Shown: piece after piece, positions 1 to 64,000 of the stretch | Layout: each line of letters begins with the position of its first letter | Numbering within the stretch: position 1 is the first letter of the stretch | From: Ruditapes philippinarum | Lineage: Eukaryota | Length of the DNA stretch: 64,000 nt | Direction of reading: 5' to 3' | NCBI RefSeq assembly: GCF_026571515.1 | Contig: NW_026860906.1 | Coordinates: 1 to 64,000, forward strand | The notes under the pieces: model-generated | Told to the model about the DNA's origin: nothing | What the model saw: the letters and a program-made list of their open reading frames with translations, nothing else | The model's database searches: none | Position numbers and translations under genes: made by a program

Positions 1-1221
1 ATTTAGATTTTATCATCACCTCTTCCTAGATTCATACTTTAGACGAAATATGCTTTTTAAATTGTCTCCGTGGTTGTAAAAGGAAAATCAAAAAGTGAAT
101 GATTCAAGTATATACATGTACATGTTGGCATTCGCACTACAACGCGCACGTATGGGATATGGTACTCCATCTATATTATTGTCTGGAGCATTACTTGAAA
201 AGAATCGAAAGGCAACTTAAAATATGAAAAGATGTTTACTTAAATTTGCAGCGTTCATCTGGGTAGCTATCTCCTTTTTTGTTGAATTTTTCACTTCTGT
301 TCTGTTTTAAGCAAAATTCTAGGATTATACAAGTACATGTAATTGATTTCAGAGTACAAATTTAACACGAATTAAGATTAATACAGATTTGGAAATCACA
401 TAGCCCAGAAAAAGGCATGTCCGATTTTTAATTCATCAGTCAGCAAGTCTGCTTCGTGTTCTCTTATCATCATATACTGAGTGAAGAATGACAGAATCTC
501 GCCTTCACAACTCACATCGTAAGCACAATTGTTTCAATTTCTAGTGTTATTATTGTGCGCTAGATAGGTAGATAGTTTTATTTTCTAGTGATTTTGATTT
601 CTTACTGCCGGATTTGTAGCTTTTTACCGTTTTTGTCGTTTTCTAAACGAAATCCATTTTTATGTATTAAGAAAGAACGCGGATGTGTTGAATAGGGCCA
701 ATTCTTAATGAATAGCTGACCTCAATTACATAAAAAGGAAGAGCAACATGTCAGTTTATAGTAGGAGATCTATTGTTCCAATGTAATGTATTGAACATTA
801 CTAGAATAATACTAGCATTACATAACAATTAATATAATACCACTAGCCACTTGTTTAACATTGACAATGTGTGGAATTTAACTGAAGTGTTTTTACAATC
901 AAATATCAGGGCGATATTAATTTTTATGTACAGAAAATTTTGATTTTTACGGCGTTTGCAACTATTAGTGTTAAGCATTTATACTGCGATATATAATGGC
1001 ACCAAACTAAGTAACTATCAATCTACTAATGCTTAAGATGATTGATTCTGATGTTAAAATCATAGTTAAAGTGTACTTTAATTCTAATTAATCACGCTTA
1101 CCAACATTGTAGCTTAAAATTTAGTATGTTTCATTTGTAAAACTTTACTAAACAAACACAATATGGTGTTAATAAAGAGTTGATATATTACAGTTAGCAT
1201 TATATACAATTTCTATTGCAG

Positions 1222-4200
1222 TTGAAAAACAACACAATACACATAAGCCAGGAAGATATAAAGCCACTGATTGCGAAAAGAAAGCACGCTTTAGCGGAAC
1301 TTGATGACAGAACAGCCGAATCCTTGCGCAAACTCGACGAGAAAGCATTTGATGTACTACATAAACTAGAGCAAGATGTTGACGACTTGAAACGTGCCGC
1401 TTTAACTGATGTTGAAAACGCTGGGACATCGACAAAGCAAAATATTTATGTAGAGAAACATGATGCAATATTTGACATTATCAGAGCAAGGGAACAAGCA
1501 AAGCAAAACATCTCCGATAATGCCACTGCAGGTGTATCTGACATAAACAAAGCCACTGAACAGGCAAAACAAGATATTTCACAGAAAGCTAACACAACTC
1601 GGAAACAGGCAAAACAAGACATTTCGGAGAAAGCTAATGATGGTATATCTGACATAAATACAGCTAAGGAACAAGCAACACAGGAGATCTATGAGAAAGC
1701 TACTGGTGGTGTTTGTGATATCAACACAGCTCGAGAACTAGCAAAACAAGACATTTCCTTCAAGGGTTCTGATGTTTTGTCTGACATAAACAGAGCTAGG
1801 GAACAGGCAAACCAAGACATTTATGAAAAAGGTACTGGTAGTGTGTGTGAGCTCAACAGAGCCCGGGAACAGGCAAAACAAGACATTGTTTTGAGTGCTA
1901 CTGATGGTTTATCTGACATAAAAATGGCCCGGGAACAGGCCAAACAAGATGTGTCTTTAAAAGTTATCAATGGTATATCCGACATAAACACAGTCCGGGA
2001 ACAATCAAAAGAATACATTGCTGGAAAGACCAATGATGGATTAAATAAAGTAAGCAATGCAGAGACAGAGGCAATTCAACATATTGCTAGACAAGCCACT
2101 GACACTATGTCTGAAGTAAAACAGGATATTGACATGCAAAAATGTGAAGTCATGTCTGATATTCGCATCGCTGGGGCACGGGTGAAACAAGACGTTTTAA
2201 CTGCCTTCAGCAAGGCAGAAACAGACACACAAGGCAATCATTTAGGTCGCACCAATGATGCCAGGTTTGATAAAAGCGAGGGCGTTATTTTAAAGGAATC
2301 CCTTTTCCAAAGAGGTTTTCGGCGTGTTAGAAATGTGTTCAGTTCTTCAAAATCAAAGCCGCACTTAAAGGTTTGTTTTTGTATAAATCATTAAAACCGC
2401 TTTGTTCTGAAGTTAAAGAAAATATCCATTGTGTTAGATTTATTTTTAATGCACATTATCTCAAGTAATAATTAAACACAATTAAGTGTATTGTCTATTA
2501 GAAGCATTGAGTTGATTTCTAACTAAAAACGGGAAAATATCGTTGTACATGTTGAAATGTATATGTAGCTAAAATGAAATGTCATTTCAGAAATATTATA
2601 GTACATTATTCTACATTTAAGTAATGATTTATTAATGATAAATTAATAACAGTGATGTGATGATATAACCAAACACGAACGGCAAATAGTCAAGAAACGT
2701 CAGAAATACATTAAAAGTCACACGTCTGTCACAGTTTGAAGATAAACTCGTTCATCACTACAGCAAATAAAATATTTCGTGAACACTCGATACCCACATA
2801 TTTCAACTTTACTTAAACAGTTTTTGCGCTCACCATAATAATATTCATTGCAAACAGAAGTTATGTATAGTCGTAGAAAAATGGATTTTGTTTGTCTTCG
2901 TCTGCTTTACAAATAGAGTGGCAAATCCCTTTTGAAATGAGATAAATTTTTGCTATTAATTATATTTATTTTATTCAATGTGGTCATATGTCTTTCTGAT
3001 ATTTGTGTGTTTATGTCTATCATGAAATTTCTTTTGGTGAGCCATAATAACTAATATTGATTATTAATCCAAATTATCACTGAATTAATATTTTCTCAAT
3101 GATACTCGTGTGTCAGCTATTCCATTTATATTCATTTAATTTTTCTATTTTGCATAAAATAAGTTAATAATTTTTTTATTATTATTATGTCTTAAATTTT
3201 CGCAGGTAGTACCGAAGCGATCCAGAGGATCATCATTCAGAGTTTCAGGTAATGAAATTCTTTTATCATAGTTTAAGTTAAAAGGCTGGAGAAAGTGTGA
3301 TTCCTCGGATGCATAAAAACTGTATAGCTACATGATAATTGCAGACTCGGTTTGATTGAGTCGGTACATGAGGGCTATTGAAAAAGCGGAGCATCCGTCA
3401 CGCCCCCTAACACCGGCTTGAGCGGTACTCAATTTTCAATGCTAAAAGTGATAGAATCAATGATCCCGAAAGACCAGAAAATATAAGAAGCCATACTTGT
3501 CGGCTATTTTTAACCTTAAGGAAAGTTTATCTTAAGTGATTATTTTAAAGATGTGTTCTTCTGTTTCTTAAGTTAAAACATAGTCGACGAATATGGCTGC
3601 TTTACTTCAGTGTTGTTGTATTTTTCTGCCCCTTAGGGATCATAGATTCAAGCACGTTTATGCTTAGGCCGATGCTGGGGGCGTGAGAGTAGATTCACGT
3701 TTTCATGACTTTAAAAAAAACTGAGTCTGCAATTGTTATATTATTTTGTTTTCTGTGCTTCCGAGGATCACCTTTTTTCCACAATAACTTTTAATTGTTT
3801 CCTGCATATTCTTATCTTTTTCTATCTTAGTAAGATTTTACTTTATATTTGCAAGATCTTTAATTTCTATTTCCATTATTTTATTCTGTTTTCATTTTTA
3901 TGGTTTAAAAAAATCATATAATAATGTATTTTTGTCTGTTTTTTGAAAATCCCATAATTACAGATATATATAAAAAATATGTGAAATGTCTTTTTTAAAG
4001 AACTTAAAGATGAACTAATTAGATGGTACAACACAAATCACAGTACAGTTCCTCTTTCACCACTCACAGATGATTGCGATACTCCTGTAGCTGGGTTCTA
4101 CATTTTGCCAGAAATTGACGTACACACACATCTCCCAGGCGGCAGGAAAGAAACAACTAGAGTCGCGTCGTTACATGACCTGTTTATATCCGATGTCAAT

Positions 4201-6621
4201 GTTCCCCGGGAAATATATTTATCAGCAGTAGCTGGATTTGGAAAAACGGCATTTTCTAAATACCTTACCATAGCGTGGTGCCAAGCCCATCAAAATAATG
4301 AAAACTATGTTTATTTTGAAGAAGAAGTAGTAAATGCTTTATCTGACTTTAGCTTTTTATTTCTGGTGTTCTTGAGAGATTCAACTGAGGTTTGTGATGT
4401 CGATGACATGATCGAACAACAAGTCATACAAAATCTTCCTTGTTCAAACAAAATGCCAAAAGGTCTTTTAAAGGACCTTTTACGTGATGAAAAATGCCTT
4501 GTTATATTGGATGGACTAGATGAATGGACTCATCCTGACAATGATTGTACAAGAATACCGAAAAGCATTCCTCATCGATATGCACGAGAAAAATGTGTAA
4601 TCTTAACAACAACCAGGCCATGGAAGCTTGGAGTCTCCAACTTGAAGACAAGTCAAATAGATAAAACAATAGAGTTAGTTGAATTCAACAAATACTATTC
4701 GAGGCAGTTTAAGATAAACGCTATAAAAATGTTGATAGGCAACATTAAAGAGGATAAACTTAGAAATAAGGTAAGCAGATTTGAAGAGCATATCAGAGAC
4801 AATGACCTTAAAGAGATGGAATCTACTCCTCTTCTTTTACTCTATCTTATATGTTTATGGCTCGGAAACGTTCCAATTGGAAATTCCACAGTTGGGCTGT
4901 ATACAGGCATCATTCAGCTTCTTCTTTCTAGAACAGAAAAAATACATGGCCAGTTTCATTCTTCCTGTTTAACGTTTTCAAGTAACGTCCCTGATTGCTT
5001 CAAAAACTATAAACATTGCTCTGGCTACTACATGTTTCTGGTGAGTTTAGGAAAACTAGCTTTTCACACATTATTAAGTAACAAAAAGGAGAACTCTCTG
5101 GTTTTTGATAATGATGTTGCTGAAAAATATCTGAACCAAGAAGATTTGAAATTAAGCAGTTTATCGGGAATTTTATCAGTAAATAAAGTAAAAACGTTGG
5201 TTAATGAGAATTTTAGAATCTCATTTGCACATAAAACGGTACAAGAATATTTTTTAGCTATTTATGTATGTTTTCAAAACACAAGTGAAGGTCAGGAAAT
5301 GATCTTGAAAGAATGCCATTGTTTACAAAATATTCTAGACATGTCGAAAGTATTTGTCTTTATCAGTAATATGAACCCTAAATTAATGTCTGCAATATCA
5401 AGCGAGTTGATGTCTGTGATAAATGATGATGAGAAAACAAACATTTACAGAACTATGACAGAATATCATTACGTGTATTCTGATCCATTACAAGACATAC
5501 AAGACATGTATATTTCATGTGCTAAAGAATGTCAAGGAAACGAAGACCTCAAATTGTGTCTACAAGATTTCTTTATTGATGGAAAATGTCTACAAGTAAA
5601 CTACTTCATTCAGTTGCAACATCTGTGTCAACAAAATAAAGGAAAAATAAAATCAGTTATGATTCACAACAAAGGTATTTGCAGTGTACAAGAAATTTGC
5701 AGTTTGTTCGAACTCTCTTATCTTCAAAATGTAGAGAAATTATGGTATAGGGGAGACATTCTAGAAGAGGAAATGATAAGCTTGATTTTGCACCCTTTAA
5801 AATGTATATCTGTATTATCTAGTAAATGGAAATATGATACATTTAAACACAATCTTTGCCCTCTATCTGGGGAGCTATATAGACGACTGGTAAAATTACC
5901 GCACCTGGAGTGTTTAAATCTATACTGTTTTACTATGACCCACGAGGTAATGGAGACATTGTTAAATTTCCTCACTAGTAAAAAATCAATGACACATATT
6001 GAATTAAGTCAGCTGTACTGTAGTGATCACGAGAATACTTCATGCAGGGGCTTTAACATTGACCTGTCACAACATTTACATCTGAAAGGTTTAGGATTGG
6101 ACAGTATCCCCGTGTCACAGTTTAAAATGAATGTATCGTTGTTAGAGAAATGTACTGTAGGTAACTTATATGAACCTGGCGTTGTGTCATCTTATCTCAG
6201 CAAACTCCCAGCAGCAAATAAACTACAAGTATTTAGGTGTTTCTCTTTGAAATCTTCAAGTCACATTGATACAATGTTACTCAAATTGCCCTTGTTACTT
6301 TATGTGAAAGATGTCTGGTTGGCAGGAATAAATCTTGATAAAAGATCAATAACACTGTCACCTGAAATGCGCAATTTAAAACTAGTGTTTTTAGATGGTT
6401 TTACAATGTCTTGTTCAGTGTTATATGATCTGCTTAAAGTTATAAACAGACTACCACAATCTGTAACAATAAGGATAGATGGTTGTTATATAAAAACAGA
6501 AAGAGAATTTCAAAGATTCAGAAGATTTGTCAAACTTTCGGACAAATTTCTTATCAACCATGATGGCACCACGAAGTCTCGAATGTACGGGTTTGAGTTT
6601 AAAACAGCTAAGTTGAAATAA
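1222..6621 (+). CDS. NACHT-domain (NLR-like STAND NTPase) protein, 5'-incomplete. Exons 1222-2370, 3206-3248, 4001-6621. Architecture: 22-aa repeat helical region, NACHT, degenerate LRR-like C-terminus
   Basis: Junctions ttgcag|1222, 2370|gtttgt, cgcag|3206, 3248|gtaatg and ttaaag|4001 join in frame (VVPKRSRGSSFRVS-ELKDELIRWY...). Walker A AVAGFGKT, Walker B LVILDGLDEW, sensor ILTTTRPW, TPLLL motif, winged-helix SFAHKTVQEYFLA. LRR-like segments such as LVKLPHLECLNL. The ORF-track starts at 1216 and 4105 are TTG codons, not real starts. Confidence 0.9.
1477..2115 (+). repeat. Coding tandem repeat, about 10 x 66 bp (22 aa, consensus near INxAREQAKQDIxxKAxxGxSD)
   Basis: Directly visible in the translation of 1216..2394. 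gacataaac...gaacaggcaaaacaagacatt recurs at 66-nt spacing, with one shortened unit. Confidence 0.9.
3340..3435 (+). repeat. Dispersed repeat family member (other copies near 30270-30365, 35065-35160, 39680-39740, 51190-51285)
   Basis: Shared motif tgcagactcggtttgattgagtc...cacgccccctaacaccggctt in both orientations. 34800-35200 and 50935-51320 are near-identical over about 400 bp. Confidence 0.75.
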
Positions 6622-7836
6622 AAAAGCGTGTAGAAACAATTTATTACATAAATAGTGACAATAGTGACGGATTATTTTAAAAAAATAAAAGGTTTGTGTT
6701 CAATTTCGATGGCACCAATAGGTCTTAAAGGGTACCACTTATTTTGTAAAAACTTGGTTTGAGTTGAAAACAAGAACAAACTTGAAATTAAATATAAAGC
6801 ATGTACGAGTATTTTCCTATTACAGAAATGTATTAAAATCTTGGAAATCCTTATTGCAATTGTTGTATTTGAATAAAAGAATATAAAGCTATGTTTTGAA
6901 TCTGCAATTCTTCTTTATTATTTGACAAGTTCAATTTTTTTCTTGAAATATCTGCCAGGTTTTAAATGAGACTATAATTCATACTGTGTTACCTGTCGTG
7001 TTGTCAAATTAATGTATAGAATGGTCATCCCCATTTATTTTTTTTAAATTTTTATTTTATTTTAGTTTTGTTGCCTAGGATCATTACTCTTATTTACATA
7101 AATACCTCTTTCGTTTTTGGGGAGGATAGTTGAGTTTCTATATAATGGCGACCCATGAATCAATAACTAATGAACAATTATAGCTTTCAACTTGAAAAAG
7201 GCCTATTTTGTTTTTGGCGCCAAAGATGAAGGTAAATATGTCATGGAATACGAAAAGTGTTTCGTTTTGATAAGTTAAGAAAAAATGTTCCCACATCCTT
7301 CAAACTTAAAAAAACTATTAAAGAAAACAAAAGACGTAATCCGAGATATAATGTTTTATATTTATGTTTCTGCGCCCGCAGATATGCTACCGTGTTTTTG
7401 GCTAATACATATCAACATCAAAACGTTCGATAATTCTTTTGCTATACGGGACTGGCATCCCCTTATACTAAACATGTATCCTCGTAGCAGTATTTGGCAG
7501 GAGTGTTCTTCTTAAGTGGATAAATAAACTATTCCTACTTGCATGATATAAATGAACTACAAATATGCAGTTATTTGTAAAGGATTATAGAATGGAGTGA
7601 ATATGGTGATATTTAATGTGTGCACACTTATAGGTGTTACGCTAGAAATTACTTTGATGTTGTTTGTCTAGATTAGTATATCAAATGTTGAATGTTGAGC
7701 TGAATGTCAATTTTTATGCTCAACATGGGAAATATTAAATGTCTAGCAATGTTGACAGCCTTTTTTGGATACCTTTGATGTTGAGTTGATGTTGTTTAGC
7801 TTTCAATATTAAAACTGGATATATATAACTAATTGT

Positions 7837-10506
7837 CACTGCGGTATACCGTACCCCGGATATTGCTCGATATAATGAGGACTTTCATTCCATTTCGCGA
7901 CTTTTAACGAGGAAAGAAGGTAAGTTCAGTGACGATATTTAGTAATTTTGAATTGGTTTGATATAAATTTTTTAGAAAAACAAATACTTCGATATTTTTC
8001 CTAGTTACTGAAAACCCAAACATATTGAAAAATAGCTTTGAAAGGTAATTAGGAGGTAAAATTCGTCTCTTTGCTCACGTGATAAATGAGCTCGGATCAG
8101 TCAAATTTGATGTTTTTGTGCATATACCTCCTTAAAAGAAACAATTGAATCGAGTGAAATGTGATAATGATGATAATATTTATGTTGTAAATGTTCAATC
8201 AACAATAGAACCTCAGATGACAGTGCATTTTGAGAATAAATACACATGTCAGTGTACCGAGTATTGCGTTGGATATACCCGCCGGTGTCACGAGTATATG
8301 TCCAGAATAGGCAGAGTTCGGGGTACTTTACTGGTCTGCGAATAATCCAGATTTTCATTCCTGCTCATGAAAAACCTCAGTCGAACAAACTCAGCAATTT
8401 TCTGTGTTTACAAAGTTCTCGTTGCTATCGAAGGATCAATCTGTCCAGAATTTGTTAATGATTATTGCATATCTTACTTTAAGTAGTAAAAAATGCATCC
8501 AAGGTGCATTAATGCTGCCTCAAGATTGTCAATAGTAGACGGTATTGAGCAAGCGTTTGTCACGGTTCAGAACTGTTCACTAATTCCCCGGACCCTTGGA
8601 ATACCGTATCGCAGCTCTATCGACTGAGCTATCCGGCCGCTTACACATTATCACCCCGAAATAGTGAACAGTTCTGAACCGTGACATGTGCTAATATCTA
8701 ATATCAACCGACTTCCTACTATGCCAAAAATCCATATAAAGGTAACTTTCTGTCATTTTGCACCTGCACTCTAGCAACGGCAGACCGTCTGCACGTGAAA
8801 TTTGTTACGTCATTAGCAATCAGTTACCGTATGGCTGCCGAGCGGGTACGGCTTAAAAAACCCGAATAATGGATTTTAATAAGATTATGATAAAGGGCAG
8901 CAGATGCAATAAAAAGGTTTTGTTCCTTATAACCTTTCATGTCATAAAGGCGTGTTTTGAAGGCTTTACCCCCACTCCTTTTGAGGCCTCAAATAGTGTA
9001 AAACATGCGCTATTTAGGCCCAAAACACTGGTTTTTTCGTTTGAAAAATGTTGTTCAAAAGAGTGATCACTTTTTCGGCGCCCCCTGCCCCCCCCCCTTT
9101 AAAGAGGTACATCAAGAATTTGCCAAAGGGGGATGTGTCCCCTTCTGTTTGAGGGTTTGAAGTGGGGCAGTAGAGAGAGAATTTGGGACTTGTGGGGGGC
9201 TAAAATGGCCTCAGGTCGATTTAAAGGTACCATGTTATCAACGCCGAAAAGCCTTATACTTTATCTCAATCAATTGAGAAGTTGCTGCACCTTGAAATCA
9301 GTTTTTTTATGGAAAAAAAAAACAACGCAAAATAGAGATTTTGGCAATTTTGAGACGTCCCCCCGTTGCCATGGTAACTGGCATGCTGTTCCACAGGCTA
9401 TGGTCCAGCCAACATCTGTGCCCAGTTTGATCAGTATTGGAATATTTTTATAGTTTCATAGCAGTTTGAACTTGTAACAGGAGTCTTAATTCAATGAAAA
9501 CAGCCATTTTTTGCTTTGCAATATGCTTTCGCAGTAAAATGTTAAGACGATACCGACATGCTTGGACGGCATAAGCCCGCGGGCCAATATTTTACTAAGT
9601 GTGTCGATATGTTTCTTAAGGCAAACTTGCCCTGTAAAAACCTATTATTAATGTCATCTAAATATGTTTTTTATTCTACTTCTTTTCAGAGATGGGTCTC
9701 CTTGATCACAGTTTCTTGAGCATGTATTTAAAGATTTTTATCGTCAATTTTGATGGTTCTACCCTGCTCCCGACCCTGCTTCCGACCCTGTACACACTTT
9801 ATTTCATCCATAGTGTGATTTTCAATCAAATGGGAAATATAATCTCTGTATTTGCCCGTAGAAAAAGAACAGTAATAACACTGAAAATGCATTGTTAAAT
9901 CTGAAATATTTGAATAAATATCATATAAACAATATATTATCATCAAAATAAAATGGGATCGATAAACAGACGTAAAAATAGACAAAAATATCGATTTTCA
10001 ATACTAATGTGCTCATTCTGTTTTGCAATACACTGTACACTTAAGTTGGGCTATTTTGCAATACTCTGTACACTTAAAATCAATACTCGGTACACTTTCT
10101 TGTATCTTTTTTGGCCTGTATCTTTTTGTCCTTTCACACTTTTTGCCTGAAATTTGGACAAAGCATACTTGGATTGTGAATAAAAAAATTGCTCGATTCA
10201 TTCTTTTTTATATTGGTAACATAATAATTTCTAACGATTCTACAGTATCGCGGTCAGTATTTTCTAGTGAACAGCGGATCGTTTAGGGGTAGTTTAATCA
10301 ATTTTACAAATACCTGTTATACTTTTATGTCTTTTAGAGCTACAAATATACCTCTAGATATATAAAACCCGTTTAGATAAATGAAATAGCCATTAGTTTG
10401 GAAAATATCGTCGCTGAACTTACCTTAGATCCCCGTTCAAAGTCGCGAAATGGGATGAAAGTCCTCATAATATGGAGCAATATCCGGGGTACGATATACC
10501 GCAGTG
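7837..10506. mobile_element. Non-autonomous DNA transposon, about 105-bp TIRs starting CACTGCGG, 5-bp TSD ATTGT (Transib-like signature)
   Basis: Left end cactgcggtataccgtaccccggatattgctc... matches the reverse complement of about 10403-10506. ATTGT at 7832-7836 and 10507-10511. No transposase recognised inside. Confidence 0.85.
8558..8686 (-). mobile_element. Short tRNA-derived element bounded by TGTCAC...GTGACA (related copies 32085-32219, 48199-48342, 48424-48530)
   Basis: 25-bp inverted ends tgtcacggttcagaactgttcacta. Internal ggccggatagctcagtcgatagagc resembles a tRNA 5' half with an A box. Confidence 0.7.
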
Positions 10507-10849
10507 ATTGTTGTAGGTGAAACTTCGCATTGCAATAATATTGAATGCTTACTAATACCGGATGTACATGCTGAGCTTTATCTAGCTCAAACATTCGTTT
10601 TGTAATTCTATTAAAAACTGAGGAATATTAAATGTTAAGCTGGATGTTAATTGCCTATCTCAAAAATTGAAATTATGAATATTTATGAAATGTATTAACA
10701 CACTCAACACTCGACTTTAAAATCAACGGGTCTGACAGCCTCCTCATGTAAAACAGTGGAAGTCAAATGCTTACCAATGGTATAGACTGAATTCAATAAA
10801 TGTCAAAAAAAGTTAACTATTAAGATTTTTGTGAATAAATTTTAAGGCA

Positions 10850-11420
10850 GTATTTGGTGTAGAAATGTAATTGGTGTTCAAAGACACATTTGAATTTTGA
10901 ACATTTTAGAATTATTAGAAACATACAATTTTAACTCTCTTAAAAACCTTGGTGAAAAATATTGAGATGACAATTATAGCATATTGGCGTACAAATATTA
11001 ACAGTGAAGTTGGTCATTCGGTGCGTGATAGAAACAAGTTGAGAACCTATAGACTGTATGAAACAAGTTATGAAACTGAAGAAATGTTAAGATGTTTTGT
11101 GTTTTTATCAAAAAGTTATAGATCTTGCCTTGGCGAATTTCGATGTGGCTTGCTCCAATAAGGCTAGAAAATGGAAGGAAAGAAAATATTCCAGAGTATT
11201 CACGATAATGTTCAAAATGTAAATTGATAACCGAATATGAGATTCACGTACTTCTTCAATGTTCTGTATAAACACATTTTTAGGCTTAAATTATCCACAA
11301 AAGTGATAGAAATAGATGGAAATTTAGTAATTTCAAACATTTCAACAAGGTAATATTCATATATGTCCTCTCCAACAAAGAAATTGACCAGGAGTTCGCA
11401 AAACCTGTCATGAAATACTA
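10850..11420 (+). mobile_element. Degenerate 3' end of a non-LTR retrotransposon ORF2 (CR1/L2-type)
   Basis: NKLRTYRLYETSYETEE...YRSCLGEFRCG, continuing past a frameshift as IRLENGR, resembles the C-terminal KLRTY...FRCG...LRIETGR region of invertebrate CR1/L2 ORF2. Stops and frameshifts present. Confidence 0.6.
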
Positions 11421-11450
11421 AAAGTAAAACAAAAGATGGATATACCAGTA

Positions 11451-12140
11451 CAGTCGACTCTCGTTATCTCGAAGTCATCGGGACCGTCGAAAAATATCGA
11501 GATAACGAAATGTCGAGATAAACATATTAGGGTTTGAGACATGTGCATACCTTATGTAAATTAAACTATGATATCCCCATGTCTTGATCTCATAGGCCTA
11601 GTCATTTTTAACAAAGTAACATTAGCGGATGTTTACCAGCGGGAATACGGGTGTCTGTGATAAAAACACATAGTAAGGTTTACTCAGTAATACATCAATA
11701 TAGTGAAAACATTGTTTTCAGGGTGGTTGATCCGGATATCCTCTCGGGTCTTTCTCGAGATTGTTCGACCGCTGATTGATTTGGTGGTGATGTTGTGAAA
11801 CAATATTGCAACGATGGCAACGTTTCTATACTTTCACTATTTCATTTACATTTAAAGTCATAATGAATTGATACAGCGTTCGAATATTTATAAAGAACAT
11901 AAAATTCACTCATTTTAGACATAAGTCAATCAACACGCTAAATAGATTAACTTGTATAAAAAAAAACAGCTCAACTTGTTACAAACATAATCATCATTAT
12001 GACACGCGCTATTGAGCAATTATCGTCTAGTTTGTGTCTTTCACACGTCTGAAGGGAACAGAGGAAGAAAACTATTAGTCGAGATAAACAAAGGATAATG
12101 GTGTAAAAATAACTGTTGGGGCTGAAATTTTACATCGAGA
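11451..12140. mobile_element. Tc1/mariner-pogo-type MITE remnant, right end missing
   Basis: Begins TA|cagtcgactctcgttatctcgaagtc, with repeated tcgagataa sub-motifs near both ends. Confidence 0.55.
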
Positions 12141-12685
12141 TACTAAAAATAATAAGATTTAAATTTAATTTTTAGTCTTTAGTCATTCTTTTTATATATT
12201 ATTTTATCGACATACGTTTCATTACATTTTACACGAAGATTGACAGGTATATTTATTTTAAATGCCATTATGCTGGTAGTACATCCCACGATAGTTGTTA
12301 CAATCATTACATTATAAGGTATCATCTGTCGAGTTACAGTGATCTTAATAAAACAATAACTACTTTCGAGGTAAACACTATTTAATTAGTTCATACCATA
12401 CTATCTCTAAATCAGGCAATTTCAGTTACACCCTATATAGTTAGAGCATTATTTCTTGCATATCAGATATGATTATCTACCGTTTACACTGATGCTAGAA
12501 AACCTGTCTTACAATCCCCATGTAAGACATGTCGACTGTTTTAGATAACGTCATTCCAATGCGCCTTTTATGAATGAATTGCGTTTCTTAGGATTAACAT
12601 ATTGTGCCGTTATGAATGAAGATGTGAATTAGTTTCGTAATTTCTTTTTTGTAAAATCAATAATTTGTAATATGTAAGAGAAAAG

Positions 12686-12832
12686 AATCAAACATCTGCT
12701 GCCGTTACATACCAGAATATCTAGCTCTCGGGTAACTGTTTAGAGGAAACTCAGCAGAACCTCGTTACCAACGTAAACAGTTATCTTCGTGCTTGATATT
12801 CTGGTCTGTACCGACAGCACGAGTAAGATTCT
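12686..12832. repeat. Imperfect foldback (MITE-like)
   Basis: tgctgccgttacataccagaatatc...taactgttta pairs with taaacagtta...gatattctggtctgtaccgacagca. Confidence 0.6.
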
Positions 12833-13477
12833 TATGATGTCGTATTACAAAGTTCTTTTTCATTTTACCTCATAGCCTTCCTTACTGCGAACATGTATAT
12901 GTGTGTTTTAACCTGAATACAAATACACATTTTTGCAAATACAACGAGAGCTCAGAGCTAAATATATATGGTTTACATTAAGTAGAACGACAAACATAAA
13001 CATGGATGAAACGTGTATTGATATTGAAATGAATCAAAGCATCAATAGATTCTCCAGGATTGTATGAATAAGTCAATAGAAAAACACCAATGAATGTCCT
13101 GTAGCTGAAATCAGAAACTTTGGTCCAGTGACGAAATCATCAATATTTAAAAGTTTACTCCTAGATTTTAATCATTTTAAATTTTAAACATTTTTTTCAA
13201 TCTTCTTGTTCTTGTTTATTTCTAGTTTGAAACAGTAAACATTAGAAACATAAATACATCTAGGCGATATATATAAGATAGGTGCAAGTTTGAAGGTTTA
13301 AGCAAATATACCGAAGAAATAGCTTTTATCAAAGTATAGTGAAAGTTAAGAAAAGCGGACCATGAGAATATCGGAACTCTCTAAATACCGAAAGTAAATT
13401 TACCCTCGGTCAGAAAGCCATCAGGTTTTCTCAACTCCACTGTATCATTTAAAACTTGAAATGAGTTTACTTTTAAT

Positions 13478-15510
13478 TTAATGAAATGTCACGTATCTGT
13501 CTGAACGGATATGCGCACTCATACCAGATATAAGCATTGAATTAACTGTAATGTTAAAATCTGAACCTCGAATCAAAATATCCGGAATATCCACGCATGC
13601 GCGTGAGAGTAGATATGGCGGGACGTCAAGCGCTTCTATCGTATACGTATAAAATTCCGAAACTGCCTTGTATTTCTCTAAAGCATCATGCACTTCAAAC
13701 AGAGCCTTATAAATATGCCACTGTGGAAACTTAAATTCATTGTCATGGATGTTGTGTTTAAACTGAATGAGTCCCCAACGATGTTGTAAATGCATGTTGA
13801 AGGCATCGCATGGCTGCCAAGACCACCACTTCCAGTAAAACGATGGCCCTTTTTCATATTTTCCATTTCTCACAGTTATATTTGGTTGGGACCTCCCTAG
13901 CATAGTAGGCCATACTTCATCTTCTATTGGTGCATCATGCACGCGTTGTGAACCTTCCGAGAGTCTCTGAAAGGGTAAGGCCATTTCAACTGACCAGAAT
14001 TTATCAATATCACCAGGCGTGTTTAGTGTTCCTTCGAAATGTACAGAATAATTGGACGTTGAATTCCATGACAGGTCCGACGCACTCTCAAAGCTAGTCT
14101 CATATGGCGATTTAAACATAAGAAGGTCTAGTATTGTTCCTAAAACATTGATATCGATTTGCTTATAGTTAAAAGAAAACCCATCAATACCAAGAAGAAT
14201 TTCTAAACTGTTTTCACTGTATATTGCTGAATCGTGTACGTCATTTGTTGCCCACAGATTATTTTCTTGCAGGTATACACCAATATATAAATTATCGTTG
14301 TCCCATCTCATTTTAAACTTTGTATCATAGATTGGTTTTCCGTATATGGTACTTCTTATGTCTGCAAATGGTTCACTCCATGGGACCTGTGCAAATGATA
14401 TGTCATTTAAATTTCTTTAACTAAATTGTTATGAACCTATTGCTTTACAAATATTTTGTGTTCTTGAAACATAAAATTGTTTGACAGACTTTTAAGCAGC
14501 TAAAGCTTGTATTCAGTGTAAAATAAATCGATCCTTTCCAAATGAGAAATGAATATGTTAACATCAAACGTTTTACAGCAGCATTATCAGTTATTTATCC
14601 GTTATAGAGTACAAAGATACACAGAAATAGTAGCAGTTTACTTATTAAATGAATGAGTCGTGAGTTTTATGAAGAAGTGTCGCCTTGTTTTACTTAATTA
14701 AGCAGAGATAATAAACCTTTTTTGTTTAATTGGTTTCACGAAGCATATGGCGGTGAAACAGGAAAGATGAGTTTGTCTAACAACGGGTGTTACAAACTTC
14801 AAAGCAACAAAAGAGGTCTGAACCACCTCATCAGCTGGAGCTAAGACATGCATAGTATCCATTTAGGCGCCTCTTACGATCACGTGCGGTTAAACGGTGG
14901 CTTTTGTTATGCCTCAACAATTGAAACCCTTAGCCACAGGGGGCGATAAATGTGAATTATGTGAAAGTGCATAATATTTAAATTCTTAACATAAAAGCCC
15001 CTTATTGCTTTGCAAAATAAAGTAGTTAATTGTATTGTTATTTAACCTATTTTGTATAGAACTCAGTATTTTGAATTAAATTTGTAAGAATAGAATTATA
15101 CTAGATAATTAAGTACAGTTACATACTTCATTCCAAGCTTCGTCGTCTAGTTTCCCATCTATTTCGATTTTTTTATCATTCAGATGATTTACAAGATATG
15201 TTCTTGGAAGTCCATAATTCCAACACTCTTCTGAACTATGTATGCAAGAAAACATCTTATCCTGCCGTTCAAGGAAACGTTCTAGATACACTTTCCCGGT
15301 ATCAGTTTCAACAGATGTTGCACTGCATGAAGTCCGCATTGCTTCAATAACATTATTCGGAGACTCAATGCCATCAAATATGGTATTAAACTTAATAACC
15401 ATGTAACCTGTCGTTAAGCCAATTGAAAATGCCACGAATACAATTATTGTGAAAATGACACAGCCTTTCCAAGTTTTTGCCTCATTTTGAAGCAATTTGC
15501 AGCAAAGCAT
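13478..15510 (-). CDS. Type II membrane protein with CBM9-like (DOMON-like carbohydrate-binding family 9) domain, paralogue A, about 430 aa. Exons 15510-15127 and 14386-13478
   Basis: GAA|gtatgt ... gcacag|GTC joins IDGKLDDEAWNE to VPWSEPFADI in phase 0. N-terminal TM GCVIFTIIVFVAFSIGLTTGYMV. Motifs PRTY, IDGKLDDEAW, KMRWDNDNLY, GTLNTPGDIDKFWSVEMALP and WQP...NMH...RWGLIQF are typical of bacterial CBM9-like proteins. Confidence 0.85.
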
Positions 15511-17311
15511 TATTCCGACTTTTTGTTGATTTTTAAATTAAGAAAATAACTGAATTACGACATGCCTTGGTCTGCTCCTTAACTGAGCAAAATGATGAAG
15601 GGACTTTGTTTAATAATGACCAATTCAATAAAAGATGAAGATAATATTTCATGTAGTACTTCATTTCGTGATAAATTGAAATTATTTTCCTCTATGAGAC
15701 TTCCTTCTTAATTGTATGACATTGTAAATTGACACATTGATGACAAATTTGCCAGGCAACATCGTCAGCTAGTGTGCGGTTGCCATGCCATTTGGCAAAT
15801 AATCAGTTACATACTAATAATAATATCATGCTGACCTCACAAAGACACTTTATTTTACTAATATTAAGTTTCAGTCACGTTGATAAATCACATTTTAAAA
15901 CAATATTTCTCCTAAATTTCATTTCAATGATACCCAGCTAGATCAGTTGTTTTTAATGAACATTTTGAAATATATTTTCCGAGTATATATTCTCTTGTTC
16001 GTTACTTGAATGAGTATTATATTCCATATCATTGTAAAATTATATATAGAAACATAAACTTTGTTTTCCATTACAAATAAAACGTTCTAAGTTAATCAGT
16101 TATATCAAAGTTCATCGTGGCAGTAAACTTTATGACAAGAAATTAAAGAGCCATCTAGCCTTAACAATGCTATCATTTTTATATTTTAAGAAGAATTTTA
16201 TTGTTGGTGTCCTGATATCGTTTCTTTCCAAAAATACATCTAAGCCATCTTATGCTCCCTTTGCGTTTTTTTTTTAATTTTTTTATTTATTTTATTTTAT
16301 TTTATTTATTTTTTTAAGTTTAAAGTGTTTCAGTATTTTGTAGAAGCGAAAAAACCACTTTGTTTACAGTGGGTTAACTTCATCAAAAACTATTTCACAT
16401 TCAACGCTTTTTTGTTCAGGTGATAAGCATTTCACATGCTCTTAAGTCCTAATTGCAACATCGTTAAACACATGTTTGCTCTATTTGCATAAGGACACCA
16501 ATTTATTCATTTATGAGGATTAATGTGCCTTGAATGTGGAAAGCTGATCATTTGCATTATTTTGTTAAGAAAATTAACTACCTACCTTATACTGTTGCAA
16601 CATTAACCAGATCTCTACTTCATTTTGTTTAAATGACGGATTTGTATAATGCGAATTCTGAGTGCCTATGAATACCAAATACGATAGGTTAGTGTGAAAA
16701 AAAACTACGTCCTGAACTAACACGAAATACCTTTTGATAAGGTTTTATGCTTCATTCTAACCTTCCTGAGACCATAAATTATTATTCTTTTCTACCAATA
16801 TATAGTTAGTCTTCGCTTCCGAAGCTCTTTCTGCTGGCAACTTAATTTTCTGGTATATTGATATTAAAATCCTTTAGACTTCGAACTGACTCTTGCAAAT
16901 TCAAATTTTGACAAGTTCATTATAGAAATAGAGCGGGTAATAAAGTTGTTAAATCAGAATGACATGTAATATCTCTCCAGTATCGAGGAACAACTAAATG
17001 CATTTAAATTCTGGCTACGGGATAAAGGTATATTAATTATTTTGAAAAAAACTAAGTAAATTGAAATATTGTTTTCCTTAAAAAAATATCAGTTTTTTTT
17101 TCCAAAAAATAGTAAAAAATTCAATTGTAAAAACATTATTATCCGCTTGCATAAAGTACATGATAGAGTGCCTTAAGATTATTTGTAAGTCAATGATTTC
17201 ATTGAATCAAAATGAAGGATTTAATATACGCTATGTCTTCTCGTTTTAGCGTTTGTAGGTAACTTGTCTAAGACATATTCTAAATATATTAAAAGGGAAT
17301 TCCTTCCTAAA

Positions 17312-19059
17312 TTACCACATCGTAACAAATTTATCGGATCGTATGTACGCAGGAGGGAAATCAAATACCATAGATCGAACATTTATATCGAAATCAGCTT
17401 GACTTCTATTCTCTCTCATACTTATTTCCGGTACATCTACGCATGTGTGAGAAAGCAGATACGGTGGAATGTCTAGTTCCTCCAGAGTACTTGCGTACAC
17501 GCCATTTTTTGCTTTGAATACCTTCATAGCCTCAAGGACATCGAACAAAGCTTTATAGATGTGCCAATTTTGGAACTCGAATTTTCTATCTGTATTGGTT
17601 CTCTTAAATTGCACTAAACCCCAACGGTCTTGTAAGTGTAGATTAATTGCACCACTTGGTTGCCACGCCCACCATTTGCCTGAGATATTTGGTACTATCT
17701 CATATTGTCCGTCCTTAGTCAAACGAAGTACATGCTGTGTTCTTGCCAACTGCAAGAACCAAACTTCGTTGTTATTTGGAGCTTGTTCCACACGATTCGT
17801 CATAATAGCCAAAGTTTCGAACGGGACTGAAATTTCAACAGACCAGTATTGATCCCTGTCACCAGGTGTGTTAATTGTTCCTGGTGTGTACACGCCAACT
17901 GTAGCATTAGAATCCCACTTCAGGTTGTGCACTAATTGCCCTGGAGCATCGTAATATGATTTCTTCATCAATAAGTCCGTTACTGTGCCTAAAACATTAA
18001 CATCTATTTGCTTGTAGTTGAAAAGACTGTCATCTGCAGCTATAAGTAAACTGAAGCTATTTTCGCTCCATAGCTCGGAGTCGTTTGATGTTTTAGTTGC
18101 CCATAAATGATTGTCCTGTAGGACAGCGGCAAAATACAGATTATTGTCATCCCATCTCAATTTGAATTTAGTATCATAGATAGGTTTTGGGTATACTTCA
18201 CTGCGAATATCGACAAACAACTCGCTCCAAGGTACCTAGAAATAAAATGTCCAGTAAATTATTTGGTCGGTAGTACTTCGCAGCTACGTGAAAATTGAAA
18301 TTTTCTTTCATTTTTTAGTAATTAATTTAAATCATTTAAAAATTTATTGCGTCAGAATATGCAATGTTTTTCATAATTGTAACAAAATCCGTATATTTTG
18401 GTATTTCATTAAAGACTTGCGCAAAGTGTGTCAAAAGCAGTCAGTTATGAAAAGTAATTAAAAATTTATTTCTCTGTTTATACACCACAACCCGCATAAA
18501 AACCAATGCCATTGAATTTCTGGAAAGTGCTTAACTTCTATTTTTATTGTATTATTGTACATTGTATGTATTATTTCGCGCCAACATAATTAATCATAAA
18601 GTTTTAATTCTATTTGCAGTTTCAACAAATGATAAAAAAGGTTGCTTACAAAAATTAATTTAAAGTATTAACATAACAATTATATACCTCTGTCCATGCA
18701 TCGTCATCAACTTTCCCGTCAATTAATATTGACTTCATGTCAAGATGATAAGCATTATAATTTCTAGGAAGACCAAATCCCAAACATTCCTTGCGGGAGT
18801 TTACACACGCGTGCTTTTTAGAAAGAACGTTCTTTGAATAGCGCGCGTCGAAATTTCTCCCAGCCTGTGTTTGTACTGTAGTAAACTTGCAGGGAGCGTG
18901 AGTGCTTCGCCTTTGTCTAGATAGAGAAGCTGTTTCTTTGATTGTATCAACGTTGGTCCTGCTTGTAAAATGTCCCAGCATGATCCCGAGTGCAAATAAT
19001 CCAAATGCCATTAGCACATGTTTGGCAGTGTGTTTATAAGAGCAAGAATCCATCGCCAT
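17312..19059 (-). CDS. Type II membrane or secreted protein with CBM9-like domain, paralogue B, about 431 aa. Exons 19059-18688 and 18235-17312
   Basis: GAG|gtatat ... ttctag|GTA joins IDGKVDDDAWTE to VPWSELFVDI, the same intron position and phase as paralogue A. TM VLMAFGLFALGIMLG, RQRR furin-type site, same motif series. Confidence 0.85.
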
Positions 19060-20954
19060 AGCATAAAATAGTACAGTGTTTTCTTATAAAAACTTTGTCT
19101 TGTCTCTTGTCCTTTTAATAAAACGTTCATGAATGTGTTGGTCAAATTTAATGACAAATTCAAAGTATATGAACTTCTTGACGTTTTGGTCGCGTAAATA
19201 ATGAATGGCCATTGTTTTGTTTTAAGTTTATTCATAAAAAATGTCAGATTTTATTATGTTGGGAAGGATACAAATATTTGTTGCATAATTAAGTGACGGA
19301 CTATAAAACAGATTTTACACTAAAAGGCGATTTGATGGTGTTGTCTTGTCTGTATTATATAGTAAATTGTAAGTTGAGTTGAATGACCTTCTTGAACTTG
19401 ACTCGTAATTAACTGAGCGGTCTGGGCTCAGTTACTTCAGTTGAACCATTTTGTATACTCATTTACAAAACAGACGAGAACATACCAAAAATTATATTTT
19501 GTTTAAACAGTATTATACAAGTGCCAAATACAACAACAAAAATACATGGCTGAATAAATGTTACCGCGTATTTTTAGATAGTTAAATGTTATAACGCCTA
19601 CAAATATTATTTCACGTGGTGACCTAATAAATCTATAATATATTGAGATATGATAAGCGTGTGTCCGCCACACACGTGCAATATTATAAGAAGTATTATT
19701 AATTATCTTTTCAATATTAAGCACGTTTTCACTTCAAATGTAAGGCTAATATGATGTTCAGCACGGCATTATGACCATTATGCAAAAAGTACGGCCTTGA
19801 TGAGAAAACTCGGCTATTATGAGATTTGCGAATTTTGATTGGCTCCTCATCTCGGCCATTATGAATCTGTTTTGTTGTTGTTGTTTTTTGGGGGGGTTTC
19901 ATTGTAAAAAAGTCGCGATTTCGAATTGCTGCAAAGGAGGGTTTTCGAGACATTTTTAAAACATGAAGCTCATTTGCAATACCTCACAACAACGGAATTT
20001 CACATTCGTTATGTTTTGTTCACTGAGGCCGAAGCCAATAACAAGGTCATTATGTAAACACTTAATTATTAACATTATATTAAAAACCGACCAGCGTTAT
20101 CATTTTATTATACTGCTGTTTTATGCAATGCCGTATTTTAGCTCCGCGGGGCGCCAGGCAAAAACACGAATTTTTTAACGTAAATGAACGTAAAACGAAA
20201 GGAGGACGAAATAGTTACTTTGTCGTATTTATGTGTTTTCGCATACTTACATTTCTTCTTTCATACATTACATTTCTTACATTTCTTTCATACTTAAGTA
20301 TGTTCGTGTGTGCGCCCCGCGGAAAAAAGCTACATGGCACAAATCAGCCACCATACTCATTACTTGTCCGTTTGTCAGCGAAGGTTTTATATTTGTTCTT
20401 TTTTACATACATGTATCTAAATATAACATATTTTGACTGTAGTTTTTGCACTGGACCCATTTGAACAGTCATAAAAATTTTAACCATAAAAATACAAAAA
20501 AAATATTGTAATTTACGTTCATGTCAAAATTTACATGTACATTATATACATGCAGACCTTACATTGCCTAATATGGCCCACAGTTCACTTTTACATTCCT
20601 TTTTTATTCAATAACTTAATGTATACTAGTAACATCAGATCACGAAAATACTATGTATTACTGTGGAGTATTATATATTTTGTAATTAATGTATTAGAAC
20701 GCCGTCAAATTATTAAAACCAGGCCTGTTCTATGGTATACAGTAGAGCATTGACAGTCTGAATATTAATTCACCTGCTTATGTGCATTTTTTTCCTTCTT
20801 CCTTTTTCCATTTTTTCATTGTGTGTCATTTTGATATTCGGATCTAAGTACATTGTAAATAATAAATGGACATTTATAAACTAAAAGGTCAAAACAAATC
20901 ATATGTTTGGCGGTGAAGTTGTATGACTTTATTTCTAGAGTTTGTATAAATTTA

Positions 20955-22149
20955 AAACAAGAGGGCCATCATGGCCCTGAAATCGCTCATCTGTCAATAG
21001 GCCCCAAGGCCAAGGCCAATTTTAAACCGGGGGCTTTTATTTGAAAAAACTTGGTAGACACCCATTAGAAGATGTTTCATGATATATATCTAAGCTCAAG
21101 CTTTTGGGGGTTTTTATAAGAATTTTTTTCAGTCTTTTTTCTATATACATAAAGGGAAAAACAATGACCCCCCTCGGAGGGGCCAAATTTGACCCCAGGG
21201 CTTTTATTTGAAAACGCTTGGTAGACACTCATTAGAAGATGTTTCATGATATATATCTAAGCTCTAGCAGTTTTTTGGGGGTTTTATAAGAAGATTTTTT
21301 TAAGTTTTTACTATATACATAAAGGGAAAAACAATGACCCCCTCGGAGGGCCAATTTTGACCCCAGGGCTTTTATTTAAACAAACTTGGTAGACACTCAC
21401 TAGAAGATATTTCATGCTGAGTATCTAAACTCTAGCTCTTTGGGTTTTTTATAAGAAGATTTTTTAAGTTTTTACTATACACATATAAGGAAAATGAATG
21501 ACCCCAGGGGCGGGGCCAATTTTTACCCACGGGCCCTTATTTGAACAAACTTGGTAGACACCCATTAGAAGATGTTTCATGCTAAATATCTTAGCTCTAG
21601 CTCTTTGGGGGTTTTTAAAAGAAAATTTTTCAAGGGGCTGGCCAATTTTTACCGAGGGCGGTTATTTATGCAAACTTTGTAGACACCCACTAGAGGATGT
21701 TTCATGCCTAATATCTAAGCTCTAGCTATTTGGGTTCTCTTAAAAGAAGATTTTTTTAAGTTTTTTTACTATATACAAAATAAATGACCCCCGTCCCCCC
21801 CGGGGGGGGCGGGACCAATTTTTATACCAAGTCATTTATTTGAACCAACTTGGTAGAAACTGCCTAGATGATGTTTCATGCCAAAAATTTAAGCTCTATC
21901 TCTTTCGGTTTTCTAAAAGAAGGTATTTTAAGTTTTTCTTTCTGTTGCCATGGCCAAGTTCTGCTTGGAATAAAGTTCTTTAAACAATTTATAAATTTGA
22001 CTACCAAAGGGATATTTCTGTGAAGTTTGGATGAAATTGGCTTAGCGGTTTATGAGGAGATGTCATTTAAAGTTAAAGCTTACGGACGGACGACGGACGA
22101 AAAGCGATCACAAAAGCTCACCATGTCACTTTGTGTGAGGTGAGCTAAA
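20955..22149 (-). mobile_element. Helentron-associated (HINE, CvA/Pearl-like) non-autonomous element with internal tandem repeats of about 167 bp
   Basis: Termini aaacaagagggccatcatggccct (stem-loop) and aggtgagctaaaa, GACG microsatellite at about 22083, and six recurrences of cttggtagacacccattagaagatgtttcatg. Confidence 0.8.
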
Positions 22150-22878
22150 AAAACTCTTGTTGCTGTAAATGGTTACTAGTACATTTGTGATTGATACCGT
22201 GGCTTACGATACGGAATATTGCGTAATGAAATTATTATACTATGTAACCACTACTTACTAGTTCGTAAATTTAAAACACCACTCTTCTCATTCAAGGAAT
22301 AATTATGTAATACGATTAGCTACTGACAGAAACCAATAAGTGACATTCTCGTCGTCTTGAACTCGAGACAACCAATCAATAGCTAAATTGCAAGTAACCG
22401 AATCAGTTCAAAAACGTGTACATTGTTTTCACGATTTCTTACGTAAAATCATTTGCTTATGTTTTTGGGGGATGACAATTTTTTCAAAACATGCTGGTTA
22501 TACCTGGTTGACAAAGTTTTAACTGAAAGTCCATATCTGCTGAAAGGTAAATCAGAGTTGGTTACATGAGAAACGTCAGAAGATCGGACAGTTAGCAACT
22601 CTTACATCTGTGTGATTCCTGACATTGTGAGGGCTATACTTAACGATAAGTTTACGCTTAACTTACTTAAGGTTGTTCTACATGATCAAATATTAATAAT
22701 GTGAATATGTTGGCCATTGATCTGTAAGCAAATAATACTTGGTGAAAGTTCAGACCGACTAACCGAACAAACTTATAAGATGCTGAAACCGTATATTAAA
22801 ATCTTTCAAACACACAGAAAGGCAAAAAGTATAATTATTTTTATTTTGATACTTTTATTTTCTAAGAAACATACAATA

Positions 22879-25800
22879 CTAAGCTCTAGGTTTTGCTGTA
22901 GGAGTTACGTTGGTGCCCCTAAAAAGTCTCCGTACAAAAAACACTTGTATTCCTGAACACATTATGACGACGACGCATTGACAAATAGACCACGTTTGTA
23001 TATACGAATTATTGCCAGTAATTAAATACCAGTCTTTTATAACATGCATTCTGCTCTGTGCTTGGTGAACCAAGGCGTCCTTGACGGACTCATGTACATT
23101 TTGTATGGACACCTGAAACGAAAAAAAATACAAAGATTTAACGTTTTAGATTACTGATTTGTGCAGCACTTTATGTATTATAGAATTTGCAAGACACTTG
23201 GCTGAAGGTTCAGGGTGTTTTTACTCTGTATGACTGATTTCTATATGTTTAATGTTGCCGGCTGTTTGCTAGCGATCAGACGACTCTTAACAAAATTCAC
23301 TTGTTTTTATCGCGACGTTTTGTCAAAGTCCTTAAATAGTTATAAAGGCGAACACAACAGTTACTGTACAATAGAATCTACTTAAACTGTGCATTCTTTT
23401 AAAATATGGCAACAGAAAAATTTAAAGTAGGGTCACTGATCTCGTTTAAGAGTTATCTTCCCTTTATGTAACTGTAGTATACGTATGTAAACTGCGACAA
23501 AAACAAAGCCAGAGAAAAGCCACTTTATTGTAAGGGCATTTGAAACAACGGGGGAAAACAGACATGTTTAAAATTACACATATGACAAAACAAAATCGCA
23601 CTTTGTTAATTTGTAGAGTCTTTTTTCATGCATGCCATTACTTAATTACTAATCGGGCAAAATTAAATCTATCGCACCTTGACATTGTATTATTTGTAAG
23701 AAACAAAATGTGTTCATTTAAATAAACCATAAAAACCACATAAACCACATCGGACATCAAAATAAATTGGATAATGTGAAAGTAGAAGAAGACGTTTAAA
23801 GGTATTTCTATTTTTAGCTTTAGCGGCCCCTAAAAGAGGCCAATCAAATTAATATGAGCAAAATTGATAAAAAGACTCCCTAAGAATGTTACAGACAAAT
23901 TTTGGTGATCATCCATCAATTGGCTCTGTAGAAGAAAATGTCTAAAGGTTTTTCTATTTTTAGCTCTAGATACCCCTAAAAGGGGCCAATCAACTTAAAA
24001 ATGAGCTAGCAAATTTGATACAAGACTACCTAAGAATGCAACAAACAAATTTTGATGATTATCCATCATTTAATTTAGTAGTAGAAGATGTTTAAAGGTG
24101 TTTTCTATTTTTAGCTCTGTTGACCCCTAAAAGGGGCCAATTGAAATCGCATGACCAAATTTAATTTGACTGTCACAAGGATGCTACAGACCAAATTTGA
24201 GGTAAATCTGCCCAGTAATTTCAGAGGAGAAGACGATTGTTGACGCATGATGACGGACGCCGGGCGCCGGAGTATCACCCTTCGGTTCTAATAAGCTAAT
24301 AAAAAAACGCTTATTAAAATTTGCTTAGCAGTCGCTGACTCTGTGCTCGTTTGTGTCAAAATGCGCCGCTTCCGGGTCGCTGTACTTGGTCCGTATTCTT
24401 TATAAACTAAGATGTCTTTGGAACAACGCATCCCCTGTTTCCCCTACATAAATAAAACGTTCGCAACGCTTACGGAAATGTTAAATATATCAAACGTACC
24501 GTAAAATTTGAGACAGTTAGTTCGACTTCTTCTATTTCCTGTCTATATTTAGACCATTCTTCCTCCACATAGGTTACGAGAAAGACATACACCAGCTTGG
24601 ACGCCATTCGAGACATTGTATTGTCTAAACATATTGCATAAGGACCTGTAAAACATGCGGACAAACAAATAATATTGATGCTGAATACCTTATGTATATA
24701 GGTATTTTGTGTAGGAAAAATACTAAAATTTATAATTAATTGTTTGTTACATCTAAAAAAAAGTATCTATTCTGAAAACAACGAAATTGACAAAGCGGTC
24801 ATTAGTGTGATTTTTTTAAACAATTGAATCATTACATTTAATTTATCTAATATAGGCAAATTTAGTTATTCAATTATATGTTTACTTATTAAATTATATA
24901 AGAACAATACGACAAAGGGTGACATAAGATTAAGATTAAGATTATTACAATTTAACATAAGCCTTAAAATACGTCGATATTTACATTCTAGAATTAAGTT
25001 AAAAAGAACAAAACTAATTTTATAGTGAAACAAGGTTTTGCTACTGAACAGTCATTATACTATAGCGCTTTTGCCTGGTACGAAATAACAAAACGAGGTT
25101 GAATTGGTGATAAAAAAACAAAAGAAATATAAATGAATAAGGTTGAATGATATAAAAGCTCTTTGTAAATCACTGCATACTTTATATCTTTGTTAAATAA
25201 ATTGCATGTTTAATATCCCTAACTGTACAGGCTTGAAGGAAAACAAGACATTGTTATAAATGAATCAATCAGACTATCATGCATCATCTTCTTAACCACC
25301 TCTATAAACTGGGGGCTGCCAAACGCCATCGATTTCCTGTTCCGTCATAGGCCTTCCCTCGGCATAGAGGTTCGTGTCCAACTCGGTAATCCAGCGGGGT
25401 CGGGTGCGAGCTTCCTGTAAAACCTGACCGGAAACACCTTTGATAGTAAAGTCAAGGTACTGATCACCACCCCTTAACACCTAAAAAGCCAACATCAAAC
25501 CATGTACCAATTATCATGCTCCATTACCATAGAAACACACACATATATAAATAATACATGTAAATAAACAGTGCTTTCTTTAAAACATAACTCAATAAAT
25601 TATTGTAATACATTTACTGGTAAATGCAAAATGACTTGCTGCTTGACGTACTCTTAAATAAGTATTATATGCTACTAGATTCACAAATTTTAAGCATAAC
25701 TGTTCTTTGTGACATTGACTTCAAATCAGTAAACATGAAAGCTCATTTAGTGTTATCACATTTCCTTATAGTAGAATATATATGTATTAATAAATAATGA

Positions 25801-28800
25801 GGTGACTATGTACTTACTTATGCAAATTTGAATTTATCTTATATAAAAATTTAGTGTAAAATCAATATTGTTAAAGGCATAAAAGGAGAGTGGAAGTATT
25901 GTGTATGAATGTCCTTAATTGCTGGGCATTTACCCTGAAACTGTGAAACACCTGTATATTATTAGTTATTAAGAGTTTTGACAAGTTATATAGCGTTCGA
26001 GTTATATTGCAAACAACCATTTATATGCGGCCATATAACCTGTCAAGAATACTTATAACGAATTTATTTAATATATATAGTTTATATAAATGTCACGATT
26101 ATCCAATCAAAATCAATGTTACAAACGTGTATAATTATAAATTGTAGGAAAACACCGAAAAGAAAAGACGCTGACCAGGAAAAAGGTGGGGCTGTGTTAT
26201 GAACTGTAACCCATGAGAATACTTCTACAATTAGAAAAAGGCGGGATGAAATACCAGAAAATACCCTGAAAGGCACAAGACGACAGACGGAAAGGCGGGG
26301 TTAATGATGGGGCGGAGTGAACTTGTTTTTACCGGTCTGTTCAAATGGTCCATATTGAAATCCCCCACGTGCAATATGATCGGTCTTTTGGAGGATATCG
26401 AACTCAGTACCTTCTTCCTTAAGTAAGAATAGGGCTGCGTTACCATCTCCTCCCCGAAGGACCTGAAGTTTATTCTGTGCCATTAGAAATTAATAGCAAG
26501 CTTTCTTTTATAATGCTAACAAATGGCGGTGTAAGATTAATCAAAAGATAAATCCTGGACGCAGTTAGATGTGATGGATTGTAGTACACTTAAAAGAAGC
26601 TTCACTGAGGTCAAAAAGCCTAAGAAAAGTTTGACATTCTTACATAGATCAAGTGAAGTACGAACAGTTCTGCAAAGAATAATAAAGAAATATACTCAGA
26701 ACTGAATTGAATATCGATTTCTTGTGAAATGTTTAGTCCAATTTTTTGGACGATAAAAATGATTATTCGAGAATAACATCGGATGAGGGAAGTCATTAGT
26801 CCAGACCTTCATGAATTGGAACACAAATATAGCAAAAAAATTATTTCCAGTCCCGTTATGTCAAAAACCTTAGTGAAGTCCCTTCAAGTAAAAGATACGA
26901 AATTATGTGCATTAATTTTTTCAGTTTATTGCTTAAACTTCGCCCAGTTTGTTGCTTAAACTCCGCCCGATCTGAAAGGTGAAATTGGAAACTTCCCTGG
27001 GTTTCAGACAATATCCAGTATTAACATATAGGGGTTAAATAATGCTTTATTTACCAGTCTCAGTAAAATCTCTATATTCGAATCCACCCCCTGTCCCAAT
27101 TTCACTTTTTTGGAGAAATTTCAATGTTGAGCCCTCTGGTTTGAGTAAATAAAGTGCAGCTAGGCCATCGCCGCCCCGCAATACCTACAATGTCATCGTT
27201 GAAGATACACTGGTGACCTTATAAATTAAAGATGTTTGTTCCCAATTTAAATTTAAAATTACAAATTTAATAATAAAATTCAGAAAACGTGAATAGTTTT
27301 CTAACCTTTTCAGCACCATGTACTAGCTCTCTACAAGCAAATGTTACATTACAGCACTTAACCCAGTACCGTAATGTATGTCAAATGGTGTTTCTTTGCA
27401 CTGAATAATCGTAATGTATATAAAATGGCGTTACTCTGCACTGTATTACCGTAATGTATATAAAATGGCGTTACTCTGCACTGTATTACCGTAATGTATA
27501 TAAAATGGTGTTTCTCTGCACTGAATTACCGTAATGTATGTAAAATGGTGTTTCTCTGCACTGAATTACCGTAATGTATATAAAATGGTGTTTCTCTGCA
27601 CTGAATTACCGTAATGTATGTAAAATGGTGTTACTCTGCACTGAATTACCGTAATGTATGTAAAATGGTGTTATTCTGCACTGAATTACCGTAATGTATG
27701 TAACATGGCGTTACTCTGCACTGAATTACCGTAATGTATTCAAAATGGTGTTACTCTGCTCTGAATTACCGTAATGTATGTAAAATGGCGTTACTTTGCA
27801 CTGAATTACCGTAATGTATGTAAAATGGTGTTACTAAAAATTGCATTAAGAATTATTTAAATATAAAATTTTCAAATTTATCTGCCAACAGTGAAGATTA
27901 AAGTCAGCCTATACTGATGTGCAAGATGGCGAAACTATATTAAAGTTGTAACTAACGAACAATGTCATTGTGTCATCCGGGTGATAAGGTTGGCCAATGA
28001 TATCATATGTAATGATTCACGTGAATTCTTATCATCTCGTACCGGAAGTATAGCTTTCACATCTGTGACGCAGGCGTCATAAATAAAAAACTAGATGCAC
28101 TTATCAACATCAAAATTTCTTTAAATATCAGAAGTCTGTAGAATATTTGTTACAGTGAAAAATGAAGCACTGAAAATAAAAGTGTACTCGTGCAACGCAT
28201 GCTTCATTACAATATGTAAGAGTTATATCCCTTGATTAGAAATAAGCTCTTGTACCAATGTTAGTATTTTTATTTAGTATTTTTATTAATTTCTATACAT
28301 AAATAGTGTATGTAAAGTCATGCATTCTTTTCTTTCAGAGTTATCGTTCTTTTACTGAAAACAACTGAATTGAAGTATTTGTTAACCGGAAGTGACAAGG
28401 AATTCAGCAAGTGAAGTATCAATATTCCATAGAATTACCACAGAATATAAATTATTTGAAATAGAAAATTCAAAAAGAAATAAAACGTAAAAATCGTTAA
28501 TAAAATCTGACTAAAGCTGCTTAACAGTGACCATTCGCTTCATATGCTAAGCTATAAATTCATTTGTGAAATGCCAGTTTAAAGAACGACAACTCTGTAC
28601 TACTGACTGACTTATTTACCGGTGAATTGAGCATGATGCATCAGAGTACCGACCCCTTGATACTCAACACTGTCAATGTATCCTGGATTTACTGGATTTC
28701 TTAAATATGCATTTATTCTCGTATCCCCTCCATATATTACCTGACGAATGAAATATGAAGCTTATTTGATACATATGTTATATTCGTGTCATTTATCATC

Positions 28801-31800
28801 CAGGCCCCTACCCATGAAAGTAGCGGGTATTTTGATATCAGGACCAGGGAGACCTCGGTAAAACAAATCAGATATGAGTCATCGAAAACTAAATATACAA
28901 CTATTTTTTGTCGCGTTTAATAATAAATAAAACCCACCAAATTGACCGGTTAGAAATACTTGTCAATTTCCCCTATCTCCCCGCAACCATGTGGGATTGG
29001 GTGCCCGGAGTTACAAATGAATGTTGCGTTATGTCTAATAAAACCTGAAGACAAAGTGAGAGAAAGTCAAATTGTCATCTCAGCCGCTAAGTCAGATTAA
29101 TAACGTATGCGGAGAGATCGACAAACCAATGGTTTCGTTCTTGTATAGAACAGTTCAAGAAAATGGTGAATGAAATGCTGAAAAAGTTTGATCAAGTAAT
29201 ACCCTTGAATGTGTGACCGTACAAGGTTGAGCTTAATTAAGTTGGGAACATACTAACTAATAAGAGTCAGTAATCGGACCAGAGCTGATTATACAACAAA
29301 TGGGCGTCGTAACGGAAAGGCCCTTGTGGTCATTAAATCGAAATTAAGGAAGTTATTTTCTATCCGCATACGAATTGCTTAAAACTAACGAGTCGTGTAA
29401 TACGTACAGAAAATATATTATAATAATATACTATGAATTATTCATAAGATTTGCAAATAAATTTGTTTTACTAGTAATACAGAATATGTGTAAATATATA
29501 TGTATATTGCGTGAATTACTCTTTTGCATGATAAATATGACCTTATTTCATGTGGATTTGTTCAGCTCACGCAACAATATTGATTCCCTGTCAGAGTTTC
29601 CTCCCTTTATTTATTAATTAGAGTAATTAGACTATGCCACATCCGTGTTGCATGTACTCTGACCAGACCAGGGTCTATACAATGTCGGCTGACAAGCTTC
29701 TATCTCAAAAATAAATTTCATAGATATTTTCAGAAATGAAAAATGCATAATATACATTTAAGAAATTCAGCAGTTTAGGGGTGAAATTAGAATTATTACT
29801 AGTATATAAATCTTTTTTGAATAAACATGAAAGTTGCATGCCTCCAGATGAGTCAATTAAGATATTTCAAGAAAATTAAACTTAAAAAAAGAACCAAACT
29901 TTTAAGATAAGTAAAAAATATCAGAGATTCAAGTAATAAATAACACTTTATGTGCGATTAATGACTGATTGTGTAGTATTCATCGCCATAATTATTTATA
30001 CTGCGTGTGGGCTATTTTTGCATATTTTGACCTCAGTTGTTGATAACAAAATAATATTAATCACTTTCGAGCCCGCCTCAAGAAACTATAAGCAGTACTG
30101 GTGTAAAACGGGGAAACATGGTCGTGACCAGATTAGATTTTTATACTTCACAACAGCAGGTGTCAAGTGCTGTGTGGCAGCTGTAGAAAGTTGCCCCGTA
30201 CTTCACTTCAGCGTTGTTATATTTTCTGGTCCTTCGGGATCATTGATGCCAGCACTATTAAGTGTTGAGAATTGAGTACCGCTCAAGCCGGTGCTAGAGG
30301 GCGTGAGGGATGTTGCACTCATTCATTATCCCTCATGTACAGACTCAATCAAACCGAGTCTGCAATTCTTATACATGTAATTTTGTTGTGATTAATGTTT
30401 CCGAGGGATCACTTTGTTTCCAGATTTTTTAACCCACTGTGCCTCGGTTGAGTGTCACACACCTTAACCATTACGCCATCGCTCCACTTTTAACTGCTGT
30501 CATGCAGCACATTTCAATCCAGTGATGTCATAATTTTATAATGTAATTTTAATATAAGGTCTGATAACTTAAGGTGAGGGTTATAACTATTTGTGAAATA
30601 TATTTATTAAAGGTACGCATAACGCATTTAAAATGCATTGTAAAAACCAGCTTCAAATTATGAATGTCATTTTTCAAACACAAACTTAAAAACTGGTATG
30701 CACCACCTAAATTTCATAGCTCAAGGCACGTATGTTATTTCGCTATTTGTCCATGTTTAACAAGGTTAACAACATATGATTTCACGTATGAAGAGAAAAA
30801 CGTGTTTCCTTATTTATTTTCGCTATCTAATTTAACTGAAAATTTAATTATACACGTTTACTATTAGTCTTGTTTCCGCTCACATTTTTAATCAAAATTT
30901 TAAAACTATGGTAACAGACTGAACAAGTATTAAGTACTGTTTAAATCTTCAAATATGTAACTCGTATCTGTTTGACCTTGATAACAAAGTTTTCATTAAA
31001 ATATTACTACAATAAAGTCCTGTATTTAGACAAGTAATAAAAGCGCGCGTGAGACAGACTGGTTTCTCGCCAGCTGTCCGTCTCCGCCAGTTGATTTTGT
31101 GCTTGAGGGGACAATATATGTTAACATGTCGTGTCATAATATATGTTTTACTTTAACTCATAACAACCTGACAACTGTGAAATGGATTTGCCCTGCTGTG
31201 AATATGGAACAGGCCATTTAATGATTAAGGGATTACAATATTAATATACCAAAAAATGAGCTACCAACAGTATAGAACGTGGTCAGACTATCTAAATGTG
31301 CAGACTGATCTGACTCTATACCTAGGGAACTTAGGGTTGAAATAAATGTATCAATCGATGCGTTTAAAATGATAAAACCTGTAAATGAGAACCCTGCGTA
31401 TTTGAGGTGCTCCGTGTGCCACAATATAATTTGTCACATAGTGACATTACACGTCCCGTACTTACATGGTTATTTACACATAGTCATTAAATTTTTAATA
31501 AAGTTTTCTACTAATAGTTACAGCCTTAAAACAAAGTCTACTTTCAACTGTGTACGATAGAACTTACACAGTAGCAAATAAGCGAACAAGTATAATATAT
31601 ACATGTATGTGTTTGTAAGAGATTAAACATATATGACCTTTTACATGTAATCATGCGCTTGTTCAGTCTATGCAAATTGCGTCTCGTTAAAAATATTCAA
31701 TTAAGGTGTTATACTATCAGAAAAAATAGCACGCAGCGTATTTATCATCATTATTCAAACAGGATACAGTAAAAATAAAGTAATTAATTAACACCTAGAG

Positions 31801-32922
31801 CGCATTTCATTATAAAAAGCGTATATAAGTAAAGGCCTCAACAGACGGTAGGATTTAGCTGTACAGCACTAATTAGAGATAAGATGTACAATTTTCAAAG
31901 CTATACAACACTTGCATTCAGACGGTAATTCTATACTGTAAGAATCTTCTGAGGTTTCCCCTAAAAAGGATCCCTTTACATTGATCCTTTACATACTTTA
32001 CTCACTTAATACTTTTTTTCGCCATGAGTAATGATTGAAACACCTCCATTAAAAAAAATATATATATAAATTTTTTAATGTGAAGCCTGACCGAGACTCA
32101 AACCTGGGACCCTCGGAATACCGTACTGCGGCTCTACTGACTAAGCTATGTGGCCGCCTTCAAACTTAACCTCCCCTCCCTAAATTCATGTTATTAGAGA
32201 ACAACTCAATACCGTGACATAATCATTTTCGGAATAATTTGGGATTCAAACACAACACAACTTTGGGTCTCCTGAAGAGTTTTTCAACATCATTTTTACC
32301 CAATCTTACTACTATGTTTACCTTTTAGCCCTAATTGTTCTGGAATTTCATTCATTACATCCATTATCAGGAGATAATTTGCTTATCTGTTACTTGTCAT
32401 TGTGGGAGGTCTGTAAAAATCGGTACGACAAGATTTTCAAAATAGAACATGTCCTATCCCTTACATCTCGACATAAGGTTTCCGAAATTAAGAAATAGTA
32501 GCCTTCACACATTAAGATTTGTCTGTACATCTTAGTTTTAATTGGTGTTGTACTTCAAAATCCTACCGTCTGTTGAGGCCTTAACGTATACGTTTTACGT
32601 TTTACGATACGTTAACGTACATGTAATGTTTACATTAAGGTAAAAAAAGGAAACATTAGTAAATAAACTTACAAAAGGTATAAGTAATATAAACAAAAAA
32701 TCTACAAACCTCGAATGATATATGAAGTTTACCACCGGCCACTATTTTTTGATAAAAGCATTCTTCTTTACCGGCTCCTACTTCTATTTTAAACTCATGC
32801 TGGGCTCCTGGTAGCCCGTCAAAGTCAAACTCATCCGTTTCCGTGCCCAACACAACCTCCGCCCATCCCTCGGGCCACAAAATGCTAAAAATAACGTTTA
32901 AGAATAGAACGATTTTTGTCAT
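22879..32922 (-). CDS. TMED6: p24/TMED family GOLD-domain cargo receptor (TMED6-like, p24 gamma), about 240 aa. Exon 1 32922-32710, one of four alternative exon 2s, exon 3 24645-24500, exon 4 23112-22879
   Basis: Signal peptide; FKIEVGAGKEECFYQ...LHISFE|VLRGGD...G|PYAICLDNTMSRMASKLVY (GOLD domain with both Cys); coiled coil; WSICQCVVVIMCSGIQVFFVRRLF TM; tail KPRA. All junctions GT-AG with compatible phases. The subfamily call is by recognition only. Confidence 0.9.
23740..24298 (-). mobile_element. Degenerate HINE-like element with internal tandem units, in TMED intron 3
   Basis: Three recurrences of ttctatttttagct...cccctaaaaggggccaat, gacggacgcc microsatellite, agctaa terminus. Confidence 0.65.
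25297..25480 (-). CDS. TMED6: TMED alternative exon 2d (184 nt, or 181 nt if it ends at 25300): VLRGGDQYLDFTIKGVSGQVLQEARTRPRWITELDTNLYAEGRPMTEQEIDGVWQPPVYR(G)-G
   Basis: ggctttttag|GTG. Both possible donors (G|gttaag, G|gtggtt) are phase 1. Open frame. Confidence 0.8.
26333..26462 (-). CDS. TMED6: TMED alternative exon 2c (130 nt): VLRGGDGNAALFLLKEEGTEFDILQKTDHIARGGFQYGPFEQT-G
   Basis: acttcag|GTC ... ACC G|gtaaaa. Open, phase 0 to 1. Lies within ORF 26301..26483. Confidence 0.88.
27055..27184 (-). CDS. TMED6: TMED alternative exon 2b (130 nt): VLRGGDGLAALYLLKPEGSTLKFLQKSEIGTGGGFEYRDFTET-G
   Basis: attgtag|GTA ... ACT G|gtaaat. Open, phase 0 to 1, 24/43 aa identical to 2c by hand count. 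Not in the ORF track. Confidence 0.88.
27368..27836. repeat. Minisatellite, 40-bp unit, about 11.7 copies (taccgtaatgtatgtaaaatggtgttactctgcactgaat), between TMED exons 2a and 2b
   Basis: Direct reading; contiguous units without spacers. Confidence 0.95.
28620..28740 (-). CDS. TMED6: TMED alternative exon 2a (121 nt): VIYGGDTRINAYLRNPVNPGYIDSVEYQGVGTLMHHAQFT-G
   Basis: ttcgtcag|GTA ... ACC G|gtaaat. Open, phase 0 to 1, homologous to the other variants. Not in the ORF track. Confidence 0.85.
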
Positions 32923-35485
32923 GTTGTCAATGCACTATAACATGAATATTACACGTAATCTATTCCCACAGTATTAACTATACCAGCGTTGTCATGCTAG
33001 CTAGGTTGTATTTGTTTTAGTACCTTGCTTATCTATGTACAGCCCGTGTGAGCTCTGATAAATGGAGTTACGTCGACAAGATAATGTCAAATGTCATACA
33101 AAGGGAAATAACTGCATGATTATATTAGTTGACGCTCTGAAACCTAAAAACGTATTGATCATTTTGGTATTTTCTTAAAGATGATTTTAGCAGAGTAACA
33201 ATTGAACCATTTTTTTCAATATGTAAAAGGGTCCTTTGATAAACCTTAGAACAGTTTTGAAACAATGATTGGACGAGGCTACGTACAGTCTTGTAAAGCC
33301 CTTTTCAGACTGTGCAAGGCATTTATATATATGTAACGAATTTTAACGAAAGTAGAAGAAAAGACCATCAGGGTCTCTGTAAGAAATAAAAAGGTTAATA
33401 AGTCGTTTATCTGTATGGAAAAGAAATGGACCCAGTAGTAAGGCATTTCATATTATGCATCGTATATTCTTTTGTTGTTGTTGTTGTTGTTATTATTATT
33501 ATTCTTAGTTAGTGGCAGTTTGTTACGGAAGTAAATTATTATCCCCGCCATAGTCCATAGGTCACAGTTATCAAAACAATATGAGATCGTAAGCGGTTTA
33601 ATCCGTCTGTTTTCATTCAAAGACAAAAAGACTTGAGGACATTTACGTTAGTTCAGTCAGTAGGAAAGAAAATGTCAGACGAGCAAAACACAATTTCTCA
33701 CGTTTTTGTTCAATACATGTATGATAATGAAAAATCATAGAGAGGTTTCTATCAAAACCGTTTCATTGAACAGATTTACATTTTTTAACCTACAAGCTTT
33801 GATTATGTTCTATATAAGCATTCTGTTTAAGCTGGTATACATAAGTCACCAACAACTCTGACCTGGCTCAGTGAAAAGGTCAAAAAGAACAAGAAGGGTC
33901 GATCTTCGATCAATAGCGCGAAACCAAAAAAATCACTATCAGCACATGTATTCGGACGTATTGCTTCCGACGGTCACTGTGTAGCGACGAGTCTCGTTGG
34001 ATAAGTGAACCCCTTCTCTTTAGGCTGATGTATAAATCACCCTTGTCTCGGGCTCAGCTCAGTGACTCGGTGAAAAAATACAAAAAGGGTAACATTTTAG
34101 GAGGCCGAGACTGCAACAGTGTATACATACATTTTAAGACAGTACGTGTGTTCTTGGGACGAGTTCTAGACTGCTACAACCGATCTCATTAGACAAAAAG
34201 AGCTTTCTTTACCGGCTTATATAAGTTACCACAAAGGAGATTGACATTCTATCAATAATTGAATATTCTAACACTCACGTGATTTTGTCACTGTAGACAA
34301 AGAAGGAAAAAAACTGGTGTTAAACTGCCAATATAACACCGGTTAGGGACTACTTGTATATGCGCTGTTTTGTTTTCACCCTCGATTGTATAGTTTACAA
34401 AGCATTTTAAAGCAAAAATAAATAGCATTTTTATTTATATTTTCAATTCGTAAAATGTTTTCTTTTCATACAATACCGAAATAATATCTCACATACACTA
34501 ACGCCACATATTAGATCCATATCAGTTAATAAATATTTTGACAAAACGGCGCCAATCCGTAAGCAGTGTAATGACGTCATCCTAATGACGTCTATTTTAT
34601 GATCACATCCGTGTTATTTGTGCCGTGTGGCGGCTGTAAAAAGTTTCCCCGTACATTTAATCAATGATTTTATATTTTTGATCCTTGAAGATCGTTCAGC
34701 ACGACATTATTGTTGTGCTTGTGGTATTTTTAGTTTCAACTTTTCGGCATTTTCTAGTTGGGTGGTTCAAATATTCCTACTTGAATAATGTTGAATCACC
34801 CTTAGGATATGTTGCCTGCTTTTTAAATTTGTCTTTTGACGTCTTATCTGTGATATGCAGGCTTCATAACCTCTGATCCCCTTTCAAAATTCCATTTTAA
34901 TTAGTTCTGCCCATTGTTTTCTCGTTTAGGGCACACGCTTTTTATTACTTGGGGACCATACGCCGCTTTTCATGGAATAGCACGGAAGTGTCACATTGAA
35001 GGTTCCATGATAACCGCCGTATGAACACATCTGCGGATGTTTCTAAATTCAAAGTTTTACTACGTTGAATTCTGCTTAAGCCGGTGCTAGGGGGCGTGGA
35101 CGGTAACTTGCACTTTCCAGTACCGTCCATGAACAGGCTCAATCAAACCGAGCCTGCAACATTTTCAATTTTGTCGTGTTGGGCTTTCTTTAGGGATTCT
35201 GTATTTATCTATTCTAAGTAAACAACTCATTCATAAACATTAAACAAGCTGACGTTATTTCATAATACAAGAATGTAAAATGGGGCGCTGATGTAAACAC
35301 AATACGACGTAAGTTTTTTATTGTTGAAAACTTGATAAAATAACGTTTTTTCTTATTATTTCTTTTGTTTAATAATTTCTATATCTTTGCCACAGTAGGG
35401 TGCGAAAATCGAACAGCGTTATACGAAAATCGGCACCGGAAGTTATTTCCGCTTGAAAAATAACATTAGAGATTTTCCTTATTTT

Positions 35486-35631
35486 CCTGAGAGGTGTATA
35501 TCGGCTATTTAACACCGGTTTGGTCGTTTTGATGCGAGAAAATTAACCACTCAGGCCTACGGCCTTCGTGGTCAATTCCTACGCATCAAAACTCCAAACC
35601 GGTGTTAAATAGCAAATATACACCTCTCAGG
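35486..35631. repeat. Foldback or palindromic non-autonomous element
   Basis: cctgagaggtgtatat..gctatttaacaccggtttgg pairs with ccaaaccggtgttaaatagc..atatacacctctcagg; central ggcctacggcc. Confidence 0.75.
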
Positions 35632-35648
35632 CCGATGTTATTTCTTAA

Positions 35649-35761
35649 ATATAAGCAAATAATTAAAAAATAACGGCAAATGTACCACTCTATACTTCAG
35701 TTTATTTATAGTATAGACGGACCCGTACATTTGCCGTTATTTTTTAATTATTTGCTTATAT
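35649..35761. repeat. Hairpin MITE-like element with perfect arms of about 37 bp
   Basis: atataagcaaataattaaaaaataacggcaaatgtac ... gtacatttgccgttattttttaattatttgcttatat. Confidence 0.8.
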
Positions 35762-36019
35762 GTTTCAATTATTGATAAAATGTCACCCATACGTCAAAAT
35801 CGACTCAGTGACACACTGGTGGTTCTTCGATATAGCGCGAGACTGAAAAAAAAACACTGAGTGTACATGTACCTGCATGCCAACGATGAATATGTTCTTG
35901 AATCAACTCCACGTCTTCATGCATATTCCATTTTCAGGACACGCTTAACGTAATTTTTTAATTGAAACCCGGACAAATTTCATTTTCGTCAAAACTATCA
36001 TCTAATTCCATTCCATTCC

Positions 36020-36285
36020 ATGCAGAACTCTGGTTGCCATGGCAACCAAAAGAAAAAACTTTAGATATCTTCTTCTAAAAAAAAACCCAAAGAGCTAGAG
36101 CTTAGATATTTGGCATGACACATCTTCTAGTGAGTGTCTACCAAGTTTGTTCAAATAAAATCCCTGGGGTCAAAATTGGTCCCGCCCCAGGGGGTCATTG
36201 ATTTCCCTATATGTATATAGTAAAAACTTAAAAAAACCTTCTTTTAAAGAACCCAAAGAGCTAGAGCTAAGATATTTAGCATGAA
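36020..36285 (+). mobile_element. Fragment of the same HINE family as 20955-22149, in the opposite orientation
   Basis: agagctagagcttagatatttggcatg...tctaccaagtttgttcaaataaaa is the reverse complement of that element's repeat unit. Confidence 0.75.
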
Positions 36286-36645
36286 TAGTTTTTTTATCAT
36301 CTGTCACATATGAAGAACTATATATAAATCGCATTTGTTACGTTCAAGTTCTTTTACTGATTTGATCTTGAAGGTGTTCTATTCAATTTCTCTTTCAGCT
36401 TTCATGCATGCTTTCATTTCCGCTTAATTCTTTTGTTTTGTTCTCTTTCCTTTTTAAAGGCACATTATGTCTCAGAAATCCTTTTACTTAATTCTATAGA
36501 AATATGAAATATATGTGTTAAATAATGTTTAAATAATGGATTTAGAGCATATTAGATGCTTAACAATTGAAGAAAATTGCGCTGAATGTGAAGTATGTGT
36601 CGAAAAAGTAGCAATTAAAATGTAAACAAAGCAGTATATATTGAC

Positions 36646-36704
36646 TTCTATACAAAATACTCATTCACTAAGATACTCTTAGTGAATGAGTATTTTGTAT
36701 AGAA
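36646..36704. repeat. Perfect 28-bp inverted repeat with a 3-nt loop
   Basis: ttctatacaaaatactcattcactaaga-tac-tcttagtgaatgagtattttgtatagaa. Confidence 0.95.
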
Positions 36705-37533
36705 ATATACATTGTCAACAGAGCAAAGGAAGTTAAACATAGTTTATTTATTTTGCAAATTTAAAAACTGTAAAATGATATACCAAAAAATAGAAAGTTT
36801 TTGAGAAATAGAAATGAAAGCATTTCTGTATCATAATGGACCTTTAATTAAACGTTTTGTCTTCGCTCTCCCCGAACATCTCTTGAGCTGAAAACGCAGA
36901 GACTGTCGCAACTTTGCAATTACACTGTAAATATGGTACCCTATCTTTTCTACTTTGGTTCATGAATGGAAAGAGAACTTAATGTGTGCGCTTGACAATT
37001 AACCTTATTAAGAATGGGCATATAAATGGATGAAATTGAAATGATGTATTTCAACTGGTATGAAATTTATTTTTTTTAGAAACTGACACGTTTCTATATA
37101 TATTAAAATTAAATATTTCATTAGTCACTAGGCTATTTTTTCACTTCGGTATTTAAAATAAAAAAAACATATAGATATATGACAGCCCCGTGAAAAGCAG
37201 TATATTCTAATCAAAAGGGGCTAATTTACACGTTCCCGGTATCAGCAACCAATGCCTTCTTTATGTAACATTGCGACTTTAATCTTTCAGTCATGCCATT
37301 CACGTATAAAAAACGCATCAGTAGCATGAAAACACAATATTGAGATATTGTAAGTGTACTGTAGGGACCAGTATACATGTATAATAATGATTCGTCAAAA
37401 TGTGAAAGTCTGACCAGAAATGCTTCTTGTTCGATTATATTTCGCAGATTTCTAATAAATGTTAATTTCAGAAATCAAGCGCACCAAAACACGAACAGAA
37501 TTTTATGAAAAGTTGAAACGTTAATATATCATA

Positions 37534-40500
37534 ATGAGTTCGAAAGTGAAGGTGAAAAAAATACATGTATTTTTAACTCATATATAGCTTTATACCTGAA
37601 CAATACACATTACATATCTCATGAAATAGCGTGAAAATAATAATTATCACATATTTTCGCGACACAACGTAAAAGAGCTATTCCAGATCACACCTTTTAT
37701 ACCCTTTTCAAGACACTATAAAGTTGTTGTGTTCTACCTTAAAAGTAGCATTTGTTACTAAATAGAAAGTTAATTAAGGTTTTACTTACAGTACAGCTTA
37801 ATTATTTTAACTGGACCTTGGATGCTGGTAAATGATAGAATTACAGTCAACCCGGCCCCAAGTTAACAGGGCCTCACGTCAATCCGGCCCCAAAATTGGT
37901 CAATCCGGCCCACATTATATCTATTTGGTCAATGGGGACCCAAAATTGGATAATCAGGCCCCAATGTTGGTCAATCCGGCCCCAAAATTGGTAATTTTTT
38001 ATAAAATTGAATTATTGTTTTGGAAGTGGCTAGCCAAAAGTTCTAGCCGTACGTGAGTCACGTACGACTAGCCTGGACACACTGTATTGGCTAGCCGTAC
38101 GGCACTTTTCAAAATTATATGGAAGTCGAAAATGCATATGTTATTTTGTGTCTTTAAACGACGATTTTAATCAAATCTCCGCATTTGTCCTAGTGTCTTC
38201 ACTTTAATAAAGATGCTCCGCAATTTTTCACACACAAAAAATGAATACGAGTAAGCGTTGTATAATCTATCTTAATAACATTAAGTGTCAAAGTTGCATG
38301 TTATAACGTCCTTAATTTTCATGCTTATGATTTGTATGAAGGATGAATTGTTAAATCTGTTAATTAAGCACATGGATCGAATAAATAATGATCGGAGGGA
38401 ATAAATAAATAAAAAAATAGAGAATTAAAAAAAACGGTGAAAAGGAAAAATAATTTAATAATGCAAACTTTCCTTAATGATGGACGATGGACAAACTTCT
38501 ATACCGTCGGTAATTGACGCAATTATAGAGCCCGACAACAATTATTTTCAGTGTTTTTTGTTTGTTTTTGTTTTCAATTTAAAAATTAATATTAATGAAA
38601 CAAAAAAAGATTATTTTCAAAATTGTGTAAACCATTTCAATTGATGTTATTTAACTGCAACCAAACGCTATTTTTCTCGACGTCTTGAGATGACAAAGTA
38701 CGTACATTCTTTACTGTAGCCAACACGTCGATTAATCTCTAAAAAGTAAACATTCTTGACTAAAATCCTCGCTTAAAGTCATAATTAACATGCACTTTCG
38801 CCACCCATATATTTTTGAAAAGTGCCGTACGGCTAGCCAATACAGTGTGTCCTGGCTAGTCGTACGTGACTCACGTACGGCTAGAACTTTTGGCTAGCCG
38901 TACGGGCCCGTACGGCTAGCCACTTCCTATTGTTTTAGATGGTATTCAGCTTCTTTCCTTTTCTCTTTTGTCTATAAATGATATATTTATTACTGTTATA
39001 CACACATTTAAAAAAAATAAAGGATTTTCAAAATATATATACATCTTGACTTACTGAAGAATATGAACCATAGAATAAAACTAATTAAAACATCAATTGG
39101 CTTTAAATTTGTCAGTAAATTTAATTGCACCAATTAAGGCTTTAATACATAAATGATAATAGTGATAATGAATGATTATTTAAACATCAATAAATAATTT
39201 AATTATGTGTGAATGTATGCATTTATTCAAACAGTTAAGAGCAATCAATAAACAAAGAAATATTAATTGTGAAAAAAACTTTTAACTTTGTTGTCTGATC
39301 TATTTCATTTAAAAATATTTTATGACTTACTCTATGTGTTTGCTTCTTTCACATGTACCGCTTAAAAGAGCTGTCTGAAACAGTCAGCCCTTCTGAATAC
39401 TGTGTCTTCTGGTATAGATCCGTAATTGGGAGAAGAGAGAAACTTTTAAATATTATTAATATAGCTCTACTTTTTCACTTTTTCTTATTATCTTTTTTTT
39501 CTATTCAGGAAATTATGTGAATAATCATCAAGATAAAAAGCACAAGAGAATGTCTTCAAAGATTTGTTTTTATATAATTCATCACCTTTACTTTAAACAA
39601 GTTGTTTATTAAACAATAAAAATCTGGAAACAAATTGATCCCTCGGAAACATTTATCATAACAAAATTACAAGACAACTGCAAACTCGGTTTGATTGAGT
39701 CTGTACAAGAGGGATAATGTAAAGTGCAACATCCCTCCTAATAAAGCACATTAGTTAACTAGTTTTAATAAAAACGTCTAGTGTGCTTCTAGATATAATG
39801 AATCTTGCAATAATAATTATTCACATTATTTCTTGAATAAAAAGTAGTGCCAAATAACTAATGATAAAAATTGGGCCGGGTTGACCAGACGCCAGATTGA
39901 CTTGGGGCCTGATTGACTAATTTAGGGCTGGATTGACTAGAGGCCTGGTTGATTTGAGGCCAGGATGACTTGTACTGTAAATGATATATAAACTTTACTT
40001 TAAAACGAACTGTAAGTTCAACTCCCAACTATCTACAGTATACTTGATAACTTTCTTATTTTTATATGAAAATATATGTCATTTGTCTACAGCCATGCAG
40101 CTTAAAGTTTGAATACTTTAACAAAATGTTATCATTTACAGAAACCTAAACCAGTGAAACCTGACAGCTCAGCTGACAATACTTCAGAATCTGATTTACC
40201 AGATAACTGTGAGGTATGTTTTGTTTATTGCATCAGGTCACATACACTAACACTGATATTGCCCTTCAAGTCATTATTTCAGCCACAAGCAAGCACCAGA
40301 GAAGAACCATTGACTTGTAAGCTTGCTGGAGGTTAATTACACTTAAATAATCACTATGAATACAAGTTTTCAGCCTGAAGTTTAACAGGTTTTTTTTAAT
40401 ATTCCTGAAAGCTCACTTTTTCTACATACATGTAAAACCAAGTGAATTAATAATAATTTCAGAGTTTTCAGGTTTTCTTAATTTTTAACTTGCACCCTTG

Positions 40501-43500
40501 TAAAATGTTAATGTAAATTACTTTTTGTAATGCATTTCATGACATTTACATTGCCAAAATCTGTACATTATATTACAATTGGAAGGGGTTTTATAAAGTA
40601 ACACATTACATTACAATTACTTTGGCAAAATAATACATTACATCTAGGAAAACTTTTAGAAAAATAAGATTGACAGTCATTATAAATGCTGAATCTCATC
40701 AATATCAGATTAAACTCTTCAGCCTTTCAACACATCAAATTAATGTACACATTTATTATTTAGAAAATACCTTTTAAAACTTATTAATTTTTACTAGCCC
40801 TAAATTATTTTTTTCCTTTTTCAGGAAATGAAAGCAAAATTTGAACAAGAGCTTATCTGGTGCATAGAGCAGCTTCAACTTGGTTTAGACACAAGTAATC
40901 CAAATTCTAAACAAGGTACTGCTTGACAAAAACAAAATCATTATATTTAGTTTGACAACTACATAAATTGTTGTCTTTGCTCTTAGTGTTCTTAGGCCAC
41001 AAATCAATTATCATCTCCCTATTTACCATCTTTACAATGATGATGTTAATATCTAAGTACATGGAACTTGCTAATGTGATATTCACCTTGGCTGAAAATA
41101 CAGGGAAATCTACATGCAATAAATGTTTTATTATATGACTGTCTTTAAAATTCTTCAGTTGGTAATTTTTCAAAGTTGTCCAATTGCCTGTTTCATGCAA
41201 ACAAGTAAGCTGATAGAATATTTTATTATATACAATTATTGTATAATATTGAGGTGAGTATCTAATGTGACCTTGCTAATGTGATATTCACCTTAGCCGA
41301 AATAACAGGGAAATCTCCACAAAATAATTGTCTCAGTTGTTAAATTTTCAAAGTTTTCAAATTTCATTTTTCATACAAACAAGTTCTAAATAAGCAGATG
41401 GAATGATATGAATCAGTAAATTACACATGATGGTTGTTTAACATAATATTGCTTTTGATTGGTTAGCTAGAATTCTATATACTGTAAAGTGGTTTATGAT
41501 TGCTTTCATATACAAATGTAGTAGACATTTTAATTTTAAAAGCGCCATTCTTTATTAAGTTATGAAAAGTTTGTTTTGATCAGTATCACCAAGTCAATGT
41601 TAAGTTCCACTCACTGTCAATACAAACACAGGGGAATTGTTATTCATATAATAATACCTTATGATTGATATTTTCATCTTGTAGCCATAGAAGGTACTAA
41701 GGCTTTGAAGATTCTTTTAAGTTCTAAAGCTCCAATGATAAAGAAGAGACAAGTTATGAGGAATACATTTGGTGACTACAGGAAGAAGATGGCAGAAATG
41801 GAACACAAAAGTACTATAGGTAATTTTCTTTTATGTATTTTTGAAGGAGTTGTGCCCCTGGATTTTTGTGTCGCCTCTACGGAGTAGTGGCGACATATAG
41901 GGATCACTTCTCCGTCGTCTGTCTGTCCGTCTGTCCGTCCGTCCATCACAAAACTTGTCCGGACTACTCCTCATAAACTACTGGTGCAATTTCATCCAAA
42001 CTTTACAGGAATGATCAGTACCAAGTCTAGTTGTGCATATTGTCAGCATTTTCCGGTTCAATGATTTTTGTCAGAGTTATGGCCCTTTAATAATTTTTAG
42101 CTCGACTATTCGAAGAATATGAGAGCTATTGTAGTCGCCCTGGCGTCGGCGTCAGCGTCCGCGTCGGCGTCTGCGTTGGTTAAAGTTTTTTGTAAAGTCA
42201 AATATCTCAATTATTACTTGAGATATTCAATTGAAACTTACAATACTTATTTATAGTAACAAAGTACATCAGATTGACAAGTTGGATAACTCTGCCTACA
42301 ATATTGACAGAATTATGCCCCTTTTTAACTTAGAAATTTTGGTTAAAGTTTTTTGTAAAGTCAAATATCTCAATTATTGCTTTAGATATTCAATTGAAAC
42401 TTACAATACATGTTTATAGTAACAAGGTTCATCAGATTGACAAGTTTGATAACTCTGCCTGCAATATTTACAGAATTATGCCCCTTTTTAACTTAGAACT
42501 TTTGGTTAAAGTTTTTGTAAAGTCAAATATGTCAATTATTGCTTGAGATATTCAATTGAAACTTACAATACTTATTTATAGTAACAAGGTACATCAGACT
42601 GACAAGTTGGATAACTCTGCCTACAATATTGACAGAATTATGCCCCTTTGGAACTTAAAAAAATTTTGGTTAAAGTTTTTTTGTAAATTCAAATATCTCA
42701 ATTATTGCTTGAGATATTCAGTTGAAATTTAAAATACTTTTTTATAGTAACAATGTACATCAGTTTGCAAAATTGCACAACTCTGCCTGCAATATTTGCA
42801 GAATTATTTGCCCCTTTGAAACTTAGAAATTTTGGTTAAAGGTTAAAGGTCTTCAAAGATATTTACTTGAAACTTTACACATGCACTTAGGGTCATAATT
42901 GGAGGGTCATACTATCAAGCACATAGAATAGTCGAGCGTGCTGTCCTACCGACAGCTCTTGTTAATTTCAAAGATTGTCCGGACTACTTCTCTTATACCA
43001 CTTATGCAATTTCAATGAAACTTTACAGGATTGATCTGTAGCTCAAGTCCTTGCGCATATTGCATGGGTTTTCTGGTTGAATGATTTTTGGCCAAGTTAT
43101 GGTTCTTTGATAAAAAGGTTTTTTTTCTGGGGTGTTGCCCAGATACGAAAAAGTTTGGGCCCGGACTATTTCCCCCAAAAAACATTGGTGAAATTTTTAA
43201 AACCAAAATTTTTAACAGGAATGATCAGTACCAAGTTTTAGTTGTCCCCACTGTCCGTCTTTTCAAAATTTTTTCCCAAACATAAAATTGGCCATAAATG
43301 GGGCACACATTGATTACTGATCGCTTTTTGTTGAAAATTCAAAAGGGGAGACAGTTTATTTATGTGTTTGGGTTTAATTGGGAAACCCCTTGGGTGTGTG
43401 GGCAAAATGGTTAAGGTTTTTTTGCCCTTCAACCCACTTCCCCCCCCTTTCCCCCCCCCACTGGGGTTCATACCCCTGTTTGGGGATTTTTTTCTTTAAA

Positions 43501-44360
43501 AAAGACGTGTCCAGTTTGTTTAAGGGGAAATCATCAGTTTTGGGGGTTTGACCGTTTATTTTTCTTGAAGCAATGCAACCAGGGGCACCCCAAGGTCTTC
43601 CTCCGCTTATAAAGCTATAAAGTTTCCATATGACCTCAATTTTGTTGGTGCAATATAAAATCAATCAAAAAATAAAAATTCAGACGGTGTTTCAGTTGTA
43701 TTACTATGCCCTCAAAGTGAGCACTGTCTGCACTTTTACTCAGCAACCATTAAATTTAGATTTAATTCTCAAAACTCCATAAAAAAAGTCAGGTGAAATT
43801 TACAAATTTTGTGTGTGTTTGTTTTTTTTTAAGCCATATAACTAAAAACTTTATCTGGAAGATTCCAAACTGTTTGTGAAAGTTTCAATCTGTAAGGTTC
43901 AACAGTTTTCTAAATTTTCTTTATTCAGCAAAAAAATAAATCATTGTTTAATTGGTACAAAATATGTTCACACTCTTGTTAAGATGAGAATACATATTAT
44001 ATTTCAGCTGCTAGGAAAGGCAAAATAACATCAGCTGAAACAAAGAACATGCAAAAATCTACATTCTTCAAGAAAAGCACTACTAGAAAATCTGACAATG
44101 CCACCCCAGTTAAAACGTACAGTGATACACATATAGAGAACCAGTCTGAAAATTGTAATAATAATAATAGCCATGCTGACACAGGTGCCGATTTAAACTC
44201 TAAGTTTCAATTTAACTTTAAAATTGATGACAGTGTTCCAATAGTAAGTGATACTGAAAGTATAAACACAGACAACACAGTTGAAAATGTAAATAGTCTA
44301 GGTGGTGCAGTTTTGAAAAGTGACAATTCATTCCGGTTTAATTTTACAATACCAAGTTGA
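37534..44360 (+). CDS. C8orf33: UPF0488 / C8orf33 homologue. Exons 37534-37551 (tentative, MSSKVK), 40142-40213, 40825-40915, 41685-41819, 44008-44360
   Basis: [17 protein letters not shown], and [31 protein letters not shown], match the UPF0488 core; FQFNF and FRFNF motifs at the C-terminus. Junction phases are consistent. The first exon is a guess from ATG...AAG|gtgaaa. Confidence 0.85.
37842..39974. mobile_element. Non-autonomous DNA element with subterminal gtcaa(c/t)ccggccc repeats inverted at the two ends
   Basis: Left end has repeated gtcaatccggcccc; right end has repeated gggccgggttgac and gggcctgattgac. Confidence 0.7.
38022..38927. mobile_element. Mutator (MULE)-like MITE, TIRs of about 100-120 bp, 9-bp TSD TATTGTTTT, nested in the preceding element
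   Basis: GGAAGTGGCTAGCC...GGCTAGCCACTTCC. TATTGTTTT at 38013-38021 and 38928-38936. Confidence 0.88.
41863..43700 (+). mobile_element. HINE-like element hosting a nested HINE; its 3' part is noisy
   Basis: tgtcgcc...ggcgaca stem, (GTCC/GTCT)n microsatellite, repeated tgtccggactac...aaactttacagga units. Right boundary approximate. Confidence 0.65.
42095..42963 (+). mobile_element. Complete HINE-like element with about 4 central tandem units of about 163 bp
   Basis: ttttagctcgactattc ... gaatagtcgagc subterminal inverted repeat, ggcgtc microsatellite, terminal gctgtc..gacagc stem-loop, cttgtt end. Confidence 0.85.
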
Positions 44361-44918
44361 TGAGACGGATAAATCAAGGGATATTTGAAAGACTATTGTG
44401 AAGAAAACCTTTATATGTGTGTGAATTATATGAAGATTAAGAGTGATTTAAATAGGAGAGTATATTATCAAGGAACGGATAAAGTTGCTTAAATCAGCAT
44501 GCCTCCAGATACCGATTTTCATGAAAAATTTGAAAATTAATTATTAAATATAAAAATCATAAAATTAATCAACAGTTACTGTAAAATTACATTGAATCCA
44601 TTATGTTAAAGGTGATTCTCAAAAGATTTGTAACATAGAATGTCTCTGTTACTTAACAGTGTTCGTAAACAGAATAAAATGTACCGAAACAAAATATTAT
44701 ACTGCTGTTTTAAGTATTTTTGTGTTCTAGAACAAAATTTTAAGTAGAGTTTTATCAGTTCTGTAATTTTTTGTTCATGCCCCATTTCCTTTTAAGCTAG
44801 TTCACTATCTTATTTATTTGAATTTTCATACAAGCATTTCGGAAGTATTCTTTTTTTTAATTGAATTTTTTTTTTCAGTAGATACATCTATATAGCTTTA
44901 TACACTTTAAAAGAAGAT

Positions 44919-45137
44919 AATTGAGCTGCGTCACCACAAAACCAACATAATGGGTTTGCGACCAGCATGGATGCAAACCAGCCTGCACATCCGCGCAGTC
45001 TGATCTGATCAGGATCCATGCTGTTCGCTATCAGTTTCTTTACTTGATATAGGGTCTGTAAGCGAACAGCATTGATCCAGATCAGACTGCGCGGTCGCAA
45101 ATGCATTACGTTGGTTTTGTCGTGACGCGGCTCAATT
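44919..45137. mobile_element. MITE of a family common in clam genomes
   Basis: TIRs aattgagctgcgtcaccacaaaaccaac / gttggttttgtcgtgacgcggctcaatt; internal gatccatgctgttcgct palindromic arms. Confidence 0.8.
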
Positions 45138-45849
45138 TACAGGAATTATGTATGCTAGGAAGCATAATTTGTTGACACATTTTATAAATTATTGTAAAGA
45201 AAAATGTGTTGCCAATTTCAATTGAACATATGTTTTTTATATAATAGGAATTGTTTGCTGGAATGATTTTGTGACGTAATAAATACTGGAGGATATTCTT
45301 TACTTATATTTATTTTGCTAAAATTCGCATATAGTGTTATGAATGGATGTATTGTAAACATACTAACTTTTTGGAATCATAATATTTTCAGAATATTAAA
45401 AACAGAACTTGACCATGACCCTTATATGACCTTGACTTTTAAGGATTGAACTGGCCACAACTCGTTTAACCAGGTGTCAATTTGCCACCATTCAAGTATG
45501 ACCTTGAGCTTAACATGACTGGCCTTTATGAATAATGGAACGGAAATATGCCGATTTAATAGTCATAACCTTATTATTATTGCACTGATTTGATTACTAT
45601 GTGGACATTGAAACTAAGACAAAACGAACTTGTTCAATAATTTGCTAGTAAGTATGACCTTGCACTTAAGAAAACTTCGCCGTAAATATTTTCTCTTCGC
45701 CCTATATGATCTGAAAAGCGAAATTCTAGTCGCCCGTAAATCTCTATGAAACGTCAGACATGTATAACTCGATAATACTGTCTGGAGGCAGATTTAATTT
45801 CACGGCGTCTCAACGCCGTGATATTGTGATGGGTAGTTTTCGGTAGCAT

Positions 45850-46200
45850 GGGCAAAAGTCACGTGACAAAATTCCTTTCGATTTCTACAGCCGACATTTT
45901 ATTGGCTTTTTACGCAATCATTGTACAGCCCATTTCCGTGAAAAGTTACATAGAAACATTTCCTTTCAAATCATATACATTACAGTATTTTTATCAACAC
46001 GCGAAATATAAGCGTGATATATTTACACAATTTCGCAAATCCTTTCGACACACTTGAGAAGTTTGAATACTAAAACCCGGATTTCGAATATCGTTGTGGT
46101 CTACATTGATGCCATATCCATTCGTTCATTCATTTATATATTTTCAAAATTTTCCTACAAGAAGAAAGTTCACCTGCCAATTAGTATAAGGATAGGTAAT
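45850..46200 (+). promoter_or_regulatory. Candidate promoter or non-coding exon
   Basis: Palindromic E-box GTCACGTGAC at 45858-45867, reverse CCAAT (attgg) at 45901, locally raised CpG, possible donor ag|gtaat at about 46196. Confidence 0.3.
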
Positions 46201-48589
46201 GGACTGTTATAAACGATTATCCTATTAATTTTCTATATTACATTTATCTGTTGCACAGAATGGTTGGTTTTACAAGGTGTACCAGTATCCGGATGTTGAA
46301 AGCTATCCGATTTTCTGCAAAAACTGCTGTAACATGGCCATCTATTTTTTATAAATACTTTACCATGAATTTGCATGGCTTAATAAAACTAAGCCTGCAA
46401 CATTTCTTAATTTTGATGTTTGGGGTGTTCTTTTGGGTTTCAGGTTTTCTCTATTTTAAGGGGAAGTAACTCATGTTTACTAAATTATCTGTTCTTTTCT
46501 GTCTATCTTAGGTTGAAGTTAGGTATTACTTACTATTTTTGTTTAATAAAATTTACCAGTTGTAAGGTATTAATCAAAAGCATAGAGGCCATGATGAGTG
46601 AATATTGATATATATTTTTTTACTGGCTTTATATACCTTAATTAGACCAGATTTTTCTAGTTTGTTCAGTTAGGTATTCTGCTAGAGGAATATTCTAATC
46701 AATATGTGAAATTATTATTTTCTATGTGTTTGTATGTAAATTGCTCATAAAATAACCTTTGGTAAAAATGAAAAGGTAGAATATTTAAGCTATACATATG
46801 GGTGCTCATTTTAAACACTTTATATATATACAGTTAGTTTTATAGTAAAGTCTAATGAGGGACAGTATTTGTTACTGTAAGAGATATGCATTTAATGTTT
46901 AGAAACTCACACAACTTAATCTTTATTATATAATTTTTATTGAGATTTTTTTTTTACTTTTATACTATACAATATCATGTACATTATAGTTTTCTTTCTA
47001 CAAGATTATGAATTCCACCCAAACACCAATGTTAATAGGATGTTATATTTATTTTTAATGGAACCTGAGAATTATTTATGTAATGTTCATACAAGTGTAT
47101 CATAGTATATGGATATAATGTGTATTTCTGTATTTAAAGACTTACAGTTATGATGGATGAGACTTGCATTTAAATTTATAAATGATAATACATGATCAGT
47201 CTACAGGTTAAAGATGTTTATACCCAGTGTTAGCTGGCTAATAATAGTATCTATAACAGAGTTTATATATTATAGTTTTCTTTCTACTAGATTTTGAATT
47301 CCATCCATTAGTACCAATGTTAATGTTAGGATTTCATATTTATTTAATAGAAACTGGGAATTATTAATGTTATGTGCATACATGTATATCTTAGTATATT
47401 GATATGATGAGATTTATAATATTTCCAAATTTAAAGAGTTAATACAGTTATGTCATTATTATTAAAGGGATGAGACTTTCATTTAAAGTTATAAAATGAT
47501 AATACATGTATTGATTGAAAATGTCCTGAATCTTGGATCCAGCAATATAATTGATAAAGTCTCCAAACAAATCATATTCTGAATAGTTACATTCTATTTT
47601 TTTTCTAACATGTGCATAGTTTGAAATGGACAGCTTCTGCCTTATCTATTTGTAATGGAGGGACACCGGTCTCAATCTCCAGGTCTCCTGAGTCAACCCA
47701 ACAACATACTTTTCATAGAGTAGATTGTTACTTGCCCTTGAATAAATTTTTACACTAAATTTTATAGTGGGTGATTTAATGTGCCACATGAAAACCAACA
47801 AAGTACAAAAAGTAACCAGGCGCCAGATGAAAACATGAAAATACAATCAACCACGAAGTGGTTCGTTGGTTGCATAATTTTCATGTTTTCGCCCGGTGCC
47901 CTTGATGCAAAATACAAATCAGTCTTCATAAAATTTCTTATCATAGAAAAAAGGTTATTTTTTTATCTGTACAAAAAATAGATATTGTACATGAATTAGC
48001 ACAGTTATGTTCACTTTCAAATTGACCTGTTACAAATAATGGCACAACCAATAACTGTCTAAGCCCTTTTTAGTAAAAATAATTATACAATGGTATATAA
48101 ATTGTTATCTTAATTAAGACTATATGAGTATGTAAGGGTTTTTTTTCTTATTTATTAATTAAGAATTATTTATCTGTTAATTTAAAAATCTAAATATCTG
48201 TCATGGTTTAGAACTGTTCACTATTTAGGGGAGAAAATGTGTAAGTGGCCAGATAGCTCAATCGCTACAGCCGCGGTACATTATTCTGTGGGTCACAGGT
48301 TTGAGTTATGGTGAAGCTGAAAGTTTTTCTCATCCTGTGACTGCATAATAACCATGAGTTTAATTCACTATGCTCTGTAAACATCAGAAATTCAAGGACA
48401 TTAATCAATATAGTGGAGAAATATGTTGTGGTTTAGAACTGTTTCATTATTTAAGAGAAAATGTGTAGCCGGCCGGATAGCTCAGTTGGTCTTCTGAAAG
48501 TCATGTGTTCGAGTCATGGTCAGGCAGTTTTGAGTCAGGGTTTAGAAGTGGTTTTGCGACTGGCACATGTTTTATTCATTTAATAAAGT

Positions 48590-49030
48590 GCATTTAATTT
48601 GAAATGGACAAAGGCAGTATTGCATGATACTGTTAGATCTACAAAAGCATTTGATACAGTTGATCACACTATACTGCACATGAAGAAGTTCTTTTTCTTC
48701 TTCTTAATGGAACTTCAAGCATCTGCCATATGTAATGACATTCTTACATGGTTCAAGTTTTATCTCTGATAGCAGCTGGTTGATGTGGCTGGTACTCCTT
48801 CTACTTCTGCTCTGAGTACCTATGGTGTCCCCCTGATGTTCATTTTAGGTCCTCTTTTATGTCTAATATATGTCAATGACATGTCTGCAACCCTTATAAG
48901 CAATTAGCTTTATTATATGCACAGGTACAAGTATCAGACCTGGGAAGAAAAAATATGATTAGATTTTCTTCCCAGGTTCGATACTCGTGCATGTGATTAT
49001 ATGATGATGACTCAGGTATCCTTGTACATG
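48590..49030 (+). pseudogene. Degenerate LINE reverse-transcriptase fragment (CR1/L2-type)
   Basis: Frameshifted LLDLQ(K)AFDTVDHTIL, YGVP...ILGPLLCLIYVNDM and a YDDDSGILV (YADD-like) motif. Confidence 0.8.
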
Positions 49031-49291
49031 TATTTAGGTCAAATTCTTTTGGCGTCGCCCTTTGATGCTTTGCATCAATGCTTTTCTTGTTGTGTAATCT
49101 GACGTATTTAGCACACGCGCTAAAGCGTGGCCATAGCGACATTTGGAATTTACACTTGAAAATCCACATCGCTAAAAATAGCGCATTGATTACACGGTAA
49201 ATTAAAGCTGTGAAAGACCCTGATTTGAATGCAGCAGATGATAAAAAGCTAGCTAATTGATAATTAAGTTACCTCAAACGTATATTTGTGT

Positions 49292-49531
49292 CTTATTTAC
49301 AATATCCCCTGTATGTTTTGTTTGATTTACAATATTCCCTGTACGTTTTGTTTGATTTACAATATTCCCTAAACGTTATGTTTGATTTACAATTTCCCCT
49401 ATATGTCCTGTTTGATTTACAATATTCCCTAAACGTTTAGTTTGATTTACAATTTCCCCTATATGTCCTGTTTGATTTACAATAATTATCTCCTATATGT
49501 CCTGTTTGATTTACAATAATTATCCCCTATA
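49292..49531. repeat. Minisatellite, 30-bp unit (tgtttgatttacaatattcccctatatgtcc-like), about 8 copies; resumes at 52156-52190
   Basis: Direct reading; the array is interrupted by the element at 49532-52155. Confidence 0.9.
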
Positions 49532-52155
49532 CACCGTAGGGAACGTGTTACAGTATCGCGTTTTTCGGTTACAGTATAGAATTTTAAAGATGGAGGATTA
49601 TTTGTTGAGAGGACAGGTAGGTAATTTTTATTCCGGTCCATACTACAAGTAGTTTAGTGTCTAAAAGATGTTTTGTGCTTTGCTTGTAAGGAACAGAATC
49701 CGGTATCTAGTCATATATTTCTTCAGACTCTGCACCGCAGATTTATCGTTATATTGTCTCAGAAATATGCAGATTTGACTGTTTGAAAATTTGAATCGAG
49801 AGACCAACGCATTTTCTCCAATTTCGACAATATTTATGCATGCCTAGAAAAAGTAAATCTGCAAAACGTTAGTCCTTTATGTTAGGAAACGTTTATAAAA
49901 GTTAATGACCAGTTGAACTTATTTTCCTGTTCGTTAAATGCGTTTTAAAAAATAAACAATGTTACAGTATAGAGCGAGGTGATTTGTGCAAGGTTACAGC
50001 ATAGACCTAGCGATTTTTATCCGATTTTGTTACAGTTTATACTCAGATTTCTGTTACAGTTTAGACTTCGATATTTTCTATATATACTAGGTAAAATGTA
50101 TGAATGTTACATAGACTTTTAAATCTCTGTGAGCTTATTGGCCCGGTGGCTATTCGTTCGTCTGTGTGTTCAATCTCATCCGCTCAGTAACTACTTGGCT
50201 AAATGTGATGACATTTACATGACTTTCTAACAATTAGTTGTTCAAATATATGGTTTCGCTTGCAATCGGGGATACGAAAACCCAAATTATAGATTTTGAA
50301 AAAGGCAATGTTTAAAGACCCTTCTCGTCTCGAACCAAAAGCATTCAAATCAAATCATGATCATGGCGTCATTTCGAATGCTTCTAAGTTGAATTTACGA
50401 TTATTTTGTCATTATTAAATTAAAAGTCGTTTTTTCTTATTTCAGACATTCTGTATAGCAGTTTTCATGTTTCTGAAAAAGAAAATAATATTGAAAGTTA
50501 TAGAGTATAAATTAAGGTCAGACAATTACAATATCTTCTCTAGTGAGTCTGATGGAGGTACATAAAAGTGGCTGAGTCCGGATAAGGCCGTCGACTTCAA
50601 ATTATCTTTCATTTACTGCTGTAGTTGAAATCCAATCATGACTTTGGATTCTTTGTATGTGAGGAATCTATCAAGGTAATTTACGGAAGGTCGGTGGTAT
50701 AGTCAGGTGCCCCCTCGTGTCTGAAATGTTCCACAAAGGGATTATGTGTCTTTCTTTACACTAAAGCAGGAATGTTTTCACATGACCTCAGTGTCGTTGA
50801 AATTTAATCCCTAAGAAAGCCAAACGTAACAAACCCTTTTAAATACATACAAAATACATTATTGTAGATGGAAATTCCAACTTGAAATAAAATTTAAGGT
50901 TGAAATATTGCTCACTTAAATACTGTTTAATCATTCTTAGGGTATTGCCTGCTTGTTAATTGTGTCTTTTGACAGCTTATCTATGGTATGTAAGCTTCAT
51001 AACCTCCGATCCCCTCTCAAAATTTCATTTTATTTAGTTTTTAAAGCACACGAAGTTTTTAACCTGGGTGTAATATGTCGCTTTTCATAGAATGGCAATA
51101 ACGTGCCACATTGAAGGTTTCATGATAACCGCCATATGAACACATCCACAGATGTTAAAAAATCTAAAGTGTACCAGTTCATGTTTAATGTGAATTCTGC
51201 TGAAGCCGGTGCTAGGAGGCGTGGACGGTAGCTTGCAGTTACCACTACCGTCCCATCAACAGGTTTAATCAAACTGAGCCTGCAACATTTTCATATTTTC
51301 CGTGTTGGACTTCTGTTAAGGATTCTTTTTTCTCTATTTTATTACTAATAGGCATTATTATAATGTGTAATGAAATCAAGCAATAATCTTTCTTCTCTCA
51401 ATACAATTCGATAAAAGTTACTGTTGTTGTCGCGAAAACAGTCCTTACTTAGGACATTACTTATACTGCAAAAAGTCTCAATCTGAAACTTAAAGTAAGA
51501 AAAATAGCAAACTATAACTATTCTGCTGAAGAAAAAAAGTAATACAACCTTTCAAGAATGTATAAAATAGAAAGGTATGAGTTATTTCATAAAAATAATG
51601 GATACACGAACTTTGTTTGAAATTTGGCAAGTATCTAAACTGTAACCGAAATCTGGGTATATACTGGAACAAAATTGTATCAAAGTCGCTCGGTCTATAC
51701 TGTAACCCTGCAAAATTCACATCGCTCTATACTGTAACAGTGTTTATTTTTCAAAAGCATTTTACCAACAGGAAAAAGGGTTCAACTGGTCATTTACTTT
51801 TATAAACGTTTCTAAACACAAAGGTCTAACATTTTGTAGATTTACTTTATCTAGGCATGCTTAAACAATGTCGCAATGGGGAAAAATGCGTTGGTCTCTC
51901 GAATCCAATTTTTAAACCTTCAAATCTGCACATTTATGAGACAAAACAGAGATAAATCTGCGTGTGCAGGGTCTGAAGAAATATATGACTAGATACCGGA
52001 TTCTGTTCCTTACAAGCAAAGCACAAACACATCTTTTAGAAACTAAACTGGCCTGAATAAAATTCACCTACATCTCTTCTCATAAATAATCCTCCATCTT
52101 TAAAAGTCTATACTGTAACTGAAAAACGCGATACTGTAACACGTTCCCTACGGTG
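49532..52155. mobile_element. Non-autonomous DNA transposon with TIRs of about 550 bp starting CACCGTAGGG, 5-bp TSD CTATA (Transib-like signature)
   Basis: caccgtagggaacgtgttacagtatcgcgttttt... matches the reverse complement of about 51600-52155. CTATA at 49527-49531 and 52156-52160. Confidence 0.88.
50565..50830 (+). mobile_element. tRNA-derived SINE, probably MetaSINE-type (fragment also at about 63605-63670)
   Basis: gtggctgagt..g.taagg head and tacggaaggtcggtggt...caggtgccc central domain. Confidence 0.6.
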
Positions 52156-52804
52156 CTATATGTCCTGTTTGATTTACAATATCCCATATACATTTGTTAT
52201 CACCATTACATTTATGATAGTAATATTCATCATTAAAACTGATGTAAATTGATAGAATTTGGATAATTATTATGAATTAAAGAACTTTTCTTCTTAATTA
52301 ATTGCATTTAAAAGTTAGAGTCAGAAACTGTTGAACATAAAAAAAAATTAAAAAATGTTGTGTTGATGTAATGTTGTGTTGATGTAAATCAAATGCCTAA
52401 ATAAACTTTATTGAGCAACCAGTACTTCATTAAATATCATCATAGCGATTTCCAAATACACATTTGTTTATTTTCCGTGCCATGTACATGTATATTTTAT
52501 ATGCATGTACATATAAAGGTGTACATGTATATTTTGTGAAATGAAATTAGAAAAAAAATCCAATGATATAACTCGATTTGATGACCACTTCTCCCTAAAT
52601 TTCAAAACTTCTCTCTATTTTTCCTGAAGAGAGAAGTCACTTCTCCCTAAATTTTCAGTCCAAGGTAGTCCCTGAAGATGACAGACCTTTGAGATTTGCC
52701 GGATAAAGTATCATAACATTGCAATGATTGGACTGTTTATAATTACTTCTTTGGTATCACAAGACAAAACGAACCTGCTGAATGATTTATGTATGACTTC
52801 TAAT

Positions 52805-53845
52805 TCTACCCGTGCACAAAAAAGTTGTAAGGGGGTTGGGATATACTGGAATCAGCTTGTCCGTCAAGCCGTCTCCCTGTACAAACATGTAGATACTTGG
52901 GTGGCTATGGGAACAATAGGTAACAGTAAATTTTCTTTGATGCTATTCATTCAGTAAGCTCTTATGTGGCTACTTTTTCTCTTACGTGCCTAAAAGAACA
53001 ATAGAGAGAACAAAACAGTAGCCACTTAAACACCAAACTTTGAGGACATCCGTCCAGCAGTTTTTCTTGTTCGCCAAATAACTCAAGATTCCCTTGAACC
53101 ACAGTCTTCATATATGTTATATAGATTGGTCATGATTAGTAGATGGCCCCTATTGATTTTGAGGTAACCAGGTCAAGGTCACAGGGGCCTTGACTTAAAA
53201 AAAGCTTGTCTGCCCAATAACTCGAGTATCCTTTGACCCACAGTCTTAATATTTGGTATGGAGTATGGTCATGATTATTAGATGACCCTTTTGTTTTCGA
53301 GGTCACTGAGTCAAAGGTTGGTTATGTCTAGTAGCTTATCCTATTGATTTTGAGGTCACTAGGTCAAGGACAGAAGGACCTTAAAAACTACAAAAAGCTT
53401 GTCCGCCCAATAACTTAAGAATCCTTTGACCCACGGTCGTCATATTTGTCATGGAGGTTAGTCATGACTTTTAAATGACCCTATTGCTTTTGAGGTCACT
53501 GGGTCAAATGTCAAGGTTGCAGGGTCCTTTAGTTCAAAATGTTTGTCCGTCCAACAACTTAATAATCTTTTGACCCACAGTCTTCATGTTTGGTATTGAG
53601 GTTAAACTTGTAGATGACACCTATTGATTTTAGGTGTCTGTGTGAAAGGTCAAGGTCACAGGGGCTTTTACTACAATAAGCTTGTTTTCTCAAATGCTTA
53701 AGTATGTCTGTCAAATTTGTATTGATTTTGACATTTTCTCATTTGAAGCATTTAATTATGTTCTCATATATTTATTATAAAAAAACAGACAAAGCAGCAT
53801 GAATGGGGGAGAGGGGTTCAAGTCATGCAGTGGCAGTTTCAGTTT
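52805..53845 (+). mobile_element. Degenerate HINE-like element with gacccacagtctt...ggtcaaggtcac tandem units
   Basis: Recurrent cctattgattttgaggtcac..ggtcaa units. Confidence 0.65.
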
Positions 53846-56772
53846 TGAGGTCAGTAGGTCAAAGGTAAAGGTCACTTTTATCTTTGTCACTAAAAACATG
53901 TAGAATACATAACAAAAACTGTAAAGAAAATCGAGAAATTACTGTCGATCCCGAAAAACTCATGGATATCATAAAGCGGGAGAAAAGCGGCACCTAACTA
54001 TAGATAGATATAGACCATTTTACAGTACGATTTTTCCATAGCAACGTATGTTGCATTTCGCGCATGCGCATTCTGCGTAGAGCAAAAGCTCAATAAAGAT
54101 AGAATACATTTTAGTGTACTTAAAGGCTTTAAAAAGCGTGATTCACCCAGAAAAAAGAAATTTTGGGATGAATTGAAGCGGTAAGTACTTAAAACGTGAA
54201 TTGATATTTAAAACAGATACACAAAATTAGCGGGACTTACAATTCAACGACCAAAACTTAAAGTCCACTGTTCAAGGTATCATTAGGTGACTTTTTCATC
54301 AGTAATTTAAATTAAAACAGCAGGGTGTTAAAGATCACATTTTTTTCCATGTATTACATAATATTACACAATTGATATTCCTTTGAAAGTGGATTGGCAA
54401 GGCGGTTAGTGTCAAAAAGATTGACACGTTACCGGTTGTTATTTGCCAGCTAGTTTATCATTCAACCGGGTCGTTTTAGTAACATGACATAGTTAATTTC
54501 TTAAAACTATGAACATGATTAATCGTAATTTAAGTAACTTTCATTTATACCAATCTCATCAATGTTTATTGATTTTGTGAAGTGACAAATAGTGTACGTG
54601 TCGTGCATTTCCATGTGTTACAAGGAACCGGATAAAATGTGTGTTATTCCACCACCCATCTTAACTTCTCAAGAGTTTAGAAAATTATTTAAATATATAT
54701 GTGACTTAAAATATATAACACGCGTTCCGACTTTTTTCAGAATGATAATTAACCTCGATTTTAAATGTTATAAAATTTATATTAAATGTTATATATAATT
54801 ATTTGTTAAAAAAATAGTTTTTATATGGACGATTTCAATAACAATTAAATTGACTTCTTTATTTGCTAATATATATAGTTCAACATTTTTTTACAACAAT
54901 AATTTCAATGTCAGGTCAGTGATCGTAAGTCGATAGTATGTTACAGGCTATATGAAAATAATGCAGAATGCTACGTCATGTGGACACGTACAAATTTACC
55001 CGTTTATTTGCCATATGGAACATTTGCTATTCTGTTACAGAATAGGTACACCACATCCTCTCAAATTCATGTCCTAAAAATGGTAACATGTCAAGAAGAA
55101 AATGCGAATGTAAATATAGCCTATTGCCTCGACTTAAATTTTTATCCGTGTTACACCGATACTTGAACATGTCTATTTACGTCTAGCATACAGCCATATT
55201 TTAATTAAAAGCCCATTATACCCCAAGAAAGGTATTTTTGGTATATTTATTTCTCAAAATCTTTCTATATTTGATGTCCTGTTCAGGATTTTTTTTAAAA
55301 AGTTACTCATTGGTCGATTACCCGTACAATACCCTGCTTGAATTGATTCTTGCAATACGTACAGCTACAGTTGTTAAATATTCTGTATGGAATAAAAATA
55401 CTACTCTGTTTACATTTTACTTCTTAAAATACAATTATTTTCATTTTCAGCACTTTCTCCGGGTGATAGCATCTAACTATTAATTAAACGTTACAAAACT
55501 GATGCTTTACTCATGTATGTCCTTATCAAGAAAGAAAGTTGCAGAGATATTCTTTGAAAGATAATGTTAATATAACATTAAAATTACAAGAGCACGGTTC
55601 AACCACCACATCGTTCCTGGTTAGACTGTCAAGCAGTTTACGTGTACTTGTTGAATTTTCTTTCGCAAGGAACTGATATTTTCTGTACATGCCAGAGCAG
55701 AGGTACAGTGCGAGTGACCGTAGAAAGGATTTCATACTCAATCACAACGAAAGTGACATGTATCCTCCGGGAATCAAACCCGGGTCGCCCGATTCACAGT
55801 CCAAAGCTGTACATAGCTGTTGAGCTAATCGGACGGCTGTTCGACTGGCGATTGCGTATGACTTTTATTGCTATCGGAATTCCTTTGTTTTATAGCCGAT
55901 AAGATGCGACTGACTGTCCATGGCGTTTTGATACTCATAGAGTTTTTGGCGCCAAAAAAACTAAAAAGTGTTTTGAACATTTTTAAAATTGTTGATGTGT
56001 TTTAGAAGTGGCATATGCATGCATGCTAGCGTACTGTATGTAATTTAATATAAACAATAATAATTATATGATGTTTAATTTCCTGTATTCAAGTATGTCT
56101 ACTTTATGAGATTCTATATATATTATACTTATATAATAACCTTATTAGATCAGTATTTTTATACTATATCCTATCGTGAGATGTTAATTACTTCCTTCTT
56201 TTCAAGATGACACTCAGCCTCTTCAAAGTCCCAGCCACTGTTTCCCGGGGTGTGGCCTTGATTGTACACTTAACTAGTGCATACTTTAAAAGCCTCAATA
56301 AAAAATATGCGGAAAATCTCGTTAAGCTCTATCAAATTTATCAATTTTCACACGCCCACGTAGCCAACTCTTAAAAATTAATTACAAATGAACAATTTCG
56401 AATCAAATAATTAAATTCATTTTATTAATATGTGGAGAAAAGAAACTTTTATAAAGTATACGTCTTTATAGAATTAAATTTATTTTATTCTCGTTAACTT
56501 AATTATATACATGTGAAGGAGTTTATGCATGTAAATCTACTAAAGTATAAATTTAAATTCTAATTAACATTATTTGAAAATGCAGTGCACTGTTTTAATC
56601 AATACATACTTTCACGTTCAAATTGTTTTGACTGATTAAATAATTCACTGTACATGTACAGGATTTCGTAATTTAACAACTTTACGACTAGCTATGTCAA
56701 AACTCATTCAGAAAATATTTTACCTGTCTGGGAAAGTAAAGGTTAAAGGTCAATATATCTGTCTAACTATAA

Positions 56773-56891
56773 CGGAAGTGACGTCACACAACCATTTATG
56801 GAGTCGATCAACGGCCAAAATTAATTTATTAGATTTATCATTTATTTCTAAATTTTGCTGGACGACATTGACAGTGGGATATCGCGTAAGT
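56773..56891 (+). promoter_or_regulatory. Candidate promoter and non-coding first exon of the LPP/zyxin gene
   Basis: Overlapping ETS-CRE motif CGGAAGTGACGTCAC at 56773-56787 and donor gtaagt at 56886. The ATG exon at 59684 starts at an acceptor, so an upstream exon must exist. Confidence 0.45.
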
Positions 56892-57441
56892 TCAAAATAA
56901 AGTATCTGTCCTATCTACTATTTCTTTTATTCTTGCTCAGTGTGTGTTTCTACAAAAATCTCGTTGTCCAAAAATTCGAGACCGTGTGAAAAAAGTGGGT
57001 GGAGTACGAGCACCTAACTGTCAAATGAGGAAATGCAATATGGAACTGTTTTGACAGTTCTACAAAGAAGGCATTTTACATATTACATGATTAAATTGAA
57101 TTATATTAACTGCGGAGAATAACTTATTTCTTCATAAACTTTCTTTAGGTCATAGAATAAATTCTAAAAAAAAGCTATCGATACAGTTCCAACTTTGATT
57201 TTGAATCTTTTAATTCATTTGTTTTGATAGAATACCACTAGTACTGTCTGTCATTGACATTATTTAAAATGTATCAGTAGAAGTGGTAGCAAACTTTCAG
57301 TGGTGGCTGATATTCTCCCACAGCCTTTAGGTGCTTTACTAACAAGTTGCCAATATGATTACTTAACATTAGAAGCGTCTTTACCCTATGTTTATGAAAT
57401 TGACGTCATGTCAAAATTTAGCACTACTGTGCAATAGCATT

Positions 57442-58975
57442 TTTAGCTCGACTATTCGATAAGAATAAGTAGAGCTATTGTAGTCACCCGAGCGTCGGCG
57501 TCGGCGTAACCACTTATGTTAAAGTTTTTGTAATAGTTTAAATATTTTCAAAGTCCATTGACATATGGCTTTGAAACTTTGCACACTTGTTCACCATCAT
57601 TACCCCAACCTATAAATAGGAGGAGGTAACTGTATCAAGCATTTTGACAGAATTATGCCCCTTTTTCGACTTAGAATTTACGTTAAAGTTTTTGTAATAG
57701 TTCAAATATTTTCAAAGTCCATTGACATATGGCTTTGAAACTTTGCACACTTGTTCACCATCATTACCCCAACCTGTAAACAGGAGGAGGTAACTGTATC
57801 AAGCATTTTGACAGAATTATGCCCCTTTTTTGACTTAGAATTTACGTTAAAGTTTTTGTAATACCTCAAATATTTTCAAAGTCCATTGACATATGGCTTT
57901 TAAACTTTGCACACTTGTTCACCATCATTACCCCAACCTGTAAACAGGAGGAGGTAACTGTATCAAGCATTTTTTTTTACAATCAAGCACTAAGAATAGT
58001 CAGAGTTCCAGATAACGTGCGTATCGGCGTATTTTACGCTTCAAAAGCAGCTAAATACGCACCATATTTCAAATTTGTTGCGTTCATTTACGCACGTTAT
58101 AAATTAAATACGCAAAGAATGAAAAATCGAAGCGTATTTGGTGTGTACTTTCATTTTCGAAACAGCTGATTACAGTTGGCTGTGTATCTTTTTCCGTTCA
58201 ATACCCGCCAAAATACTTTACCTACTTTTCATTCTGTAAACCAGTCAAATTATGTCTTTATCGCGTAGACGCTTGGTAAAACGTGTGGCTTGATTTCCTT
58301 TATAATTGCAAGCGTTTGTTAATAATGACGTAAATCATGGCTGCTTCCAAACCAAAGCAGAGGAAAATTGACAATTTTTTAACGCAACTCAGTTACCCAC
58401 TAAAACAATTGTGAATCCTATTGTTGAAGACATTTAAGATCGTGTATGAAAAGGGCGCACATAATTGTGAATCGCAACACAACACTTGAAAATTGGCAAA
58501 AATGTTATCCGTGGTGGTACTGAAGTACGAATGAAATATCTGACTTGTCATAAATTTAAAGCTGACAATGTATGGGCTAATGAAAGTGCAATAAACATGC
58601 AGAAATCGGCTATTGATTGGTGATTATTTGTAACGTTACTGTTTATGTATTGTCACCAATTTTTGTTGTAAACAATATAAAATAAAATAAGAATATGGTA
58701 AAGGCCTTTCAATTGAAGTGAATTCACGCTGAATATCTGCTAAATTAATACAAAATAAATATCTTTAATGTATTTTCATTAAAAAAATTTCTATTTTCAA
58801 AGGATCATATTATTTTTGTACAAAAAAGTAAGTCATTTAATTGTACCCTTTAGATTTATGATATATCTAAATTTACCCCCACATTCTGAAAAGTGGGGGT
58901 AATTACCCCCAGTGTAAAAAAATTATCTGGAACTCTGAATAGTCGAGCGTTGCTGTCCTACCGACAGCTCTTGTT
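57442..58975 (+). mobile_element. HINE-like element with the same termini as 42095-42963 and about 3 units of about 164 bp, interrupted by a MITE
   Basis: ttttagctcgactattc ... gaatagtcgagcgttgctgtcctaccgacagctcttgtt. Confidence 0.85.
58001..58937. mobile_element. MITE with 15-bp TIRs CAGAGTTCCAGATAA; TSD AATAGT (6 bp) or GAATAGTC (8 bp if the ends are one base shorter)
   Basis: TIRs at 58001-58015 and 58923-58937. The duplication is confirmed against the uninterrupted host terminus at about 42925-42940. Confidence 0.85.
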
Positions 58976-59684
58976 ATGGTGTTGCAAATGCGGCATGGGT
59001 ATGTTATAAGATTTTTAATATATATACAATTAAGAAATAATGAACAGGCTAAACCAGGAGAATTAGGGGACAAATTTTCTGCTTTGTAATCTCGCTATTT
59101 TGAAAGATAAATAAATCGGTCAGCTAAAAAAATAGTCTGTCTATATATCTTCCATTAACTTCAAGCCCCATACAGTCACAGTGCCATCAAGTTTTTTAGT
59201 CTATCAAAAAAAACCCAAAAAACTGTAAGCTGCGATTTTTTCAAAAGCCTTGAAAAATCTTAGTTTTTACAGGGCATTTATTATATAAGACTATTAGAAT
59301 TGATAAAATTCATTACAGGTAATAATTGGGATATTCTAATAAGTAAACATTATCATTTTGATAAAACGGTTAGAAATATGGTAAGCATTTACAAATGTAA
59401 ATTGAAATGAATATAATGTTAAATGTGTGAATGTTGGACCTTAGTGGCTGATTTTGCAATGTTTTGACTGGGGACATTTAATTCAAATTAACTCATGGAG
59501 ACACATTTATATAGATAATTACCGGAAACTGTTTCGTAATTGAGACCTTTAATTAATGGAATTGAGAATTAGGTTCAAAATAAATGTTTATGAAGGTTTT
59601 TTTTATTTTCAGATGCTAATTATAAATTGATTATAGATGATTTAATATTGTACATTATTTTAATTTATCTTTTATCTGAACAGA

Positions 59685-62600
59685 ATGGCCCAACACAGTT
59701 TAAGTCAAGATTTTCAACGTATAGCTATTCATGAACCAAGACAGCATGGTGGTCAGGCACCCACATATAGAACAGGTACTACATAAAATACCCTTCTTTA
59801 GCATGTTTCTATATATCGGTAGTCAAACTAAAATGCATTTTCCTTTAAAAAACTTGACAACTTTCAAATCCATTATACATGCCAAGTATAGAATTCTTTC
59901 TAGAGAAAAGACATCTTAACAGGAATTAAATTTTAGGGCTAATGAAAATTTAATTTTGACTATACGTTTTATCACTTGTCTGTATTTTTGAAAATTTCCA
60001 CTTGTCCAAACAGGATGTGGAACAACCTGGGCAAGACTGAAAATTGATTTTGCCACCCTGACAGTGAGTTTTCTCACTAAGTTGGGAAGAGGTCTTAGCC
60101 TCTTGATTTTTGGGAAAAATTATCACTAAAATTTCAGATTTGGGAAGTAAAAAGCAGGTTTATGTTCAGGTTTTTTGGAAAACTTCAATTGGGAAGAGGC
60201 CCTTTATCGGAGTCTGTTATATAAGCAGGAAAATAACTGCCTGAGGATCACCTCCTTTCATTGTTATCCTTTAATATTAAGCTACAGATTTTTTCTTGTA
60301 TTATTTCTTGTGCTATTCATAATTCTGGTATCTTAAAGTTAGTTGTAATTTTCAGCAGTTTTTTTCCCTTATATACATTGTATATAGAAAATTGAATGAC
60401 TATGATGCCTATACAATAAAATGGTTGTCAAACAAAATTGATTTCTTTTTGTATTTTCTGATCGTAAGATCAGTAAATACATAGCTAACATCCACGGTCT
60501 AACACAAAATTTCCTCACAGTCCTAACAACGCAAAGTAGTTCTCACTCAAAACTGCTTAAAAACCAGCAATTTAAAAGAAAGAATATTTTTTTAATGTAG
60601 GCATTTAACGAATTACAGTGCATTAAAAGTTTAGATTAGTCAACAGAAATATGAGGTTACAATCACAAATTTCGCGGATGAATATCTTTTTTACCCAATG
60701 AAAAATGTTCGGCTATTTCCGTAAAGCTTCGGATTATCATGATCAATGAAAATGCTATTTTTAGCTATGTCGATTACCGAATACATGTACTCCAGAGCGT
60801 AGTACACAAATAAATCTGACTGTCGAGTAGTGGAATATATACATGTCGGACTGTTTTGGCGAGAAGATTTTCGCTAAATTATTTTCATCAGTGCTAAACA
60901 ACAGGTTTATCGTGAACAAAATACCTCGAAATTAATAAGGATTACAAACACGAAATGGAAATTCTCAATTTAGAATTACATAATGTATTCGTTTTTATTC
61001 AAGGTACATATGTATAACTTCGCCGTGGTGCAGAGGTAAGCGGTCTCGTTGAGGGTGTGAGAGGCCTATGGTTCAAATCCTAGTCGAGGCAATTCTATTT
61101 TTTTTCATGCAAAATTCCATATGTATCAATCTCAAACCGTTATAGAAGAAAATCAAAACGCTGTCGCTGCGTAAGATGAATTATAGTATATAAAAATAAA
61201 CTTGTACAGGAAAATACATACAGATAGTCAGTATGATTTAGATTGCAAAAATCAGAAAATACCATAGAGCTGCAGCCCTTTGATTCAATGTAGATGCCGC
61301 TTTTGCATGATAACTTTCAAGACAATTGTTTGAATGCATATTATGTTGACAACTTTCAGTTTCATGATAATTGTTTGAATGCATATTATGTTGATAACTT
61401 TCAGTTTCATGATAATTGTTTGAATGAATATTATGTTGATAACTTTCAGTTTCATGATAATTGTTTGAATGAATATTATGTTGATAACTTTCAGTTTCAT
61501 GATAATTGTTTGAATGAATATTATGTTGATAACTTTCAGTTTCATGATAATTGTTTGAATGAATATTATGTTGATAACTTTCAGTTTCATGATAATTGTT
61601 TGAATGAATATTATGTTTGTCTCAAGCATGTTGATGTACACATTTAAGCTTATGTTTACATTTCCTTAACAAATTTATTCTCTTACAGGCCCCGCGCCAT
61701 TCAGGGCATATCATGATGGCAAAGATGATTTCCCTCCCCCGCCTCCCCCTTCCTCACAACCTTTCATGGAGCACAATTTCCCCCCTCCCCCACCAGAATC
61801 CAAGGAGAATATCTACCATGAGATACGGGATGAAGATTTTCCTCCTCCTCCACCTACTGGAGCTGAGCCAATGTATACAAGGCCTGGTAAGAAGTTTGTC
61901 TAATAATCATTTATATTGAAATAAGGAATATACATGTATACAGTATTTTATATTGTATGTACTTAAAGCTAGTGTGATGCATGATAATTATATTCCAATC
62001 AAATCTGCTAACCATTTCCAAGGAAACTAGTGTAATGCATGATATATTCCAATTATATTTCAAATCTGCTAACCACAAGAATCAACCATGGTAAATGTAA
62101 ATTAATGATTAACATGTTGAATATATTATAATCATGGGCTTAAAATTAATAAGCATGTTTTACCAATTTATGCCCCAATTTTGGGGATGAGAGCAGGGGA
62201 GCATATATATTTGCCCTTTTCCTTGTGGCCATTGCCAGTCCCAACAGTCATGCTGTCATGCTTTCAATCCAAAGACAGAAAAAACAAAGTAATGTTTGGG
62301 AATCTGTGTCTTTTGAATAAGGTCCAGCCTGTACATCCATGCAGTCTTTGACTAGGCTCTATACTGCTGACAGATCAATTTTAGTATTTTGTAAATAATC
62401 GTTAACAATGCAAAATGGACTGTTACAAATTCAAAGGAGGGCAGGTCAGTTATAAAAAAAATCAGCAGTTTAACTAAACTTTGACTAGAAGAATAATGTT
62501 AGCTTGTGACATGTTGATAGGTTACACACAGTACGGGAGCCCAATGACGTCATATGAGAGCAGGCACGAGTCACAGACACTGGTTCAACCATCCGGGAGA

Positions 62601-63962
62601 TATGAACGTGAAGTGAAACAAGCAACATACAGTATTCAAAGCTCTGATAGTAAGTAAAGTTTATAATATGCTTTGCCTTGTATTAGTAAGTAAAGTTTAT
62701 AATATGCTTTGCCTTGTACTAGTAAAATTGTTTATCCTTTTAAGATGTGACATTTGTTGATAAACCAGTTTCAGATGGAAGACATTGTTGTTATGCAGGT
62801 TGTAAGTTAGTTCATGTCTCCATTGAGTTATGCAATGTTCTTTATTTTTTCGGAAGGACCATTACTTTTAATGTTTTATATCTTGAAACATGTGTACATT
62901 ACAGGCAGTGGAAGGTCATCTCCACGTTCATCACCCTATACAAGCCAGTATGCCAACTTCTCAAACCTACAAAACACATATAACACAAGTTCTGCCCCGC
63001 AGACATATAGTACGTCAAACTATGGCAGCTCGCAGGGGTATAACTCATCACCATCATACGGCCAGTATTCATCGAGCAACATTAGAAGCAACAGTCCTTC
63101 TAGGTACTCGCCCAACTCTCCAAGACAGGCAGAAGAATCTGGTGTTACATACGCCCAGATCGCCCCTAGATCTGAATCTGGTGTCACATACGCCCAGATC
63201 GCACCGAGATCCGATCGTCCGGTACCTGGACCACAAACACCCATTCAGATCAAGGTTGCTGATTCAAAACAGCAGTCATACCCTTCACCAAGTCAGTCGC
63301 AGTATTCAAGGTCATTGCAAGGGCAGCAACCAGTATCGTCCGGATATTCACCGTCATCATTGTCTCCTAGAGGGGCCGACTCAAGGGGAGGTAACTCTAA
63401 AGAACAGGAAGTAGATGCACTTACTCAGATGTTAATGCAAGGTCTAGAAGGGACAAAAGATCCAGATTTCTTTGGTATTTCAAGTTATATATTGTCTCAC
63501 AGAAAATCATAATTTCACAGAAAATCATAAATTTTCTAAAAATTGGAACATCTGTCTATTTGAAGTATACATTTTGGTATTTAAATAAAGTAAAGTATTT
63601 TGGAGACCTCAATGACCAAAAGGTTGAGGTTGATGACTTTGAACCAAAGGCCTACACTGCTGTGGGTTTGAATACTTTTTAATAAAAATGAAACGTTACA
63701 AAGCTCTACACTGAAATTCTATGAAATTCTATGATAAATATGCTATATGACCTCTTCAAAGTTTGATATATTAAAATTGAAATTCCACAAACTTATTGTA
63801 GTAGACAGTTTCAAACTTGCATAAAACATGGATTTAGCATGTTGATATTTAATAATTCAGGGATATGTGCCAAATGTGGAAAGAAAGTTGTTGGAGAGTC
63901 TAACGGGTGTACAGCAATGGACCAGGTCTTCCACATAGCATGTTTTGTCTGTGTAAGCTGTG
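59685..63962 (+). CDS. LPP: Zyxin/LPP-family LIM protein, 3'-incomplete. Exons 59685-59775, 61689-61886, 62521-62649, 62905-63474, 63861-63962
   Basis: Three FPPPP (EVH1-ligand) motifs in exon 2; pre-LIM helix KEQEVDALTQMLMQGLE; LIM1 start FFGICAKCGKKVVGESNGCTAMDQVFHIACFVCVSC. All junctions phase 1, GT-AG. Confidence 0.9.
61020..61100 (+). mobile_element. tRNA-like segment of a repeat element, not a functional tRNA
   Basis: gccgtggtgcagaggtaagcg (A-box-like) ... ggttcaaatcc (B box) followed by a T run; stems do not close properly. Confidence 0.45.
61305..61618. repeat. Intronic minisatellite, 45-bp unit, about 7 copies
   Basis: tgataattgtttgaatgaatattatgttgataactttcagtttca repeated contiguously. 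Confidence 0.95.
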
Positions 63963-64000
63963 GTAAGTTCACTATAGTTGTTATATCAAATCATATTTCC

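Follow-up and report, generated by a model that had tools for sequence, protein, structure and literature searches.

The p24/TMED gene of Ruditapes philippinarum, which codes for a cargo receptor of the secretory pathway and is located on the minus strand of the 64-kb window (the whole stretch of 64,000 nucleotides analyzed herein), consists of exon 1, one of four homologous copies of exon 2, exon 3, and exon 4. The gene is of the gamma type, and its four copies of exon 2 are very probably ancient tandem duplicates, among which splicing makes a mutually exclusive choice. The exon array is real and old, and is shared with other bivalves.

The coding part of exon 1 (32710..32922, minus strand; ATG at 32922-32920) ends in phase 0 with ..HISFE in front of a GT donor at 32709-32708, and codes for the signal peptide and strands beta1-beta3 of the GOLD domain, the first conserved Cys included. 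Its product is identical to the N-terminus of the RefSeq isoforms X1-X4. Exon 3 (24500..24645, minus strand; 146 nt) is entered in phase 1 and left in phase 0. It opens with the GT that completes a split Gly, followed by PYAICLDN, and codes for beta7-beta8 together with the second of the conserved Cys residues (..ICLDN..), and also for the first part of a long helix. The phases of both junctions were confirmed as first described. The coding part of exon 4 (22879..23112, minus strand; stop codon 22881-22879) codes for the coiled coil, the transmembrane helix, and a tail with the end ..KPRA. A paralogue on another contig is alike in its four-exon layout, but includes a single exon 2.

Between exons 1 and 3, the variants are arranged on the minus strand in the order 2a (28620..28740; 121 nt), 2b (27055..27184; 130 nt), 2c (26333..26462; 130 nt), and 2d (25300..25480; 181 nt with the RefSeq donor), forming a cluster of tandem homologous exons of the same phase, each with its own splice sites. 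All four are open, are preceded by AG and followed by GT, start with V-[LI]-[RY]-G-G-D, and are 3n+1 in length. These features agree with the preliminary description, as do the exon boundaries except for the donor of 2d, which had been placed at 25297. The use of that donor would make exon 2d 184 nt long, while a donor at 25300, located 3 nt upstream, also leaves the length at 3n+1. Because RefSeq X1 and its counterparts in Mercenaria and Mactra read a single Gly in ..YR/K-G-PYAICLDN, the donor of exon 2d is most likely at 25300, directly followed by GT. All the splice sites of the cluster are GT-AG, and the introns between the variants range from 592 to 1435 nt in length. The pyrimidine tracts at the acceptors of 2b and 2c are poor. 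Within a species, the identity from variant to variant is 20-57%; the 24 of 43 residues that were said to be shared between 2b and 2c were counted again (55.8%). What sets exon 2d apart is an extra stretch of about 20 residues, inserted between the strands beta6 and beta7. Pfam search with each exon-2 variant alone gave no match because the variants are too short and too divergent.

RefSeq already models a set of six isoforms, X1-X6, for this gene, under the labels of both '5-like' and '6-like'. Exactly one variant is included in each of X1 (2d; 257 aa), X2 (2c; 240 aa), X3 (2b; 240 aa), and X4 (2a; 237 aa), and these proteins, XP_060552554 to XP_060552557, are otherwise identical to the sequence of the 64-kb window. 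The use of one variant per productive mRNA is seen at the level of RefSeq models, and the frame arithmetic agrees. The other two models, XP_060552558 (X5) with 2c+2d and XP_060552559 (X6) with 2a+2d, are double inclusions in which the frame is lost. Both begin at out-of-frame ATGs, X5 at 26446-26444 within 2c, and X6 with MLNSP at the 3' end of exon 2a, read out of frame. The proposal that one gene makes four mutually exclusive, frame-tied variants of the GOLD core is supported by the single-variant models X1-X4 and the frame-broken models X5 and X6.

The RefSeq models might owe some of their content to projection from the aligned proteins of other species. Since protein projection would not yield non-productive forms, X5 and X6 suggest transcript evidence for the donors of 2a and 2c and for the acceptor of 2d. 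Of the four variants, 2b is the least supported in Ruditapes, being absent from both X5 and X6. No spliced Ruditapes transcript of the p24 gene was found among the Logan-derived proteins, and screening of the protein collection with a four-variant profile gave only unspliced genomic ORFs (2c-/2d-like) and no spliced fragments. The RNA-like runs contain 10-17% of the words of 22400-28800, a word share by which the variants are not separable. A share of this size is compatible with expression, and would be accounted for by exon 4 with its UTR together with exon 3 and one or two of the variants.

The relationship to the p24 family was examined by comparison with profiles and structures. On the Pfam profile PF01105, exon 1 covers positions 1-29, exon 3 positions 75-122, and exon 4 positions 119-182, exon 4 alone giving 34.1 bits, over the cut-off. 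The gap of 45 positions left on this profile gives room for an exon 2 of 40-60 residues, and the RefSeq isoforms carry precomputed PF01105 (EMP24_GP25L). Sequence search of PDB gave TMED5 (E 9e-15), TMED2 (5e-10), and TMED1 (8e-8; GOLD domain only), and Foldseek ranked 5gu5 (gamma2) at the top, followed by 7rrm (gamma1). The best fold matches (5gu5, 7rrm, and 5azw) are all p24 GOLD domains. TMED5 and TMED1, the nearest of the solved relatives, both belong to the gamma subfamily. Based on the PDB sequence search and the Foldseek ranking, the gene is of the gamma-type of p24/TMED.

In the structure model of X2, eight strands are located within residues 40-141, followed by one long helix (residues 142-227), and the GOLD domain was modelled with pLDDT of 84-88. 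In this model, exon 2 accounts for residues 72-114, which span the last part of beta3 and the strands beta4-beta6 of the eight-stranded GOLD sandwich. The exon-2 insertion of 2d was modelled as a low-confidence loop. Cys55 and Cys120 do not vary among the 52 sequences compared. Across the isoforms, the disulfide stays constant, and so does the beta1/beta2 dimer face, as placed by the arrangement of strands in the GOLD domain of TMED1 (bioRxiv 10.1101/2021.02.13.431076). The earlier suggestion that the disulfide, coiled coil, transmembrane helix, and tail are all shared by the isoforms is supported.

The array is conserved beyond Ruditapes. One-to-one counterparts of all four variants are included in Mercenaria (hard clam), which belongs to another genus, with identities of 71-85% (Mercenaria X1 versus exon 2d, 85.2%; X2 versus 2c, 81.8%; X3 versus 2b, 75%; X4 versus 2a, 70.7%), and the constant parts are 87-94% identical between the two genera. 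A fifth exon-2 variant (X5) was identified in Mercenaria, for which no Ruditapes counterpart was detected within the 64-kb window. In Dreissena, Mya, and the scallops Mizuhopecten and Argopecten, the isoforms differ only between ..SFE and G.Y.IC.DN, and both Dreissena and Mya have an annotated isoform for each of the types a, c, and d. On the tree of variants across orders, the clade of d-type is supported at 97/94 and that of b/c-type at 98/87, and the X1 exons of Dreissena and Mya cluster with 2c. Between 2b and 2c, the synonymous sites are saturated (pS 0.78), with pN of 0.31. As judged from the sequences, each of the variants is maintained by selection, and the four-exon pattern is evidently not a product of chance, because the four exons recur one-to-one in another genus.

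As p24 diversity originates usually from gene duplication, and a paralogue with a single exon 2 is located elsewhere in the genome, the four exons might be considered as leftovers of tandem whole-gene p24 duplicates or as neutrally drifting pseudo-exons. Neither the 64-kb window nor the contig, however, contains a further copy of any of exons 1, 3, and 4, an observation that contradicts the origin from relics. In addition, stops and frameshifts are absent from the variants, each variant has its own high-identity one-to-one counterpart in Mercenaria, and every variant is joined to the same constant exons in the RefSeq models. Gene-duplicate relics are excluded by the lack of extra copies of exons 1, 3, and 4, and this explanation as a whole retains a negligible probability. 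It is also conceivable that only one or two variants are truly used, and that the rest are weakly spliced or represent annotation carried over from proteins of the relatives. The word share of 10-17% in RNA-like runs suits the use of just one or two variants as well, and the poor pyrimidine tracts at the acceptors of 2b and 2c point in the same direction. Against this, the frame remains open and the splice sites remain intact in each of the four variants, and their counterparts in another genus remain 71-85% identical despite the saturation of synonymous sites between the paralogous exons; with variants conserved to this extent, non-use is hard to reconcile. The non-productive X5 and X6 would imply transcripts rather than projection, and the separate annotation of types a, c, and d in both Dreissena and Mya also argues against such a reduced repertoire, which we consider highly unlikely.

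A different question is how the exclusivity is set. In arthropod Dscam and 14-3-3zeta, a docking site pairs with one selector per variant, and competing RNA structures of this kind, with the reading frame and nonsense-mediated decay as a backstop, might operate also in the p24 gene. The introns of 592-1435 nt are too long for steric hindrance, the GT-AG character of all the sites makes splice-site incompatibility unlikely, and the choice of one out of four variants is easier to explain with a further mechanism. However, in the 500 nt that follow exon 1 and the 500 nt that precede exon 3, a crude k-mer search (exact pairing only, one species, places 25532-25568 masked) detected no shared docking site that pairs with the flanking sequence of at least three variants beyond the level of shuffled controls, save one AT-only 8-mer. 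The annotated double-inclusion transcripts also speak against strict control by RNA structure, and we regard this explanation as unlikely.

The preferred reading is mutually exclusive splicing of four exon-2 variants, in which the reading frame would act as at least one guard of exclusivity. In every productive mRNA, exon 1 would be joined to exactly one variant, and this variant to exon 3. As each variant is 3n+1 in length and is joined to a donor in phase 0 and an acceptor in phase 1, the frame is shifted when no variant is included, and likewise when two or three are. The double-inclusion mRNAs corresponding to X5 and X6 would give only N-terminally truncated products without signal peptide, and these transcripts would presumably be cleared by nonsense-mediated decay. 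The products of the switch would be four type-I membrane proteins of 237-257 residues. Common to all of them would be the signal peptide, the strands beta1-beta3 and beta7-beta8, the bridge between the two Cys residues, the coiled coil, the transmembrane helix, and the tail. The difference between the isoforms would be confined to beta4-beta6 and the intervening loops in the middle of the cargo-facing GOLD domain, corresponding to approximately 40% of the GOLD sandwich. The variants might provide the p24 complex with different luminal binding properties, and might stand in for the role of the five separate gamma genes of vertebrates. The variants may, as proposed at first, switch cargo specificity, possibly by tissue.

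A wider and more tentative possibility is that exon 2 represents a recurrent hotspot, through which a single gene supplies bivalves with a repertoire of cargo receptors. The types a, c, and d may already have existed in an ancestor common to Venerida and Myida, and scallops may have three types of their own. Each type may present a different luminal binding face, composed of half of the concave sheet (beta4-beta5) and the edge strand beta6, and the long, conserved, and probably flexible insertion of 2d may serve as a dedicated binding loop. Cargo classes may then be sorted by type, for instance in the mantle versus the gill or haemocytes.

The ligands of the p24 GOLD domain and the subunit that sets the specificity are still poorly defined. 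Evolution kept four isogenic receptors in Ruditapes, and five in Mercenaria, among which beta4-beta6 in the GOLD domain of the gamma subunit is the sole difference, and the retention of variants with this difference alone marks GOLD beta4-beta6 as the part under diversifying use. For pull-downs and trafficking assays, the four isoforms would provide a series of swaps that is ready for use. The choice of exons, instead of gene duplication, would represent a second route to gamma-subunit diversity, for which the isoforms pre-exist in automatic RefSeq gene models.

In kind, the array is an ordinary cluster of mutually exclusive exons and not a new mechanism, but is the first that we can find in a p24 gene. 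A search of the literature did not turn up mutually exclusive exons for any p24/TMED gene, although absence is not proven thereby. The earlier statement that such a cluster had not been described holds with respect to papers, but RefSeq already includes separate-isoform models from at least six species of bivalves. The clam array is similar to known frame-incompatible clusters (PMC5740500; reviewed in PMC9013439 and PMC9741552) in that homologous tandem exons of the same phase code for the same part of a fold, and that lengths not divisible by three lead joint inclusion to shift the frame, making exon-joining transcripts non-productive. In the survey of human mutually exclusive exons, candidates with exon-joining reads were counted as verified when the lengths are not divisible by three (PMC5740500). 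The p24 cluster is different with respect to the number of exons, four (five in Mercenaria) versus two in most known clusters. The comparison made at first with Dscam holds as to the exon array, since in the exon 4, 6, and 9 clusters of arthropod Dscam1, too, an array exchanges a portion of a binding domain with beta-sandwich fold and leaves the remainder of the receptor unchanged. It does not extend to the docking/selector pairing of RNA and the tens of variants of Dscam1, whereas the clam gene has four variants, no pairing detected by the k-mer search, and frame incompatibility available. Mammalian Tmed2, a member of the beta subfamily, is likewise a p24 gene with regulated splicing, being included among the trafficking genes of which splicing shifts during development (PMC5840707, PMC7532667), but neither tandem homologous exons nor a swap of the GOLD core is described in these two reports. 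The p24 subfamily with the most members is gamma (PMC10620864), and the vertebrate gamma proteins (TMED1, 3, 5, 6, and 7) are similar to the clam isoforms in having a signal peptide, a GOLD beta-sandwich with the beta2-beta7 disulfide, a coiled coil, a transmembrane helix, and a short tail. The Ruditapes tail with the end ..KPRA is different in type from the vertebrate tail. The diversity of vertebrate gamma proteins comes from separate genes, whereas bivalves place three to five GOLD cores within one gene and keep the rest of the protein identical.

The p24/TMED gene lies on the minus strand, where exon 1 extends from the ATG at 32922 to 32710 and ends with ..HISFE in phase 0 before a GT, exon 3 (24645-24500) starts with a GT that completes a split Gly followed by PYAICLDN and ends in phase 0, and exon 4 (23112-22879) encodes the coiled coil, the TM helix, and the tail. 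Between exons 1 and 3, four mutually homologous open copies of exon 2 were seen as claimed in the preliminary description, 2a (28740-28620, 121 nt), 2b (27184-27055, 130 nt), 2c (26462-26333, 130 nt), and 2d (described as 25480-25297, 184 nt), each preceded by AG, followed by GT, beginning with V-[LI]-[RY]-GGD, and 3n+1 in length. The frame shift expected upon inclusion of zero, two or three variants agrees with the exon lengths and phases. For 2d, the exon itself was confirmed and its donor at 25297 probably needs correction: based on the single Gly in ..PPVYR-G-PYAICLDN of the RefSeq isoform X1, as well as in the Mercenaria and Mactra counterparts, the donor is most likely located at 25300, giving an exon of 181 nt that is still 3n+1. 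With this 3-nt correction, the four-exon observation is confirmed. A minisatellite of about eight units, each of about 60 nt, is located at 27360-27860 of the window in the intron between 2a and 2b, and a tRNA-like (SINE-type) segment with an A/T-rich tail after it is located at 32090-32160 in intron 1. A tandem gene pair with long open exons (minus-strand frames of 307 and 312 aa) lies downstream of the p24 gene at 13478-19059.

RefSeq holds six isoforms for this gene, of which X1 (XP_060552554, 257 aa) carries 2d, X2 (XP_060552555, 240 aa) 2c, X3 (XP_060552556, 240 aa) 2b, and X4 (XP_060552557, 237 aa) 2a; on alignment, X1-X4 are identical to the window sequence outside exon 2. The other two are double inclusions, 2c+2d in X5 (XP_060552558, 224 aa) and 2a+2d in X6 (XP_060552559, 191 aa), in which the exon-1 frame is lost and translation in the models begins at a downstream ATG, with no signal peptide: X5 starts at an out-of-frame ATG within 2c and then reads 2d in frame, and X6 begins with MLNSP, the out-of-frame end of 2a, followed by 2d. 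From the way Gnomon builds alternative variants, we infer that these non-productive models rest on transcript evidence and not on protein projection. If so, the donors of 2a and 2c and the acceptor of 2d are used, and exclusivity at the splicing step is not absolute. Under published criteria for mutually exclusive exons (MXEs), reads joining the exons are compatible with MXE status if exon length is not a multiple of three (PMC5740500). The automatic names "TMED5-like" and "TMED6-like" of the proteins P0152-P0155 depend solely on the exon 2 carried, likewise in Mercenaria and Dreissena; because naming follows exon 2 within one gene, these names are uninformative on orthology.

In 17 RNA-like runs drawn from several studies, 10-17% of the words of 22400-28800 are present, consistent with exon 4 and UTR together with exon 3 and one or two variants. 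Among Logan-derived proteins no spliced Ruditapes transcript of the p24 gene was found; Logan contigs that are spliced and full-length represent a d-type relative (P0173) and the Argopecten X2 type (P0222, P0223).

With variants of 3n+1 in length, only single inclusion would be productive, and frame-breaking double inclusions such as those annotated would be removed by nonsense-mediated decay. An additional choice mechanism may operate on top of this frame rule. The introns between the variants are 1435, 592, and 852 nt long with GT-AG at all splice sites, and at these lengths steric hindrance between splice sites is not an option. A crude search in one species, with 25532-25568 masked, for docking sites close to exon 1 or exon 3 with complementarity to the flanks of at least three variants gave a negative result.

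Had the four copies been relics of whole-gene duplicates, additional exons 1, 3, and 4 would be expected; neither the window nor the contig contains a second copy of any of them, which speaks against this reading. The Mercenaria mercenaria orthologue has isoforms X1-X5, and all four Ruditapes variants have one-to-one counterparts there, with exon-2 identities of 85.2% (2d and X1), 81.8% (2c and X2), 75.0% (2b and X3), and 70.7% (2a and X4); a counterpart of the fifth Mercenaria type was sought in the window and not found. In the constant parts, the two species are 87-94% identical, and the variants within Ruditapes share just 20-57% identity with one another. Between 2b and 2c, pS is 0.78, with synonymous sites saturated, as against a pN of 0.31. 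Since identity is higher across genera than within the species and synonymous sites between 2b and 2c are saturated at a lower pN, the sequences indicate that the exon-2 duplicates are old and each is maintained by selection.

Multiple isoforms are also annotated in Dreissena polymorpha (three), Mya arenaria (three), Mizuhopecten yessoensis (three), and Argopecten irradians (two), in all of which the sole differences on alignment lie between ..SFE and G.Y.IC.DN, and a long d-type protein is present in Mactra antiquata. A tree of the exon-2 segment, which is weak with only 41 columns, recovered a d-type clade of Venerida and Myida (support 97/94), a b/c-type clade (98/87) into which the sole exon 2 of a paralogue also falls, and a weaker a-type group (88/82), while the scallop types formed separate clades at a base without resolution. 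Venerida and Myida belong to Imparidentia, and Pectinida to Pteriomorphia.

The paralogue (G000:C15633:6398-10150; RefSeq P0151, "TMED5-like") is located on another contig, shares the four-exon layout and the phases of the multi-variant gene, and contains one exon 2 of c-like type, confirming that the exon boundaries are old. Its intron after exon 2 contains a 114-nt minisatellite at about 7270-8680, and its Mercenaria orthologue (P0001) shares a 76-Mb chromosome record with the Mercenaria multi-variant gene. Elsewhere in the Ruditapes genome, a delta-like p24 gene carries a pair of homologous terminal exons separated by 1.9 kb (G000:C10880:575044-575205 and 576970-577125), each with a TM helix, a ..KKLV tail, and its own stop; these are candidate alternative last exons, use of which would exchange both membrane span and coat-binding tail. 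At another p24 locus (G000:C6556), homologous last exons 6.7 kb apart (49378-49596 and 56063-56299) are preceded by a single GOLD exon set (Pfam matches at 40581 and 42404), and are to be read as alternative terminal exons or as a partial tandem duplicate.

In an exon-wise search against Pfam PF01105 (EMP24_GP25L), exon 1 matched profile positions 1-29, exon 3 positions 75-122, and exon 4 positions 119-182; the exon-2 variants, too short and divergent, gave no score singly, and the 45-position gap must be the part that they fill. A structure model of X2, built on a 52-sequence alignment with GOLD pLDDT of 84-88, has strands at 40-48, 53-60, 64-74, 80-88, 91-97, 103-108, 115-122, and 131-141, followed by a long helix. 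In fold comparison, the model best matched the GOLD domains of p24 gamma2 (5gu5), gamma1 (7rrm), and beta1 (5azw), and the closest solved relative by sequence is TMED5, indicating that the gene is a gamma-type p24. Exon 2 (residues 72-114) corresponds to the very end of beta3 and to beta4, beta5, and beta6 in full. The GOLD structure of TMED1 consists of a concave sheet (beta2-beta7-beta4-beta5) and a convex sheet (beta6-beta3-beta8-beta1), with a beta2-beta7 disulfide and dimerization through beta1 and beta2 (bioRxiv 10.1101/2021.02.13.431076). On this layout, the swapped segment makes up half of the concave sheet plus the convex sheet's edge strand, and the dimer face and the disulfide (Cys55 and Cys120, both invariant in the alignment) are spared. 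In the X1 model, the additional residues contributed by 2d lie between beta6 and beta7 and are modelled with low confidence (pLDDT about 47-53), despite which this insertion is well conserved among Ruditapes, Mercenaria, and Mactra.

Altogether, the structural reading, in which a single gene encodes four GOLD cores and reading frame would keep them exclusive, is well supported. The variants may also, as the preliminary description proposed, confer cargo specificity and be used in a tissue-specific manner. The cluster is informative on where in the GOLD domain variable function may reside. In kind it is an ordinary MXE cluster, already captured by automatic annotation, and it appears to be undescribed for the p24/TMED family, as no report of MXEs in a p24/TMED gene was found in full-text literature searches. 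Mammalian Tmed2 appears in the papers found solely as one among several trafficking genes with a developmentally shifting splicing pattern (PMC5840707, PMC7532667).
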